Source of the DNA: a virus | DNA: 64,000 bases | IMG/VR virus record: IMGVR_UViG_3300030118_002460 | Span: 1 to 64,000 of that record | Reading direction: 5' to 3' (one strand) | Part shown: in pieces, positions 1 to 64,000 of the stretch | Position numbering within the stretch: the stretch's first letter is position 1 | How the letters are laid out: every line of letters begins with the position of its first letter | The notes under the pieces: model-generated | What the model saw: only the letters and a program-made list of their open reading frames with translations | What the model was told of the DNA's origin: nothing | Databases searched by the model: none | Made by a program: the position numbers and the translations under genes

Positions 1-50
1 CCCCTACGAAAAAAGGCATACTTCCCTAACCTACAAAAGTATATTCCTCT

Positions 51-75
51 GAGACCTATTGAAGTCTCTTTTTTT
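51..75 (+). terminator. Possible intrinsic terminator
   Basis: GAGAC-N8-GTCTC stem followed by T7; short stem. Confidence 0.35.
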
Positions 76-121
76 GTGCCTGAGAGGTGCCTCTATATAA
101 TTCAAAAAGTAAAACAAAGGT

Positions 122-343
122 ATGAAAAAAATTGCCCCAGAAAAATTGCTCCCTGAAAAGGTTTTTCACATTTACCTGAAAGATCAGTGCCTGGTTCCCA
201 ATGTACCAGAAGAACAATTCAGAGAAAAGTGGACTGAACTGCAAGGGATGGTGGGGTTAATGAAAACTGAGTATGAACTTGAAGATTTGTCATATGAATT
301 GGTAGAGAGAACCCCACCAAGTAATGAAGAGGATTCATATTGA
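122..343 (+). CDS. Hypothetical phage protein (73 aa)
   Basis: ORF on the coding strand, acidic C-terminus, ends at the next promoter. Confidence 0.6.
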   Translation: MKKIAPEKLLPEKVFHIYLKDQCLVPNVPEEQFREKWTELQGMVGLMKTEYELEDLSYELVERTPPSNEEDSY

Positions 344-368
344 CATCTCATACATACTGAGATATAAT
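340..368 (+). promoter_or_regulatory. Consensus sigma70-type (early) promoter
   Basis: TTGACA (340-345), 17 bp spacer, TATAAT (363-368). Confidence 0.85.
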
Positions 369-391
369 TGAGTGGTAGTGAATTATCAATC

Positions 392-1165
392 ATGGCAAAA
401 GGATTTACTGTAAAAGCACAGAAACCCAAGGAGAAGAAACCAGAGTGGGATTATGATGCTATCAAAGCAAGGATGAAGGGAAAGGCAATTGTATTCTGTT
501 TGCCTGGAAGGGGGTGCAGTTATACATTCATGAAGAACTTTGTACAACTGTGCTTTGATCTAGTACAGAATGGAATGAGTATCCAAATCAGTCAGGACTA
601 TTCTTCCATGGTTAACTTTGCAAGATGCAAGTGCCTGGGGGCAAATGTATTGCGTGGACCTGATCAGAAACCTTGGGATGGTCAGTTGAATTATGATTAT
701 CAGTTGTGGATTGATAGTGATATTGTATTTGACAGTGCAAAGTTCTGGCAACTGTGTGATATGGCAATTGCAGAAGATGGTACACAGAGAGAGATTGTAG
801 CAGGTTGGTATTCCACTGAGGATGGTAGAACTACATCTGTTGCACACTGGTTGGATGAAGATGATTTCAGGAATAATGGTGGTGTCATGAATCATGAGAT
901 GGTTGATGGTATTACTAAGCGTAAGAAACCATTCACTGTGGATTACACAGGGTTTGGATGGGTGATGATTCAGAATGGTGTATTTGAGAATGAGAAGATG
1001 AAGTATCCTTGGTTTGCTCCCAAGATGCAAGTCTTTGAATCTGGTGCAGTACAGGATATGTGTGGAGAGGATGTTTCATTCTGTCTTGATGCTATTGAGG
1101 CAGGATATGACATCTGGTGTGATCCTAGGGTCAGAGTTGGTCATGAAAAGACAAGAGTTATTTGA
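392..1165 (+). CDS. GT-A fold (GT2-like) glycosyltransferase
   Basis: DxD motif in YQLWIDSDIVF, TGFGWVMI, GEDVSFC, VGHEK; start moved to ATG 392 because the track start at 368 lies inside the -10 box. Confidence 0.75.
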   Translation: MAKGFTVKAQKPKEKKPEWDYDAIKARMKGKAIVFCLPGRGCSYTFMKNFVQLCFDLVQNGMSIQISQDYSSMVNFARCKCLGANVLRGPDQKPWDGQLNYDYQLWIDSDIVFDSAKFWQLCDMAIAEDGTQREIVAGWYSTEDGRTTSVAHWLDEDDFRNNGGVMNHEMVDGITKRKKPFTVDYTGFGWVMIQNGVFENEKMKYPWFAPKMQVFESGAVQDMCGEDVSFCLDAIEAGYDIWCDPRVRVGHEKTRVI

Positions 1166-1177
1166 TAGGAGGTTATT

Positions 1178-1327
1178 ATGGCAAAAGTAAAGAAGTCACT
1201 GCAAGGCACAGCATTCATTGAATCCAGACCCAAGAAGTCTAGACAGGGGCAGGGGAAACATACAAAGTATGCTGCATCCAGCAGCAATACAGCAAAGAAG
1301 CGTTATAGGGGTCAAGGCAGAGGATGA
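1178..1327 (+). CDS. Small Lys/Arg-rich protein (49 aa; not in ORF track)
   Basis: AGGAGG RBS at 1167; MAKVKKSLQGTAFIESRPKKSRQGQGKHTKYAASSSNTAKKRYRGQGRG; ATGA overlap with next gene. Confidence 0.75.
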   Translation: MAKVKKSLQGTAFIESRPKKSRQGQGKHTKYAASSSNTAKKRYRGQGRG

Positions 1328-1698
1328 GTTTCTCCTTGTCACTATACACCTACCTCTCACCTTCTAAGGTTTGTGATGGGGTGGGTGTTTTTTCTTTGGT
1401 ACATATACCTGCTGATACTTTGATCTTTAAATCAAAAAATGCGCAAAAAATCCGCTGGGGGGAAGTCCCAGAGGAAGTGAGAGGGGCAATGAGAAACTTG
1501 ACTTATTATGATAAGGATGGTTTCTGGGTTGATGATGACCTGGATAGACTAGGTGCTCAATATTATATTAACCACTCACTTACACCTAATGTGTCCTATA
1601 ATAAGGACAATGGTTGTCTTTATGCTACTAGGGACATCAAACCTCATGAAGAACTACTAGACTACTACTATCCCAATGAGAGAGAATGGCTTACTTAA
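1324..1698 (+). CDS. SET-domain protein (putative protein-lysine methyltransferase)
   Basis: SET motifs GVGVF, YINHSLTPNV, ATRDIKPHEELLDYY. Confidence 0.8.
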   Translation: MSFSLSLYTYLSPSKVCDGVGVFSLVHIPADTLIFKSKNAQKIRWGEVPEEVRGAMRNLTYYDKDGFWVDDDLDRLGAQYYINHSLTPNVSYNKDNGCLYATRDIKPHEELLDYYYPNEREWLT

Positions 1699-2360
1699 AT
1701 CACAGTTTACCTGATTGGTCTTGTTACATTCGTAATGAGTTCCTGTTTAATCACAAGAAAGGGCATGGGGAATTCACTAGATGTGATGTTCACTCTGTTG
1801 CTAGTATGGAGAAACGTGTCCCTCTGTTTGAGGCATTTCTGGAAAATGGAGTCAACTGGACACGTAGACCTCTTCATGCCTTTTGCTGGCATACTGATGC
1901 CCCTCTGGAACCATTAGAGGACATTATGTACTGGGACTGCTTCTCTCCTTATGTTGATGTACAAAGGAGACATAGATTAGCAGGTCTTGAAGCAGAACTG
2001 ATTCGTCCTGACAATAAGAAAGTCAAAGGGTCTTATATGTGGACTTTGGACTGGTCATGGGAGAACAAGAGTGTGCCTGACTTGAACTTCTCTGAAACAC
2101 CAGAACATAAGTGTGCCCATTTGTTCAAGATGGACAATGGTAACTATTATGCATATCCTAATAATAGAATCATCTGGTATGATAATGCATGGACCTTCAA
2201 CAGGATTGATAAGAACCCTGGATATGAGATTGACCTTACAGTGTATAGTGTAGAAAACAAGCGAAGGATTGAAACATCAGATCATTACATGTATGAGGTT
2301 ACTCAATTAGACAATGAAGTTATGGCTCAACAAATAGATAGTAAAGTAATGAGAGGTTAA
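1686..2360 (+). CDS. Conserved hypothetical cyanophage protein
   Basis: 224-aa ORF overlapping the SET gene; Trp/Cys/His-rich (WDCFS, EHKCAH, YPNNRI). Confidence 0.7.
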   Translation: MAYLNHSLPDWSCYIRNEFLFNHKKGHGEFTRCDVHSVASMEKRVPLFEAFLENGVNWTRRPLHAFCWHTDAPLEPLEDIMYWDCFSPYVDVQRRHRLAGLEAELIRPDNKKVKGSYMWTLDWSWENKSVPDLNFSETPEHKCAHLFKMDNGNYYAYPNNRIIWYDNAWTFNRIDKNPGYEIDLTVYSVENKRRIETSDHYMYEVTQLDNEVMAQQIDSKVMRG

Positions 2361-2361
2361 C

Positions 2362-2550
2362 ATGCATGATTTTCTGGACAACCTAGCAAATGATCAGCAT
2401 CAGAAGATGTTGCGTGAGATTGCTAATGATGGTCTCACTCCAAAAAACAGGGTGAAAAGAAATACTGATGGTTTATTTGAAACCACTGATTGTTCTCATC
2501 CTGACCATGAATGTACCTGTGGTCAGAAGAATATATTAATTGAAGATTAG
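2362..2550 (+). CDS. Hypothetical protein (62 aa)
   Basis: Starts 1 nt after the previous stop; CSHPDHECTC cluster. Confidence 0.6.
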   Translation: MHDFLDNLANDQHQKMLREIANDGLTPKNRVKRNTDGLFETTDCSHPDHECTCGQKNILIED

Positions 2551-2555
2551 TGTAC

Positions 2556-2561
2556 TAAATA
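2556..2561 (+). promoter_or_regulatory. T4-type late promoter core
   Basis: TAAATA just upstream of gp25. Confidence 0.6.
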
Positions 2562-2582
2562 AGGTAGAATTCTTGTACCATT

Positions 2583-2984
2583 GTGCCTGTTCAAAGGGTC
2601 AGTAAACCATTTAAGGATATAAGTGCTACATTTCAGATCAATCCAGTTAATCGCGACTTGATTGGATTGACTAATGCAAATGCTATTGCACGCTCTGTCC
2701 GTAACCTGGTTTTAACTGGTCCTGGTGAAAGACCCTTTGCTCCTGCATTAGGGTCTCAGGTCAATCAACTCTTATTTGATGTTGTTGATTCTCTCACTGC
2801 AAAAAATATTGATTTTGAAATTAGAAATACTATTGAAAATTATGAACCCAGAGTTGAACTGATTGATGTCATTGTCAAACCAAATGCTGATAACAATGCA
2901 TTTGACGTGAAGATTCAGTATGAAATTATTGGTATTAATGCACAACAACAAGAACTCACCTTTGCATTAGAACCCACTAGGTAA
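2583..2984 (+). CDS. gp25: Baseplate wedge subunit gp25
   Basis: GERPFAPALGS and IENYEPRV motifs; synteny with gp6. Confidence 0.9.
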   Translation: MPVQRVSKPFKDISATFQINPVNRDLIGLTNANAIARSVRNLVLTGPGERPFAPALGSQVNQLLFDVVDSLTAKNIDFEIRNTIENYEPRVELIDVIVKPNADNNAFDVKIQYEIIGINAQQQELTFALEPTR

Positions 2985-5165
2985 ATGCCTTTAGTTAATT
3001 TCAGCAACTTAGATTTTGATCAGATAAAAACGTCCATCAAGGACTACCTTCGTGCGAACTCAAACTTCACTGATTATGATTATGAAGGATCTAATCTATC
3101 TACCATTATAGACGTCCTTGCCTATAACACTTATATCACCTCATATAACGCCAATATGGTGACTAATGAGGTGTTCATTGATGGAGCAACATTGAGAGAG
3201 AATGTTGTTTCATTAGCAAGAAACATAGGTTATGTGCCTAAGTCAAGGAATGCATCAAAGTCAAAGATATCCTTCACTGTTGATACAACAGGCACCACAG
3301 CAGTTGCTGTGACCCTTAGGAGAGGCATTGTAGCAACATCCTCCAATAGGTTCACAAACACATCTTTTGTGTTCTCTATCCCTGATGACATCACAGTTCC
3401 AGTGGATAGTAATAATCTTGCACTGTTTAATGCTATTGATGTTTATGAGGGCACACACCTCACACAGACATTTAATGTAAGTTCCAGGACACCTAATCAG
3501 AAGTATATCCTCAAGAACAGTGGAATTGATACTGATCTGATTACTGTATCAGTAAGAGAGTCTCCCACATCAACTATTACAAGAGTTTACAAACAGTTCA
3601 ATAGTTTGTATGAAGTAGATGATAAGTCACCAGTCTATTTCCTGCAAGAAATTAATGATGAGAGATATGAACTGTTGTTTGGTGATGGTATATTTGGTAT
3701 CAAGTTGCAGGAACCTAATGTTGTAGAAGTAGGTTATATTACATCAGGTGGTGAAACTGGTAATGGTATTAATGAATTTACCTTTGCTGGTCAATTAGTA
3801 GATAACAATGGTGCTCCTATTACTAGTGGCATTTCACTGATTAATGCAGATCAAACATCCTTTGGTGGTTCTGCTATTGAATCTGTTGAGTCTATCAAGA
3901 AGAATGCTCCACAGATCTATGCATCACAGAATCGTGCTGTGACAGCAGCAGACTATGAGGTATTGATTCCTAGAATTTATCCTGAAGCAGAATCTGTTTC
4001 TGCTTTTGGTGGTGAGGAACTTTCACCTCCACAGTATGGTAAGGTCTTTATCAGTGTGAAACCAGAGAATGGTGTTCACCTTTCCACTACTATTAAAGAA
4101 GATATTAGCAGAGAACTGAGGAAGTTCTCTGTTGCAGGTATTGTAAGTGAAATTGTTGACCTGAAGTATCTGTATATTGAGACTGACTCTTATGTTTATT
4201 ACAATGAGAACAAGGCACCTTCTTCCAGTGTAGTTCAATCATTAGTCACTAGTAACATTGGTGCTTATGCTAGATCCACTGAGATGAATAAGTTTGGTGC
4301 TAGATTTAAGTATTCCAAGTATCAGAAGATTATTGATGATACTCATCAGTCTATCACATCTAACATCACCACAGTTCAGATCAGAAGGGATATGGAACCT
4401 GCTCTGAATGCATTTGCAGAGTATGAACTTTGCTTTGGTAATAGATTCTTTATTAAGAACCATGGACATGGAACTCATGGTGGGCAGATTGGATTCAATA
4501 TTAAGTCATCTGCATTTAGAGTAAGTGGTATTGCTGATACACTATACCTGGGTGATAGTCCTGACAAGACTCTTGCAAAGGGTAGATTGTTCTTGTTCAA
4601 ACTTAATTCAGCAACTGAACCAGTCATTGTAAAACAAAATGTTGGAATGATTGATTATCTTAAAGGTGAACTCAAATTGAACCCAATTAAGTTCGTTTCT
4701 ACTAGCGTAAATAGAGGCACACCCCTTATTGAAGTATCTGCTGTCCCATATTCAAATGATGTTATAGGTCTCCAAGATCTGTATTTGCAACTAGACACAA
4801 ATAATGTTTCAGTCAGTGCTGTATCAGATCAAATTGCATCTGGAGATGATATCTCAGGTAGTAATTACATTGTAACTTCCAGTTACTCAAATGGCTCCCT
4901 GGTCAGAGGAACACCCATCTTAACAGTCAAGAAACCCACAGCAGCTGATACTGACACTACATTGCTTGCAGATGCAACAGATGTTGATAGAACCACAAGA
5001 GTTACTGTCACAACTGGCACAGCAGGTCAATCACAGTCAACTGTCTACACAACAACTTCTAATACTGCAACAAACACAAGCAGTACTACTAGTAGCACTC
5101 CCTCTGGTGGCAGTTCTTCATCTGGTGGCAGTTCTTCATCATCGCCCACTTCATACTCCTATTAA
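2985..5165 (+). CDS. gp6: Baseplate wedge subunit gp6 with Ser/Thr-rich C-terminal tail
   Basis: LDFDQIK, DYDYEGS, LARNIGYVP, FGDGIFG, QNRAVTAADY. Confidence 0.92.
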   Translation: MPLVNFSNLDFDQIKTSIKDYLRANSNFTDYDYEGSNLSTIIDVLAYNTYITSYNANMVTNEVFIDGATLRENVVSLARNIGYVPKSRNASKSKISFTVDTTGTTAVAVTLRRGIVATSSNRFTNTSFVFSIPDDITVPVDSNNLALFNAIDVYEGTHLTQTFNVSSRTPNQKYILKNSGIDTDLITVSVRESPTSTITRVYKQFNSLYEVDDKSPVYFLQEINDERYELLFGDGIFGIKLQEPNVVEVGYITSGGETGNGINEFTFAGQLVDNNGAPITSGISLINADQTSFGGSAIESVESIKKNAPQIYASQNRAVTAADYEVLIPRIYPEAESVSAFGGEELSPPQYGKVFISVKPENGVHLSTTIKEDISRELRKFSVAGIVSEIVDLKYLYIETDSYVYYNENKAPSSSVVQSLVTSNIGAYARSTEMNKFGARFKYSKYQKIIDDTHQSITSNITTVQIRRDMEPALNAFAEYELCFGNRFFIKNHGHGTHGGQIGFNIKSSAFRVSGIADTLYLGDSPDKTLAKGRLFLFKLNSATEPVIVKQNVGMIDYLKGELKLNPIKFVSTSVNRGTPLIEVSAVPYSNDVIGLQDLYLQLDTNNVSVSAVSDQIASGDDISGSNYIVTSSYSNGSLVRGTPILTVKKPTAADTDTTLLADATDVDRTTRVTVTTGTAGQSQSTVYTTTSNTATNTSSTTSSTPSGGSSSSGGSSSSSPTSYSY
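5103..5138 (+). repeat. 18-bp tandem duplication in the gp6 tail
   Basis: TCTGGTGGCAGTTCTTCA x2, encoding SGGSSS x2. Confidence 0.9.
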
Positions 5166-5170
5166 GATAA

Positions 5171-8100
5171 ATGGCAGTAGATAGAGTTAAGTTCCAGGAT
5201 ATAGTTGCGAGTCAAGTCCCTGATTTTGTAAAGGATGACTTTCCACTCCTTGTTGACTTTTTAAAGGAGTATTACGTATCACAAGAATTTAAAAGTGGAA
5301 CATATGATTTGATCCAAAATTTGGATCAGTATGTTAAGGTTGATCAACTATACAATATCAAGAATTCTACTGTCCTCAGAGAGGATATTGACTTTCTTGC
5401 TACAACCATCATCACATCTGCTGATGGTAATTTTACTGATGGATTCCCAGATACTAATGGTCTTCTTCAAATTGATGAAGAAATCATTCTGTACCAGTCC
5501 AAGACAGATACCACTTTTGAGGGGTGCGTAAGGGGTTTCAGTGGGGTTACAGACTACACTGGGACCAATACCCCTGATCAACTGACATTTAAGGAATCAC
5601 TCTCTGCTGATCACAAAAAGGGTGCAACTATTGTCAACCTGAATGTAAAATTTCTGCAAGAGTTCTTTTCAAGAATTAAGACACAGTTTGTTCCTGGTTT
5701 TTCTGAAAGAACTCTTTTCCAAGGATTGGACCAGAGAAACTTTATCTACAATGCTGACAGTTTCTACAAATCAAAAGGAACAGATCAATCATTTGAGATT
5801 TTGTTCAGAGCATTGTATGGTGTAGATGTAGAAGTTGTCAAACCCAGTAAGTTTCTGTTCAAACCATCTGATGCTGATTATAGACTTACAGAAGACTATG
5901 TGATTGAGGGTTATACTGGTGATCCTCTTGAACTTAAAAATCTTACTTTCTACCAGGATTCCACTCAGGCAAGAGGAACTGTAACTAATGTAGAGAAGAT
6001 TGACTATGCTGATGGAGACTTTTATCAGATTGCAATTGACTATGGATATCAAAGAGACACCAATGTAGATGGGACAATCTATGGTAAATTCTCACCAAAT
6101 CCTAAAACTAAGATCATCAACAATGTATCAGTGGGTTCAACTGTAATTGATGTTGACTCAACAGTAAGCTTCCCACAGTCAGGCACACTGGTGTTGACTG
6201 ATGTTGATGGTGATGATTTTGAATTGGTATATCAGGACAAGACTCTTACCCAATTCCTTGGTGTAACCACCACAACATCTTCCTTTGAATCAGCAGGTGA
6301 TATTTGTCTGGATGGTTATGGTTACGCCATAGGTCCAAATGGTAGGATTGAAGTAAAGATTATTACAACTCTCACTAACCTGAGACTGGATAGCAATACA
6401 TTTTTCTTCAAGAAAGATGATACTATCAATATTAAATCAATTGGTCTTGAATCCAAGCAAGAGAAATCAGAGGATTGGTATTACAATGTAAAGACACATT
6501 GGATTGTAAAAGAATTTACACTAATTGATGCCACTCAGAAAACATATAATATTAAAACCTTTGACAATCAGTTTATCCAACCTGGTTACAGGTTAATTGT
6601 GAAAAGCACTGCTGGTGATACAAGAACACTGACTGTTGATAATTGCCTTTCTAAAACTGAGTTTGTTGCTGTACTTTCTGACATCATTCTTCCAGAAGAC
6701 CTCAAACTGATTTGGACACTTGAAAATCAGATCCTCAAAGGTGTATCCACCAAATATAATGAAATCAATAATATCAATGCTAATGTTCTCAATACCTATG
6801 AGAAGTTTGATGGCAGTTTCCTTGTAGCGTCTAACTCCATTCCTAACTATTCTGGTGCAACTGATCCATTTGGTAGAAAAATTATATTCAGTGGAACTGC
6901 GAATGGTGATAATCTAGTCCTTGCTCCTAATGGAGATCATGGATTCTATACTGGTGATGCAGTTTATTATAGTCCTAAGACAATCATTCAAACCATTACC
7001 ACACCTAATGGTTTCTCATATGATGTTACATCTCTGAGTGGATTTGATAATCTGAATGAAGGAGTTTACTACATCAAGAGAATCAGTGCAACCACTGTCA
7101 AACTTGCTAGAAGCACATCAGATATCTTCAATAATAGATTCCTTATTCCCACTGGAACTGTAACTAACAATGAGTTTTGTTACTATGACTTCTATCAGAA
7201 GAATGTTTCTCCACAGAAGATTTACAGAGAAGTCAATGACCCCTCTCCACAAGTTGGTCAGTATTTAACTGCTGCTGGTTACAATGGTATTTTGGTCAAT
7301 GGTGTTGAATTGATCAACTATAAGTCATTTGATACCATTTTCTATGGTGGCATTAAAACATTTGACATCAATAATAGAGGTCAGGGTTATGATGTAGTCA
7401 ACCCACCTAAGATTAATGTCACTGATAACATTGGTACAGGAGCAACAGGAACAGTTGCAGTAGAGGGATCTCTTAGAGAGATCAGAGTTATTGATAGTGG
7501 ATTTGACTATACTGATGATCCTATTGTAGTTATCAGTGGTGGTCAAGGAGAGGATGCATCTGCCAGAATTAATCTTGCTTCTGTTGACCATGAGGTATTG
7601 TTTAATGCTGGTCCTGGTCCCAAGAGTGGATTGAATTTTAGTGCCAACACTGTTGGATTCACCTCTTTCCACAAATTCAGAGATAATGAAAGAATTGTCT
7701 ATGTATCAGATGGTGTTCCTGGTGTCACTGGTCTGACCACTAACGCTGATTATTATGCCAATGTTGTTGATGCATCCACCATCACATTGCACGACAACTA
7801 CAATGATGCTAATGCTGGTATCAATACAGTCAACATTAGTGGTTATGGTATTGGTAATCAAGTATTCAAATCATATGATAGAAAGAAAGTTGTTTCCAAT
7901 ATTGTTGTAGATAATCAGGGTAAAGGATATAAAAACAAAGAAAGACTCATTGTTGGTGTAAACACAGCAGCCAATACATTTACCATTGGTGGTCATGGTT
8001 ATGAAGAGGGTGAAATAATTCAATACACAGCAGGTTCATCTCCTATTGTAGGTCTAGGTGCAACCACAAAGTATTATGTTTGCAAAATTGATAGTGATAC

Positions 8101-11100
8101 CTTTGCACTTTCTGAGGTTGGAACTGGTCAGACTGCAAGAGATTACTTCTACAATAATAAGATTAAGACCAATCTCCTATCAACTGGTAATGGAACATTC
8201 AACTATGAACCCATCACAGTTAGAGTTCAAGGAACAATTGGTGTAAACACAGCAACCAGTCAAGACTTCTCCTGTCAGGTTCAACCCATATTCAGAGGGT
8301 CTATTGATTCAATTGATGTTACAGACCAAGGTGTTGGTTATGGTGCATCAGAGATTCTTAATTTCAACAGACAACCTGTTATCACCTTTAATAGTGGAGA
8401 GGGAGCACTTCTGACCCCTATCATTTCTAATGGTAGAATTATTGAGGTTTTGGTCAATATGGGTGGTGAGGGTTATAATTCTCCACCTAATCTGACAATA
8501 AGTGGAATTGGTTCATTCTGCAGACTGACACCAATCATTGAGAATGGTTCTATCACAGAAGTTAAAGTTATCAGTGGTGGTGCTGGTTATGGTCCTGACA
8601 CTACTGTTCTTGTGCAACCTGCTGGTATTGAGGCATCAGTATTCACAAACATCAATCAATGGACAGTCAACCTCTTTGCTAGAAGTTTCAATAATATCAC
8701 AGATGATGATGGTATCATAGAGACCTCCTTGGATCTAGGTAGTCTGCAATATTCTCATCTATATCCCCCCAGACCTCTCAGAGAAAATTCTTATTCAATT
8801 GATTCAGAGGGAAATACCCTTTACTCTGAAAGAGATCTGCAAAGACAGAATGATATAGAAGTCAATTCCTCAAAACACTCACCAATCCTGGGTTGGGCAT
8901 ATGATGGACATCCAATCTATGGTCCATATGCCTATAACTCACCAGATGGTGGTCCAGTAACCAGAATGAAGTCTAGTTATGAACTAGCAGTTGACACTTC
9001 CAATAGACCACCTGTATCACAGTATAGTGAGGGATTCTTTGTAGAGGATTATGTTTATAGAGAAACAGGTGACCTGGATGAATGCAATGGTAGATTTGCC
9101 ATTACACCTGACTACCCAGAGGGCACCTATGCATACTATACTACTATTGCAGAATTCTCTGATACATTTGGTCCCTTCAATAATTCTAGAAGACCAGTAT
9201 TCCCATATGCAATTGGTAATAGATTCAATTCAAAACCAAATGCATTTAACTATGACTCTTCCTCTAATCATGTAGATTATGACATTCAGAAGAATGAGTG
9301 GTTTAGAAATACTACTCCATATCGTTTGAATTCTTCTTTGAGTGGTTATGATTATATTTTCAACTCTAACTCAATCAAAAAACAAGTGATTGATGTTACA
9401 TCAGCATCTGTTGGTAATATTCAAGGTGTTGGTATTCTCACTGGTGGTAGAGATTATAGAGTTAAAGATCAACTTATCTTTGATAACTCTTTCACCAGTG
9501 GTAAGAATGCTGCTGGTAAGGTTGAGAGAGTCTCTGGTAAGGTTGTAGACAGTGTTAGTGTTGCATCTACACAAGTCTTTGATATTGAGTTTACCCCATT
9601 TGCAGCAAGGGGTGAGTTTGTTGGTTATAGTTCAGTTCCCCACAATCTCTCAAATAATGATATAGTTAATATATCTGGTCTTTCAGAACATTATGATGGA
9701 CTAGATGGTAATTACACGATTGGTATTGGCACAGGTGATTTTGTCCTGCTTACAGCAGTTGGTGATGCAAGTGTAACAGGATTGACCACTTTCCTCAATC
9801 TTGGTGGTGCTCTTCAATATCCTTTTGTCAGACCAGATGATATCATGGTCATTGATAGTGAGAAATTCAAGGTTCTTAATACTGATAGACAGAATCAAAG
9901 ATTGAGAGTCCTGAGGGCACAAGCAGGAACTGCTGCAACATCCCACCTTGCTTTGACTAAGGCATTTAAGGATCCAAGAAGTTTCACAATCACTGCTGGC
10001 ACTGCTAGAACAACTAAGACGCCTAGATTGAATAATGTACTGTACTTCAATCCTGCTGAGTCAGTAGGTTTGGGCACTGTTCTGGGAACAGGTGTTGGAA
10101 CAACTATCACATTCTCTAATCCAGGTGCTGGTGCATCTGTGACAGTTATTCCTCCTCAAGCAATTCTCTATCCTAATCATGGTCTCCTGCTGAATGAGGT
10201 TGTTGAATACTCAACCAATGGTGGTGCTTCTATTGAGGCATGGAATGGTGTGACAGGTTCTTCTTCTACTGTACCCATTACAGGTATGGGAACATTCTTT
10301 GCTGTACCTCTTACAAATAGATTTGTTGGTCTTTCTACCAATAAGGTGGGTATCTCCACCCTTACTGGTAAGTATGTTGGTATCAATAGCACACCAGGTC
10401 TTCTTTTCTTCACAGGAGTTGGCACTGATGTCTATCATAGTCTGAGAACAAAGCGTGCAGATGTCATCAGTGGTGAACTTCAAAAGAATGTAGTAACTGT
10501 ATCAACTGCTTCAACTCATGGTCTCTTTGTCAATGATAGCATCAACTTCAATTTGAAACCAAAAGATGAGGTGGTAGTAAGGGTCAAGTACAATGAATTC
10601 AACAGAAGGATTGTATTTGATTCTCAGTCATTCTTGGCATCTGATGTATCTACATCTGACAACAGCATCACCTTTGCCAATAATATATTCAAAACTGGTG
10701 ATAAAGTAATCTACTCATCAACTACTCCCTCTGGTGGTCTGGTGAATGAGAAGATGTACTACATTGTAGTCCATACCCCTGTAAAGGTCAGACTGGTTGA
10801 GACCAGAGCAGAGATTAAGGCAGTACAACCAAGATTTGTAAACATCACCTCTGCTACTGCTGGAACTCTTTCCAAGGTTAATCCCAGAATTGATATTAGT
10901 AAGAATAATACTCTCAAATTTGACCTGTCAGATCCATCATTGGCATTTGTCTCTAATAATAATCTATATTCTGCATTTGACTTTAATCTTTACTCTGATT
11001 CTTTCTACAGATCACTTTATTTGACATCTGCCAAGAGCAGTGCATTTGAAGTAACCAAGAGTGGACAGGTTGGTATTGATTCAACAGCAAATCTAACTCT

Positions 11101-14100
11101 GTTTGTATCTGACTTTGTTCCCTCTGTTCTGTGGTATTCATTCAAGAATGTAAACACAACATTCTCTCCCCTCTCTAAGAGAGAACTTCTCATTGATGAA
11201 GATGTATCTTCCTTCAATCAAGTCAACCTGGTTGGTAGTCAATACGATGGATCACATACTGTCACTGGTATTGCATCCACATCATTCACATACAACCTTA
11301 GTAAAGTTCCTGATGTTGTGTCTTATGGTTCAACCAATTCATCTCCTACCTATGATACATCATCTCTGACTGCTTATGGTTCTATCACCAAGGCAGTAGT
11401 CACTAATCCTGGTGCAGGATATAGAAGTTTGCCTGGTATCAACACTGTAAGAAGTGGATTTGGTACTGATGCAATTCTTTTCCCTGAAAGTAGAAATATT
11501 GGTCAGATTCTGAATTATCAGTATTCATCTAAGAATATTGGTTTTGACTATCCATCTGATTACACACTCAGAACAGTTGCAAATCTTCCTGAAATACTTG
11601 AAATTGAATCTCTCAACTCATTTGTCAGAATTGGTATTTCATCAAATGGTAAGAATTATCTCTTAGCACCTGATTTGGTTGTTATTGATGGATATTCTAA
11701 CAGAATTGTTGATGAAGTCATTTTGACTTATGAACTTGGTGATAATCAAGTCTCAATTATTAGAAATACCACTGGATTGTATGAGACACCCCCTAGAATC
11801 ATACCAATCAACAATAGTAATGGTGTTGGAATTAATTCCATTGTCTATAATTCAAGCACTAAAATTGTCAGAGCCTTCTTTGACACTATTTTCAATGATC
11901 CAGAGGACTTCCCCTATGTAATTGGTGAAAAAGTGATGATTGAGGGAGTTAATGTTGGTCTCTCCACTGTTGGAACAGGATATAATTCAGACCAATACAA
12001 TTATTCTCTCTTCCCCATCACTGGTGTTCTTCCCAATCTAGGTGGAACAGGTGCATTTATTGATTATGATATGTCTGATGTCTTAAATGGCACTCAACAC
12101 CCTGGAAGTCCAATCTCTCCAATTAATGGTAGGGTAATTCCTGAGTCCCACTTGCCTATTTTTGACCCTGTTCTTGAACCTAATGATTATTTCCAAGATG
12201 AGACTGTAACAAATGGTTTGATTGAAGGAAATGTTGAAAGTTATAACAAAAATACAGAAATTCTGAAAGTTTCTACTCCTTTTGACTTCCAAATTGGTGA
12301 TACTGTAAGAGGTCTCACATCAAATACTCAGGGTATTGTAAAAACCAAGTATGATTTCAATGCAGAAGTCCAAACTGGTGCAGGTGCAACCATAATCAAT
12401 GGTTGGAATAGAAATACTGGTTTCTTGAATGACAATTTGCAAAGAATTCCTAATAATGAGTACTATCAGAACTTCTCATATTCACTGAAATCCAGTGTTG
12501 ACTTTGATACTTGGAATAATTCAGTTGGAGCACTTAACCATACTGCTGGATTCAAGAGATTTGGTGATCTTGAGGTTGAAAGTGCTGCTGCATCAGTTGG
12601 AGGACAGTCTGTTCCTATCAATGCTATTGATTCCAACCTTGAAACCATTGTGGATATTGTTGGTGAAGGTCATCTAAACTGTTTCTATGATTATGACAAT
12701 GTAACAGAGACAAGTTTCCTGGTAAATGGCAAAGAGTTCTCAAATGAGATCATCTTTGATAATAGAATCCTGTCTGACTTCTTCCAATCTGTTGGTAACA
12801 GAGTATTGAGTATTGATGATATCTCATCACAGTTCAATAGCAATGAAAGACCAACACCATTTCAACCAGTAGCATCATTTAATTCTGATTACACCTATAA
12901 CAAGATCATCACCTACGCAAGAGATAGGATATTTACTGATGAGAGACAATTTTCTATTGTTTCTATGATTCAGGATGAAAGTGTAGCATATATGCAAGAA
13001 TATGCCACAATTTATTCATACCCCCCTCTTGGATATTATGACTATATTACCACTGCTGATGGTTGGGACCTTCTGTTCTACCCAGTTAAGTATGAATTTA
13101 ATGTATATGATGTATCAGCAGTTGCTTTCAGCATCTTGGGTGATAAGGCAACAGTTGGAAGCAGACCATATGGTGATATTGCACTTGTTGACTCCCAGAG
13201 AGAACCAATTCCTGCAAGCACTGTAACCACTATTGTATCTGTGGGAACATCTTACAGAGCATTGAAGGTTATGACTCTGATTGAGGAAGTTTCAAGTGAT
13301 ATCTTCCATTCTGCTGAACTGAACATCCTCCATAATGGCACAGATGTTCAACTTCTTGAATATGGAAATATGAGTGAGGATGAAACTCTGGTATTCCAAG
13401 GAATTGGCACATATGGTGCAAGAATCAATGGTGGTAATGTAATTGTTGAATTCCATCCTAGTGTTGGGACAGCACTCACTGCAAATTCTGCTGTTATTGC
13501 TATTTCTAGTGGTGCTTCACCTGGAAGTGAAGATCTGAATGTTTCAAGAGTAGGTTCTGCTTACACCTTTATCGCTGCATCAGGCACCCCAACAGCAAAT
13601 GTCATTGATAACTATGAAGCTCCATATGAAACTGGTTATCATTTGGTTGTTGTAGAGAACACAACAGATAATGAGTTTGAATTCTTTGAATTTGCTGCTC
13701 TTGACTCCTCTTCTAATGAGTGTTGTGTTGAATGGGCAAACCTGTCAACAGGTTCAGGAATTGGAACTATTGGTGTAACCTCTACAACAGGTGGTCTTGA
13801 CCTTGTTTATACTCCAATTGCCAATAAAGCAGTTACAGTAAGGTCATATTTCAATAAATTACAAATTTTCAACAATAATACAAATCCTGATGAAATTGAT
13901 CTCAACAATTTAGTCATCAATAGTGATTTTGGTGATTATGCAGGTACAAAAATCAGTGTCAGGGATTCATTTGAACTTACTCATAAGGGTAATCCAATTT
14001 TCTCAAGAAGATTTGATGGTTCTAGTTCAGTTGTTGTTGATTTGAGCAATGACTTCATTCAAATCCCTAATCACTTCTTTGTAAGTGGTGAAAATGTTTC

Positions 14101-17100
14101 TTATGCAGCACAAGGCATAGGTCACACAGCTGCTATTGGTATTGTTACTGCCACAATTCCTGGAATTGGTGCAACTGCCAAACTTCCTGAGGATATATTC
14201 GTTGTCAAAATTGATGAGGGCAAAATTAAATTTGCTGCCACTGCTGAAGATGCACTTTCTGACCCACCAGTGACTTTAACCCTTAATTCTGTTGGTATTG
14301 GTAACTCACATACTATTACTGCTAAGAAGCAGAATTCAAAAGCATTGGTTGCCATTGATAATATGATTCAGGCTCCCATCGCCCCCACTCCTCATACTTC
14401 ATCCCTTGTAAATGGTATTACTTTTGACTTGACCTTCCTCACAACTCTTACAACTGGAATTTCCTCTTCAAAATTTGTCTCTGGTGACATTATCAAGATT
14501 GATGATGAATTTATGATTGTTAGAGCAGTTGATACCTTTGGTATTGATGGAAATATATCTGTCAGAAGACCAGTGCTTGGTTCTGTTCTTGCTGGACATG
14601 CTCCTGGTTCTACTATACAGAGATTTAGTGGAAATTACAATATTGTTGGAAATAGTATCAATTTTGCCTCTGCACCATATGGTAATATTCCCATTGGATC
14701 AACTACCAACCCACCTGATGAGCAAGATTGGACTGGAATCACTTCTAGTTCAACTTTCCAAGGTAGAACCTTTATGAAGGGTGCTGGTGCTGGAACCACA
14801 CTTGAAACTTATAACAGAAATCACGTATTTGATGATTATTCAACTTCTTTCACAGGTGTTACTAGTATATTCACACTTCAGAGTGAAGGAGTCAATGTTA
14901 CTGGAATTAATACTGATACAGTAATTTTGACTAACAATATCTATCAATCACCACAAGGTGTTCAGGTTGTTCAGGGTGATTATCAAGTTATTGAGAATAA
15001 TGGCATCAGTTCAGTCAGATATCTGAGTGAAGGAACACCAGAGGGTTATGATCCCAACAAATCCAGATTCCCTGCTGGTGGATTGATTGTTTCTGTTGGA
15101 TCTACTGAGGGTAATGGATATCAACCACTTGCATCTGCTGGTGGAACAGCAACTGTCTCTGCTGCTGGCACTATCTCTGCTATTAGCATTGGAAACAGTG
15201 GATCTGGTTATAGAGCAGGTGCTCAGGTTGTTAATGTTGGTGTTCAGACCTTTAATGGTGTTATTCCTTCAATTGAGAACATTGGAACAGCAACAATCCA
15301 GAATGGTCACATCGTAAGTGTCAATATTACTAATCCTGGTTCTGGTTACACCTCAACTAATACACCAGTTGTTGTATTTGATGATCCATTGAGTTATACA
15401 GATATCCCTCTTGAATATGCTGCACATAGTTCTGGTATTGGCAACAGTGCTACTATTGACATTGTGGTTGGGGCAGGATCTAGTGTAATCAGTTTTGAAC
15501 TCAGAGATCAAGGATTTGGTTATAGTTCTACTGAGGTTCTGACTATTCCTACTGGTGGTTTGAATGGTATTCCTCTGACTGGCACAGGATTCACTGAATT
15601 CCAACTCACAATTGATACTGTTTACAGTGATCAATTCAATGGTTTCTCACTGGGTGAGTTTGAAGTCTTTGATTCACTTTCTTCACAGTTTGATGGAACA
15701 CAGAAGTCATTCAAACTGCTGATTAATGATCAACCAGTATCAATCAGATCAAAAGCTGGTTCTAATGTTGATGTAGAGCAAACACTGCTTGTATTCCTCA
15801 ATGACATTCTGCAAGAACCTGGTGTTGCATATCAGTTCAATGGTGGTAGTATAATTAAATTTACTGAACCACCTAATGGTCCTCTTGATGGTGTTCCAGG
15901 CAGTGGTGACACATCAAAGGTTATCTTCTACAAAGGTTCAGGTGATGCTGATGTCATCTTCACTGACATTTTGGAGACAATCAAGGTTGGAGATACTCTT
16001 GACATCAATAACAATCCTGAACTTGGTCAACCCATTACTCTTGACCAAACTAAGAGAACTGTGACTGGCATCAATACTCTTGATTCAGTTGAAACTAACA
16101 ACTATCCTGGTCCTGGCATTTCAAGCGATCAAACCATCCTTAGACCAGTAACTTGGTGTAAGCAGATTACTGATAAGTTCATCAATGGTGGATTTGTAGG
16201 TAAAGATAGAATTGAATATGAACCAGAAATTTATCCTGCTTCATATCTCATTCAGACAATGGGTGTTTCTACAACCACTGCTTATGTTGATACTGTAAGA
16301 CCTCTTTACAATTCAAATAATGAGGCTGCAAATAGATTGTTCCAAAATGCAATCACAATCATATCACAGGATTCAAAGGTTGGAGCAAGTGCAACAGCAA
16401 CAGTCTCTGTTGGTGGTTCAATCACTGCTCTTAATATTACTAATGCTGGTGCTGGTTATACAGTGTCCACAGCATCTGTGACTATTGGTTCTGGTGGAAC
16501 TGCTACTGCCATTGCAAATATTACAAATGGAAGTGTAACATCCTTTACTATTTCTGAGGCAGGAACAGGATACACAGCAACAAATCCACCATCTATCCTC
16601 ATTGATACACCAGTTATAGTGAAAGAAGAGATGCCTATCAATTCATTTGCAGGTGACTTTGGTAGAGTTGTAGGATTTAGTTCTACAAAAGTAGGAGCAC
16701 AGAGTAAGTTTATCTTTGACCTGTTTATTGACAAAGATTCCTTTATGAGAGATCCAACTTATGTTGGAACTGGTGTTACAGTCAGTCAACTTGATGTTGG
16801 TGATTATCTGACCATCTTCAACACAAACATCAATGCTGGTGGTTCATTTGAAACACAAGATGCTTCTGGTGCTTCTGTTGGAACTGCAATTACATTCTCT
16901 GATGGAGTTTATGAAGTTACAGCAGTATCAACAGAACTGACTCCTGTTGCTGGTTATGGTGTAACTGCTGTGAGAAGAATCACCACTAATGTTGGGGCAG
17001 TTGGTAATGTAAGTTTTGGTTCTACTGTTTCAGGTGAATTTAGTTGGGGCAAGATCTTGATTAAGAATAGAAAAGAAGCAAATCTTTTCAATTCTCACAC

Positions 17101-17179
17101 TGATCAAGGATTTACAGGTCTCTCAACCAGCACTCTTGTTACTAGATCTGAGTCTCTTAGGTTCACAAACTACTTATAA
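5171..17179 (+). CDS. gp7: Giant baseplate wedge initiator gp7-like protein (4002 aa)
   Basis: Lies between gp6 and gp8; FYKSKGTDQSFEILFRALYG; YYQNFSYSLKS...LNHTAGFKRFG; repeated beta modules; YHYH-like domain. Confidence 0.8.
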   Translation: MAVDRVKFQDIVASQVPDFVKDDFPLLVDFLKEYYVSQEFKSGTYDLIQNLDQYVKVDQLYNIKNSTVLREDIDFLATTIITSADGNFTDGFPDTNGLLQIDEEIILYQSKTDTTFEGCVRGFSGVTDYTGTNTPDQLTFKESLSADHKKGATIVNLNVKFLQEFFSRIKTQFVPGFSERTLFQGLDQRNFIYNADSFYKSKGTDQSFEILFRALYGVDVEVVKPSKFLFKPSDADYRLTEDYVIEGYTGDPLELKNLTFYQDSTQARGTVTNVEKIDYADGDFYQIAIDYGYQRDTNVDGTIYGKFSPNPKTKIINNVSVGSTVIDVDSTVSFPQSGTLVLTDVDGDDFELVYQDKTLTQFLGVTTTTSSFESAGDICLDGYGYAIGPNGRIEVKIITTLTNLRLDSNTFFFKKDDTINIKSIGLESKQEKSEDWYYNVKTHWIVKEFTLIDATQKTYNIKTFDNQFIQPGYRLIVKSTAGDTRTLTVDNCLSKTEFVAVLSDIILPEDLKLIWTLENQILKGVSTKYNEINNINANVLNTYEKFDGSFLVASNSIPNYSGATDPFGRKIIFSGTANGDNLVLAPNGDHGFYTGDAVYYSPKTIIQTITTPNGFSYDVTSLSGFDNLNEGVYYIKRISATTVKLARSTSDIFNNRFLIPTGTVTNNEFCYYDFYQKNVSPQKIYREVNDPSPQVGQYLTAAGYNGILVNGVELINYKSFDTIFYGGIKTFDINNRGQGYDVVNPPKINVTDNIGTGATGTVAVEGSLREIRVIDSGFDYTDDPIVVISGGQGEDASARINLASVDHEVLFNAGPGPKSGLNFSANTVGFTSFHKFRDNERIVYVSDGVPGVTGLTTNADYYANVVDASTITLHDNYNDANAGINTVNISGYGIGNQVFKSYDRKKVVSNIVVDNQGKGYKNKERLIVGVNTAANTFTIGGHGYEEGEIIQYTAGSSPIVGLGATTKYYVCKIDSDTFALSEVGTGQTARDYFYNNKIKTNLLSTGNGTFNYEPITVRVQGTIGVNTATSQDFSCQVQPIFRGSIDSIDVTDQGVGYGASEILNFNRQPVITFNSGEGALLTPIISNGRIIEVLVNMGGEGYNSPPNLTISGIGSFCRLTPIIENGSITEVKVISGGAGYGPDTTVLVQPAGIEASVFTNINQWTVNLFARSFNNITDDDGIIETSLDLGSLQYSHLYPPRPLRENSYSIDSEGNTLYSERDLQRQNDIEVNSSKHSPILGWAYDGHPIYGPYAYNSPDGGPVTRMKSSYELAVDTSNRPPVSQYSEGFFVEDYVYRETGDLDECNGRFAITPDYPEGTYAYYTTIAEFSDTFGPFNNSRRPVFPYAIGNRFNSKPNAFNYDSSSNHVDYDIQKNEWFRNTTPYRLNSSLSGYDYIFNSNSIKKQVIDVTSASVGNIQGVGILTGGRDYRVKDQLIFDNSFTSGKNAAGKVERVSGKVVDSVSVASTQVFDIEFTPFAARGEFVGYSSVPHNLSNNDIVNISGLSEHYDGLDGNYTIGIGTGDFVLLTAVGDASVTGLTTFLNLGGALQYPFVRPDDIMVIDSEKFKVLNTDRQNQRLRVLRAQAGTAATSHLALTKAFKDPRSFTITAGTARTTKTPRLNNVLYFNPAESVGLGTVLGTGVGTTITFSNPGAGASVTVIPPQAILYPNHGLLLNEVVEYSTNGGASIEAWNGVTGSSSTVPITGMGTFFAVPLTNRFVGLSTNKVGISTLTGKYVGINSTPGLLFFTGVGTDVYHSLRTKRADVISGELQKNVVTVSTASTHGLFVNDSINFNLKPKDEVVVRVKYNEFNRRIVFDSQSFLASDVSTSDNSITFANNIFKTGDKVIYSSTTPSGGLVNEKMYYIVVHTPVKVRLVETRAEIKAVQPRFVNITSATAGTLSKVNPRIDISKNNTLKFDLSDPSLAFVSNNNLYSAFDFNLYSDSFYRSLYLTSAKSSAFEVTKSGQVGIDSTANLTLFVSDFVPSVLWYSFKNVNTTFSPLSKRELLIDEDVSSFNQVNLVGSQYDGSHTVTGIASTSFTYNLSKVPDVVSYGSTNSSPTYDTSSLTAYGSITKAVVTNPGAGYRSLPGINTVRSGFGTDAILFPESRNIGQILNYQYSSKNIGFDYPSDYTLRTVANLPEILEIESLNSFVRIGISSNGKNYLLAPDLVVIDGYSNRIVDEVILTYELGDNQVSIIRNTTGLYETPPRIIPINNSNGVGINSIVYNSSTKIVRAFFDTIFNDPEDFPYVIGEKVMIEGVNVGLSTVGTGYNSDQYNYSLFPITGVLPNLGGTGAFIDYDMSDVLNGTQHPGSPISPINGRVIPESHLPIFDPVLEPNDYFQDETVTNGLIEGNVESYNKNTEILKVSTPFDFQIGDTVRGLTSNTQGIVKTKYDFNAEVQTGAGATIINGWNRNTGFLNDNLQRIPNNEYYQNFSYSLKSSVDFDTWNNSVGALNHTAGFKRFGDLEVESAAASVGGQSVPINAIDSNLETIVDIVGEGHLNCFYDYDNVTETSFLVNGKEFSNEIIFDNRILSDFFQSVGNRVLSIDDISSQFNSNERPTPFQPVASFNSDYTYNKIITYARDRIFTDERQFSIVSMIQDESVAYMQEYATIYSYPPLGYYDYITTADGWDLLFYPVKYEFNVYDVSAVAFSILGDKATVGSRPYGDIALVDSQREPIPASTVTTIVSVGTSYRALKVMTLIEEVSSDIFHSAELNILHNGTDVQLLEYGNMSEDETLVFQGIGTYGARINGGNVIVEFHPSVGTALTANSAVIAISSGASPGSEDLNVSRVGSAYTFIAASGTPTANVIDNYEAPYETGYHLVVVENTTDNEFEFFEFAALDSSSNECCVEWANLSTGSGIGTIGVTSTTGGLDLVYTPIANKAVTVRSYFNKLQIFNNNTNPDEIDLNNLVINSDFGDYAGTKISVRDSFELTHKGNPIFSRRFDGSSSVVVDLSNDFIQIPNHFFVSGENVSYAAQGIGHTAAIGIVTATIPGIGATAKLPEDIFVVKIDEGKIKFAATAEDALSDPPVTLTLNSVGIGNSHTITAKKQNSKALVAIDNMIQAPIAPTPHTSSLVNGITFDLTFLTTLTTGISSSKFVSGDIIKIDDEFMIVRAVDTFGIDGNISVRRPVLGSVLAGHAPGSTIQRFSGNYNIVGNSINFASAPYGNIPIGSTTNPPDEQDWTGITSSSTFQGRTFMKGAGAGTTLETYNRNHVFDDYSTSFTGVTSIFTLQSEGVNVTGINTDTVILTNNIYQSPQGVQVVQGDYQVIENNGISSVRYLSEGTPEGYDPNKSRFPAGGLIVSVGSTEGNGYQPLASAGGTATVSAAGTISAISIGNSGSGYRAGAQVVNVGVQTFNGVIPSIENIGTATIQNGHIVSVNITNPGSGYTSTNTPVVVFDDPLSYTDIPLEYAAHSSGIGNSATIDIVVGAGSSVISFELRDQGFGYSSTEVLTIPTGGLNGIPLTGTGFTEFQLTIDTVYSDQFNGFSLGEFEVFDSLSSQFDGTQKSFKLLINDQPVSIRSKAGSNVDVEQTLLVFLNDILQEPGVAYQFNGGSIIKFTEPPNGPLDGVPGSGDTSKVIFYKGSGDADVIFTDILETIKVGDTLDINNNPELGQPITLDQTKRTVTGINTLDSVETNNYPGPGISSDQTILRPVTWCKQITDKFINGGFVGKDRIEYEPEIYPASYLIQTMGVSTTTAYVDTVRPLYNSNNEAANRLFQNAITIISQDSKVGASATATVSVGGSITALNITNAGAGYTVSTASVTIGSGGTATAIANITNGSVTSFTISEAGTGYTATNPPSILIDTPVIVKEEMPINSFAGDFGRVVGFSSTKVGAQSKFIFDLFIDKDSFMRDPTYVGTGVTVSQLDVGDYLTIFNTNINAGGSFETQDASGASVGTAITFSDGVYEVTAVSTELTPVAGYGVTAVRRITTNVGAVGNVSFGSTVSGEFSWGKILIKNRKEANLFNSHTDQGFTGLSTSTLVTRSESLRFTNYL

Positions 17180-17182
17180 ATA
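17175..17182 (+). promoter_or_regulatory. T4 late promoter
   Basis: Perfect TATAAATA upstream of gp8. Confidence 0.8.
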
Positions 17183-17202
17183 ACAAAAAAAGTCCTAACA
17201 AA

Positions 17203-18756
17203 ATGGCAGCGATAATTACTGACCAATTAAGAATTCTGAATGCAAAGAATTTTGTCGCTGGTGTTCAATCCAGTACAAACTCTTACTATGCATTTCTTGG
17301 TCTCCCTAATTCAACTGACTATCAGTCAGACTGGGATACAAATCCTCCTGCTCCCAAAGATAGTTTAGATCAGTCTAATGATTATTGGGACACTATGATT
17401 GCATTGAAGAAAATCAATGCTAGTGATATCAGTCAAGTAGTGAGAAAGATTACTTGGCAATCTGGTATCACATATGATATGTGGAGAAATGATATCACTA
17501 GAAGTAATGCTTCTCTGCCATCAGGATCTTTTGATATCTACTCTGCAAATTACTATGTAATGAATAAAGATTATAGAGTCTATATTTGCCTCTATAATAA
17601 TGCTGGTCCAGAGAATAACTTCAATGGTGGTCCTTCACTTGATGAACCAACATTTACTGATCTAGAACCAAGATCTGCTGGTTCTAGTGGTGATGGTTAC
17701 ATCTGGAAATATCTTTATACTATCAAACCAAGTCAGGCAATCAAGTTTGAATCTACAAACTATATTCCTGTCCCTAGTGACTGGGAGTCAAATAGTGATG
17801 ATGCTGCTGTTAGGCAAAATGCAGCATCTAGTGGTCAGTTGAAAATTGTAACTATTAGAAATCGTGGTGCAGGACTTGGAACTGCTAGAACTTATACACA
17901 GGTTCCCATTAAAGGTGATGGAGCAGATGGTGAAGCAACTGTTGTAATTAATGCTGACTCCAAAGTTGAATCAATTACTGTTTCAAAAGGTGGTTCTGGA
18001 TACACCTTTGGGACAGTAGATCTTGTTGCTGGTGGTGTTCCTGTTGGTTCTACCAGACCCCAATTCAATATTATCATCCCACCTGATGGTGGTCATGGTG
18101 CTGATGTATATAAGGAACTTGGTGCATACAATGTTCTGACTTATGCAAGATTTGAGAATGACACTGAAAACCCTGATTTTATCACAGGTAATCAGTTTGC
18201 AAGAGTGGGTTTGATTGAGAATCCACAGGCATTCAATTCATCATCTGTTCTCAATATTGATAAAGCAAGTGCTGTATATGCACTCAGACTAACAGGAGCA
18301 GGTTATAGTTCAGCAGTATTCACTGCTGATGCTGAAATCACACAAACTGTTGGTTTGGGTTCCACTGCTGTTGGTAGAGTCATTTCTTATGATCAAGTCA
18401 CTGGTGTTTTGAAGTATTGGCAAGACAGAACTAATTCAGGTTTCAACTTTGATGGAACACAAAATGCAACCCCCACATATGGGTTTGAAACACTCAGATT
18501 TAATGCCACACCCACAATTGATGGTAGTATCAATATTTTAGGAGGCAATATTACTCTTGGAATTGATACTGGTTTTACAGGTCTGACAACAGTAATAAAT
18601 AATAGGACATATAACCTAGGTCAGGACTTCACCAAAGGTGTTGCCCAACCAGAGTCTAAAAAGTATTCTGGGAACATTGTATATGTTGACAATAGACCAT
18701 CAGTTACAAGATCGTCATCACAAAAAGAAGACGTAAAGATTATCTTGCAGTTCTAA
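17203..18756 (+). CDS. gp8: Baseplate wedge subunit gp8
   Basis: YRVYICL, DGYIWKYLYTI, SGNIVYVDNRPSVTRSSSQKEDVKIILQF. Confidence 0.9.
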   Translation: MAAIITDQLRILNAKNFVAGVQSSTNSYYAFLGLPNSTDYQSDWDTNPPAPKDSLDQSNDYWDTMIALKKINASDISQVVRKITWQSGITYDMWRNDITRSNASLPSGSFDIYSANYYVMNKDYRVYICLYNNAGPENNFNGGPSLDEPTFTDLEPRSAGSSGDGYIWKYLYTIKPSQAIKFESTNYIPVPSDWESNSDDAAVRQNAASSGQLKIVTIRNRGAGLGTARTYTQVPIKGDGADGEATVVINADSKVESITVSKGGSGYTFGTVDLVAGGVPVGSTRPQFNIIIPPDGGHGADVYKELGAYNVLTYARFENDTENPDFITGNQFARVGLIENPQAFNSSSVLNIDKASAVYALRLTGAGYSSAVFTADAEITQTVGLGSTAVGRVISYDQVTGVLKYWQDRTNSGFNFDGTQNATPTYGFETLRFNATPTIDGSINILGGNITLGIDTGFTGLTTVINNRTYNLGQDFTKGVAQPESKKYSGNIVYVDNRPSVTRSSSQKEDVKIILQF

Positions 18757-18762
18757 AGAATT

Positions 18763-21700
18763 ATGCCACAGGAAACTAACCTTAACGTTGCTCCTTACTT
18801 TGACGATTTTGACAAAGGTAGCAACTATAACAAAGTCTTATTCAAGCCTGCATATCCTGTTCAGGCAAGAGAGTTAAATAATCTTCAGTCTATTCTTCAA
18901 GGTCAGATTGAGGATATGGGCGATAACCTCTTTAAAGAGGGTTCTGTAATCATCCCAGGTCAACTATCTTATAGTGATAAATTCTACTGCATTCAGATTC
19001 AAGCAGAGTATCTAGGTATTCCAGTTTCCTTGTACCTAGATCAACTGATTGGAAAGAGAATTGTTGGTAGGTCTTCTGGTGTAACTGCAACTGTTGTAAC
19101 TTTCATTTCAAATGAGCAATCTGTAAGAGGTCTTTATACACTTTATCTCAACTACGAAAACTCAGGTGATGATAATACCACTGAGTTCTTCCAAGATGAT
19201 GAGGTTCTGGTAACTGAATCTACAATCTCTTATGCAACTACATTTATTGCTGCAGGAGAGGGTTTTGCCAATACCATTGCAGTTGATGCAGCATCTGCTG
19301 GTTCTGCATTTGTCCTTCAGCAAGGTGTATATTATCTGAGAGGCCACTTTGTCAATGTTGACAGTCAGATCCTGATTCTTGAGCAATATGGAACTGCTGC
19401 CAGTTACAGAGTTGGTTTCACAGTCAATGAGGAGATTATATCATCTGATATTGATCCTGATCTGAATGATAATGCGCAGGGGTATAATAACTTTACAGCA
19501 CCTGGTGCTGATAGACTTAAAATTACAGCAACTCTGAGTAAAAAACTTCCTGATGACTTTACAGACCAGGGTTTTGTTCAACTTGCTGAATCACAGAATG
19601 GCATCCTGAGAGATGTCTCTAATGACACTAGATACAATATTTTAGGTGATGAACTTGCAAAAAGAACATTTGATGAGTCAGGTCATTATTATGTCAAAGA
19701 GTTTGTTACAAGTTGTAGAGAAAGTTTAGATAATCAAGAAGGCAATAAAGGAATCTATCGTGCTGGTCAGGTCACTGCTGGTGGTGGTATTCCATCTGAT
19801 GATATGATGGTTTACAAGATTTCCCCTGGTAAGGCATATGTAAGGGGATTTGAAGTAGAAAGACTGGCAACCACTCTGGTTGATGCCAAGAAACCAAGGA
19901 CAACTAGACTTGTTAAGAATCAAGGTATCAACTTTGGTTTTGGACCAACCTTTGCAGTTAATAGAGTCAGTGGTTCACCAATTATTGGAATTGATACATC
20001 TCTCACAATCAGTCTGAGAGACCAGAGAATTGGTGTAGGTTCATACACTGCTCCTGGTAAAGAAATTGGTGAAGCAAGACTTTATGACTTTGCATTAGAA
20101 TCAGGTTCATACAATAGTCTTAATCAAAACACCAACCAGTGGGATCTTTCACTATTTGATGTCACCACTTATCAAGATCTGGAAATCAATATTCCAGCAA
20201 CTTTGACATCACCACTTCACATTGAAGGTGAGTCCAGTGGTGCTACTGGTTTCCTTAAGTATAATGTTGCAAATGGCATAGGTCTTACAGCATACAGTGT
20301 TCAGGGTGAATTCTTCCAGGGAGAGAGACTCAAGTTTAATGGTGTTCTTGATGATGCCAGATTCCTCACAGATGCAAGAAAATACAACATTGGTGATATT
20401 AAGTCTGTCTTTTCTATTGTAGGAACAGGTAATACTTTCTCAGCAGATGTCATTCAGGAATCATCATTCTCATTTGATGTTTCTGAAATCACTGCTGCTT
20501 CTTTGGGCGTATCTACTATCACCACTCCTGCCCTTGGAAGCAGATCAATGACTGGCATTGCCACTGTTGGCAATCTAGTACAATATTCAAGACCAGGACT
20601 TTCTGTACCTTCACTTGCTAGAGTTAGAGAAGTTCTTACACAGTCAATTGTCATTGAACCAGTAACATCTATTGTTGGTGTATGTGATGGTTCTCTTCCA
20701 TCAGCAACATTTACTGTCAATGATCTTAAGATTGTTGATGCTGCTCTTCAGAATTCAAAGGGTTCAGGCAACTTTGCTAATAATGAATCACTGTACAGTA
20801 TATTCCCCAGACAGAACATTGAATCAGTAGATCTCACTGGTTCTGATATGATTTTCAGACAGAAGTTCAGCACTGTCATTGATGCTAATGGATCTTCTTC
20901 TGCTATTAATGTATCTGATCCCAATACTGAGAACTTCCTTTCCTTTGATGAGGAAAGATATTCACTGATTACATCTGATGGTGTGACAGAGGTATTGACT
21001 GCTGATAAGTTTAATTTTGCAGGTGGTTCAACTATTCTGACCATTGATGGTCTAAGTGGACCAGACCCCAACGCCACTCTGATTGCTACTGTTCGTAAAC
21101 AGAATGTTACATCTAAGACTAAACTGAAGAATGTAGCAAATAGAGTTATTGTTGATAAGTCTATCCTTTCTGGTTCTGGTATTGGTGGAACTACACTCAA
21201 TGATGGTCTCACTTTTGGTGATTTTCCATTTGGTACAAGAGTACAAGATAAGATTATCTCACTCAACACTCCTGACATCATAAGAGTTTATGGTGTATTT
21301 GAATCTGCTGATACAAGTGATCCAGAATCACCATTCATGAATGTTGCAAACATGAATGGTCCATCAGCAACCACCAATGACTTGATTATTGGTGAAACTG
21401 TAACTGGTGCAGTCAGTGGTGCAAAGGCAATTTACCTGACCAGAAAATCAGATACTGCCATTGGATTTGTATATCAGAATGACAGTGTTTTTGAGAACAA
21501 TGAAGTTCTCACATTCTCTCAATCAGGAGTTCAGGGACAAGCTAATAATCTTCAACCAGGTTCACTCAATGTAACTAGTGACTATCTGTTCTTCAATGGT
21601 CAAAAAGAGAGTATCTATGACTATGGTAGAATTTTGAGAAGAGGAGATAGAGCAACACCAACCAAAAAGTTGATTATCTACTTCTCAAATGCATTCTATG

Positions 21701-24700
21701 ATTCAGCAGATGATGGTGATATTACCACTGTAAATTCATATAATGATCTAGATTATTCCAAAGAGATTGCATCTGTCAATCAGGTCAGAGTGACTGACAT
21801 GATTGATGGTAGACCAAGAGTTAGTGACTATGTTGTGACACCTGGTGCTGCTTCACCACTGGAATTTGCTGGTAGAGCATTTGATGGTGGTCAACACAGT
21901 TCTAGTAGAATTATTGCATCAGATGAATCAATCACTCTTGACTATAACTACTATCTTGGTAGATCAGACAGAATCTTCCTGAATAAGGAAGGTGAACTCT
22001 CTATCAAGTATGGTGCTCCTGATGATATTCCTGTTCTCCCTGATGATGAGACTGGTTCATTGAATATTGCCAATGTCTTTATGCCTGCCTACCTTTACAA
22101 TGTGAAGGATGCCAGAATTAAGACTGTTGAGCATAAGAGATATCAGATGACTGATATCGCAAAACTTGAAGGAAGAATCAAGAATCTTGAATATTACACT
22201 TCATTGAATCTCCTTGAGCAGACTACTCTCAATACATTTGTTCCTGACATTAATGGTCTGAATAGATTTAAGTCTGGTATCTTTGTTGACAACTTCACTA
22301 CAACTCAACCACAGGATACTAGCATTGGTGTTAGAAACAGTATTGATGTTAAGAGAAAGGTTCTGAGACCTGCTCACTACTCCACATCATTCAACCTGAC
22401 TCTGGACCCCAATGCTAGTGGTGATACCAGATTTAATAACCTGATTGGTTCTGGTATTAGAAGAAATGGTCAGATGTTGACCCTTGATTACAGTGAAGTT
22501 CCCTGGATTACACAACCATTTGCTACAAGGGTTGAGAATGTAACTCCATTCCTTTCATTCTACTATCAAGGCAATATTGCTCTTGAACCAACTGCTGATA
22601 TCTGGATTGAAACCAACAGATTGGAGATGAGAAATGTCTCCATGGAAGGTTCATTCAGAGGTGTTGCAGAGGCACTTGGAGCAGAAATTACTGACAATGC
22701 TGATGGTTCAAGAATTGGTGCTACACCTGTTCTCTGGGACTCCTGGGAGACTACAAATGTTCAGGTTGATATTACATCAGCAACAACCAGATCAGAATCT
22801 GTTGCTGCTAGTGCTCAAAGACAGGGAACCAGTATTGGTGAATTGACTGGTGGTGCTGGTGCTGGTGCTGATATGAGTGCCAGTACAGTTGAAATAACAA
22901 CTATCAATGGCACTACAACCCTTGCACAGGAGAGAAGTGGCACTCAGCAGATTATTAATGAAGTAATTAACACTGAATCATTTGGTGACAGGATTGTTAA
23001 TAGAGAGATCCAACACTTCATGAGATCTCGTAACATTCAGTTTACTGGAACTAGATTGAAACCATTCACTCAACTCTATTCATTCTTTGATGGTGTTGAC
23101 GTCACCAGATTCAGTGTTCCTAAACTGATTGAAATTCAGATGCTTACTGGAACTTTTGTTCCAGGTGAAACAGTGACAGGTGTAATGCCCTCTTCTGAGA
23201 ATTCACAACTTACTAATGCTAATTCTAATGCATCAATTACATTTAGAGTTGCTAATTCAAATCACAAGTATGGTCCAATCCTTGCACCTACTGATACTTA
23301 CACTGCCAATCCATATGCAAGATCAAATGCAATCTCAACTGGATATACACAGTCATCAACTATTCTTAATGTAGACACATTCAGTCTTCAATCTGAGGAG
23401 TTCCCTGAATTCAATGGATATATTCAACAGGGCATGTTCCTTAGAGGTGAAAATGGTGCTGAGGCATTTGTAAGTCAGGTCAGATTGATTACTGACAATG
23501 TTGGCACACTCATTGGTTCTTATCTGGTTCCAGATAGTTCCAACCCTGCCAATCCTCTGTTTGAAACAGGTAGAAATCTGTTTAGACTTACCAGCAGTCC
23601 AATCAACAGTTTGATTAGGGGAACCACTTCAACATCTGGTCAGGAGATCTTCTACTCACAAGCAGATATTGATAATACCCAAGAAGTCACACTTTCACTG
23701 AGAAATGCATCTGTTGAGACTAATGATGACCTCCAGGATACTAGACAGGTAACAGAAACATTTACCAGAGAGGAAGTCACTGGATTTACCTTTGTACCCC
23801 CACCACCGCCACCACCACCACCAGATCCACCACCAGCACCCCCACGTCCTAGACCTGCTAGAACACGTAGGTCTAGTGATCCTCTGGCACAAACATTCTT
23901 TGTTGATGATGAGACAGGTGTGTTTGTTACTAAAATTGATCTCTTCTTCAGAACTAAGGCATCAACACTGCCTGTAACTCTGCAACTCAGAGAGACAATG
24001 ATGGGGATCCCCAGTCAGACTATTCTCCCCTATTCAGAGGTAGAAATCTTACCACAGAATATATTGACATCTGATGATGCAACAGCAAGGACTCAGATTC
24101 AGTTTGAGGCACCTGTTTATCTTGCAGGGGATAGGGAATATGCGATTGTGATGATGTCTCAGTCAACAGATTATACAGTCTATATTTCTAGATTGGGTGA
24201 ACCAGATGTAACAACTCTGGGAACTGAGGCAGGGCAAGTACTTGTAACATCACAACCACTTCTTGGTTCACTGTTCAAGTCACAGAATGCCACTGCATGG
24301 ACACCATCCCAGTATGAAGATCTTAAGTTCAATCTATACCGCTCTGACTTTGTTGGTGCTGGTAATGTTCAGTTCTTTAATCCAGATCTTCCTACCAACC
24401 TTGAAAGGATCAGTAGAAATGGTGTAACAGCAATTCCTAGAAACCTGAGTGTTGGCATTGGAACTACTATTTCTGATGGTGAACTCAGAATAGGTAACAC
24501 TATTCTTCAAGCTGATTCAGATGCAACTGGTGAACTTGTAGGATTTGCAGGTTCTATCACTGGTGCTCTTGCACTCACCAATGTTGGTTCAGGTTATACA
24601 CCTGCTAATGGTCAGTTCTCATATACTGGTGTTGCTCTGACAGCAGTGACTGGCACAGGTCTCAATGCAACTGCTGATATCACAATCAACAATGGTGTTG

Positions 24701-26331
24701 CTATTGCAGCAACAGTCAATGCTGGTGGTAAAGGATTCAGGGTTGGTGATGTTCTCACACCATTGAGTATTGGTAGTGAAGAACTTGGAAGTGGAATGCA
24801 ACTGTCTGTTCCTGAACTGAAAGGTTTCAATGAACTGATTCTTGATAAAGTCCAAGGAACATTTGGTCCCAATAACAGACTTCAATTCAAGGATGTATCT
24901 GGAATTGCTACTGATATCAATGCTGGCATTGGTGGAAGTGTATTCCCAGTTGGTCCACAGAGAATCAACAGTGATGGAAGGCATCTCAAGATCTTCCAAA
25001 GAAATCATGGCATGTACTCTGGTATCAACAGAGTCAATCTTCAGAATATTCAAACTGATGTTCCTGCAACTCAACTTACAAATGGATATCAGAAGGTTGA
25101 AACTGGTGTAATCTCTGTTGGTAATACTGCTAACTTTGGTGTCTTTGAAGGTGTTGGAGTTGGAGCTACTAACCCAGGTTATGTAAGAATTGGTGATGAA
25201 ATCATTGAATACACTGGTGTTTCTGATACTAACACATTGACTGGTATCACCAGCAGAGGTGTTGATGGCACACTGCCAGTTACACACAATGTAAATGATC
25301 TGGTCTACAAGTATGAGTTTGCTGGCATCTCTCTGAGAAGAATCAACACACAGCATACACTTGCTGATGCATCAGTTATTGAACCAATTGGAATTGACTA
25401 CTATCATGTCAGACTGGATATGTCTAAGAATGGCAATGATAAGTCTGAAACCTCTGCATCATTTGGTGCTAGATATCTGACTGAGATTAAACTTGGTGGT
25501 GGTATCAATGCAAGAGGAACATACAATCTTCCTTACAGTTTGATCATTCCTAATTTCAACACTACATCACCTACTGGCACTAATATCTTTGGTGCTGTAA
25601 GATCTGTGACTGAAACAAGTGTGTCTGGTACTGAGGTCTCATACATTGACCAAGGATTCCAAGAGATTGCAATGAAGGAGAAGAACTATTTTGATACACA
25701 GAGAATGGTTGTTTCTAAACCCAATGAGCAAGCATATCTGGGTTCTCTTCCTGGTAATAAGTCATTCACTATGAATCTCAATCTGAATTCATATGACAGA
25801 AGACTTTCACCTGCAATTGACCTCAATAGTTCTGCTGTTGTCTTTGTTTCCAATAGAGTCAATGCTCCTATCAGTGATTATGTCAGAGATTCAAGAGTCA
25901 ATGGCATAGGTCTGGACCCCAACAGTCTGATGTATGTAACCAAGAATGTTACTCTTGAAAATCCTGCAACATCTCTGAGAGTCTTTATTGATGGATATGT
26001 ATCTAACTTTAATGATGTAAGATTGTTCTATGCATTGGATCAAGATGTACCTGCTGTTGAGGCAGTCTACACTCCATTCCCTGGATTTAACAATATTGAT
26101 GATTTTGGTAATGTAATTAATCCAACATTGAATGATGGTACATCTGATGTTGTTGTCAGAAAGTCTGATCAGTACACACAGGAACCTGCTATCAACCTGT
26201 TCCAGGAGTATCAATTCTCAATTGAACAACTCCAACCATTCAGGACTTTCAGGGTCAAACTGATTGGAACATCTTCCAACCAAGCATGTGTTCCACAGTT
26301 CAGAAACCTTAGAGTGATTGCACTAGCATAA
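18763..26331 (+). CDS. Large virion structural protein (DUF4815/VrlC-like, 2522 aa)
   Basis: N-terminal NLNVAPYFDDF...VQARELNNLQ, APGADRL, RFKSGIFVDNF, DPLAQTF; synteny after gp8. Confidence 0.75.
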   Translation: MPQETNLNVAPYFDDFDKGSNYNKVLFKPAYPVQARELNNLQSILQGQIEDMGDNLFKEGSVIIPGQLSYSDKFYCIQIQAEYLGIPVSLYLDQLIGKRIVGRSSGVTATVVTFISNEQSVRGLYTLYLNYENSGDDNTTEFFQDDEVLVTESTISYATTFIAAGEGFANTIAVDAASAGSAFVLQQGVYYLRGHFVNVDSQILILEQYGTAASYRVGFTVNEEIISSDIDPDLNDNAQGYNNFTAPGADRLKITATLSKKLPDDFTDQGFVQLAESQNGILRDVSNDTRYNILGDELAKRTFDESGHYYVKEFVTSCRESLDNQEGNKGIYRAGQVTAGGGIPSDDMMVYKISPGKAYVRGFEVERLATTLVDAKKPRTTRLVKNQGINFGFGPTFAVNRVSGSPIIGIDTSLTISLRDQRIGVGSYTAPGKEIGEARLYDFALESGSYNSLNQNTNQWDLSLFDVTTYQDLEINIPATLTSPLHIEGESSGATGFLKYNVANGIGLTAYSVQGEFFQGERLKFNGVLDDARFLTDARKYNIGDIKSVFSIVGTGNTFSADVIQESSFSFDVSEITAASLGVSTITTPALGSRSMTGIATVGNLVQYSRPGLSVPSLARVREVLTQSIVIEPVTSIVGVCDGSLPSATFTVNDLKIVDAALQNSKGSGNFANNESLYSIFPRQNIESVDLTGSDMIFRQKFSTVIDANGSSSAINVSDPNTENFLSFDEERYSLITSDGVTEVLTADKFNFAGGSTILTIDGLSGPDPNATLIATVRKQNVTSKTKLKNVANRVIVDKSILSGSGIGGTTLNDGLTFGDFPFGTRVQDKIISLNTPDIIRVYGVFESADTSDPESPFMNVANMNGPSATTNDLIIGETVTGAVSGAKAIYLTRKSDTAIGFVYQNDSVFENNEVLTFSQSGVQGQANNLQPGSLNVTSDYLFFNGQKESIYDYGRILRRGDRATPTKKLIIYFSNAFYDSADDGDITTVNSYNDLDYSKEIASVNQVRVTDMIDGRPRVSDYVVTPGAASPLEFAGRAFDGGQHSSSRIIASDESITLDYNYYLGRSDRIFLNKEGELSIKYGAPDDIPVLPDDETGSLNIANVFMPAYLYNVKDARIKTVEHKRYQMTDIAKLEGRIKNLEYYTSLNLLEQTTLNTFVPDINGLNRFKSGIFVDNFTTTQPQDTSIGVRNSIDVKRKVLRPAHYSTSFNLTLDPNASGDTRFNNLIGSGIRRNGQMLTLDYSEVPWITQPFATRVENVTPFLSFYYQGNIALEPTADIWIETNRLEMRNVSMEGSFRGVAEALGAEITDNADGSRIGATPVLWDSWETTNVQVDITSATTRSESVAASAQRQGTSIGELTGGAGAGADMSASTVEITTINGTTTLAQERSGTQQIINEVINTESFGDRIVNREIQHFMRSRNIQFTGTRLKPFTQLYSFFDGVDVTRFSVPKLIEIQMLTGTFVPGETVTGVMPSSENSQLTNANSNASITFRVANSNHKYGPILAPTDTYTANPYARSNAISTGYTQSSTILNVDTFSLQSEEFPEFNGYIQQGMFLRGENGAEAFVSQVRLITDNVGTLIGSYLVPDSSNPANPLFETGRNLFRLTSSPINSLIRGTTSTSGQEIFYSQADIDNTQEVTLSLRNASVETNDDLQDTRQVTETFTREEVTGFTFVPPPPPPPPPDPPPAPPRPRPARTRRSSDPLAQTFFVDDETGVFVTKIDLFFRTKASTLPVTLQLRETMMGIPSQTILPYSEVEILPQNILTSDDATARTQIQFEAPVYLAGDREYAIVMMSQSTDYTVYISRLGEPDVTTLGTEAGQVLVTSQPLLGSLFKSQNATAWTPSQYEDLKFNLYRSDFVGAGNVQFFNPDLPTNLERISRNGVTAIPRNLSVGIGTTISDGELRIGNTILQADSDATGELVGFAGSITGALALTNVGSGYTPANGQFSYTGVALTAVTGTGLNATADITINNGVAIAATVNAGGKGFRVGDVLTPLSIGSEELGSGMQLSVPELKGFNELILDKVQGTFGPNNRLQFKDVSGIATDINAGIGGSVFPVGPQRINSDGRHLKIFQRNHGMYSGINRVNLQNIQTDVPATQLTNGYQKVETGVISVGNTANFGVFEGVGVGATNPGYVRIGDEIIEYTGVSDTNTLTGITSRGVDGTLPVTHNVNDLVYKYEFAGISLRRINTQHTLADASVIEPIGIDYYHVRLDMSKNGNDKSETSASFGARYLTEIKLGGGINARGTYNLPYSLIIPNFNTTSPTGTNIFGAVRSVTETSVSGTEVSYIDQGFQEIAMKEKNYFDTQRMVVSKPNEQAYLGSLPGNKSFTMNLNLNSYDRRLSPAIDLNSSAVVFVSNRVNAPISDYVRDSRVNGIGLDPNSLMYVTKNVTLENPATSLRVFIDGYVSNFNDVRLFYALDQDVPAVEAVYTPFPGFNNIDDFGNVINPTLNDGTSDVVVRKSDQYTQEPAINLFQEYQFSIEQLQPFRTFRVKLIGTSSNQACVPQFRNLRVIALA

Positions 26332-26561
26332 TGGATTTGTTACCAGTTCAAGGAAAAGATGATTTGCACAGGGACTCCCAGTCCCGTGCAATCATCAATA
26401 CTGATCATTCAAGATTTGAGGCATACATGAATTCAAGGAATAGACTCTCTGCTGAAAAACAGAGAGTTGAGAATCTTGAAAAGAAAGTTGAAGACCTCTC
26501 TGATAATATAAATGACATCAAGTCAATGCTCCAAACTATCATAAAGCAAAATGGCCAATAA
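26331..26561 (+). CDS. Hypothetical coiled-coil protein (76 aa)
   Basis: Coupled to upstream stop; C-terminal heptad pattern. Confidence 0.7.
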   Translation: MDLLPVQGKDDLHRDSQSRAIINTDHSRFEAYMNSRNRLSAEKQRVENLEKKVEDLSDNINDIKSMLQTIIKQNGQ

Positions 26562-26928
26562 CACCATTACATTTGACCCTGCTGCTGGTGTAGCATATGG
26601 AGTCAATTTTACTATTAACAAAGGTGCTTCTTTCAGATCAACCTTTCAGGTGACAAACAATGATAACTCAAACTTTGACTTCACTGGTTATGCTGGAACT
26701 GCAATGATGAAAAGATCCAATAATGTTGGATCTAGTGTGGCAATCGCTGCAACCTTTGCAGTTGGATTTACTAGTGCAAGTAGTGGTCAATTTAAACTAT
26801 CTTTAACTGACACAGAGGTTAATACTCTAAAACCAGGGAGATATTACTATAATATGAATGTCAGTATTGGTTCAAGCGTTTACAGAATCATTGAAGGTAA
26901 TGCTCTGGTTGTTGGTGGGGCTGTCTAA
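26551..26928 (+). CDS. Virion structural protein (beta-sandwich)
   Basis: FDFTGY, LSLTDTE...LKPGRYYY...RIIEG pattern; lies in the late operon. Confidence 0.65.
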   Translation: MANNTITFDPAAGVAYGVNFTINKGASFRSTFQVTNNDNSNFDFTGYAGTAMMKRSNNVGSSVAIAATFAVGFTSASSGQFKLSLTDTEVNTLKPGRYYYNMNVSIGSSVYRIIEGNALVVGGAV

Positions 26929-26931
26929 ATA
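26926..26931 (+). promoter_or_regulatory. T4-type late promoter core
   Basis: TAAATA upstream of gp13. Confidence 0.6.
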
Positions 26932-26950
26932 GTAAAAAAAATAGTGTATA

Positions 26951-27829
26951 ATGGCTCAACCTTCTACACGACAAGAATTGATAGATTATTGCCTGAGACA
27001 GTTGGGAGCACCTGTCCTGGAAATAAATGTAGCAGAAGAACAGGTTCAAGACTTGGTTGATGATGCTATACAATTCTTTCAAGAAAGACATTTTGATGGT
27101 GTTCATCAGACGTATCTGAAATATCGTATCACACAAGATGATGTTGATAGAGGTTTGGCGCGTCCACCAGGAGCACCAACTAGTGATGCAGGAAGTGTTG
27201 GTATTGCTTCCACCTCAGCAACTACAAATATTGTAGGAACTGCCACAACATTCACATATTATGAGAACAGCAATTATCTGCAAGTAAATCCTGATATCAT
27301 TGGTATCAATAAAGTATTCCAGTTTGATGGATCTTATAGTGGATCTGGAATGTTCAATATCAAATATCAATACATGCTTAATGATGTATTTGGTATGTGG
27401 GGAGGATATGGTGCATCAGGAATGGACCTGACCTCCTATGATATGACTATGAGTTATTTGGAGACTATGAACTTCCTTCTGAATACTCATAAACAGATTA
27501 GATTTAATCAAAGAAAAGATAGAATGTATCTTGATATTGATTGGGAAACTTTGAAAAAGGATGATTATCTGGTTATTGACTGTTGGAGAGCAATGGATCC
27601 CAATGACTACTCAAGAGTCTGGAATGATTCATTCCTGAAACCATATCTGACTGCTCTTATTAAGAAGCAGTGGGGTCAAAACCTTATCAAATTCCAGGGT
27701 GTCAAACTTCCTGGTGGCATTGAGTTTAATGGCAGAGCAATCTTTGATGATGGTCAGAGAGAACTTGATGAGATTAGACAAAAGATGCTGAGCACCTATG
27801 AACTTCCACCATTAGATATGATAGGTTGA
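26951..27829 (+). CDS. gp13: Neck protein gp13
   Basis: ELIDYCLRQLGAPVLEINV, QWGQNLIKFQGVKLPGG. Confidence 0.92.
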   Translation: MAQPSTRQELIDYCLRQLGAPVLEINVAEEQVQDLVDDAIQFFQERHFDGVHQTYLKYRITQDDVDRGLARPPGAPTSDAGSVGIASTSATTNIVGTATTFTYYENSNYLQVNPDIIGINKVFQFDGSYSGSGMFNIKYQYMLNDVFGMWGGYGASGMDLTSYDMTMSYLETMNFLLNTHKQIRFNQRKDRMYLDIDWETLKKDDYLVIDCWRAMDPNDYSRVWNDSFLKPYLTALIKKQWGQNLIKFQGVKLPGGIEFNGRAIFDDGQRELDEIRQKMLSTYELPPLDMIG

Positions 27830-27833
27830 TTCC

Positions 27834-29237
27834 ATGCTCAATCCATTTTTCCTCAACAGTAGCACTAGTGAGCAGAATCTGATTCAGAGTCTGGTCAATG
27901 AACAACTGAAGATGTATGGCGTTGAGATATTTTATATACCAAGAAAGTATCTCAAAAAGAACACTGTAATCAAAGAGGTTATTCAGTCTGAGTTCACTAG
28001 TGCTTTCCCTATTGAAGCATATGTGGATAACTATGAGGGATATGGTGGTCAGGGAACTCTGCTGTCAAAATTTGGCATCATGGAGAAGGATGACCTGACT
28101 TTGATTGTGTCAAGAGAAAGATATGAAGGTTACATTACCCCCCTCATAAAGAATCTTCCACACATTGAGTTAGCAGATAGACCAAAAGAAGGAGATCTAA
28201 TTTATTTCCCTCTTGGTGATAGGTTGTTTGAGATCAAGTATGTAGAACATGAGCAACCATTCTATCAACTTCAAAAGAACTATGTCTATCAGTTGAGATG
28301 TGAACTCTTCAGATATGAGGATGAAGTTCTGGATACAGGTGTTGACACTATTGATGATGAGATTGAACAAATTGGTTATATCCAAACTCTTGGATTAGTT
28401 GGCACAGGTGAAACTGCAACTGGAACTGCTGGTCTATGTACAAGTGGTGCAGTTCAGAGAGTTTACATTACCAATATGGGTAGAGGATATACAGCACCAC
28501 CTAGTGTTGGTTTCAGTTCTGCCCCAGATGGTGGTGTGACAGCACAGGGTGTGGTATCTATCTCAGACCAATATGTTGGTTGTAAGGGATTTGGTGATGG
28601 TAAGGTGGTATCTGTATGCTTAACCAACGCTGGTTGTGGATATACAGTTGCCCCTATGGTCAAGTTCACTGGTGGAGGAGGATTAGGTGCTGCAGCAACC
28701 ACTGGAATATGCACTCATGGTTCTATACAGTTCATTACTATTACCAATCCAGGTGCAGGATATACTAACAATGTTGATATCTCAATTGGATACACAGGAG
28801 CAACTGGACCAGGATTTGTAACTGCAACTGCTACTGGTGTGGTTAACAATGCTGGTATTGTCACTTATGTCTGTATCACAAATGCAGGATGTGGTTACAC
28901 CATTGCACCTGAACTTGAATTCAATAATCCACCAGGTATTGGATCATCAATAGGGGGTTCATTTATCTTCAATGAAATTGTTATTGGACAAACATCCAAC
29001 ACTGAGGCAAGAGTCAAGGAGTATGATGCTGTGAATAACACACTAGAGATATCTGTTGTCTCTGGTGAGTTTGGAGTTGGTGAGACCATTGTTGGTCAGG
29101 AGTCAGGAGCAAGACATGTTGTCAGAACTTTGACCACTGATGACCTAGTGACACCATTTGCAGATAATGATACAATAGAATTAGAAGCAGACAAGATTAT
29201 AGATTTTACAACTACTAACCCATTTGGTATGCCCTAA
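27834..29237 (+). CDS. gp14: Neck protein gp14 with beta-repeat insertion
   Basis: LLSKFG, RPKEGDLIYFP, LFEIKYVEHEQPFYQL, C-terminal NPFG. Confidence 0.9.
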   Translation: MLNPFFLNSSTSEQNLIQSLVNEQLKMYGVEIFYIPRKYLKKNTVIKEVIQSEFTSAFPIEAYVDNYEGYGGQGTLLSKFGIMEKDDLTLIVSRERYEGYITPLIKNLPHIELADRPKEGDLIYFPLGDRLFEIKYVEHEQPFYQLQKNYVYQLRCELFRYEDEVLDTGVDTIDDEIEQIGYIQTLGLVGTGETATGTAGLCTSGAVQRVYITNMGRGYTAPPSVGFSSAPDGGVTAQGVVSISDQYVGCKGFGDGKVVSVCLTNAGCGYTVAPMVKFTGGGGLGAAATTGICTHGSIQFITITNPGAGYTNNVDISIGYTGATGPGFVTATATGVVNNAGIVTYVCITNAGCGYTIAPELEFNNPPGIGSSIGGSFIFNEIVIGQTSNTEARVKEYDAVNNTLEISVVSGEFGVGETIVGQESGARHVVRTLTTDDLVTPFADNDTIELEADKIIDFTTTNPFGMP

Positions 29238-29239
29238 CA

Positions 29240-29812
29240 ATGAAGAACATTATTATTATTAAAAGTGACTTGAATGTAGAACCAATACTAAACCAAATCA
29301 AGCAGAATTGGAGAGACTGGGATTGGGTTTCCTCTCTCCAGAAAGAGACTATTGGTGGTGACAAAGATCCATATGGATTCTTGCCCCTTGTTTGGGCTAA
29401 GGTTAAGAATGGTGAGAGTCCCAAAGATGTGGATGTGACACAAAAGACACCTCTTTTTGATCATTTCTCTGAGGTGCATAAGTTTTGGAAAAAGAATAAA
29501 ATATACAAGACTGGCAGAGCAGCATTCTTCAAATTAGAACCTGATGGGACTGTTGGAGAGCATATTGATGAAGGTAAATATTACCTCACCAAGGATAGAT
29601 ATCACCTATCACTACAATCCAGATATCATTACACTGTTGGAGATGAAGAGATGATTGTTGAACCAGGGACCTTCTTCTGGTTTAACAATAAACTCCCACA
29701 TAGTGCTCATAACATTGGAGACGTTGATAGAGTTTCCTTGGTATGGGATGTTCCTCATAATACTAGAAATCCCCATCACAGAACTGGGACAAGAGGTCAG
29801 GGTTTTGGATGA
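29240..29812 (+). CDS. 2OG-Fe(II) oxygenase, aspartyl/asparaginyl beta-hydroxylase family
   Basis: HxD (EHIDEG), RYHLSL, WFNNKLPHSAHN, DRVSLVWD. Confidence 0.78.
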   Translation: MKNIIIIKSDLNVEPILNQIKQNWRDWDWVSSLQKETIGGDKDPYGFLPLVWAKVKNGESPKDVDVTQKTPLFDHFSEVHKFWKKNKIYKTGRAAFFKLEPDGTVGEHIDEGKYYLTKDRYHLSLQSRYHYTVGDEEMIVEPGTFFWFNNKLPHSAHNIGDVDRVSLVWDVPHNTRNPHHRTGTRGQGFG

Positions 29813-29815
29813 CTC

Positions 29816-29821
29816 TAAATA
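29816..29821 (+). promoter_or_regulatory. T4-type late promoter core
   Basis: TAAATA upstream of gp15. Confidence 0.6.
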
Positions 29822-29843
29822 GAAATATAATCAATTCACAACA

Positions 29844-30854
29844 ATGTTTGAGTATTTCTATAATGAGATTTTCAGATCTGTAATTATTGGATTTGGATCA
29901 CTCTTCAATGGTATTGAGATCAAGCATAAGGATGCTAGTGATGATGTTTATAGCGTCATCAAAGTTCCTCTTGCATATGGTCCTACTCAAAAGTTTCTTG
30001 CAAGATTAGAGCAAACTCCTGATCTGAATACACCAGTTCAAATGACTCTTCCTAGGATGTCATTTGAGTTCACTAACTTGCAATATGACCCTGAGAGAAA
30101 GGTAACTCAATCTCAGGCATTTTTTGTTGTGGGTGATGATGGTCAAAAAGTCAAAAAGACTTTTATGCCTGTCCCATATAATATGACTATTGAGTTGTCT
30201 GTAATGACTAAACTCAATGATGATATGCTTCAGATCACTGAGCAAATCCTTCCATACTTTCAACCAGGTTATACACTTCCTATCAAGTTCCTTGGTGAAC
30301 TTGCAGAGGTTCAGAATGTTCCAATTGTGATTGAAAGCATTCAAATGGAAGATGATTATGAAGGCAACTTTGACACCAGAAGAGCACTAGTATATACCTT
30401 CCAATTCACTGCAAAAACCTATCTGTATGGTCCCACAACTGATGTTACAGGTGAGATCATTAAGAAGGTTCAGATTGGTTATATTTCTGGTAACAGATCC
30501 ACATCATCTAATATCAACTTCAATAGAGATGTAACATATCGTGTTGAACCAAGGGCAGTCATTGATCATAATGATTCAACACTTACCCAACTGGAAAAAG
30601 ATCTTGATAAGACCACAACTTACATTGATGTTGAGGATGGTACTAAACTAATTAAGGGTGGTTATGTTGATATTAATGGAGAAAGTCTATACATTAAGGA
30701 TATCTCTGGTAACAGAGCAACAGTAAGAAGAGCACAAGATAAAACTAGGGCAGCAATTCACCCATCTGGTTCTGCAATCAACAGCATCACCAAAGCAGAT
30801 GTGCCATTCATTGATGATGGTGACAACTTTGGTTTTGATGGTAGCACTTTCTGA
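29844..30854 (+). CDS. gp15: Tail sheath stabilizer/terminator gp15
   Basis: FGSLFNGI, KVPLAYGPTQKF, LPRMSFE, EQILPYFQP. Confidence 0.92.
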   Translation: MFEYFYNEIFRSVIIGFGSLFNGIEIKHKDASDDVYSVIKVPLAYGPTQKFLARLEQTPDLNTPVQMTLPRMSFEFTNLQYDPERKVTQSQAFFVVGDDGQKVKKTFMPVPYNMTIELSVMTKLNDDMLQITEQILPYFQPGYTLPIKFLGELAEVQNVPIVIESIQMEDDYEGNFDTRRALVYTFQFTAKTYLYGPTTDVTGEIIKKVQIGYISGNRSTSSNINFNRDVTYRVEPRAVIDHNDSTLTQLEKDLDKTTTYIDVEDGTKLIKGGYVDINGESLYIKDISGNRATVRRAQDKTRAAIHPSGSAINSITKADVPFIDDGDNFGFDGSTF

Positions 30855-30866
30855 TAGGAATGAATC

Positions 30867-31289
30867 ATGTCTAACAAATTTGATAAATTAAATGAAACAT
30901 TTGATGTAACTCCTACTGAAGTAGAAATACAGCAGACTACACCAGAGGACAGAATCAAACAAATTAAAAGTTCCTCAGAAGATATACGTAAAGACTACGA
31001 ATATACTAGGGGCAATCTGTATTCCATCATTGAAAAGGGTCAAGAAGCAATCAATGGGATTCTAGAACTTGCTCAAGAGAGTGAAATGCCCAGAGCATAT
31101 GAAGTTGCTGGTCAGTTGATCAAAAATGTCTCTGATGCAACAGATAAATTGATGGATCTTCAGAAAAAACTGAAGGATGTCAATGAAGAGAAAGAACAAA
31201 AGGGTCCAACCACTGTAAATAATGCTCTATTTGTTGGTTCAACTGCTGATTTACAAAAAATGTTGAAGCAGGCATCACAAGATAAATAA
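30867..31289 (+). CDS. gp16: Terminase small subunit gp16
   Basis: DYEYTRGNL, PRAYEVAGQLIK, NNALFVGSTADLQKML. Confidence 0.92.
   Translation: MSNKFDKLNETFDVTPTEVEIQQTTPEDRIKQIKSSSEDIRKDYEYTRGNLYSIIEKGQEAINGILELAQESEMPRAYEVAGQLIKNVSDATDKLMDLQKKLKDVNEEKEQKGPTTVNNALFVGSTADLQKMLKQASQDK
31283..31288 (+). promoter_or_regulatory. T4-type late promoter core
   Basis: TAAATA at the gp16 stop. Confidence 0.55.
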
Positions 31290-31314
31290 TAACAAAGAAA
31301 TTCTTACCTATAAA

Positions 31315-32292
31315 ATGAATGATTTAGGAGATTTCTTCAGTCTGATTGGAGAAGAGAAGAGAAAAAAGGAAGAAAAGCAGAAAGAATTGATTGGAGAAGT
31401 CACTCTTGGAGACCTTTTTGCGTCTTTGAGTGAAGAAAAGAAGAAATTAAAGGATAAAGAAGACAAAAAAGCAAAAGAAAGAGCAGAATTAATCAAAAAT
31501 GCAAAGGTTTTTGAGACATTTTTGTTCTCAGAACCCAAAAAAGAGGTAGATACTAGTGATTGGAGGGACAATTACGTTCCAACAGAGATAGAAACCACTA
31601 ATATCATTGAACCAGAACCCCTAAAACCCTCCTCTGAATCAGAAATTATTGAGGAATCAATAGAAGAACTAGAAACCCTCTCCAAAATCAGGAAAGATGT
31701 GGATGTTGAGGTAGATAAGTCCAACAATATACTCAAAAGCATTGAACTTCTGGACAAGTTGACACCAGATGAAGAGATTGATGAGGATGGAAAGGATAGT
31801 GATGTCAATAGGTTGAGGAGAGAGATAACTCAACTGCGTAAAATGGTCTATGAGACTGTTAGACAAACTTCTACAATTGGTGGAGGGGGTGCAGGATTCT
31901 TGAAAGACCTTGATGATGTCAGTATTGCTGGTATTCAGAGTGGATATGTTCTCACTTGGGATGAACCAAACAATAAGTGGGTTCCTAGACCTGCATCACA
32001 AGAGGTTGATCTTGGACCACTGACTAATGTTGCTGCTTCTGACAGTTCAACTATCATACAATCATCTACATTGTCTTTTGATTCTTTGCAGGGTCAGTTT
32101 ATCTCCACTACCACAGCAGGTGCTGCCACTACAAACATTGCAGGATTCCCAGTTACAACAGGAACACCACCAGACAATACCATACTCACCTTTGATACAT
32201 CTCTACAAAAATGGATCTATGACACTCCATTTAATGTTGTGGATCTTTCAGATGGTGTACAAGATGGAACTCTTGATGCTGGAGGCTTCTGA
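31315..32292 (+). CDS. Hypothetical late protein (charged N-half, GGGGAG-FLKDLDDV fibre-like C-half)
   Basis: 325-aa ORF in the late operon; ends LDAGGF. Confidence 0.65.
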   Translation: MNDLGDFFSLIGEEKRKKEEKQKELIGEVTLGDLFASLSEEKKKLKDKEDKKAKERAELIKNAKVFETFLFSEPKKEVDTSDWRDNYVPTEIETTNIIEPEPLKPSSESEIIEESIEELETLSKIRKDVDVEVDKSNNILKSIELLDKLTPDEEIDEDGKDSDVNRLRREITQLRKMVYETVRQTSTIGGGGAGFLKDLDDVSIAGIQSGYVLTWDEPNNKWVPRPASQEVDLGPLTNVAASDSSTIIQSSTLSFDSLQGQFISTTTAGAATTNIAGFPVTTGTPPDNTILTFDTSLQKWIYDTPFNVVDLSDGVQDGTLDAGGF

Positions 32293-32338
32293 TAAATAAT
32301 ATAACCCTGCTACATAGCAGGTTTTCCAGGTACATACC
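32293..32338 (+). promoter_or_regulatory. Late promoter followed by two palindromes sharing a TACATA core
   Basis: TAAATA 32293-32298; CCTGCTACATAGCAGG 32306-32321; GGTACATACC 32329-32338. Confidence 0.6.
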
Positions 32339-32346
32339 AACTTATA

Positions 32347-34398
32347 ATGGCAAATCCAAAGATTAAGTTTAAGCGATCTGGTGTCGCCAATAAGAGACCT
32401 ACGCTGGCAAATTTAGAGTTAGGCGAGATAGCTCTAAACACTTATGATGGTAAACTTTTCACCAGACAAGATACTGGTGGTGTTGGTATTGCCACAACAG
32501 TTATTGTTGTAAACCCCTGGACAGAGAATTTTGGTGGAACCCAAGTCACCTATGATGGTGGCATAAATGTAAAAGATATAGTTGTTACTGGTGTAACAAC
32601 TCTTGGGCAGATTAATGGAACAACTGCCTCATTCAGTGGTAATATTTCAGTTGGTGGCACACTTACTTATGAAGATGTAACTAATGTAGATTCAGTTGGA
32701 TTAATAACTGCCAGAACTGGAATTAATGTTCTAGCAGGTGGTGTTGATGCAGTTGGTATTTCAACATTCAGCACAGGTATTGGAACAGTCCATATTGGCA
32801 CTGGCACCACAGCATTAATGGTTGATGGTGATGCTAGGATTCTAGGCATCCTGACTGTTGGTAGATCATCTGTTACTATTGATGGTGAGAACAATACAGT
32901 TAGTGTTGGTATTGTTACTATTACCAATTCTGAGGTGGTGCTTGGTAATAATGTTACCATCAATGCAAGTGCAACAGGTATTAACTCTGCACCTAATGTA
33001 TTCTATGTTGCCAAAGATGGCAATGATACTAACAATGGAACATCTATTGATAATGCTTTCCTGACCATCAAGGCAGCAGTTGGAGTAGCACAATCAGGAA
33101 CAGTTATCAAAGTTCTATCTGGTAACTATGTTGAAAATAATCCTATCACACTTCCTGCTTTTGTCTCTGTGGTTGGTGATGATTTGAGGAGTGTTAAGGT
33201 TCTTCCAAACAATAATACACAAGATATTTTTCATGTCAATAAAGGATGCAAGTTGGCAAATATGACCTTCTCTGGTCATTTGCATCCCTCTGCTGCTGTT
33301 GCTTTCCCAACTGCTGGTGCTACTAATGTTGGTGGTGGTAAGTGGAAAGGACCATACATTCAGAACTGCACTAGTGACACCACAACAGGCACAGGGATTT
33401 TTGTTGATGGTGATAAGGCAGTTAAAACAAAGTCTATGAATGTGGACTCCTTCACTCAATATAATCAGGGTGGAGTTGGAGTAGCAGTCACTAATGAAGG
33501 ATACGCTCAGTTAGTATCTGTATTCACTATATGTTGCAATAAAGGAGTAAGTGCCCATAAGGGAGGTCAGGCAGATCTTGCTAACAGTAATTCCAGTTTT
33601 GGCACATTTGGATTGGTTGCTGATGGTGTCAGTACAGAGCAGTTTACAGGTATTATCACATCAAGTGGTGCTGCTGGACAAGACAATGTTGTAGTTAATG
33701 TTGGTGCAGTCACAACTAGACCATATGATGGTCAGGTTATCTATTTTGATCAACTGTTCAAGTCAGTAGATACTATCAGCATTACCAATGGTGGTAGTGG
33801 ATATACCAGCACACCATCTGTAACATTATCATCACCAACTGGACCTAATGGTGAAGTTGCCACTGCATTTGCAACTATTGAGGGTGGGGCAGTCACAGAG
33901 ATAAGTATAATCAGTAGTGGAAGTCAGTACACTGAAACTGCAACTGTTACAATCTCTGCTCCTGATTCAGGAACTACTGCCACTGCCACAGCAGTTATGC
34001 AAGATATCTACTATACCATAAATAGTTCCACTCCTATTACTGCTGGAATAACCACAATAACTCTTGCTGAAAATCTTATTAACACAGTTGGTGTTGGTAG
34101 TACAGCATACTTCTTCCAACAGAGTAAAATCATTGCAAGTTCTCATACTTTTGAATACATTGGTTCAGGTGATGACATAACATTGGCAACACCCAAGAGA
34201 GGTGGAGTTACTATTCAAGAAAATGAAGTTTTGAGTCAAAATGGAGGAAAGGTTATTTACACCAGTACAGATCAAGCTGGTAATTTCAAGATTGGAGATG
34301 ACTTCCAGATAAATCAAAACACTGGAACAATTAGTGGTAGAGCATTCTCCAAGAGTTTGTTCTCAGAAATCACACCCTTTATTCTAGCTCTGAGTTAA
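32347..34398 (+). CDS. Tail fibre/spike-like structural protein (683 aa)
   Basis: N-terminal IKFKRS...GEIALNTYDGKLF fibre module; FYVAKDGND...AFLTIKAA and VSVVGDDLR beta-helix-type region. Confidence 0.7.
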   Translation: MANPKIKFKRSGVANKRPTLANLELGEIALNTYDGKLFTRQDTGGVGIATTVIVVNPWTENFGGTQVTYDGGINVKDIVVTGVTTLGQINGTTASFSGNISVGGTLTYEDVTNVDSVGLITARTGINVLAGGVDAVGISTFSTGIGTVHIGTGTTALMVDGDARILGILTVGRSSVTIDGENNTVSVGIVTITNSEVVLGNNVTINASATGINSAPNVFYVAKDGNDTNNGTSIDNAFLTIKAAVGVAQSGTVIKVLSGNYVENNPITLPAFVSVVGDDLRSVKVLPNNNTQDIFHVNKGCKLANMTFSGHLHPSAAVAFPTAGATNVGGGKWKGPYIQNCTSDTTTGTGIFVDGDKAVKTKSMNVDSFTQYNQGGVGVAVTNEGYAQLVSVFTICCNKGVSAHKGGQADLANSNSSFGTFGLVADGVSTEQFTGIITSSGAAGQDNVVVNVGAVTTRPYDGQVIYFDQLFKSVDTISITNGGSGYTSTPSVTLSSPTGPNGEVATAFATIEGGAVTEISIISSGSQYTETATVTISAPDSGTTATATAVMQDIYYTINSSTPITAGITTITLAENLINTVGVGSTAYFFQQSKIIASSHTFEYIGSGDDITLATPKRGGVTIQENEVLSQNGGKVIYTSTDQAGNFKIGDDFQINQNTGTISGRAFSKSLFSEITPFILALS

Positions 34399-34399
34399 G

Positions 34400-34732
34400 A
34401 TGGCACAATTAGCATTAAATAGATTTCAAACAGTGACATTGGAAGTCACAAATAGTGAACAGACTGTATATACAGCACCAACTGGATATAGTGCTATTGT
34501 TCTCTATGCCCATATTGCTAATCATGGCACTGTGAATGCTACCACCACTATGAAGCATAAAAGATCTTCTGTTGAGACTGAGATAATTCATCAAGCTGCT
34601 GTACCAACTAATGATGCACTTGTCCCTATTACAGGCAAGTTGGTGTTAGAAACCAATGATTCAATCAGAATTATTGGAAGTGATAATAATACATTAAAAG
34701 TAATTTTAAGTATCTTGGAGACTGCTAACTAA
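34400..34732 (+). CDS. Small virion structural protein
   Basis: TVYTAP...GKLVLETNDSI pattern; coupled to the fibre gene. Confidence 0.65.
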   Translation: MAQLALNRFQTVTLEVTNSEQTVYTAPTGYSAIVLYAHIANHGTVNATTTMKHKRSSVETEIIHQAAVPTNDALVPITGKLVLETNDSIRIIGSDNNTLKVILSILETAN

Positions 34733-35109
34733 TGCCTTACATAGTATCCCAAGGTGGCAACACAACCACAGCACCTCAACTTACACTTGATGCTGGTATT
34801 GTAAATTCTGGTATTCTAACTACCACTACTACCAATGAATCAACTTTGGTTGAGGTGCATTCAGGGTCATATCGTTCAGTTCAATTTCAGATTCAGGCAC
34901 AGGAAGGAGGAAATATTAATGCAACTACTATCAATGTAGTACATAATGGTTCAGAAACATTTATGTCTGAATTTGGCACTATCAATGAACCTGTTGGTAT
35001 AGCAACTTACTCCACTGACCTATCAGGAAATCAGATTAGATTGCTAGGATATCCAGCATCAGCAAACTCAACTACCTTCAATGTGGTATATACTGCCCTA
35101 AGAGTATAA
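34732..35109 (+). CDS. Small virion protein homologous to an internal module of gp7
   Basis: SYRS...VVHNGSETFMSEFGT...GIATY matches gp7 SYRA...ILHNGTDVQLLEYGN...GIGTY. Confidence 0.65.
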   Translation: MPYIVSQGGNTTTAPQLTLDAGIVNSGILTTTTTNESTLVEVHSGSYRSVQFQIQAQEGGNINATTINVVHNGSETFMSEFGTINEPVGIATYSTDLSGNQIRLLGYPASANSTTFNVVYTALRV

Positions 35110-35112
35110 ATA
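35105..35112 (+). promoter_or_regulatory. T4 late promoter
   Basis: Perfect TATAAATA. Confidence 0.75.
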
Positions 35113-35135
35113 TAAAGAGACTCTCTGTTAGCACT

Positions 35136-36446
35136 GTGACTATTAACGAAAATCTTAGAGATTGGTTTGGCAAAGGACCCAAAGGTGGTGCTGGTGGCGG
35201 TGGATGGGATCGCTACAATACCAAGGGTGAAAGAGTTGGCAAATGTGCACGTGAAGACAAGGATGGTGATGGTAAAGGTGATGGACCTAAACCAAAATGC
35301 TTATCCAGAGAGAAAGCAGCAAGCATGTCCAAAGCAGAGAGAGGTGCTTCTGTAAGACGCAAGAGAGCAAAGGATTCTAATCCAGACAGAAAGGGAGCAG
35401 CAATTAACGTGAACACCAAATCTAAAAAGAAAACAACAAGTGAAGGGAAAGAGCATCCTAAGAATGTAAAAGGAATTGCAAAAGAACTGGACAAAGCAGT
35501 TGAGATGCATAAGAGTCAGGCAAAAAGATTGAGAAAGGCAGATATCTCTGAGGGTGAGGGTAAGAAGGATGCTTGTTATCATAAGGTGAAAGCATCTGCA
35601 AGTGTATGGCCCTCTGCTTATGCTTCTGGTCGTCTGGTTCAGTGCCGTAAGAAAGGTGCCAAGAACTATGGTAAGTCCACAAAGAAAGAAGGGTTCCTGG
35701 AACTGCCTGAGTTTTCACAAATTCAGATTGATGCTATGAGAAAGGCAGGCATTGAAGTTGAAATTGTGGATGAGGACTGCTGGGATGGGTATGAGAAAAA
35801 GGGTATGAAGACTATGTTTGGTAAAAGATACCCAAACTGTGTCAAAAAGAAAAAGACCAAGAAAGAAGAAGTAGATACAGAGGGTGAAATTATTAACGAG
35901 AATGAGAAAGAATGTCACAAGTGCCTTGGTGAAGGTTGCAGATATTGTGATGGAACAGGTACAATTGATGAGGCAGTAAGAATGCCTTCACAACAGGGAA
36001 ATGTCTATCTTGTTGGTTTCCAATGGAGAGGCAAGTACATGATGATGAAGATTTTCTTCCCAGAGGTTAAGAGACCCAGTAGAGATGAAGTTCAATCTGC
36101 TCTTGAAAAGATCTACCCTGGTTGCCGTGTTATGAGATATGACATGGCACCATACCAACCTGGTGACACTTACTTGAATATTGGTGAAGAATTAGAAGAG
36201 GCTGCTGCCTGGACTAAGAAATCTGGTAAAAATGAAAAAGGAGGTTTGAATGAAAAAGGTAGAAAGTCGTATGAACGTGAAAACCCAGGAAGCGATCTTA
36301 AGGCACCTTCAAAAAAAGTTGGAAATCCTAGGAGAGCGTCTTTTTGTGCGAGAATGAAAGGTATGAAGAAGAAGTTGACTTCTTCTAAGACTGCTAATGA
36401 TCCTGATAGCAGGATTAATAAATCTCTTAGAGCTTGGAATTGCTGA
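35136..36446 (+). CDS. Modular basic late protein, putative internal head protein precursor
   Basis: GTG start after a late promoter; Lys-rich modules separated by Glu-ending acidic linkers. Confidence 0.6.
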   Translation: MTINENLRDWFGKGPKGGAGGGGWDRYNTKGERVGKCAREDKDGDGKGDGPKPKCLSREKAASMSKAERGASVRRKRAKDSNPDRKGAAINVNTKSKKKTTSEGKEHPKNVKGIAKELDKAVEMHKSQAKRLRKADISEGEGKKDACYHKVKASASVWPSAYASGRLVQCRKKGAKNYGKSTKKEGFLELPEFSQIQIDAMRKAGIEVEIVDEDCWDGYEKKGMKTMFGKRYPNCVKKKKTKKEEVDTEGEIINENEKECHKCLGEGCRYCDGTGTIDEAVRMPSQQGNVYLVGFQWRGKYMMMKIFFPEVKRPSRDEVQSALEKIYPGCRVMRYDMAPYQPGDTYLNIGEELEEAAAWTKKSGKNEKGGLNEKGRKSYERENPGSDLKAPSKKVGNPRRASFCARMKGMKKKLTSSKTANDPDSRINKSLRAWNC

Positions 36447-36453
36447 TTAATTT

Positions 36454-38097
36454 ATGAGTGAAATTTATCTTGGTAATCCTAATCTAAAAAAAGCAAATAC
36501 TCCAATTGAGTTTACTCAAGAACAGATTGAGGAGTATATTAGATGTAAAAATGATCCTGTATATTTTGCAAGAAACTATGTCCAGATTGTGACTCTGGAT
36601 CATGGTCTTCAACCTTTCAAGATGTATGACTTCCAGGAGAAACTGGTAAGGAATTTTCACGAGCATAGATTCAACATCTGTAAGATGCCCAGACAGACTG
36701 GCAAATCTACTACTGTTGTCTCTTTCCTTTTACACTATGCAGTATTCAATGATAGTGTTAACATTGGCATCCTAGCAAACAAAGCATCCACTGCTAGGGA
36801 ACTTCTCAGTAGACTGCAAATTGCATATGAGAACTTACCTAAATGGATGCAGCAGGGTATTTTATCATGGAACAAAGGTTCATTGGAGTTGGAAAATGGC
36901 AGTAAGATATTGGCAGCTTCTACGTCTGCAAGTGCTGTCAGAGGCATGTCGTTTAACATTCTCTTCCTCGACGAGTTTGCCTTCGTTCCAAACCATATTG
37001 CGGATGCCTTCTTTGCATCTGTTTATCCTACTATTACTTCTGGTAAATCAACAAAAGTAATTATTGTCTCAACGCCTCATGGCATGAACCACTTCTACAG
37101 GATGTGGCATGATGCAGAGAAAAAAAGAAATGAATATGTCCCCACTGATGTTCACTGGTCAGAAGTGCCAGGAAGGGATAGTAAATGGAAAGCACAGACT
37201 ATTGCAAACACATCTGAGCAGCAGTTCAAGATTGAGTTTGAGTGTGAATTTTTAGGATCTGTTGACACACTGATTGCAGCAAGTAAGTTGAAGTCGCTAA
37301 TATACGAGCAACCACTTCAAAGGAATGCTGGACTAGATGTATATGAAGGGTCTAGAGATAAACATGATTACGTTGTCACTGTTGACGTTGCACGTGGTGT
37401 TGGTAATGACTACAGTGCTTTTATTGTTGTTGACATAACAGAGTTCCCACATAAGGTAGTGGCAAAGTATAGAGACAATACTATCAAACCAATGCTATTC
37501 CCTAGTGTGATCTATGAGGTAGCAAAGAAATATAATGAGGCATTCATTTTATGTGAGGTAAATGATGTTGGTGATCAGGTTGCCTCTATCTTACAATATG
37601 ATTTGGAGTATCAGAATATATTGATGTGCTCTATGAGAGGTAGATCAGGTCAAGTTGTTGGTCAAGGATTTTCTGGCAGTAAGACCCAATTGGGTGTTAA
37701 GATGTCCAAGACTGTAAAGAAGGTTGGTTCACTCAATCTCAAAACAATGATTGAGGAGAACAAGTTGATATTCTGTGATTATGAGATTATCTCTGAATTG
37801 ACTACCTTTATATCCAAGCATAACTCATTTGAAGCAGAGGAGGGTTGTAATGATGACCTTGCTATGTGTCTGGTCATTTATGCTTGGTTGGTTGCACAAG
37901 ATTACTTTAAGGAGTTGACTGATCAAGATGTCAGAAAGAGATTATACGAAGAACAAAAAGATCAAATTGAGCAAGACATGGCACCCTTTGGTTTTATTAA
38001 TGATGGACTTGATGATAATAGTTTTGTGGATTCAGAGGGAGACAGGTGGACTACAGCAACCTACGGAGAAATGTCCTACATGTGGGACTACCAGTGA
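36454..38097 (+). CDS. gp17: Terminase large subunit gp17
   Basis: Walker A PRQTGKST, Walker B LFLDEFAF, nuclease VDVARG and DDLAM. Confidence 0.96.
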   Translation: MSEIYLGNPNLKKANTPIEFTQEQIEEYIRCKNDPVYFARNYVQIVTLDHGLQPFKMYDFQEKLVRNFHEHRFNICKMPRQTGKSTTVVSFLLHYAVFNDSVNIGILANKASTARELLSRLQIAYENLPKWMQQGILSWNKGSLELENGSKILAASTSASAVRGMSFNILFLDEFAFVPNHIADAFFASVYPTITSGKSTKVIIVSTPHGMNHFYRMWHDAEKKRNEYVPTDVHWSEVPGRDSKWKAQTIANTSEQQFKIEFECEFLGSVDTLIAASKLKSLIYEQPLQRNAGLDVYEGSRDKHDYVVTVDVARGVGNDYSAFIVVDITEFPHKVVAKYRDNTIKPMLFPSVIYEVAKKYNEAFILCEVNDVGDQVASILQYDLEYQNILMCSMRGRSGQVVGQGFSGSKTQLGVKMSKTVKKVGSLNLKTMIEENKLIFCDYEIISELTTFISKHNSFEAEEGCNDDLAMCLVIYAWLVAQDYFKELTDQDVRKRLYEEQKDQIEQDMAPFGFINDGLDDNSFVDSEGDRWTTATYGEMSYMWDYQ

Positions 38098-38327
38098 TGG
38101 ACTTCAATGAGCAAATCAAATTAGGGCATTTGCTCCTTGATACTAGAAAATGTAGATCTTGTGGAGAAGTGAAAAATTTGATTGAAAGTTTTTACAGGAC
38201 AAGAAGAGATAGAGGACCAGTTGCATCTTCTTATTCATATGAATGTAAAGAATGTACTATCAAAAGAGTATTAGAGCAGAAGAGAAAAAGAGACCCATTT
38301 GTGGACTGGAACTACCCAGATTGGTAG
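38097..38327 (+). CDS. Small zinc-finger protein (CxxC...CxxC)
   Basis: ATG overlaps the gp17 stop; KCRSCG...YECKEC. Confidence 0.65.
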   Translation: MDFNEQIKLGHLLLDTRKCRSCGEVKNLIESFYRTRRDRGPVASSYSYECKECTIKRVLEQKRKRDPFVDWNYPDW

Positions 38328-38365
38328 TTCACCACATGTTTCCCCACTGAAAATGCCATTTTTCC

Positions 38366-38371
38366 TAAATA
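38366..38371 (+). promoter_or_regulatory. T4-type late promoter core
   Basis: TAAATA upstream of gp18; AGGAG RBS follows. Confidence 0.65.
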
Positions 38372-38407
38372 TTTTTTAGTTAAACTGAGACATTTTAGGA
38401 GAAAAAC

Positions 38408-40609
38408 ATGGCGACTCCTCAATTATCTCCTGGTGTAATTATCAGGGAGGTTGATCTAACAGTTGGAAGAGCTGATAATGTTTTAGATAATATTGGTGCA
38501 ATTGCTGGTCCTTTCACACAGGGTCCAGTTGATGAACCAACTGACATCAACACACAGGGCGAACTTCTACAAGTTTTTGGTGAACCACAAAGTAATGATA
38601 GACAGTATGAGTACTGGTTGACAGCTTCTGAATATCTAACCTATGGAGGAGTCCTTAAGGTTGTAAGAACAGATGGTGACAATCTTAGAAACTCCAATGC
38701 AGGTGTGGGTATTGCATCAACTACAACTCTTAAGATCAAGAGTTATGAAGACTATACTCTCAACTATGAGACAGCAACAGACTTTAACTTTGCTTCAAGG
38801 AACCCTGGTTCATATGCAGATGGTCTGAAAGTTTGTGTCATTGACAATGCAGCAGACCAGACTCTGGGTATCAACACAACCAGTCTTGCTGATTCAAACA
38901 TCATTGTAGGTAATGGTGTTACAGCAGCACTTTCAAGTGCAGTCATTCCTGGTGCAGGTTCCACCTCACTCTTCAATGGTTACATCAAAGGTATCATCAC
39001 TGGTGTAAGCACTGATGCTACAAATGGTGCTAGTACTATTGATGTTAGAATTCTGCAAAGAATTTCTAATGATGGAACAGAGACACAGATTGACTATCAG
39101 CAGAATGATTCCAACAGGTCTATTGAAGTCAATGACTCAATTCAGATCTATAACAATGCTGGTATTCAAACTGGTAAGGAAGCATCACCAGAATCATTCA
39201 CTGCTGTAACAGCAGTTGACTGGTATGAGCAACAGCAACTTGGTCTGACAAACTCAACATTGTTCTGGAAGACTATTGCTCCAAAACCAGTAGACACCAA
39301 CTATGTTGCATCAAGAAAGGGTAGAAATGATGCTCTGCACGTTGCTATTGTTGATGATGAAGGTAAGGTCACTGGTATTCAGGGTAACATCCTTGAAAGA
39401 TTCACCTTCCTCTCCAAAGCAGTTGATGGTGAGACAGATGGTGATGCACCCACCAAGTCCTATTATAAGGACTTCATAGCACTGAATTCTAGATACATCT
39501 TTGCTGGTAGAAACCTTTCTTCTGGTAATGACTCCTACAACAACACCTATCCTGCTGCATCTGGATTTAGTTCAGGTTATGTAGAGGTAACACAAGGTGG
39601 TGGTCTTTGGAGTCAAGAAGCACAAGGCATTCAATTCAACAGCATTGGTAATGTAACTTACACCTTGCTTGGTGGTAAAGACTATGGTGCTAATGAGGGA
39701 ATGAATGCAACTCTTGGTGATCTGACTACTTCTTACAATCTGTTCTCTAATAAAGATGAGATTTCACTGGATTACCTGATCATGGGTCCAGGTTGTGGTT
39801 CAATTGTTGAGTCACAAGCAAAAGCAAATCTGCTGATTTCTATTGCTGATCAAAGAAAGGATTGTATTGCTACTATCTCTCCTGATAGAACCAATGTTGT
39901 AGGTCAGTCAATTAGTAATGAGCAGCAAAATGCACTGGTGAAATTCTTCTCACCACTTACATCATCTTCATACTGTGTATTTGACTCTGGATACAAGTAC
40001 ATGTATGACAGATTCAATAATACTTTCAGATATGTCCCACTTAATGGTGATATTGCTGGATTGATGGTAAGAACAAGCATTGAAGCATTCCCTTGGTTCT
40101 CCCCTGCTGGACAACAAAGAGGTACTATCAACAATGCTGTTAAGTTGGCATTCAACCCCAACAAAGCACAAAGAGATGTTCTGTATGGTAACAGAATTAA
40201 CTCTGTAATTAATTCAGCAGGTCAAGGTATTGTACTGTTTGGTGACAAGACAGGTCTTGGATTCAATTCTGCCTTTGACAGAATCAATGTCAGAAGACTG
40301 TTCCTCACTGTTGAGCAAGCACTTGAAAGTGCAGCAAATGATCAACTCTTTGAACTGAATGATGATGAAACCAGAGCAAACTTCATCAACATTGTTGAGC
40401 CATATCTGAGAGATGTTCAATCTCAAAGAGGCATTGAAGAGTTTATTGTTATCTGTGATAACACCAACAACACGCCTGATGTCATTGACAACAATGAATT
40501 CAGAGCAGACATCTTCATTAAGCCTGCCAGAGCAATCAACTTTGTCACCCTGACATTTGTTGCTACTAGAACTGGAGTAAGCTTTGATGAAGTAGTTGGT
40601 TCAGTTTAA
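38408..40609 (+). CDS. gp18: Tail sheath protein gp18
   Basis: LSPGVIIREVDLT, PWFSPAG, FDRINVRRLF. Confidence 0.96.
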   Translation: MATPQLSPGVIIREVDLTVGRADNVLDNIGAIAGPFTQGPVDEPTDINTQGELLQVFGEPQSNDRQYEYWLTASEYLTYGGVLKVVRTDGDNLRNSNAGVGIASTTTLKIKSYEDYTLNYETATDFNFASRNPGSYADGLKVCVIDNAADQTLGINTTSLADSNIIVGNGVTAALSSAVIPGAGSTSLFNGYIKGIITGVSTDATNGASTIDVRILQRISNDGTETQIDYQQNDSNRSIEVNDSIQIYNNAGIQTGKEASPESFTAVTAVDWYEQQQLGLTNSTLFWKTIAPKPVDTNYVASRKGRNDALHVAIVDDEGKVTGIQGNILERFTFLSKAVDGETDGDAPTKSYYKDFIALNSRYIFAGRNLSSGNDSYNNTYPAASGFSSGYVEVTQGGGLWSQEAQGIQFNSIGNVTYTLLGGKDYGANEGMNATLGDLTTSYNLFSNKDEISLDYLIMGPGCGSIVESQAKANLLISIADQRKDCIATISPDRTNVVGQSISNEQQNALVKFFSPLTSSSYCVFDSGYKYMYDRFNNTFRYVPLNGDIAGLMVRTSIEAFPWFSPAGQQRGTINNAVKLAFNPNKAQRDVLYGNRINSVINSAGQGIVLFGDKTGLGFNSAFDRINVRRLFLTVEQALESAANDQLFELNDDETRANFINIVEPYLRDVQSQRGIEEFIVICDNTNNTPDVIDNNEFRADIFIKPARAINFVTLTFVATRTGVSFDEVVGSV

Positions 40610-40643
40610 TATTACCAGTTAACTTATAAACGAGGAAACAACA

Positions 40644-41279
40644 ATGGCAGACGTAAGAACACTATCTCAATTTAAGAACAGATTGGCGGGTGGCGGTGCC
40701 CGCCCCAATCTATTTGAGGTACTCATTCCTTCATTCCCTAGCGCTGTTGGTGATAGGGTTTGGAGAACAGGTGCTGGTAGAGAAGCACAAACTTTCCAAT
40801 TCCTTTGCAAGGCAGCACAACTTCCAGCATCAACAATTGCTGAAGTTCCCATTCCTTTTAGAGGCAGAGTCCTCAAGGTTGCTGGTGATAGAACCTTTGA
40901 ACCTTGGGTAGTTACCGTCATCAATGATGAAGACTTCCAACTCAGAACTGCATTTGAGATTTGGATGAATACTATGAGCAAGTTGGATGATGCTACTGGT
41001 GTCACCAATCCTTCTTCCTACATGACTGATGCATATGTCACTCAGTTTGGTAGAGGTAGACAGGCAAATGCAACCAAGAATGTTGGTGGTAAGTCATCTG
41101 AACTTAGAACTTACAAGTTCTTTGATATTTTCCCAACTGAAATCAGTGCAATTGATCTCAACTATGAAAACACTGATACCATTGAGGAATTCCAGGTAAC
41201 CTTCCAGGTTCAGCACTTCACAATTGGTAACTCTGCTCAGGCAAATAGAGCTGCTGCAGGACAGACTCTGATTCAGTGA
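40644..41279 (+). CDS. gp19: Tail tube protein gp19
   Basis: GGARPNLFEV, FRGRVLKVAGDRTFEPW. Confidence 0.95.
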   Translation: MADVRTLSQFKNRLAGGGARPNLFEVLIPSFPSAVGDRVWRTGAGREAQTFQFLCKAAQLPASTIAEVPIPFRGRVLKVAGDRTFEPWVVTVINDEDFQLRTAFEIWMNTMSKLDDATGVTNPSSYMTDAYVTQFGRGRQANATKNVGGKSSELRTYKFFDIFPTEISAIDLNYENTDTIEEFQVTFQVQHFTIGNSAQANRAAAGQTLIQ

Positions 41280-41285
41280 TAAATA
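41280..41285 (+). promoter_or_regulatory. T4-type late promoter core
   Basis: ATAAATA upstream of gp20. Confidence 0.65.
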
Positions 41286-41314
41286 ACTAGAACAGAATCT
41301 AGTTTACATAGATA

Positions 41315-42991
41315 ATGGCGAAATTATTTGGTTTCTCAATTGAGAATAATGAAAAAGAATCCCCAGGGGTAGTATCTCCGGTCCCTCCTAATAATCAGGA
41401 TGGATCGGAGCATTACGTTTCCTCTGGGTTTTATGGTTCTTATGTGGATATTGAGGGTGTCTATAAAAATGAGAATGAATTAATCAGAAGATATAGATCA
41501 ATGGCACTCTATCCAGAGTGTGATAGTGCCATTGAAGATATTGTAAATGAAGCAATTGTTTCAGATACAAATGACAGTCCAGTAAGTGTTGAATTGTCTA
41601 ATCTGAAAGCAAGTGATGGCATCAAAAAAATCATTAGAGAAGAATTTAAATACATCCTTGAACTTCTTGATTTTGATGCAAAAGCACATGAGATTTTTAG
41701 GAATTGGTACATTGATGGGAGACTTTACTACAATAAAGTCATTGACCAAAAGAAACCACAAGAGGGTATTCAAGAACTGAGATATATTGATGCATCAAAG
41801 ATGCGTTATATTCGTCAGGTTAAAAAACCAAAAGAGAGGGGTGTGGCAATCAATAGGGATAATCCCTCCACATATGACTTCCCTGAAATTGAAGAATATT
41901 TCCTCTACAATCCAGGTGGATATCAGACAAATACCAATGGATATGGTACTGGTGCTACTGCATCTAATAAAGGAATCAGACTGACTCGTGATTCTGTTAC
42001 TTATTGCACCTCTGGATTGGTAGATAGAAACAAGGGATCAACACTTTCCTGGTTGCATAAAGCAATTAAACCACTCAATCAGTTGATGATGATTGAGGAT
42101 TCTCTTGTCATTTACAGACTTTCAAGAGCACCTGAAAGAAGAATTTTCTACATTGATGTTGGTAATCTGCCTAAGGTAAAAGCAGAACAATACCTTAGAG
42201 ATGTGATGATGCGTTATAGAAATAAGCAAGTCTATAATGCAGATACTGGTGAAGTCAGAGATAGCAACAAGCATATGAGTATGCTTGAAGATTTTTGGTT
42301 GCCTAGAAGAGAAGGTGGTAGAGGAACAGAAATTACCACACTTCCTGGTGGTCAAAACCTTGGTGAAATCACTGACATCAATTACTTCCAGAAGAAACTT
42401 TATAGAGCACTGAATGTTCCTGAAACTAGACTTCAAGGTGATACTGGTTTCTCAATGGGACGTTCTTCTGAAATCCTCAGAGATGAAATCAAGTTCTCCA
42501 AGTTTGTTGGAAGAATGAGAAAGAGATTCTCTCATATGTTCAATGATATGTTGAAGACTCAACTTATCTTGAAGAATGTGATTACTCCTGAAGATTGGGA
42601 GATCATGGAAGATCATATTCAGTATGACTTCCTTTATGATAATCACTTTGCAGAACTCAAAGAGGCAGAACTTCTTACAGAAAGAATCAACCTTGCAGCT
42701 CTGGTTGAACCTTATGTTGGTAAGTATTACTCTAATGATTATGTTAGAAGGAGAATCTTGCAACAGACTGATGCTGACATCATTGATCAGGACAAACTGA
42801 TTGAGAAGGAAATCAAGGATGGTGTGATTCCTGATCCAAATGCAATGCCAGTTGATCCACTGACTGGACAACCTGCTCCACCAGAAATGGGAGGAATTGC
42901 ACCAAATGGTAGTGGAAATTCTATCAATGGTGATGGTGGTAAAGTTCCAGTTACACCTGAAATCAAATCACCCACTGGTGGAGAGATCTAA
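41315..42991 (+). CDS. gp20: Portal vertex protein gp20
   Basis: IYRLSRAPERRIFYIDVGNLP, EDFWLPRREGGRGTEITTLPGG. Confidence 0.97.
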   Translation: MAKLFGFSIENNEKESPGVVSPVPPNNQDGSEHYVSSGFYGSYVDIEGVYKNENELIRRYRSMALYPECDSAIEDIVNEAIVSDTNDSPVSVELSNLKASDGIKKIIREEFKYILELLDFDAKAHEIFRNWYIDGRLYYNKVIDQKKPQEGIQELRYIDASKMRYIRQVKKPKERGVAINRDNPSTYDFPEIEEYFLYNPGGYQTNTNGYGTGATASNKGIRLTRDSVTYCTSGLVDRNKGSTLSWLHKAIKPLNQLMMIEDSLVIYRLSRAPERRIFYIDVGNLPKVKAEQYLRDVMMRYRNKQVYNADTGEVRDSNKHMSMLEDFWLPRREGGRGTEITTLPGGQNLGEITDINYFQKKLYRALNVPETRLQGDTGFSMGRSSEILRDEIKFSKFVGRMRKRFSHMFNDMLKTQLILKNVITPEDWEIMEDHIQYDFLYDNHFAELKEAELLTERINLAALVEPYVGKYYSNDYVRRRILQQTDADIIDQDKLIEKEIKDGVIPDPNAMPVDPLTGQPAPPEMGGIAPNGSGNSINGDGGKVPVTPEIKSPTGGEI

Positions 42992-43017
42992 ATAACAACG
43001 AAGTCATTTTATAGACC

Positions 43018-43230
43018 ATGGAAGAATTAATGGATTTGATGGTGAGTGATGAGTCTCCATCACAAATCAGTGATCAGATTAAAGATATCCTCTTTGCTAA
43101 AACAGCAGAAAAAATTGAAGCAATCAGACCCAATGTTTCTGCATCAATTTTTGATGAACCTGCTGAAGTAGAAGCAGAGGAGGAGGAGACTTTTGACACT
43201 GAACCAGAAGAGGAATCAGAGTCAGAATAA
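43018..43230 (+). CDS. Small acidic prohead core protein (gp67-like position)
   Basis: Acidic 70-aa ORF between gp20 and gp21; TAAATA at 42989. Confidence 0.6.
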   Translation: MEELMDLMVSDESPSQISDQIKDILFAKTAEKIEAIRPNVSASIFDEPAEVEAEEEETFDTEPEEESESE

Positions 43231-43240
43231 ATACTAAATA
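43228..43240 (+). promoter_or_regulatory. Tandem late promoter cores
   Basis: TAAATA at 43228 and 43235. Confidence 0.6.
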
Positions 43241-43268
43241 TCGTATAGAAACATTGTAATTTAAAATA

Positions 43269-43817
43269 ATGGCTGCGTTAAAACCAGTAGGAGTCAATCT
43301 CAATATCACAACCAGCGCCACTTCTGCTCAAAGTGCTGCTATTGCTCAACAGACTGATTCAGTCAGAATTGTAGCAGAAACTGCAGGGTGTCATGTTGCT
43401 ATTGGTACTAATCCAACTGCAACCACTGCTGATTTTTATGTGTCACCTACTGATGATGCAATTATTTCTCTTGGACCTGTTGGATCACAGAGAGTGGTTA
43501 ATGTAACTAAGGGTGCATCTACTGTCATTGATTTTCCTGAGGGCACAGGAAGTCCTTTTGCAGTTGGTGATGCTGTATCTCTTACAGTGCCAAATGCTAG
43601 CACATATGATTTTGAGCATAAGATTGTAACTGCTGTGGATTCTACATCAAATGTAGGAGGTTTTTATAATACCAGGATCACTGTTGACCATGATTCAAGT
43701 TCTGTAACTGCAGGATTTAATAATGCAGGTGCATCATTAAGAAGATCCATCAAAGTTGCAGTTAGAACTGTAAGTGCAGCTGGTAAAGCCTATGTCCAAC
43801 AAGTACAAGTATCCTGA
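43269..43817 (+). CDS. Conserved hypothetical virion protein
   Basis: 182-aa beta-rich ORF in the head cluster. Confidence 0.7.
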   Translation: MAALKPVGVNLNITTSATSAQSAAIAQQTDSVRIVAETAGCHVAIGTNPTATTADFYVSPTDDAIISLGPVGSQRVVNVTKGASTVIDFPEGTGSPFAVGDAVSLTVPNASTYDFEHKIVTAVDSTSNVGGFYNTRITVDHDSSSVTAGFNNAGASLRRSIKVAVRTVSAAGKAYVQQVQVS

Positions 43818-43825
43818 GAAGACCA

Positions 43826-44476
43826 ATGAAACTCATCAGAGAAGAAATCGAGCAAGTTGATTTTATCGTTGAAGAGAGAAACGGTAAAAAGAATATGTTC
43901 ATTGAGGGTATCTTCCTTCAAGGAAATATCCAGAACAGAAATGGACGTATGTATCCTATGGAAACCTTGAGAAAGGAAGTCCTGAGATATAATGAAAACC
44001 ATGTTCAATCAGGAAGAGCACTTGGAGAACTGGGACACCCAGATGGCCCAACTGTTAATCTTGATCGCGTCAGTCACAAGATTGTTTCTCTCAAAGAGAA
44101 TGGCACCAATTTTATTGGTAAAGCAAAGATCTTGGGCACTCCAATGGGCAAGATTGCAGAATCTCTCATCAGTGAAGGAGTCAAGTTGGGTGTTTCTTCT
44201 AGAGGTATTGGATCCCTCAAACAAACAAGAGAGGGAGTAAATATTGTAGGGGAAGACTTTATGCTTTCCACAGCAGCAGATATTGTTGCTGATCCATCTG
44301 CACCTGATGCTTTTGTTGAAGGTATTATGGAAGGTAAAAATTGGGTGTGGGATGGTGGCATCCTTAGAGAACAGAAAGCTGCTAAGACTTACAAGACTAT
44401 CAATACTCTTGTAGATCAAGGTCAACTTGATGAGCAGAAAGCAAAACTGTTCAGTGATTTCTTGAACAATCTTTGA
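43826..44476 (+). CDS. gp21: Prohead protease gp21
   Basis: NRNGRMYP, ALGELGHP, LGVSSRGIGS, DIVADPSAPDA. Confidence 0.96.
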   Translation: MKLIREEIEQVDFIVEERNGKKNMFIEGIFLQGNIQNRNGRMYPMETLRKEVLRYNENHVQSGRALGELGHPDGPTVNLDRVSHKIVSLKENGTNFIGKAKILGTPMGKIAESLISEGVKLGVSSRGIGSLKQTREGVNIVGEDFMLSTAADIVADPSAPDAFVEGIMEGKNWVWDGGILREQKAAKTYKTINTLVDQGQLDEQKAKLFSDFLNNL

Positions 44477-44497
44477 TTGTAACAGAAATATCTAAAT

Positions 44498-44509
44498 TAT
44501 AAATAAATA
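44498..44509 (+). promoter_or_regulatory. T4 late promoter
   Basis: TATAAATA with an overlapping second TAAATA, upstream of gp22. Confidence 0.8.
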
Positions 44510-44542
44510 TAGATTATACATAGGTAATCGGAGTTAGTTCAA

Positions 44543-45625
44543 ATGTCTCGTGGAGATTTACAAGAAATGGAGCAATCTAAAACTGCTGTGAACGCGAACG
44601 CTAAACCTGCTGAGTCCATGCCTAAAATGGCAGACCCAGGTACGCAATTGGGTTCAGTAGAAGATCTTGGGGGTCCTACTCCTGAGAACTACAAGCCAGA
44701 TGATGATTCAGCAAAACTAAGAGAACCCAAGATCAAAACCGTTAAGGATGTGGTCAATAAGGGTGCCAAGGCAGCAGATCCAATGAAAGGAATGAAGGAA
44801 GAGGAAGAAGTTTCTTCTGACGAAGAAGTCCTTGAAGAGGATCAAGTAACTGATGAAGATCAGGAAATTGTTGCTGAGGAAGAAGTTGCTGAGGTTGACA
44901 TTGAAGAAGATGTCAATGCTCTCCTTGGTGGTGAAGAACTCTCCGAGGAATTTAGAGAAAAGGCAAAGGTTATCTTTGAAGCTGCTCTGAACTCCAAAAT
45001 TAAAGAAATCCAGGAAACTCTGGAAGAACAATATGCAGTAGCACTGCAAGAAGAAAAAGAAGGTCTTAAGGAAGCTCTTACTGAAAGAGTTGATGCTTAT
45101 CTTGAGTATGTCTGCGAAGAGTGGATGACTGAAAATGAGCTTGCTGTTGAAGCAGGTCTTAAGACTGAAATGACTGAATCATTCCTTTCTGGAATGAAGG
45201 GTCTTTTTGAAGAACATTATGTAACAATCCCTGAAGAGAAATATGATGTACTCGAAAGCATGGTAGAAAAACTTGATGAAATGGAGACCAAGCTCAATGA
45301 GCAAATTGATAAGAACATTGGTCTGAATAAGAGACTCGCTGAGTCCACTGCAGTATCAGTTCTTGATCAAGTCTCTGAAGGTCTTGCACAGACCCAGAAA
45401 GAGAAGCTCGCCTCACTTGCTGAAAGTGTAGAGTTTGAAAGTGAAGAAGAATATCGTGAGAAACTGGAAACTCTGAAGGAGTCATACTTCTCCAGAACAC
45501 CAGCTGCTAAAGCATCTACCTCTGCTACTCAAACCCTTTCTGAGGGTGTAGACAGCACAACCGCTCCTGTTTCACAGGGGATGGAGTCATACATGAGAGC
45601 ACTGGGTGCTTTCAAGCAAAATTGA
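44543..45625 (+). CDS. gp22: Prohead core scaffolding protein gp22
   Basis: Acidic coiled coil; VDAYLEYVCEEWMTEN, KLETLKESYF. Confidence 0.92.
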   Translation: MSRGDLQEMEQSKTAVNANAKPAESMPKMADPGTQLGSVEDLGGPTPENYKPDDDSAKLREPKIKTVKDVVNKGAKAADPMKGMKEEEEVSSDEEVLEEDQVTDEDQEIVAEEEVAEVDIEEDVNALLGGEELSEEFREKAKVIFEAALNSKIKEIQETLEEQYAVALQEEKEGLKEALTERVDAYLEYVCEEWMTENELAVEAGLKTEMTESFLSGMKGLFEEHYVTIPEEKYDVLESMVEKLDEMETKLNEQIDKNIGLNKRLAESTAVSVLDQVSEGLAQTQKEKLASLAESVEFESEEEYREKLETLKESYFSRTPAAKASTSATQTLSEGVDSTTAPVSQGMESYMRALGAFKQN

Positions 45626-45674
45626 ATTTTATACAATTCAAACCAAACACAATCTAATTAATAGGTAAAAGCAA

Positions 45675-47093
45675 ATGTTCCAATCAGAACAATTGCAGGA
45701 AAAGTGGGCACCTCTTCTGGACTATGAAGGTCTTGATTCAATCAAAGACAATCACAGAAGAGCTGTAACCGCAGTCCTGCTGGAAAACCAAGAGAAATTC
45801 CTCAGAGAGGAATCCGCATTCAATTCAGGTATCAACCTGATGGAAGCACCTACCAACTCAGCTGGCTCTAACCCTGCTGGTTTCTCTGGTAGTGCAACTG
45901 AAACTGGCCCTGTTGCTGGTTTTGATCCAGTCCTGATCTCTCTGATCAGACGCTCTATGCCTAACCTGGTTGCTTATGACCTGGCAGGTGTTCAGCCAAT
46001 GTCTGGTCCTACTGGACTGATCTTTGCAATGCGCTCCAGATACACCAATCAGAGTGGCGATGAGACCTTCTACAATGAAGTTGATTCCGCATTCTCTGGT
46101 CAGGATGCTGGATTTGACCTCACTGGTGGCATGTCTGATGTTGCTGCTGGTATGGGTACTACTGCCCAGTCTGGTGTTAACCCTGCAGTTCTGAACCCAG
46201 TTGGTTCTGCATCCTCCACTGGCTACACAGTTGGTCAGGGCATGCAAACTGGTGATGCAGAAAACCTTGATGGTACTGCTGGTAATGCCTTCAATCAGAT
46301 GGCATTCTCCATTGAGAAAGTCACTGTTACTGCCAAGTCCAGAGCACTGAAAGCAGAGTACAGTCTTGAACTGGCTCAAGACCTGAAAGCAATTCATGGT
46401 CTGAATGCTGAAGCAGAACTTGCTAACATTCTCTCCACTGAGATCCTTGCTGAGATCAACAGAGAAGTTATCAGAACCATCTATAAGGTTGCTGAGCAAG
46501 GTGCTGTTTCTAACACTGCTACTGCTGGTACATTCGACCTGGATGTAGACTCCAATGGTAGATGGTCTGTTGAGAAGTTCAAAGGACTTCTGTTCCAGAT
46601 TGAAAGAGATGCAAACGCAATTGCACAAAGAACACGTAGAGGGAAGGGCAACATTGTCATGTGCTCTGCAGACGTTGCTTCTGCACTGACCATGGCTGGT
46701 ATCCTGGATTATACTCCTGCCCTGAATGCAAACCTGAATGTTGATGACACTGGCAACACCTTTGCTGGCACCATCAATGGTAAGTTCAGAGTTTACATTG
46801 ACCCATATTCTGCAAACCTGACCCCAACCAACACTGCTGGTGGTAACCAGTACTATGTTGTAGGTTATAAGGGTACTTCCCCTTATGATGCAGGTCTCTT
46901 CTACTGCCCATATGTACCTCTGCAGATGGTACGTGCAGTTGGTGAGAACAGCTTCCAGCCAAAAATTGGCTTCAAGACCAGATATGGTATTGTTGCTAAC
47001 CCCTTCGCAGAAGGAACCAACCAAGGCATGGGAAGACTGGGTGTCAACCAAAACCGTTACTACAGAAGAGTTGCTGTTAAGAACCTTATGTGA
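45675..47093 (+). CDS. gp23: Major capsid protein gp23
   Basis: GVQPMSGPTGLIFAMR, KSRALKAEYSLELAQDLKAIHG, YCPYVPL, GFKTRYG. Confidence 0.98.
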   Translation: MFQSEQLQEKWAPLLDYEGLDSIKDNHRRAVTAVLLENQEKFLREESAFNSGINLMEAPTNSAGSNPAGFSGSATETGPVAGFDPVLISLIRRSMPNLVAYDLAGVQPMSGPTGLIFAMRSRYTNQSGDETFYNEVDSAFSGQDAGFDLTGGMSDVAAGMGTTAQSGVNPAVLNPVGSASSTGYTVGQGMQTGDAENLDGTAGNAFNQMAFSIEKVTVTAKSRALKAEYSLELAQDLKAIHGLNAEAELANILSTEILAEINREVIRTIYKVAEQGAVSNTATAGTFDLDVDSNGRWSVEKFKGLLFQIERDANAIAQRTRRGKGNIVMCSADVASALTMAGILDYTPALNANLNVDDTGNTFAGTINGKFRVYIDPYSANLTPTNTAGGNQYYVVGYKGTSPYDAGLFYCPYVPLQMVRAVGENSFQPKIGFKTRYGIVANPFAEGTNQGMGRLGVNQNRYYRRVAVKNLM

Positions 47094-47119
47094 TTCTTAC
47101 ACACTTCTGTGTTATACTG

Positions 47120-47146
47120 GGAGGTCCCAAGGGACCTCCTTTTTTT
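47120..47146 (+). terminator. Rho-independent terminator after gp23
   Basis: GGAGGTCCC-AA-GGGACCTCC followed by T7. Confidence 0.92.
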
Positions 47147-47157
47147 ATACCTTTTAC

Positions 47158-47163
47158 TAAATA
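47158..47163 (+). promoter_or_regulatory. T4-type late promoter core
   Basis: ACTAAATA upstream of gp3. Confidence 0.6.
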
Positions 47164-47187
47164 ATCAAATAGTCCATCTACATTGGT

Positions 47188-47820
47188 ATGGCAGCAGGTA
47201 ATCCAAATTTAAAACCATCAGCAACTGCAGCACAAGTAAGAACAAGAAACCCTACCAGAACAATTGGTGGAGTAGTAACAAGGGAGCAGATTGAAAATAG
47301 AAACTACCTGCAACCACAGGGGTTTAAATTTAATATATCAAGAGCACCCAATGTTGCTTACTTTGGAAATGCAGTCAATATTCCTTCAATGGAATTAAGG
47401 ACAACAATGCAACCAAATTATTTGAAGGAGATTCCCCAACCAGGTGAGATCATTGATTTTGAAGATCTTTCTCTTAGATTCTTGGTTGATGAGGATCTTG
47501 CAAACTATATGGAGATTCAAAATTGGATCAGAGGTTTAGGATTCCCTGAGTCTTTGGAGCAAATTTATAAACTTCAAGAGCAAACAGTTGGTGTACCCAA
47601 TCCTGATCTTCAGGTTGGAATGAATATCTATTCAGATGCCACACTGACTATCATGAACAATATGAATCAACCAAACTTTAAGGTTGTATTTGAAGACATA
47701 TTCCCATATTCCTTGAGCACTCTTGAATTTGATGCTACACTACCTGATGTACAGTACTTCACAGCTGAGGTCAGATTTAAGTACACTATATACCATATTC
47801 GTGATATTGGTTGTTGCTAA
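47188..47820 (+). CDS. gp3: Tail completion/tube terminator gp3
   Basis: NYLQPQGFKF, FLVDEDLANYMEIQNWI, YSDATL; synteny gp23-gp3-uvsY. Confidence 0.88.
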   Translation: MAAGNPNLKPSATAAQVRTRNPTRTIGGVVTREQIENRNYLQPQGFKFNISRAPNVAYFGNAVNIPSMELRTTMQPNYLKEIPQPGEIIDFEDLSLRFLVDEDLANYMEIQNWIRGLGFPESLEQIYKLQEQTVGVPNPDLQVGMNIYSDATLTIMNNMNQPNFKVVFEDIFPYSLSTLEFDATLPDVQYFTAEVRFKYTIYHIRDIGCC

Positions 47821-48254
47821 TGATTGACTTGGATACAATCCAAAAAATGTGGAGAGAGGATGCTCAGATTGATCCTGATAACTTACATACAGAATCATTA
47901 AAAATTCCTATTCTCCATTCAAAATATTATGAACTTTACAATAACATTCTCTTGCTAAGGAAGAAATCTGAGCAGCAGAGAAAAAATATTAGACATGAAA
48001 GATATGAATACTTTTCAGGAAAAGCAGATCCTGATGTCTATATTCAAAACCCATTCCCTAAGAAGATAAGAGATAAAGATACTATGCAAAAGTATCTTGA
48101 TGCTGATGAAAAACTCTCAAGTGCATCTCTGAAAATTGAATACTATGATACTATGCTTAAGTTTCTAGAAGAGATTCTTAAACAAATCACTAATAGAACA
48201 TATCAGATTAAAAATGCAATAGAGTACATGAGATTCTCCTCTGGCTTAGGATAA
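47820..48254 (+). CDS. uvsY: Recombination mediator UvsY
   Basis: IPILHSKY, YLDADE, RTYQIKNAIEYMRFSSG; ATG 47820 overlaps gp3 stop. Confidence 0.88.
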   Translation: MIDLDTIQKMWREDAQIDPDNLHTESLKIPILHSKYYELYNNILLLRKKSEQQRKNIRHERYEYFSGKADPDVYIQNPFPKKIRDKDTMQKYLDADEKLSSASLKIEYYDTMLKFLEEILKQITNRTYQIKNAIEYMRFSSGLG

Positions 48255-48266
48255 CCCACCTCTAAA

Positions 48267-48458
48267 ATGGAAAAAGAACCAGATTACACAGTGTTCATGC
48301 AGATAGAAGATGTTCATCTGCTACATCACTGCGTCACAGAAACAATAGAAAAATGGCCAGGTTCACCTGCTAGACCAGCAGAAGAGCAAGAACACCTTTG
48401 GCAGGTAAGGGACTGGTTATACAGAATGATATTAGAGCATAGATTTAATAACTCATAA
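48267..48458 (+). CDS. Hypothetical protein (63 aa)
   Basis: WPGSPARPAEEQEHL; fills the uvsY-uvsW gap. Confidence 0.65.
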   Translation: MEKEPDYTVFMQIEDVHLLHHCVTETIEKWPGSPARPAEEQEHLWQVRDWLYRMILEHRFNNS

Positions 48459-48466
48459 TTGAGCAC

Positions 48467-48472
48467 TAAATA
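48467..48472 (+). promoter_or_regulatory. T4-type late promoter core
   Basis: TAAATA upstream of uvsW (a late gene in T4). Confidence 0.6.
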
Positions 48473-48492
48473 TCACCAGGTAGGATTATATT

Positions 48493-49956
48493 ATGTCTAA
48501 TCTGGTGATACAGAAGGTAAACGAAGTTTACCTGAAGATTACAACTGAACCTCATGTAGAATATGAACTGAGAGATAGATTCACCTTTGAGGTCCCTAAC
48601 AAGAAGTTCATGCCACAGTACAGAAGTAAGTACTGGGATGGATATGTGCATCTATTCAATATGAAGACCAAGAGAATCTATGTGGGTCTCTTGGATAAAG
48701 TTGTTGCGTTCTGTGAGAATGCAGGATACTCATATCAGTTTGAACCTAATAAGTTCTATGGTCTCCCCTTTGAAGTCAATGAAATGATTTCAGAAGAGGG
48801 AGTGAAAGACTTTATGGCGTCTATCACTCACTTACAACCCAGAGACTATCAGATTGAAGCAGTGCATGATGCATTGAGATACAATAGAAAATTACTCATC
48901 TCACCTACTGCATCAGGTAAGTCATTTATGATTTACACTATTGTGAGATACTTTGTAAATGCAGGAAAGAAGATTCTTCTTGTAGTTCCCACAACATCTC
49001 TTGTAGAACAGATGTTTAAGGACTTTCAGGATTATGGATGGGCAGCAGAGAACCACTGCCATAGAATCTATGCAGGTAGAGAAAGAGTCAATACTAGTGA
49101 AGTAACTATCACCACTTGGCAATCTGTCTACCAGTTAGATAGAACCTTCTTTGAGGAGTATGATGTGGTGATTGGTGATGAGGCGCACCTTTTTAAGAGT
49201 AAGTCTCTCATTGGTATTATGGATAAGTTACATCATGCAAAATATAGATATGGATTCACAGGTACACTAGATGGCACACAGACCCATAAGTGGGTGTTAG
49301 AAGGTCTCTTTGGACCCTCTTATAGGGTTACTCAGACAAAGAAGTTAATTGATGAAGGACACCTTGCCACTCTTGATATTCAATGTCTGGTATTGAAGTA
49401 CAAACCAAGAAAGTTTGACACATATGAGGATGAGATTCAGTTCTTGATTAATAATGAAAAGAGAAACAAATTCATCACAAATCTCGCTAATGATCTGAAA
49501 GGAAACACTCTAATTCTATACAGCAGAGTAGAAGCACATGGTGCTGTGCTTTTTGATATGCTAAATACAAAAGTTAAGGAAGGCAGAAAAGTCTTCTTTA
49601 TTCATGGTGGTGTAGATGCTGAAGATAGAGAACAAGTAAGAGCAATTACAGAAACAGAAAGCGATGCAATCATTGTTGCATCTTATGGAACATTCAGCAC
49701 TGGCATCAACATCAAAAACCTTCACAATGTAATATTTGCCTCTCCATCAAAGTCTAGGATTCGTAATCTGCAGTCTATTGGTAGAGTCCTAAGAAAAGGC
49801 AAAAACAAGGTCAAAGCAAAACTATATGATATTGCTGATGACTTAACTATTGGGTCAAGAAAAAACTATACACTGAATCATTTTATTGAAAGAGTGAAGA
49901 TCTATGTCCAAGAACAATTCAACTATGACATCATATCAGTCAACATAAAAGATTAG
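48493..49956 (+). CDS. uvsW: SF2 DNA helicase UvsW
   Basis: PRDYQ, SPTASGKS, DEAH, TGT, LQSIGRVLR. Confidence 0.95.
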   Translation: MSNLVIQKVNEVYLKITTEPHVEYELRDRFTFEVPNKKFMPQYRSKYWDGYVHLFNMKTKRIYVGLLDKVVAFCENAGYSYQFEPNKFYGLPFEVNEMISEEGVKDFMASITHLQPRDYQIEAVHDALRYNRKLLISPTASGKSFMIYTIVRYFVNAGKKILLVVPTTSLVEQMFKDFQDYGWAAENHCHRIYAGRERVNTSEVTITTWQSVYQLDRTFFEEYDVVIGDEAHLFKSKSLIGIMDKLHHAKYRYGFTGTLDGTQTHKWVLEGLFGPSYRVTQTKKLIDEGHLATLDIQCLVLKYKPRKFDTYEDEIQFLINNEKRNKFITNLANDLKGNTLILYSRVEAHGAVLFDMLNTKVKEGRKVFFIHGGVDAEDREQVRAITETESDAIIVASYGTFSTGINIKNLHNVIFASPSKSRIRNLQSIGRVLRKGKNKVKAKLYDIADDLTIGSRKNYTLNHFIERVKIYVQEQFNYDIISVNIKD

Positions 49957-49965
49957 AAAAGGAGG

Positions 49966-50358
49966 ATGTGCATGATAGAGGATGACTTTTATTGCACTAT
50001 CAAGTTTAAATGTGGTGATGAGGTCTTTGCTAAGGTAGCAGCCTCAGAGGAAGATGATAGAACTATGCTTCTGATATCTAACCCTATTACAGTAGAGGAG
50101 GTTTCAATCAGAGGACAAGTAACTGGTTATAAATTTGAACCTTGGTTAAAGACTACCAAGGAAGATATGTTTATTGTTAATCTTGAAGATGTCCTTACTA
50201 TGTCTGAATCAGAGGACATAGAGATGATTTTGTACTATCAAGAATATGTACGTAAATCTAACAAGACTAATCATTCTAAATTAGATAGGAAGATGGGATA
50301 TCTCTCATCTGTTAATGATGCCAAAGAGGTTCTAGAAAAGCTTTACGAATCTAGCTAG
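49966..50358 (+). CDS. Conserved hypothetical protein (possible Sm-like fold)
   Basis: AGGAGG RBS; IKFKCGDEVFA...NPI...PW pattern; lies between uvsW and gp55. Confidence 0.65.
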   Translation: MCMIEDDFYCTIKFKCGDEVFAKVAASEEDDRTMLLISNPITVEEVSIRGQVTGYKFEPWLKTTKEDMFIVNLEDVLTMSESEDIEMILYYQEYVRKSNKTNHSKLDRKMGYLSSVNDAKEVLEKLYESS

Positions 50359-50407
50359 AACTTATCTTTCATCCTGGACAAACCTAGTCTACATCCATTT
50401 CACTAGG

Positions 50408-50436
50408 TTGTCAACTATCTTTCTATCTGTTATAAT
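50408..50436 (+). promoter_or_regulatory. Sigma70-type promoter for gp55
   Basis: TTGTCA, 17 bp spacer, TGtTATAAT (extended -10). Confidence 0.75.
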
Positions 50437-50457
50437 ATCAACAGATAAAGTAACATT

Positions 50458-50964
50458 ATGGGTTTCTCTAATCAATACACAGTCATGGCAAGACCAAAAA
50501 AGTCAGAGCATTATGTAAACAACAAAGAGTTTCTTGCTGCTTTGGAAGCCTATGCTGCTGATGTAGAAAGAGCAAAACTCAATGATGAACCTAAACCACA
50601 GATCCCTAGGTATGTTGGTGAGTGTTTCTTGAAGATTGCCAATCACTTATCATACAAACCAAACTTTGTGAACTATATGTTCAAAGATGATATGATCTGT
50701 GATGGTATTGAAAATTGTGTAAGATATATCCATAACTTTAACCCAGAGAAATCCAAGAACCCCTTTGCTTACTTCACTCAAATCATTTACTATGCATTCC
50801 TAAGAAGGATCTCACAAGAGAAGAAGCAACTAGAAATCAAGAACAAGATCCTAGAAAGAACAGATTTTGATGAGGTCTTTGATGCAAATGACCTTGACAG
50901 TGGAAACTACTCAGATTACAATAGCATCAAAGATGCTGTACACAGCAAACTGCGCTATCAATGA
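50458..50964 (+). CDS. gp55: Late-transcription sigma factor gp55
   Basis: HYVNNKEF, DMICDGIENC, NPFAYFTQIIYYAFLRRI. Confidence 0.95.
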   Translation: MGFSNQYTVMARPKKSEHYVNNKEFLAALEAYAADVERAKLNDEPKPQIPRYVGECFLKIANHLSYKPNFVNYMFKDDMICDGIENCVRYIHNFNPEKSKNPFAYFTQIIYYAFLRRISQEKKQLEIKNKILERTDFDEVFDANDLDSGNYSDYNSIKDAVHSKLRYQ

Positions 50965-52010
50965 CAAAGGTTGCAATCATTACAGACACACACCATGGAG
51001 CACGTAAAGGTTCCAAGTTGTTTCATGATTATTTTGAGCAGTTCTATAATGATGTATTCTTTCCAACACTAGACAAAGAAGGTATCACTACTGTAATTCA
51101 CATGGGTGATGCTTTTGATAGTAGGAAGGGTGTAGAGTTTAAGACACTCAAATGGTCAAAGAGAGTTATGTTTGATCCTCTTAAAGAGAGAGGTATCAAG
51201 ATGCACTTGATGGTTGGTAATCATGATGCATATTATAAGAATACTAATGATATCAATGCAGTAGATCTTCTACTCAAAGAGTATGAGAACATTACTGTTT
51301 ATTCTTCTGCAAAAGAAGTTAAGGTAGAAAATTTAGATATTCTATTTCTCCCCTGGATCAATGAAGAGAATAGGGAAGAAACACTCAATCTTATTAAAAA
51401 GACAAGTTGCAACTGCGCTATGGGGCATCTTGAACTCAATGGATTTAGAGTCAACAAACAAGTTGTCATGGATCATGGTTTGGATACCTCAATATTTGAG
51501 AAGTTCAAAAAGGTTTATTCTGGTCACTATCATACAAGATCAGATAATGGAAAAATCTACTACCTAGGAAATCCATATGAGATGTTCTGGAATGATGTAA
51601 ATGATAAGAGGGGGTTCCATCTGTTTGAAACAGATACTATGGAACACACACCTGTAAACAATCCATATCAACTCTTTAAGGTCATCTACTTTGATGACAC
51701 TGACTATCAACTCTTTGATACCAGACCTTATGAGAATAAGATTGTGAAGGTAGTTGTAAAGAACAAGAGCAATCCCACACAGTTTGAAAAATTTATTGAT
51801 AAACTATATGCAGCAGGTGTTGCAGAACTGAAAATTGTTGAAAACTTCAACTTCACTGGTTGGTATGATCATGATGATGAAGACCTTCAAACAGAAGATA
51901 CATTTTCTATATTAAATAGATATATTGATGAGGCAGAGGTCAGTCTTGACAAATCTGTGATTCAAAAAGTAATCAGAGAAGTTTATCAAGAGGCTTGTGA
52001 GTTGGTATAA
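50961..52010 (+). CDS. gp47: Recombination endonuclease gp47 (Mre11-like)
   Basis: DTHHG, GDAFD, GNHD, GHLE, SGHYH. Confidence 0.94.
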   Translation: MTKVAIITDTHHGARKGSKLFHDYFEQFYNDVFFPTLDKEGITTVIHMGDAFDSRKGVEFKTLKWSKRVMFDPLKERGIKMHLMVGNHDAYYKNTNDINAVDLLLKEYENITVYSSAKEVKVENLDILFLPWINEENREETLNLIKKTSCNCAMGHLELNGFRVNKQVVMDHGLDTSIFEKFKKVYSGHYHTRSDNGKIYYLGNPYEMFWNDVNDKRGFHLFETDTMEHTPVNNPYQLFKVIYFDDTDYQLFDTRPYENKIVKVVVKNKSNPTQFEKFIDKLYAAGVAELKIVENFNFTGWYDHDDEDLQTEDTFSILNRYIDEAEVSLDKSVIQKVIREVYQEACELV

Positions 52011-52282
52011 TGTACATCATCACAATTGAGGGGAAAGAAAAAGATGGGGCATACTCTGTTGTAGATAATGAGGGTGAGCAAGTTCTTTATATGTTTGTGG
52101 AGGAAGATGATGCCACAAGATACTCTATTCAATTGGAGGAGATGGGATATCCAGAGATGCACGTAATTGAAATAGAAGATGATATAATGGTCAAAACCTG
52201 TGAGATGCATGGTCACAGGTATGCTATAATTACTAAAAATGACATTGTGATTCCACCTGAAACTGAGTATGATTATATTTGA
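52010..52282 (+). CDS. Hypothetical protein (90 aa)
   Basis: Coupled between gp47 and gp46. Confidence 0.7.
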   Translation: MYIITIEGKEKDGAYSVVDNEGEQVLYMFVEEDDATRYSIQLEEMGYPEMHVIEIEDDIMVKTCEMHGHRYAIITKNDIVIPPETEYDYI

Positions 52283-53981
52283 GAAGATTAAATGGAAGAA
52301 CCTTCTTTCCACAGGTAATCAATTCACAGAAGTAAAACTGAATACTAGTGCAACCTCACTGATTATTGGAACTAATGGTGCAGGTAAGAGCACTATTCTT
52401 GATGCACTTACATTTTCATTGTATGGAAAGTCTTTCAGAAAGATCAACAAGGCGCAATTGATCAACAGCACAAATGAGAAGAGTTGTCTGGTAGAGATTG
52501 AGTTTACTGTCAATAGTACCAAGTGGAAAGTAGAGAGGGGAATCAAACCAGCAGTATTCAAAATCTATAAAGATGATGAACCACTAGACCAATCACACTC
52601 TGCACTGGATCAGCAGAAGTGGTTGGAGCAGAATGTATTGAAGATGAACTACAAATCATTTACCCAGATTGTTATTCTGGGCAGTAGTTCTTTCATCCCT
52701 TTTATGCAACTCCCTTCAAATAGTAGAAGAGAGGTTGTAGAAGATTTGTTGGATATCAAGATATTCTCCTCTATGAATGATATTGTGAAGAGTAGAATTC
52801 GTCAGATCAAGGATGAGATCAAGACACTTGACTTGAAAAAGGAATCACTCAAAGATAAAGTCTCAATGCAGAAGGATTTCATTGAGAAGATTGAGAACAA
52901 GAGCAAGGGTGACATCAAAGAAAAAGAGGAGAAGATTGAAAGTCTTCTGAATCAAGAATGCGGCAAGATGAATGATAATGAAAACTTGAATTTGAGTCTG
53001 GTTGAATTGCAGAATGAACTCAAAGACTACTCCAACTCCACAGAGAGGTTGAGAGAGATGGGAAATATCAAAGGTAAACTATCTCAGAAGATTGCAGGTA
53101 TTGTGAAGGAGCACAAGTTCTTCACTGACAATAGGGTTTGCCCCACCTGTGAACAGAATATTGAAGAGTCCTTTCGTGTAAATAGAATTGAGGACTCCCA
53201 AAATAAAGCACAAGAATTGCAAGAGGGGTATAAGAAACTCCAAGAGGCAATTAAAGAGGAAGAGTTGAGGGAGTCCATTTTTAAGCAAACCTCAGGGGAA
53301 ATCAGTAAAGTACTTAATGACATTTCTACAAACAATACTCAGATATCTGGGTTTCAGAAACAGATCAGAGGACTGGAATCTGAAATTCAAACTATTACCA
53401 GTCAGATCGCAAACAGAAATACTGAACATGAGAAGTTAGAAGAGTATAGAGAAAGTCTTCAAGATACATACAAGTTACTTGCTGATAAGAAAGAGAATAT
53501 TTCCTACTACGACTTCACTTATAATCTTCTCAAAGATGGTGGAGTAAAATCTCAAATCATTAAGAAGTATCTTCCCTTGATTAACCAGCAGGTTAATAAG
53601 TATCTGCAAATGATGGACTTCTACATCAACTTTAAACTTGATGAAGAATTTAATGAAACTATTGAAACACCCATTCATGAAGACTTTTCATATTCCTCAT
53701 TTTCAGAGGGTGAAAAAATGAGAATAGATCTATCCCTCCTCTTCACTTGGAGGGAGATCGCAAGAATGAAAAACTCTGTCAATACTAACCTATTGGTTAT
53801 GGATGAGGTGTTTGATTCATCTCTTGATGGAATGGGAACAGATGAGTTCTTGAAGATCATCAAATATGTGATCAAAGATGCTAATATCTTTGTGATATCT
53901 CACAAGACTGGGATGGAAGACAAGTTTGATAGTCTTCTTAAATTTGAAAAAGTAAAAGGATTCTCTACACTGACACCATGA
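52269..53981 (+). CDS. gp46: Recombination ATPase gp46 (Rad50-like)
   Basis: GTNGAGKS, CPTC zinc hook, FSEGEKMRID, MDEVFD. Confidence 0.95.
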   Translation: MIIFEKIKWKNLLSTGNQFTEVKLNTSATSLIIGTNGAGKSTILDALTFSLYGKSFRKINKAQLINSTNEKSCLVEIEFTVNSTKWKVERGIKPAVFKIYKDDEPLDQSHSALDQQKWLEQNVLKMNYKSFTQIVILGSSSFIPFMQLPSNSRREVVEDLLDIKIFSSMNDIVKSRIRQIKDEIKTLDLKKESLKDKVSMQKDFIEKIENKSKGDIKEKEEKIESLLNQECGKMNDNENLNLSLVELQNELKDYSNSTERLREMGNIKGKLSQKIAGIVKEHKFFTDNRVCPTCEQNIEESFRVNRIEDSQNKAQELQEGYKKLQEAIKEEELRESIFKQTSGEISKVLNDISTNNTQISGFQKQIRGLESEIQTITSQIANRNTEHEKLEEYRESLQDTYKLLADKKENISYYDFTYNLLKDGGVKSQIIKKYLPLINQQVNKYLQMMDFYINFKLDEEFNETIETPIHEDFSYSSFSEGEKMRIDLSLLFTWREIARMKNSVNTNLLVMDEVFDSSLDGMGTDEFLKIIKYVIKDANIFVISHKTGMEDKFDSLLKFEKVKGFSTLTP

Positions 53982-54133
53982 CTGATTGGACCATTCGCAG
54001 ACCAGTTGACATCTCAAAGGATTTCAAGGATACTGGTATGACCCTCATCACTGACCCTGCATCAGACAGGTATCTCAATGAATACGCCAAACTGGCAACA
54101 CCACAGCAAGAAAGCACAGAAGAGGAAACTTAA
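53978..54133 (+). CDS. Small hypothetical protein (51 aa; not in ORF track)
   Basis: ATGA overlap with gp46 stop; MTDWTIRRPVDISKDFKDTGMTLITDPASDRYL... Confidence 0.5.
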   Translation: MTDWTIRRPVDISKDFKDTGMTLITDPASDRYLNEYAKLATPQQESTEEET

Positions 54134-54227
54134 ACCTCAAGCCCTTAGGGCAAGAAAGGAAGCACTGCGCCACTTCAAGAAGAGGCACATGGGTCGCCCC
54201 AAGGGTGACCCTTTTGTTTTATTATGA
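54078..54227 (+). CDS. Small basic protein (49 aa; not in ORF track)
   Basis: MNTPNWQHHSKKAQKRKLKPQALRARKEALRHFKKRHMGRPKGDPFVLL. Confidence 0.55.
   Translation: MNTPNWQHHSKKAQKRKLKPQALRARKEALRHFKKRHMGRPKGDPFVLL
54191..54220 (+). terminator. Intrinsic terminator-like hairpin
   Basis: GGGTCGCCC-CAA-GGGTGACCC followed by TTTTGTTTT. Confidence 0.75.
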
Positions 54228-54248
54228 GTTCATCAAAGCAAAGGACCC

Positions 54249-56354
54249 ATGCCAGTCAATTATGAAATCAAGTCCCAGCTTGCAAAGTTGCTGGCCACTG
54301 AGGACATTATTGTGGAGAACAGGGAAGTTCAAACTGCACAGTTCAATGTTGATACTCGTGTCCTGACTCTTCCCATGTGGAAGCGTGCAAGTAATAGTGT
54401 ATATGATATGTTGGTTGGGCATGAGGTGGGTCATGCTCTCTACACTCCTAATGAAGATCCCCCATCACACATTCCCCATGGTTACATCAATGTGACAGAG
54501 GATGCACGCATTGAGAAACTGATGAAGCGTCGCTATCCTGGTCTGCATAAAAGTTTCTATGCTGGATACAAAGAACTTTCTGAACAGGACTTTTTCTGTA
54601 TTGAAGATTCTAATGTTGAAGAGATGACTCTTGCTGATCGTGTCAATCTGTATTTCAAGATTGGCAACTTCATTGATGTCTCTTTCAATGATGAGGAGAT
54701 TGAGATCAGAGATATGATTGCTGATGCAGAGACATTTGCAGATGCAGTTCTTGCAGCAGAGGTTCTCCACAACTATTGTAGAAGTGCTCAACCACCAGAG
54801 AAAGTTGGTGATCTTCCTAACCTCAATGACCAGGAAGGTTCAGGCACTGGACAATCTGTTGATACACCACAACAGCAACAGCAAGAATCAGAGGAAGGTG
54901 AGGAAGATGGTGATGAGGGTCAGGCAGGAGATGAGATAGAGGAAGAAGAACAGGAAGAACCTGACACATATTCAGATGGTGGTTCCAATAAAGCTCCTGA
55001 TGTCACCACTGATGATATCTTCAATGAGCGTACCCAAGAATTCAATGGACAGGATATGGGTCAGGAAATTGGATACTATGATCTCCCTATCATTGATCTT
55101 GACAACACCATCATCAGCAATGAGAGTGTTCACAAAGACCTGAATGAAGCATGGGAGAGAGAACTCACACCCCTTGAAGATGCCTATGGCAACAAGCATG
55201 TTGGTGATTTTACCTATGCTGATCTGAAATACCAGAACTTCAAGAAGTCAGCACAACGTGAAGTCAACTATCTTGTGAAGGAGTTTGAGTGTAAGAAGTC
55301 TGCTGATGCCTATGCACGTGCTGCTACCTCAAAGACTGGTGTTCTTGATTGCAGCAAACTGCACACCTACAAGTACAATGAGGATCTGTTCAAGAAGGTT
55401 ACTATCCTCCCTGATGGTAAGAATCATGGTCTGATCTTTATGCTTGACTGGTCAGGTTCTATGGCACATGAGATTGTTGACACTGTGAAGCAAGTTTACA
55501 ATCTTGTTTGGTTCTGCTCCAAGGTCAACATTCCCTTTGATCTTTATGCCTTCACTAATTCCTATCACTCCTGTGTACGCAAGCAACTTACAGAAGAGGA
55601 TGATGGTAGATTCCTTGTCCATGACTTCAATCTCCTCAACCTTCTGACCTCTGGTCACAACAGAAAGACTCTTGATGAGCAGATGAAGTCTGTATGGCGT
55701 CTTGTTTATGCAATGAGATACTATGTCAACTATCATGTTCCTCCTGGTTATGGTCTTTCTGGAACACCTCTCAATCAATCTATTGCTTGTCTCTATGAAT
55801 TGATTCCTCAGTTCAAGGCAAAGCATGGTCTTCAAAAGGTTCAGTGTGTAATCCTGACTGATGGTGAAGCAAATGTTCTTCCTATTGTTCGTAGAAGGGA
55901 CTGGGTTGATGATACTGGTTATTACAGTTGCTATCCTGCTGCAATCAACAGTTATCTTCGTAATAGGAAGAATGGATGCACTTATCAAATCCAATATGAT
56001 TACTACAAGTTCACTGATATTCTCCTCACTGACTTGAAGAGAACATTCCCTGATACAAACTTCATTGGATTCAGATTGGTTGATGGTCGCTCTATGAAGC
56101 ACTTTGTCAACAAGTATGAGATTGTTACAGATAAAGAGATCAAAGTTATGAAGAAGGACAAGTTCTTTGCAATCAAGAACTCTGGTTACACATCATACTT
56201 TGCTATGACTACCTCTGCTTTGAACTCAGAGACTGGTCTGGATGTTGATGAAGGTGCTACCAAGGCAAAGATCAAAGCAGCATTTGCTAAGAATCTTAAA
56301 GCAAAGGCACTAAATAAAAAAGTTCTCAGTCAGTTCATGGATCTGGTCTGCTGA
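54249..56354 (+). CDS. Metallopeptidase-VWA protein (CobT-like partner of CobS)
   Basis: HEVGH and EDARIE at the N-terminus, acidic linker, MIDAS DWSGS...GTPL...LTDGE. Confidence 0.8.
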   Translation: MPVNYEIKSQLAKLLATEDIIVENREVQTAQFNVDTRVLTLPMWKRASNSVYDMLVGHEVGHALYTPNEDPPSHIPHGYINVTEDARIEKLMKRRYPGLHKSFYAGYKELSEQDFFCIEDSNVEEMTLADRVNLYFKIGNFIDVSFNDEEIEIRDMIADAETFADAVLAAEVLHNYCRSAQPPEKVGDLPNLNDQEGSGTGQSVDTPQQQQQESEEGEEDGDEGQAGDEIEEEEQEEPDTYSDGGSNKAPDVTTDDIFNERTQEFNGQDMGQEIGYYDLPIIDLDNTIISNESVHKDLNEAWERELTPLEDAYGNKHVGDFTYADLKYQNFKKSAQREVNYLVKEFECKKSADAYARAATSKTGVLDCSKLHTYKYNEDLFKKVTILPDGKNHGLIFMLDWSGSMAHEIVDTVKQVYNLVWFCSKVNIPFDLYAFTNSYHSCVRKQLTEEDDGRFLVHDFNLLNLLTSGHNRKTLDEQMKSVWRLVYAMRYYVNYHVPPGYGLSGTPLNQSIACLYELIPQFKAKHGLQKVQCVILTDGEANVLPIVRRRDWVDDTGYYSCYPAAINSYLRNRKNGCTYQIQYDYYKFTDILLTDLKRTFPDTNFIGFRLVDGRSMKHFVNKYEIVTDKEIKVMKKDKFFAIKNSGYTSYFAMTTSALNSETGLDVDEGATKAKIKAAFAKNLKAKALNKKVLSQFMDLVC

Positions 56355-56409
56355 CCAGTTCTGAAACTGTCACCAGGGGATCCAAAAGGGGTCCCCTTTC
56401 CTTTATAAT
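56353..56409 (+). promoter_or_regulatory. Early-promoter element upstream of cobS
   Basis: CCAGTT-N4-AACTGTCAC dyad, then AGGGGATCC/GGGTCCCCT hairpin, then TATAAT at 56404. Confidence 0.55.
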
Positions 56410-56433
56410 AAACCTGTTGAACAAACAAACCAA

Positions 56434-57531
56434 ATGGCACTCTCTACTGAATTCATTGTTTCCTCTCTTCAATCCCTTTATGGTGATAATGTAACTACTG
56501 GTGATGTTCGTGCCTGGTGTGCTCTGAATGGTACTACCTATCAGACTGTCTCAAAGAAGATTGATCAATATAAGACTGGTCGTGGCAAGTGGGATCTGAC
56601 TGAGAAAGAAACCCTTGAGCAAACCTATCAAGCACCTGCTGCTCTCCCTGCTCTGGAACAAAACCTTATCCCTAGTAAAGATGATACCTTCGTCAGCTTT
56701 GGCAACTTCACTGATATTAAAAAGATTATTAAGTCCCGTCTTTTCTATCCTACATTTATTACAGGACTTTCTGGCAATGGCAAAACGTTCTGTGTTGAGC
56801 AAGCTTGTGCTTCTCTCAAGAGGGAACTGATCCGTGTCAACATCACGATTGAGACTGATGAGGATGATCTTATTGGTGGCTTTCGTCTTATTAATGGTGA
56901 AACTGTCTGGCACAATGGACCAGTCATTGAGGCTCTTGAAAGGGGAGCTGTTCTTCTTCTAGATGAGGTTGACCTTGCATCAAACAAGATCCTCTGCCTG
57001 CAATCTATTCTGGAAGGCAAAGGTCTGTTCTTGAAGAAGATTGGCAAGTACATTCAACCTGCTGATGGTTTCACTATCATTGCTACTGCCAACACCAAGG
57101 GCAAAGGTTCTGATGATGGACGCTTCATTGGCACCAATGTTCTGAATGAGGCATTCCTGGAACGCTTCTGTGTGACCTTTGAGCAGTCCTATCCTGCTCC
57201 TGCTACTGAGCAGAAGATCCTTGAAGGCATTTCTCTGGACCTTGATGTTGTAGACCGTGCCTTCTGCAAGCACCTGGTTGACTGGGCAGACATTATTCGC
57301 AAGACCTTCTATGATGGTGGTATTGAGGAAGTAATCAGCACTCGTCGCCTGGTTCACATCATTCGTGCTTACAGCATCTTTGGTGACAAGGAGAAAGCAA
57401 TTCAGGTCTGCATCAATCGCTTTGATGATGAGACCAAAGCATCCTTCCTGGAACTGTATGACAAGGTTGATGCTGATTTCCAACTGACCACTGAGGATTC
57501 AGTTGACGTTGCCACAGCAGCACCTTTCTGA
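56434..57531 (+). CDS. cobS: CobS-like MoxR AAA+ ATPase
   Basis: GLSGNGKT, LLLDEVD, ATANTKGKG, NEAFLERF, ISTRRL. Confidence 0.9.
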   Translation: MALSTEFIVSSLQSLYGDNVTTGDVRAWCALNGTTYQTVSKKIDQYKTGRGKWDLTEKETLEQTYQAPAALPALEQNLIPSKDDTFVSFGNFTDIKKIIKSRLFYPTFITGLSGNGKTFCVEQACASLKRELIRVNITIETDEDDLIGGFRLINGETVWHNGPVIEALERGAVLLLDEVDLASNKILCLQSILEGKGLFLKKIGKYIQPADGFTIIATANTKGKGSDDGRFIGTNVLNEAFLERFCVTFEQSYPAPATEQKILEGISLDLDVVDRAFCKHLVDWADIIRKTFYDGGIEEVISTRRLVHIIRAYSIFGDKEKAIQVCINRFDDETKASFLELYDKVDADFQLTTEDSVDVATAAPF

Positions 57532-57537
57532 TATAAT
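57509..57537 (+). promoter_or_regulatory. Sigma70-type promoter
   Basis: TTGCCA, 17 bp spacer, TGaTATAAT; GGAGG RBS at 57541. Confidence 0.7.
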
Positions 57538-57551
57538 ATTGGAGGATTATT

Positions 57552-57983
57552 ATGACTGAATATATGTCTAATGGAGATGTGACACTGAGTGACTATCAAG
57601 ACTTCTGGGGCACCACTGATGTAATCACAGGTGCCTTGGGTGCAGACTCTATCAGTCTGACTATTCCTGACCTTGATGAATCAATCACAGTGACAAATAA
57701 GTACAAATATGATGAGGAAGCTATCCTCAAAGAACTGACTGAATACATTGCTGGCACATACAAACAGCATTATTCAGCAGGAACAGATAAGATTCAAACA
57801 CTGGATCTTATTGATGCTTGTGGTGATGGTGAAGCATTTTGTAGATCCAACATTCTCAAGTATGCCTCTCGTTATGATAAGAAGGGCACAGCAAGAAGGG
57901 ACATTCTGAAGATTTTGCATTATGCAGTTCTTCTGCTACACTTTAATGATAAGTCCACAAAACGTGAAACCTACCCTCAATGA
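57552..57983 (+). CDS. DUF3310-like protein (T7 gp1.7 nucleotide kinase-like)
   Basis: QHY...IQTLDLI...FCRSNILKYASRYDKKG...DILKILHY. Confidence 0.65.
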   Translation: MTEYMSNGDVTLSDYQDFWGTTDVITGALGADSISLTIPDLDESITVTNKYKYDEEAILKELTEYIAGTYKQHYSAGTDKIQTLDLIDACGDGEAFCRSNILKYASRYDKKGTARRDILKILHYAVLLLHFNDKSTKRETYPQ

Positions 57984-58651
57984 ATATGAAACTCTCTGAA
58001 ACAACTGTAAACCTTCTCAAGAACTTCTCTTCTATCAATCAGTCCATTCTTTTCAAAGAGGGTAGCAAACTCAGGTCAATCTCTGTGATGAAGAACATCC
58101 TGGTTGAAGCAAATGTAAGTGAAGACTTCCCTAAGGACTTTGGTATCTATGATCTGAACCAGTTCCTTAATGGTCTCTCTCTGCATCAGAGTGCAGATCT
58201 AGACTTTACTAATGATCAGTATGTGGTTATCAAAGAAGGTAAGATGCGCTCCAAGTATTTCTTTGCTGATCCTACAGTCATTGTTGCACCCCCTGAGAAA
58301 GATATCTCACTGCCCACAGAGGATGTATGTTTTGTCTTGACCAGTCAGCAACTGGAGAAACTGAAGAAAGCAGCATCTGTCTATCAACTCCCTGATATCT
58401 CTGCTATTGGTGAAAATGGTGTAGTCAAATTGGTTGCACGTGACAAGAAGAATGACACCTCTAATGACTTCTCCATCATTGTTGGTGAGACTGATGCTGA
58501 GTTTGTTTTCAACTTCAAAGAAGAGAACTTGAAGATTGTCCCTGGAACATATGATGTAGTTGTTTCTCAGAAACTGCTGTCACGTTTTACAAATCAGAAT
58601 GTTGATGTGACTTATTTCATTGCACTTGAACCTGATTCAACTTTTGGGTGA
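57980..58651 (+). CDS. gp45: DNA polymerase sliding clamp gp45
   Basis: LKNFSSINQSI, FGIYDLNQFL, YFIALEPDS. Confidence 0.95.
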   Translation: MNMKLSETTVNLLKNFSSINQSILFKEGSKLRSISVMKNILVEANVSEDFPKDFGIYDLNQFLNGLSLHQSADLDFTNDQYVVIKEGKMRSKYFFADPTVIVAPPEKDISLPTEDVCFVLTSQQLEKLKKAASVYQLPDISAIGENGVVKLVARDKKNDTSNDFSIIVGETDAEFVFNFKEENLKIVPGTYDVVVSQKLLSRFTNQNVDVTYFIALEPDSTFG

Positions 58652-59106
58652 TGAGAGACTGGGAAACTCTATACAACAACCTCTCTGACTCTGAGAAAGA
58701 CAAGATTGCCATTCTCAGAGTTATGGAGTGTGCTAATGGTGTAATTCAACATGCATACAGAGATAAGTCTGACTTTGCCTTCCCTATTGAAGAAACAAGA
58801 AGGTCAATGAAGTTCAGTATGTCATGCATGAAAAGAATGGAAATTCCTCTCAAAGAGGAAACTATCACCTTTGAACCAGAGACACAAGAGTTAATGCGTG
58901 AAGCAAGAAGACTTTATGTCAGTGGATTCAAGAAAGATAATCCTGATGACCTTGAAGAGTTTATGGAGGTATCAAGGGCATCAGCAAAAGCATGTGGTCT
59001 GATGAGACTAACAAAGGCAAGACAGATCTTGGAAGATAATGTTGACGCCATTCCCACCAGTGCCCTAAACTGGGGTCTAGCATACCTAATGCAATTCTTA
59101 GTATGA
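58651..59106 (+). CDS. Hypothetical helical protein
   Basis: Coupled at both ends with neighbours. Confidence 0.65.
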   Translation: MRDWETLYNNLSDSEKDKIAILRVMECANGVIQHAYRDKSDFAFPIEETRRSMKFSMSCMKRMEIPLKEETITFEPETQELMREARRLYVSGFKKDNPDDLEEFMEVSRASAKACGLMRLTKARQILEDNVDAIPTSALNWGLAYLMQFLV

Positions 59107-59633
59107 ACATCTTTGTCACTGATCCTAGTCCTTGGAAGAGTGCTAGGGTCCTGCCTGACAAGCATATTGTCAAGATGCCCTTAGAGACCTGTCAGATGCT
59201 CTCTATTGTCTGCTCTGAGAAGTGGGGTCATGGGTTTGGGACTCTGCCTAGGCAGGATGGACAACCCTACAAGACCACCACAGGTGCTTTCAGAAACCAT
59301 CCCTGCACAGTCTGGGCAAACTCTTTTGTGATGAACTGGCAGTGGTTATTGCAACATGGTCTTGCCTTATGCTCTGAGTACAGAGATAGGTACAATAAAG
59401 AACATACCTGCTATCATACTCTCCTAGAAGCAAAGAGAATTCTACCCACTGGTGATCCCACAGGAAGGTCTGGTAAAGGTCCAACACCCTTTGTTTTTGC
59501 AGGACCAGATGAGTTCAAGTATGACAAAAGCATAGATATTTTTACTGCATACAAGAGATATATTGCATCCAAACCATGGGTATCAGACAATTATCTACGC
59601 ATTCCTGATCGTAAACCAGAATGGATTCAATGA
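59103..59633 (+). CDS. Pyrimidine-dimer DNA glycosylase/endonuclease V-like protein
   Basis: MNIF...DKHIVKMPLETCQMLS...NHPCTVW...EYRDRY..H. Confidence 0.7.
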   Translation: MNIFVTDPSPWKSARVLPDKHIVKMPLETCQMLSIVCSEKWGHGFGTLPRQDGQPYKTTTGAFRNHPCTVWANSFVMNWQWLLQHGLALCSEYRDRYNKEHTCYHTLLEAKRILPTGDPTGRSGKGPTPFVFAGPDEFKYDKSIDIFTAYKRYIASKPWVSDNYLRIPDRKPEWIQ

Positions 59634-59965
59634 GACACATACTATTCACTCTTAAAGGTTGTCCATTTGGTCTACTGGATGATGAGGCACATGTTCGTGT
59701 TGTTCTGACAAATGCTGCAACACTATCTGAAAGTCAATTGTTAAACATTGCCTCTCATAAATTTAACCCACAAGGTGTGACTGCTGTTGCTCTTCTTGCT
59801 GAGAGTCACATTAGCATTCATACCTGGCCAGAGGAGGGTATGGCAGTGTGTGATGTATTCACATGTGGTGAACATACTAATCCAAGATGTGGTGCTGCAT
59901 ACATGTATGAAGCAATGGGTGCCACTGACATTGTATCTGAAATCTTTACAAGACCTCTTTCATGA
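59630..59965 (+). CDS. speD: S-adenosylmethionine decarboxylase proenzyme
   Basis: HKFNPQGVTAVALLAESHISIHTWPE (E/S self-cleavage site) and DVFTCG. Confidence 0.9.
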   Translation: MRHILFTLKGCPFGLLDDEAHVRVVLTNAATLSESQLLNIASHKFNPQGVTAVALLAESHISIHTWPEEGMAVCDVFTCGEHTNPRCGAAYMYEAMGATDIVSEIFTRPLS

Positions 59966-60540
59966 ATAAACTAATAGTAACACTGATTGCATCTTTTCTA
60001 TTTGCAAGTCCAACATTAGCAGGAGGACCAGTTACACGTGAAGTCAGAGAACTTAGAATCAGAGAAAACTATCCTGAAGAAGTAAAAAATATCCTGACTC
60101 AACTGAATGACTTGGAGGTTGATGTTTACCTTGCCCCTGATAAGCAGTTCCCCAAACAATATCGTGGGTTGTATTATCCAGATAAAAATATGATTTACTT
60201 GAATAATAAGTATGTCAATAATGATGAAGAGTTGTTGAAAATTTTGAGACATGAGGGATGGCATGTGGCACAAGACTGTATGTCTACACTGGCAAACTCA
60301 ACTCTACTCAATGTATTAGATCACCACATTATCCCAATTGAGATAAAGGAAGAAACCATAGAGAGATATGGTCTTGATCCATATGTTGTTCGTATTGAGA
60401 GAGAAGCAGTCTGGGCATCAACTATTCCTGGAATGACTGCAACTGCCCTGTCTGTGTGTAACTCAGAATTTCCAATGTGGGAGGAGTATGATCCTCCATC
60501 AAGAACAAGAAGTTGGCTTTACATCAATGGTTATCTCTGA
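59962..60540 (+). CDS. Putative exported zinc metallopeptidase-like protein
   Basis: N-terminal signal-like segment; HExxH in LRHEGWHVAQDC; downstream EREA. Confidence 0.65.
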   Translation: MNKLIVTLIASFLFASPTLAGGPVTREVRELRIRENYPEEVKNILTQLNDLEVDVYLAPDKQFPKQYRGLYYPDKNMIYLNNKYVNNDEELLKILRHEGWHVAQDCMSTLANSTLLNVLDHHIIPIEIKEETIERYGLDPYVVRIEREAVWASTIPGMTATALSVCNSEFPMWEEYDPPSRTRSWLYINGYL

Positions 60541-60706
60541 CGTCCCACCTGAAATACTTGATTTCTGTGACAAGTTCACTTATGATACTGAAAGAGATAC
60601 CCTCAAGTATCTGGACTGTGTTTACATGAATATGGGTCTTTATGGGAATGACCCAAAACAACTCCAAGAGATGAGACAAAACATTATTATCCCTGTATTT
60701 GATTGA
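60527..60706 (+). CDS. Hypothetical protein (59 aa)
   Basis: Internal ATG of track ORF 60488; fills the gap before gp44. Confidence 0.5.
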   Translation: MVISDVPPEILDFCDKFTYDTERDTLKYLDCVYMNMGLYGNDPKQLQEMRQNIIIPVFD

Positions 60707-60708
60707 TT

Positions 60709-61656
60709 ATGAGTCGTGATGAGTTTATTTGGGTAGAGAAATATCGCCCAAAGACAATTGAAGATTGTATCCTGCCAGAGGGTACAAAGAAAACATTCAA
60801 AGATTTCCTGGAGAGAGGTGAAGTTCCAAACTTGCTTCTATCTGGACCTCCAGGTTGTGGTAAAACCACAGTAGCAAAGGCACTGTGTCAAGAACTTGGT
60901 GCTGACTACTATGTAATTAATGGCTCTGATGAGGGTCGTTTCCTAGACACTGTACGTAATAATGCCAAGAACTTCGCTTCAACTGTATCGCTATCTTCTT
61001 CTGCCAAACACAAAGTCATCATTATTGATGAGGCAGATAACACAACCCCTGATGTACAACTCTGTCTTAGGGCATTTACAGAGGAGTTTATTGGTAACTG
61101 CAGATTTATCTTTACCTGCAACTACAAGAACAAAATCATCGCACCACTTCATTCCCGTTGCAGTGTGGTTGAGTTCTCAATCAAAGGTAGAGACAGACAA
61201 GAACTTGCAGCAAAGTTCTTCAAACGCCTCCAAGAAATCTTGGGTGCAGAAGGTGTTGAATATGATAACAAGGTCCTGGTAGAACTTATCCAGAAACACT
61301 TCCCTGATTGGAGACGTGTCCTCAATGAGTTGCAGAGATACTCAGTCAGTGGTAAAATTGATTCTGGTATTCTGGCAACATTCAGTAATGTAAAGACAGA
61401 TGATCTCTTTAAAACGCTCAAAGAAAAGGACTACCCGCAAGTTCGCAAGTGGGTTGTTGATAACTTGGACAATGATCCTGCTGTACTTCTTAGGAGCATC
61501 TATGATGCTCTTTACACACACTTGGCTGGTCCTGGGATTGCTGCTGCTGTCCTCATTATTGCTAAGTATCAGTACCAGTCGTCATTTGTGGCGGACCAGG
61601 AAATAAACATGCTTGCATGTCTAACAGAAATTATGGTGGAATGTGAATTCAAATGA
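60709..61656 (+). CDS. gp44: Clamp loader large subunit gp44
   Basis: WVEKYRP, GPPGCGKTT, IIDEAD, LHSRC. Confidence 0.95.
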   Translation: MSRDEFIWVEKYRPKTIEDCILPEGTKKTFKDFLERGEVPNLLLSGPPGCGKTTVAKALCQELGADYYVINGSDEGRFLDTVRNNAKNFASTVSLSSSAKHKVIIIDEADNTTPDVQLCLRAFTEEFIGNCRFIFTCNYKNKIIAPLHSRCSVVEFSIKGRDRQELAAKFFKRLQEILGAEGVEYDNKVLVELIQKHFPDWRRVLNELQRYSVSGKIDSGILATFSNVKTDDLFKTLKEKDYPQVRKWVVDNLDNDPAVLLRSIYDALYTHLAGPGIAAAVLIIAKYQYQSSFVADQEINMLACLTEIMVECEFK

Positions 61657-61868
61657 CCTCTGAAATGTATAGTAGTAAAACAGGTCTCTATACTATCAGA
61701 TTTAAATCTGATATAATTCATGAGGGTATTGAACACACAGAGTGTTCTGAACTTATGAATTATTATAGGGACAGATATGAATCTATGAAGGATACTGGAT
61801 GGCCACTTGAACCTGAACACTTACATGTAGAAGAGTTCTCTGGTAAATTTGTATTGAAGAAAAAATGA
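61653..61868 (+). CDS. Hypothetical protein (71 aa)
   Basis: ATGA overlaps at both ends. Confidence 0.6.
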   Translation: MTSEMYSSKTGLYTIRFKSDIIHEGIEHTECSELMNYYRDRYESMKDTGWPLEPEHLHVEEFSGKFVLKKK

Positions 61869-62137
61869 TTGACTTTTTGATTAGTACACAACTAGAAGCA
61901 CTTGGTAATCATACCATTGCTGAATTCCTGGTTGGATATCTGTTTGGTGGTGCTCTGATTATTGGAGCACCTGGTGTGTTCTTCTTTGTTGTATTCAATG
62001 CATCACTACAAAGAACTAAAGGAGCACAGATTGGTTACAAAGATCATAAGGATTATGGTGATTCCTCTACCTATGAGAATGGTAAGATGGCAGACCAGAA
62101 ACCATACAAACATTACATTAGGGCAGCAGTACAATGA
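61865..62137 (+). CDS. Hypothetical membrane protein
   Basis: Hydrophobic FLVGYLFGGALIIGAPGVFFFVVF segment. Confidence 0.6.
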   Translation: MIDFLISTQLEALGNHTIAEFLVGYLFGGALIIGAPGVFFFVVFNASLQRTKGAQIGYKDHKDYGDSSTYENGKMADQKPYKHYIRAAVQ

Positions 62138-62322
62138 TTAAACAAATTAAATCACATTGGTATTATGTGTTCTGGGGCATTGCAACTGTCTCAGTAGTGG
62201 CAGGACAAATCTATGTTGGTTCTGGATATAGAGAGATGGCAAATGAAATCAGAACAGTGAGAGTAGAGGTGAAGCAAGTAGTTGATGAATTCAACTCTTG
62301 GATGCCTTGGGTCACATGGTAA
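62134..62322 (+). CDS. Hypothetical membrane protein (62 aa)
   Basis: WYYVFWGIATVSVVAGQIYV TM-like segment; ATGA overlap. Confidence 0.6.
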   Translation: MIKQIKSHWYYVFWGIATVSVVAGQIYVGSGYREMANEIRTVRVEVKQVVDEFNSWMPWVTW

Positions 62323-62340
62323 TTATTATTAGGATTGATT

Positions 62341-62628
62341 ATGATTGTTAAAGTATTGCGTATGAGCACAGGTGAAGAAGTTATCTTCACTTTTATCAGA
62401 GAAGATGATAAAGTTATTGAGGTTGAGAATCCTCTTGTAGCAGTTCCTAATGCTCAGGGACAAGTTGGTTTTGTCCCATATTCCATGTTACAGAAAGAAG
62501 ATACCACTCTTGAAATTGGTAAAGAGTTTGTTATTTACTCTTGTGATGCAAGAGAAGAAGTTGTAGAGAGTTATTGTAAGATCTTCTCACCCATTGAGAC
62601 TCCTCCTGCCAAGAAACTGATTCTGTGA
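62341..62628 (+). CDS. Sm-like fold hypothetical protein
   Basis: VKVLRMSTGEEVI...VENP...GFVPY pattern; ends KKLIL. Confidence 0.6.
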   Translation: MIVKVLRMSTGEEVIFTFIREDDKVIEVENPLVAVPNAQGQVGFVPYSMLQKEDTTLEIGKEFVIYSCDAREEVVESYCKIFSPIETPPAKKLIL

Positions 62629-63482
62629 TGAAGTCATATAAGACACCACTTAGATACCCTGGTGGTAAGTCACGTGCTTGTAAGAAGATTGATCCATACT
62701 TCCCTGATCTTCGTAACTATGATGAGTTCAGAGAACCATTTCTTGGTGGTGGTAGTGTCTCATTGTATGTGACTAAGAAGTATCCTAGAATAAAAATCTG
62801 GGTCAATGATTTGTATGAACCTCTGGTAAACTTCTGGAAGAATGTTCAGGAAGATGGTAGAGGTATGAGATTGAAGTTGACTGAACTCAAGTCAAAGTAT
62901 CCTGATCCCACCTCTGCTAAGGGATTGTTTCTTTCATCAAAGGATTACCTGTCTGGTGATAATGATGATGACTTCTGGAGAGCAATTAGTTTCTATATTG
63001 TCAATAAGTGTTCATTCTCTGGTCTTACTGAGAGTTCTTCTTTCTCAAAGCAGGCATCCATTGGTAACTTCTCTATGAGAGGAATTGATAAACTAGAAGG
63101 TTATTCAAAACTTATTAAGGAATGGGACATCACAAATCACTCCTATGAGAAGCTTCTTGATGAGCAATCTGAGAGAAATGCTTTTGTATATCTTGACCCA
63201 CCTTATGATATCAAGGATAATATCTATGGTAAGAGAGGTGCCATGCACAAGGGATTTGACCATGACCTCTTTGCACAGACTTGTAATGAGTCTAATGTAC
63301 ATCAACTAATTAGTTATAACTCAGATCAACTGGTTAAGGATAGATTCAAAGATTGGAGAGCAGCAGAGTTTGATCATACTTATACTATGCGCTCTGTTGG
63401 TGAATATATGAGAGAACAGAAGAACAGGAAGGAATTGCTGCTATTTAATTATGGAACTGAAGGATTGGTTGAATTCAATTAA
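62628..63482 (+). CDS. dam: DNA adenine methyltransferase (Dam/D12 class)
   Basis: PLRYPGGKS, EPFLGGGSV, YLDPPY. Confidence 0.9.
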   Translation: MKSYKTPLRYPGGKSRACKKIDPYFPDLRNYDEFREPFLGGGSVSLYVTKKYPRIKIWVNDLYEPLVNFWKNVQEDGRGMRLKLTELKSKYPDPTSAKGLFLSSKDYLSGDNDDDFWRAISFYIVNKCSFSGLTESSSFSKQASIGNFSMRGIDKLEGYSKLIKEWDITNHSYEKLLDEQSERNAFVYLDPPYDIKDNIYGKRGAMHKGFDHDLFAQTCNESNVHQLISYNSDQLVKDRFKDWRAAEFDHTYTMRSVGEYMREQKNRKELLLFNYGTEGLVEFN

Positions 63483-63831
63483 CCTCACTAAGAAGAATAT
63501 CATTGAGGATGAACCTCACCTGGCAAGGGAGTATCCTCCTTTTATTATCAACAAGTGTTTGTCTGGACATCTAGATTGCATTCTATTTGCAAATGAGATG
63601 AATAAGTACCACTTCTTAGACAAGGATATGCAATACGAATTTTATATAAATATCCTGAGAAAGAGGAAAAGATTCTCTCCTTGGATTCGCAAAGATAAAG
63701 TCACAGACTTAGATTGTGTAAAACAATACTATGGTTATAGTAATGAAAAAGCATCTCAAGCACTGAAAGTTTTATCATCTGATCAAATCCAATTCATTAA
63801 ACAAAGACTTGAAACTGGTGGTACAAAATGA
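63451..63831 (+). CDS. gp62: Clamp loader small subunit gp62
   Basis: YPPFIINKCLS, ANEMN, YYGYSNEKA; synteny with regA. Confidence 0.9.
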   Translation: MELKDWLNSINLTKKNIIEDEPHLAREYPPFIINKCLSGHLDCILFANEMNKYHFLDKDMQYEFYINILRKRKRFSPWIRKDKVTDLDCVKQYYGYSNEKASQALKVLSSDQIQFIKQRLETGGTK

Positions 63832-64000
63832 CACAAACTCCTGAACCACAGGTAACTTGGTCTCAAGATAAAATGATTGAGATCAAATTGAATGAACCTG
63901 ATGACTTTTTGAAAGTGAGAGAAACACTGACAAGAATTGGCGTTGCTTCACGTAAGGAGAAGAAACTTTACCAATCTTGTCACATTTTGCATAAGCAAGG
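63828..64000 (+). CDS. regA: Translational repressor RegA (partial, runs off the window)
   Basis: DDFLKVRETLTRIGVASRKEKKLYQSCHILHKQG; ATGA overlap with gp62. Confidence 0.93.
   Translation, partial: MTQTPEPQVTWSQDKMIEIKLNEPDDFLKVRETLTRIGVASRKEKKLYQSCHILHKQ

Follow-up and report, generated by a model that had tools for sequence, protein, structure and literature searches.

Restriction-site avoidance is known in phages, where short self-complementary words are lost at synonymous positions. In the chlorovirus IL-3A, R.CviJI cuts RG^CY and M.CviJI makes 5mC. T4 combines hydroxymethylcytosine with endonucleases II and IV, so that its own and host DNA are told apart at cytosines; it marks all its cytosines, host DNA is left degradable, and T4 has no RGCY deficit (observed/expected 0.93). 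The T4-like cyanophages count among the most abundant marine viruses and the best studied, and restriction systems are said to be scarce in their picocyanobacterial hosts. Two further systems concern GC-centred sites. Clade-A pandoraviruses are void of AGCT, as described in the available text of 10.1101/712018. In the Kyanoviridae phage S-B43, CmoX modifies the C of GC, and about 75% of the GC sites in its DNA are modified, according to the main text of PMC12783734.

The window, as we call the whole 64-kb stretch analyzed here, belongs to a marine T4-like cyanophage in which most copies of RGCY (AGCT, GGCC, AGCC, and GGCT) have been removed through codon choice. As in classical avoidance, the losses occur at synonymous positions; unlike it, the avoided word is degenerate, includes the non-palindromic AGCC/GGCT, and is only partially depleted, and the trait is constant over one virus family on unrelated hosts while being absent from phages that share those hosts. 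Classically avoided words, namely, CTAG, CCGG, GATC, and CATG, are avoided in these genomes too. The four-word set is that of CviJI, with the same sensitivity to a C5 substituent on the central cytosine, but the virus of the eukaryotic alga protects its own DNA by methylation and the window phage by lack of sites. The pandoravirus void, as far as the available text goes, likewise concerns a four-base GC-centred word that codon choice has removed from a viral genome; pandoraviruses infect eukaryotes, whereas the Kyanoviridae are phages, with a 3- to 7-fold purge and a natural "rescue" lineage. The S-B43 CmoA-CmoX-CmoY system belongs, like the window phage, to the Kyanoviridae and concerns the same GC dinucleotide, yet it is the counterpart of avoidance: CmoX carriers are not RGCY-poor, and the window phage shows no CmoX in 86 kb. 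The main text of PMC12783734 does not mention site avoidance or depletion, its one match being to SAM depletion. We found no description of RGCY avoidance in cyanophages or picocyanobacteria in the main texts of the freely accessible literature.

RGCY sites in the 64-kb window

RGCY is significantly under-represented in the window after correction for composition and coding, with 84 sites observed against about 305 expected from a Markov model and about 433 from protein-keeping shuffles. When the 209 non-CG words expected 10 or more times are ranked by maximal-order Markov ratio, the bottom four places are taken by AGCC (12 observed/47.9 expected; ratio, 0.25), GGCT (23/87.8; 0.26), AGCT (40/138.1; 0.29), and GGCC (9/30.5; 0.30), and CATG comes next at 0.49. 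The erasure of this motif asserted in the first-pass annotation, which rested on reading the letters of a few genes, thus holds at the level of tetranucleotides. It also holds against amino acid composition, since shuffles of synonymous codons, with every protein and the codon usage of each gene preserved, predict about five times more sites: the 53 plus-strand open reading frames (ORFs) pooled contain 85 RGCY, compared to 433.5 ± 14.1 in the shuffles, whose minimum among 300 was 391. Over the three codon phases, the observed and shuffled counts were 18 versus 66.5, 17 versus 158.4, and 50 versus 208.5. The other 22 kb of the contig shows a weaker depletion (0.23 to 0.59 per word).

The depletion is strand symmetric and affects the non-palindromic AGCC/GGCT as much as the palindromic AGCT and GGCC. 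On the coding strand, AGCC is as scarce as GGCT; this speaks against an effect on RNA or translation and places the phenomenon at the DNA level. Codon choice follows the neighboring base, as had been proposed for alanine (GCA after a purine, GCT mostly after T): the counts of GCA and GCY codons are 218 and 31 after A, 97 and 14 after G, and 273 and 425 after T. Similarly, A follows GGC in 109 of 127 cases and AGC in 61 of 72, and RGCA and TGCY are over-represented (1.45 to 1.54). TGCA, at a Markov ratio of 0.67, was considered as a second GC-centred target, but it is absent from the 30 lowest words of the shuffle test; its Markov expectation is inflated because RGCY has been removed, and its deficit is probably a by-product of the RGCY loss.

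The features discussed here are collected in Table 1. In gp8 (1,554 bases), the first-pass reading proved exact: there is no RGCY, purine-GC is followed by A 13 times and by G once, and TGCY (19) and TGCA (12) are plentiful among a total of 46 GC dinucleotides. The shuffles predict 8.9 ± 2.3 RGCY in this gene, and none of 2,000 reached zero. In the gp7-like gene, the "handful" of sites announced earlier is indeed small, although the seven positions then listed omitted one (13618) and misplaced two by one base; the sites lie at 6167, 7969, 11872, 13618, 14128, 14371, 15754, and 16324. The shuffles predict 69.5 ± 6.2, and none of 300 was as low as the observed count.

Table 1. Features of the window and their positions
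Feature	Position	Strand	Details
RGCY-poor whole window	1..64000	.	84 sites, 1.3 per kb
Giant gp7-like baseplate gene, 4002 aa	5171..17179	+	8 RGCY
gp8 baseplate wedge gene with zero RGCY	17203..18756	+	Phage-Gp8, PF09215, E 2.1e-14
gp22 scaffold and gp23 major capsid, surviving-site cluster	44543..47093	+	18/84 RGCY
Dam-family adenine methylase, not cytosine methylase	62625..63482	+	PF02086, E 1.4e-33

Depletion is partial, since 84 sites survive in the window. Of the GC dinucleotides, a fraction of 0.15 in gp22 and 0.14 in gp23 lies within RGCY, compared to about 0.03 in gp7, gp8, and the gene for a 2,522-residue protein. The weakest depletion in the window is that of gp23 (11 sites versus 15.3 in the shuffles); in P-TIM68 (9 versus 14.6) and S-PM2 (12 versus 18.1), too, no gene is less depleted than gp23. 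Clustering of the surviving sites is weak (9 gaps below 50 bases versus 5.4 expected). Their 5' flanks carry no clear signature (A, 0.88; C, 1.30; G, 1.26; T, 0.79) when set beside those of podoviruses (A, 0.90; C, 1.32; G, 0.80; T, 1.02).

Distribution among phages and hosts

RGCY avoidance is a trait of the Kyanoviridae and follows the phage family, not the host. Genome-wide ratios are 0.15 in S-SRM01, 0.30 in Syn9, 0.34 in S-PM2, 0.36 in HTVC008M, and 0.41 in P-SSM2. For P-TIM68 and S-SM2, represented by 50-kb pieces, three of the four words lie at 0.30 to 0.40, the fourth being GGCC (0 observed/7 expected in P-TIM68; 18/23, or 0.77, in S-SM2). Among portal-anchored IMG/VR loci, 62 of the 78 usable ones fall below 0.6, with a median of 0.42. 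A few have high ratios amid depleted sisters (L009, 0.84; L025, 0.91; L024, 0.79). In the portal tree, nine rows have high ratios, and five of them (L009, L024, L025, L074, and L080) are loci of 4 to 12.5 kb, too short for a CmoX check, and independent losses were therefore not counted from it. Depletion is milder in members on non-cyanobacterial hosts (Melnitz, 0.65; seven HTVC008M-like loci, 0.67; 73 more distant loci, 0.74).

The hosts show no such bias: 36 Prochlorococcus loci pooled give 8,005 observed/7,933 expected (1.01), and six Synechococcus/Cyanobium loci give 0.92 to 0.96. Nor do other phages of the same hosts share the avoidance. P-SSP7, with the same G+C as the window phage (0.39), has a ratio near 1, and 80 P-SSP7-like podovirus loci pooled give 0.96 (AGCT, 1.05; AGCC, 0.97), only GGCC being low (0.22). 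The RGCY words of Syn5 lie at 0.89 to 1.14, P-SS2 is at 0.97, and on one Pelagibacter strain AGCT is at 1.01 in HTVC010P versus 0.53 in HTVC008M. T4-like phages outside the family resemble T4 in this respect (KVP40 AGCT, 0.96, and AGCC, 0.98; RB49 AGCC, 1.16; phiM12 AGCT, 0.96, and AGCC, 0.97). The gene psbA follows the same pattern: host copies have a median of 16 (n = 34) or 26 (n = 7) RGCY and a podovirus copy has 15, whereas myovirus copies have 4 to 6 in five phages without CmoX and 9 each in two CmoX carriers.

Cytosine modification and the release of RGCY

The first-pass annotation had proposed a second cytosine modification or restriction pressure alongside one on CG. A restriction-like pressure at the DNA level, on RGCY as one degenerate word, stands, and it is distinct from the CG pressure, since relatives with a CG observed/expected ratio of 0.5 to 0.7 are equally RGCY-poor and the Spearman rho between the RGCY and CG measures is −0.42 over 78 loci. 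The window itself has an extreme CG deficit (0.113). Modification of RGCY cytosines, and with it the dual-motif epigenetic system that had been suggested, is not supported. The C5 methylases expected elsewhere in the genome, and in any virus-borne system of the CviJI type, did not appear, as no PF00145 match was found in the 86-kb contig (45% complete) or in any of seven RGCY-poor relatives with complete genomes (P-TIM68, S-SM2, Syn9, P-SSM2, S-PM2, HTVC008M, and S-SRM01). Deamination of 5mC, as at vertebrate CpG, was rejected as the cause because the product words RGTY/RACY are not enriched (0.87 to 1.08; AGTT, 1.04; AGTC, 1.08; GGTT, 0.87; GGTC, 0.95).

The contig carries two methylases. One is the Dam-type enzyme, encoded by the sole DNA methylase gene of the window and matching the TIGR00571 dam model at E 3.1e-27, under that model's cut-off. 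The other resembles a CpG-specific N4-cytosine methylase and concerns CG rather than RGCY. The Dam-family gene sits in the gp44-to-regA/hsp20 stretch, where CmoA-CmoX is located in S-CRM01. The sites that hold Cmo genes in S-B05 and S-CRM01 are occupied by other genes in the contig, both after mazG (71692-71913) and between gp62 and regA, within the gp44-to-hsp20 stretch, and the combination of CmoA with a nearby CmoX bearing SPPC and Arg 350 was not found in this incomplete contig.

The relation to modification is the opposite of the one first proposed, as the phages that modify GC cytosines are the non-depleted relatives. The depletion is lifted in S-B05 (0.85) and S-CRM01 (1.09), the two CmoA/CmoX lineages on which this link rests. 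The S-B05 gene is 100% identical to PDB 8YF3 (CmoX) and is adjoined by CmoA and a ligase; S-CRM01 encodes CmoA and a 66%-identical CmoX in which SPPC and the Arg at position 350 are kept. S-SRM01, the freshwater control, lacks a PF00145 gene and has a ratio of 0.15. Among CmoX-anchored loci, the 76 usable ones have a median of 0.85 and none lies below 0.6 (Mann-Whitney P = 3e-21 against the portal set), although the 80 loci form one clade (at least 86% identical) and represent a genome region different from that of the portal set. Of 136 tetranucleotide classes, GGCC, AGCC/GGCT, and AGCT show the largest rise in the CmoX set, while CCGG, GTAC, GATC, and CTAG remain low.

What may keep RGCY rare

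The best reading of these data, which we hold to be rather probable, is selection against an RGCY-directed nuclease whose action is blocked by C5 modification. Ongoing selection, acting on the double-stranded DNA of the window phage and of nearly all Kyanoviridae, would keep RGCY scarce, synonymous codons being picked according to their neighbors, e.g., GCA following a purine but GCY following T. The agent would be an endonuclease or another DNA-damaging enzyme that, like CviJI, reads RGCY with an unmodified cytosine. Each leftover site would be a risk, and phages with fewer sites would survive better. A bulky C5 group on the GC cytosine, added by CmoA/CmoX (together with CmoY in S-B05), may shield the site and let RGCY drift back to expectation. 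The 84 sites left in 64 kb are enough for a four-base cutter working efficiently to destroy this DNA, and hence such an agent must be weak, cooperative, or brief in its action. The nuclease nature of the agent, and its owner, whether phage family or host, are what we infer; an enzyme passed on with the family, or met by the family alone, is somewhat favored over ordinary host restriction, since the trait tracks phage family rather than host.

A more specific and tentative form of this proposal, which we regard as possible but unlikely, is that Kyanoviridae carry or induce a nuclease or nickase that cuts frequently at RGCY, shredding host DNA and sparing site-poor phage DNA. Host DNA, with 10 to 34 sites per kb, would be cut for nucleotides, and phage DNA, with 1 to 2 per kb, would be spared if cutting requires closely spaced sites. 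Unlike in T4, the distinction between self and host would then rest on word scarcity and not on a chemical mark, and the CmoX lineages would have swapped scarcity for a mark. If true, this would explain the purging of captured host genes such as psbA. A search with PHROGs of 10 window ORFs of unclear role for a family-encoded nuclease yielded none. We also screened 276 ORFs of HTVC008M for those shared with four RGCY-poor cyanomyophages but lacking in T4, RB49, and phiM12 (KVP40, P-TIM68, and S-SM2, with 50 kb each, were left out). Among the 15 family-signature ORFs obtained, the lone nuclease fold is a PD-(D/E)XK protein, which is unconvincing as a candidate: it resembles the exonucleases MGME1 and Cas4 rather than a site-specific enzyme, and CmoX carriers have it too.

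Avoidance of host restriction-modification is a doubtful alternative, in which some picocyanobacteria would have an RGCY-specific enzyme or an AluI-type plus a HaeIII-type enzyme. Broad-host myoviruses would meet the enzyme when switching strains, while specialist podoviruses would exit already methylated and escape selection. It has the merit of invoking a phenomenon known in phages, and lineage-specific avoidance of the classical kind occurs in the same genomes (CTAG, 0 versus 82 expected in S-SM2; CCGG, 0 to 1 versus 16 to 39 in S-B05, Syn9, S-PM2, and P-SSM2). C5 methylases occur in 37 of 301 sampled host-family genomes, with specificities not readable from sequence, and one Prochlorococcus island encodes, in order, Vsr, a C5 methylase, HATPase, Z1, PD-(D/E)XK, and AIPR. 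Depletion is stronger in the cyanobacterial members of the family than in those on Pelagibacter and OM43, and therefore the host matters to some degree. In addition, resistance to generalist T4-like cyanophages is intracellular, according to the available text of PMC6708340. Against this proposal, one and the same degenerate word is avoided on Prochlorococcus, marine and freshwater Synechococcus, and Pelagibacter, whereas the podo- and siphoviruses of those hosts and the host genomes themselves are free of the bias. To our knowledge, moreover, no host enzyme of RGCY specificity has been described.

It appears quite unlikely that the replication and repair machinery of the Kyanoviridae erodes RGCY through a neutral, context-dependent bias in mutation or repair to which C5-modified cytosines would be immune. 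Such a bias would be expected to give the same counts, without any selection. It would fit a trait that tracks the phage family, an incomplete depletion spread rather evenly over the genome, and the loss of sites from host-derived psbA once in these genomes. On the other hand, the transition products are not enriched, and the replacements, RGCA and TGCY, are flank changes that leave the C untouched. Moreover, the effect is exactly symmetrical over AGCT, GGCC, and AGCC/GGCT, like a recognition site, and the highly expressed gp23 retains the most sites, which fits a trade-off between two selective forces better than it does a uniform mutation bias. We know of no such bias for T4-type polymerases.

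That RGCY scarcity is a mere by-product of protein composition, codon usage, or CG depletion is highly improbable: related phages do share structural proteins, and the CG deficit of the window does reshape codon choice, but the fivefold excess in the shuffles, the undepleted S-B05 and S-CRM01 encoding the same proteins, the equally RGCY-poor relatives at ordinary CG levels, and the near-unity ratio of P-SSP7 at the same G+C all speak against it.

Under selection by an RGCY-directed nuclease, the family-wide avoidance, which includes the model phages Syn9, S-PM2, and P-SSM2, would mean that these genomes are still being shaped by DNA cutting at a GC-centred site. The link to CmoX would give the carboxymethylcytosine pathway a concrete role, that of covering RGCY, with avoidance and modification forming a natural pair of states in culturable phages. 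RGCY density may also flag GC-cytosine modification in uncultured cyanomyophages from sequence alone.

RGCY deficit in the window phage

The window is the opening 64 kb of its parent contig (IMG/VR, 86,331 b, CheckV completeness 45%) and has T4-type genes for baseplate, neck, terminase, sheath and portal; the portal protein shares 75-76% identity with its counterparts in Synechococcus phage S-B05 and Prochlorococcus phage P-TIM68. On this evidence, the phage is assigned to the T4-like cyanomyophages of the family Kyanoviridae.

The window (G+C 0.39; CG observed/expected [o/e] 0.113) holds 84 RGCY sites. Under a maximal-order Markov model, the observed/expected counts (AGCC, 12/47.9; GGCT, 23/87.8; AGCT, 40/138.1; GGCC, 9/30.5) make these the bottom four among 209 non-CG words, followed by CATG at 0.49. 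Synonymous codons were shuffled inside 53 ORFs so that proteins and per-gene codon usage stayed unchanged; this gave an expectation of 433.5 +/- 14.1 sites versus 85 observed, with depletion in all codon phases (18 versus 66.5, 17 versus 158.4, and 50 versus 208.5). As the first-pass annotation had claimed, gp8 contains no RGCY (13 RGCA, 1 RGCG, 19 TGCY, and 12 TGCA), where the shuffle expects 8.9 and reached zero in 0 of 2000 trials. It was also right that gp7 retains only a handful, but its list of seven falls short of the eight counted. Its remarks on context hold as well: the Ala codon depends on the preceding base (GCA 315 and GCY 45 after A or G; 273 and 425 after T), and GGC is mostly followed by A (109/127). 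RGCA and TGCY are in excess (1.45-1.54) and TGCA is low (0.67); the excess and part of the TGCA deficit would match the residue of RGCY removal through codon swaps. The coding strand shows AGCC and GGCT depleted to the same degree, and the signal therefore lies on double-stranded DNA, not RNA.

The purge is partial, with less effect in the contig's last 22 kb and least of all in gp22 and gp23, where 18 of the 84 window sites remain. Selection on the translation of a very strongly expressed gene, or else recent recombination, may account for this retention. gp23 is likewise the gene with the weakest purge in P-TIM68 and S-PM2.

The first-pass annotation had proposed cytosine modification or restriction. 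No C5 methylase was found in this 45%-complete contig; both places in which relatives carry CmoA/CmoX, enzymes modifying the C of GC, are present and occupied by other genes (see the table); and RGTY and RACY, the deamination products, are not in excess. On the sequence evidence, RGCY in this phage is thus avoided rather than modified.

A PF01555 methylase lies 11 kb past the window end. Its best solved relative is the bdelloid-rotifer N4CMT (E 4e-42), a CpG-specific cytosine-N4 methylase preferring ACGT, which is the least depleted CG word of the window (47 versus 50). P-TIM68 (CG o/e 0.07) has an 81%-identical copy, and no close copy occurs in eight phages whose CG o/e is 0.42-0.83. A CpG-type N4 methylase thus accompanies extreme CpG loss, which bears on the companion observation about CG.

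Positions of the features discussed
Feature	Genome	Position
Giant gp7-like baseplate gene	window	5171-17179 (+)
gp8, baseplate wedge gene	window	17203-18756 (+)
gp22 and gp23	window	44543-47093
Amino-methylase gene	parent contig	after mazG (one CmoA/CmoX place of relatives)
Dam-type methylase gene	parent contig	between gp44 and hsp20 (the other place)
PF01555 methylase	parent contig	75061-75831 (L427:1441-2211)
C5-methylase homologue	Melnitz	L431:4010-5227
Tryptophan-halogenase-like flavoprotein, two 2OG-Fe(II) oxygenases, 86-aa ORF	HTVC008M	L089:23199-25158, L089:17443-18012
C5-methylase island	Prochlorococcus G191, contig 1	~346-355 kb (L423)

Distribution across phages and hosts

RGCY depletion is a family trait, not a peculiarity of the window phage. 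Among portal-anchored IMG/VR loci, the observed/expected ratio is below 0.6 in 62 of 78 usable (median, 0.42), and whole-genome ratios are 0.36 in HTVC008M, 0.34 in S-PM2, 0.30 in Syn9, 0.15 in S-SRM01 and 0.41 in P-SSM2. In 50-kb pieces of P-TIM68 and S-SM2, AGCT and AGCC/GGCT stand at 0.30-0.40, with GGCC at 0/7 and 0.77, respectively. The hosts of the depleted phages span high- and low-light Prochlorococcus, marine and freshwater Synechococcus, and Pelagibacter. Depletion is weaker in non-cyanobacterial members and relatives (Melnitz, 0.65; seven HTVC008M-like loci, 0.67; 73 more distant loci, 0.74), which argues against a purely phage-intrinsic cause. A mere consequence of CG loss is ruled out, since CG o/e is 0.4-0.7 in most depleted genomes and the two measures correlate negatively over the 78 loci (rho -0.42).

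The depletion does not follow the host. The pooled ratio of 36 Prochlorococcus loci is 1.01 (8005/7933), and the six Synechococcus/Cyanobium loci range over 0.92-0.96. Among phages of other groups, the RGCY words of Syn5 range from 0.89 to 1.14, siphovirus P-SS2 stands at 0.97, and 80 loci of P-SSP7-like cyanopodoviruses pool to 0.96 (AGCT, 1.05; AGCC, 0.97); only GGCC is low in the latter (0.22), pointing to a distinct HaeIII-type pressure exerted by the hosts. On the same Pelagibacter strain, AGCT is 1.01 in podovirus HTVC010P versus 0.53 in HTVC008M, a member of Kyanoviridae. Other T4-like families also lack the pattern (T4, 0.93; KVP40 AGCT 0.96 and AGCC 0.98; RB49 AGCC 1.16); in phiM12, AGCT (0.96) and AGCC (0.97) are normal and only GGCC is low among RGCY words (0.07), along with TGCA (0.19) and CTAG (0.09). 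Classical near-total, lineage-specific voids occur as well: CTAG in S-SM2 (0 versus 82), CCGG in S-B05, Syn9, S-PM2 and P-SSM2 (0-1 versus 16-39), and GATC in HTVC008M (0.20) and Melnitz (0.05).

psbA, a host gene that these phages have captured, offers a direct comparison, with proteins at least 83% identical. The median RGCY count is 16 in Prochlorococcus-like host copies (n=34) and 26 in Synechococcus-like ones (n=7), and the P-SSP7 copy has 15, versus 4-6 in P-SSM2, P-TIM68, S-SM2, Syn9 and S-PM2; the sites were therefore lost after the gene entered a Kyanoviridae genome. The psbA genes of two CmoX carriers are intermediate, with 9 each.

Release in CmoX carriers

An initial search of nine phage genomes turned up a PF00145 gene in S-B05 alone (ratio 0.86 over 42 kb). 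This gene is 100% identical to PDB 8YF3 and adjoins a CmoA homologue and an Asn-synthase-like ligase. According to PMC12783734, CmoX carboxymethylates C5 of cytosine in GC, glycine is then added to the product, and in S-B43 virion DNA the mark is present at about 75% of GC sites; in its main text, terms for site avoidance or depletion matched once, on SAM depletion. Across 80 IMG/VR loci anchored on close CmoX homologues, the median RGCY ratio is 0.85, and none of the 76 usable falls below 0.6. When 136 strand-symmetric tetranucleotide classes were ranked by their change between portal-anchored and CmoX-anchored loci, the three most raised were GGCC, AGCC/GGCT and AGCT, while CCGG, GTAC, GATC and CTAG are low in both sets.

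Since these 80 loci form a single clade, a second lineage was sought. Freshwater S-CRM01, with a genome-wide ratio of 1.09, encodes CmoA (TIGR00740, E 2.4e-34) as well as a CmoX of 66% identity in which the SPPC motif and Arg-350 are conserved; freshwater S-SRM01, at 0.15, has no PF00145 gene. The Melnitz C5-methylase homologue is 43% identical to CmoX, with Leu at the Arg-350 position (Asn in ordinary methylases) and no adjoining CmoA gene. Three portal loci on short contigs (L009, L024, and L025) have ratios of 0.79-0.91 among depleted sisters in the portal tree, and these phages may carry CmoX or another GC modification. Only four of 276 HTVC008M ORFs (see the table) occur in all four RGCY-poor cyanomyophages and in neither CmoX carrier, a pattern that may be due to chance, given just two CmoX lineages.

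The agent behind the avoidance

The force acts at the DNA level, targets RGCY specifically as a single word, runs in the phage family, and vanishes where the GC cytosine bears a C5 modification. The agent is probably a nuclease of CviJI-like specificity; with 84 sites left in the window, it cannot be an efficient single-site cutter. In a screen of family-signature genes, the only nuclease fold was that of an MGME1/Cas4-like exonuclease, an unconvincing candidate.

Such a nuclease could be borne by the phage or by the host. The host-matched contrasts, together with the statement in PMC6708340 that these hosts seldom have restriction systems, favor something travelling with the phage family. Host restriction stays a rival in view of the stronger effect in cyanobacterial members and of defence islands with a C5 methylase in 37 of 301 genomes of the host family; generalist myoviruses switching strains more often than specialist podoviruses would be a possible reason. 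The G191 island combines Vsr, a C5 methylase, HATPase_c_3, a Z1 domain, DUF4420 (PD-(D/E)XK) and AIPR; in other Prochlorococcus genomes, a 680-730-aa C5-methylase fusion adjoins DUF6339. A family-specific mutation or repair bias could also erode RGCY, but it agrees less well with replacements directed at the flanks and with the sites kept in gp23.

Literature searches found no printed description of RGCY avoidance in cyanophages. Site avoidance as such is already known, but five features make this variant unusual: a degenerate word, familiar elsewhere as an algal virus's CviJI site; avoidance that is constant across one family whose hosts are unrelated; its absence from co-infecting phages; its incompleteness; and its reciprocal relation to a published hypermodification, that of CmoX.
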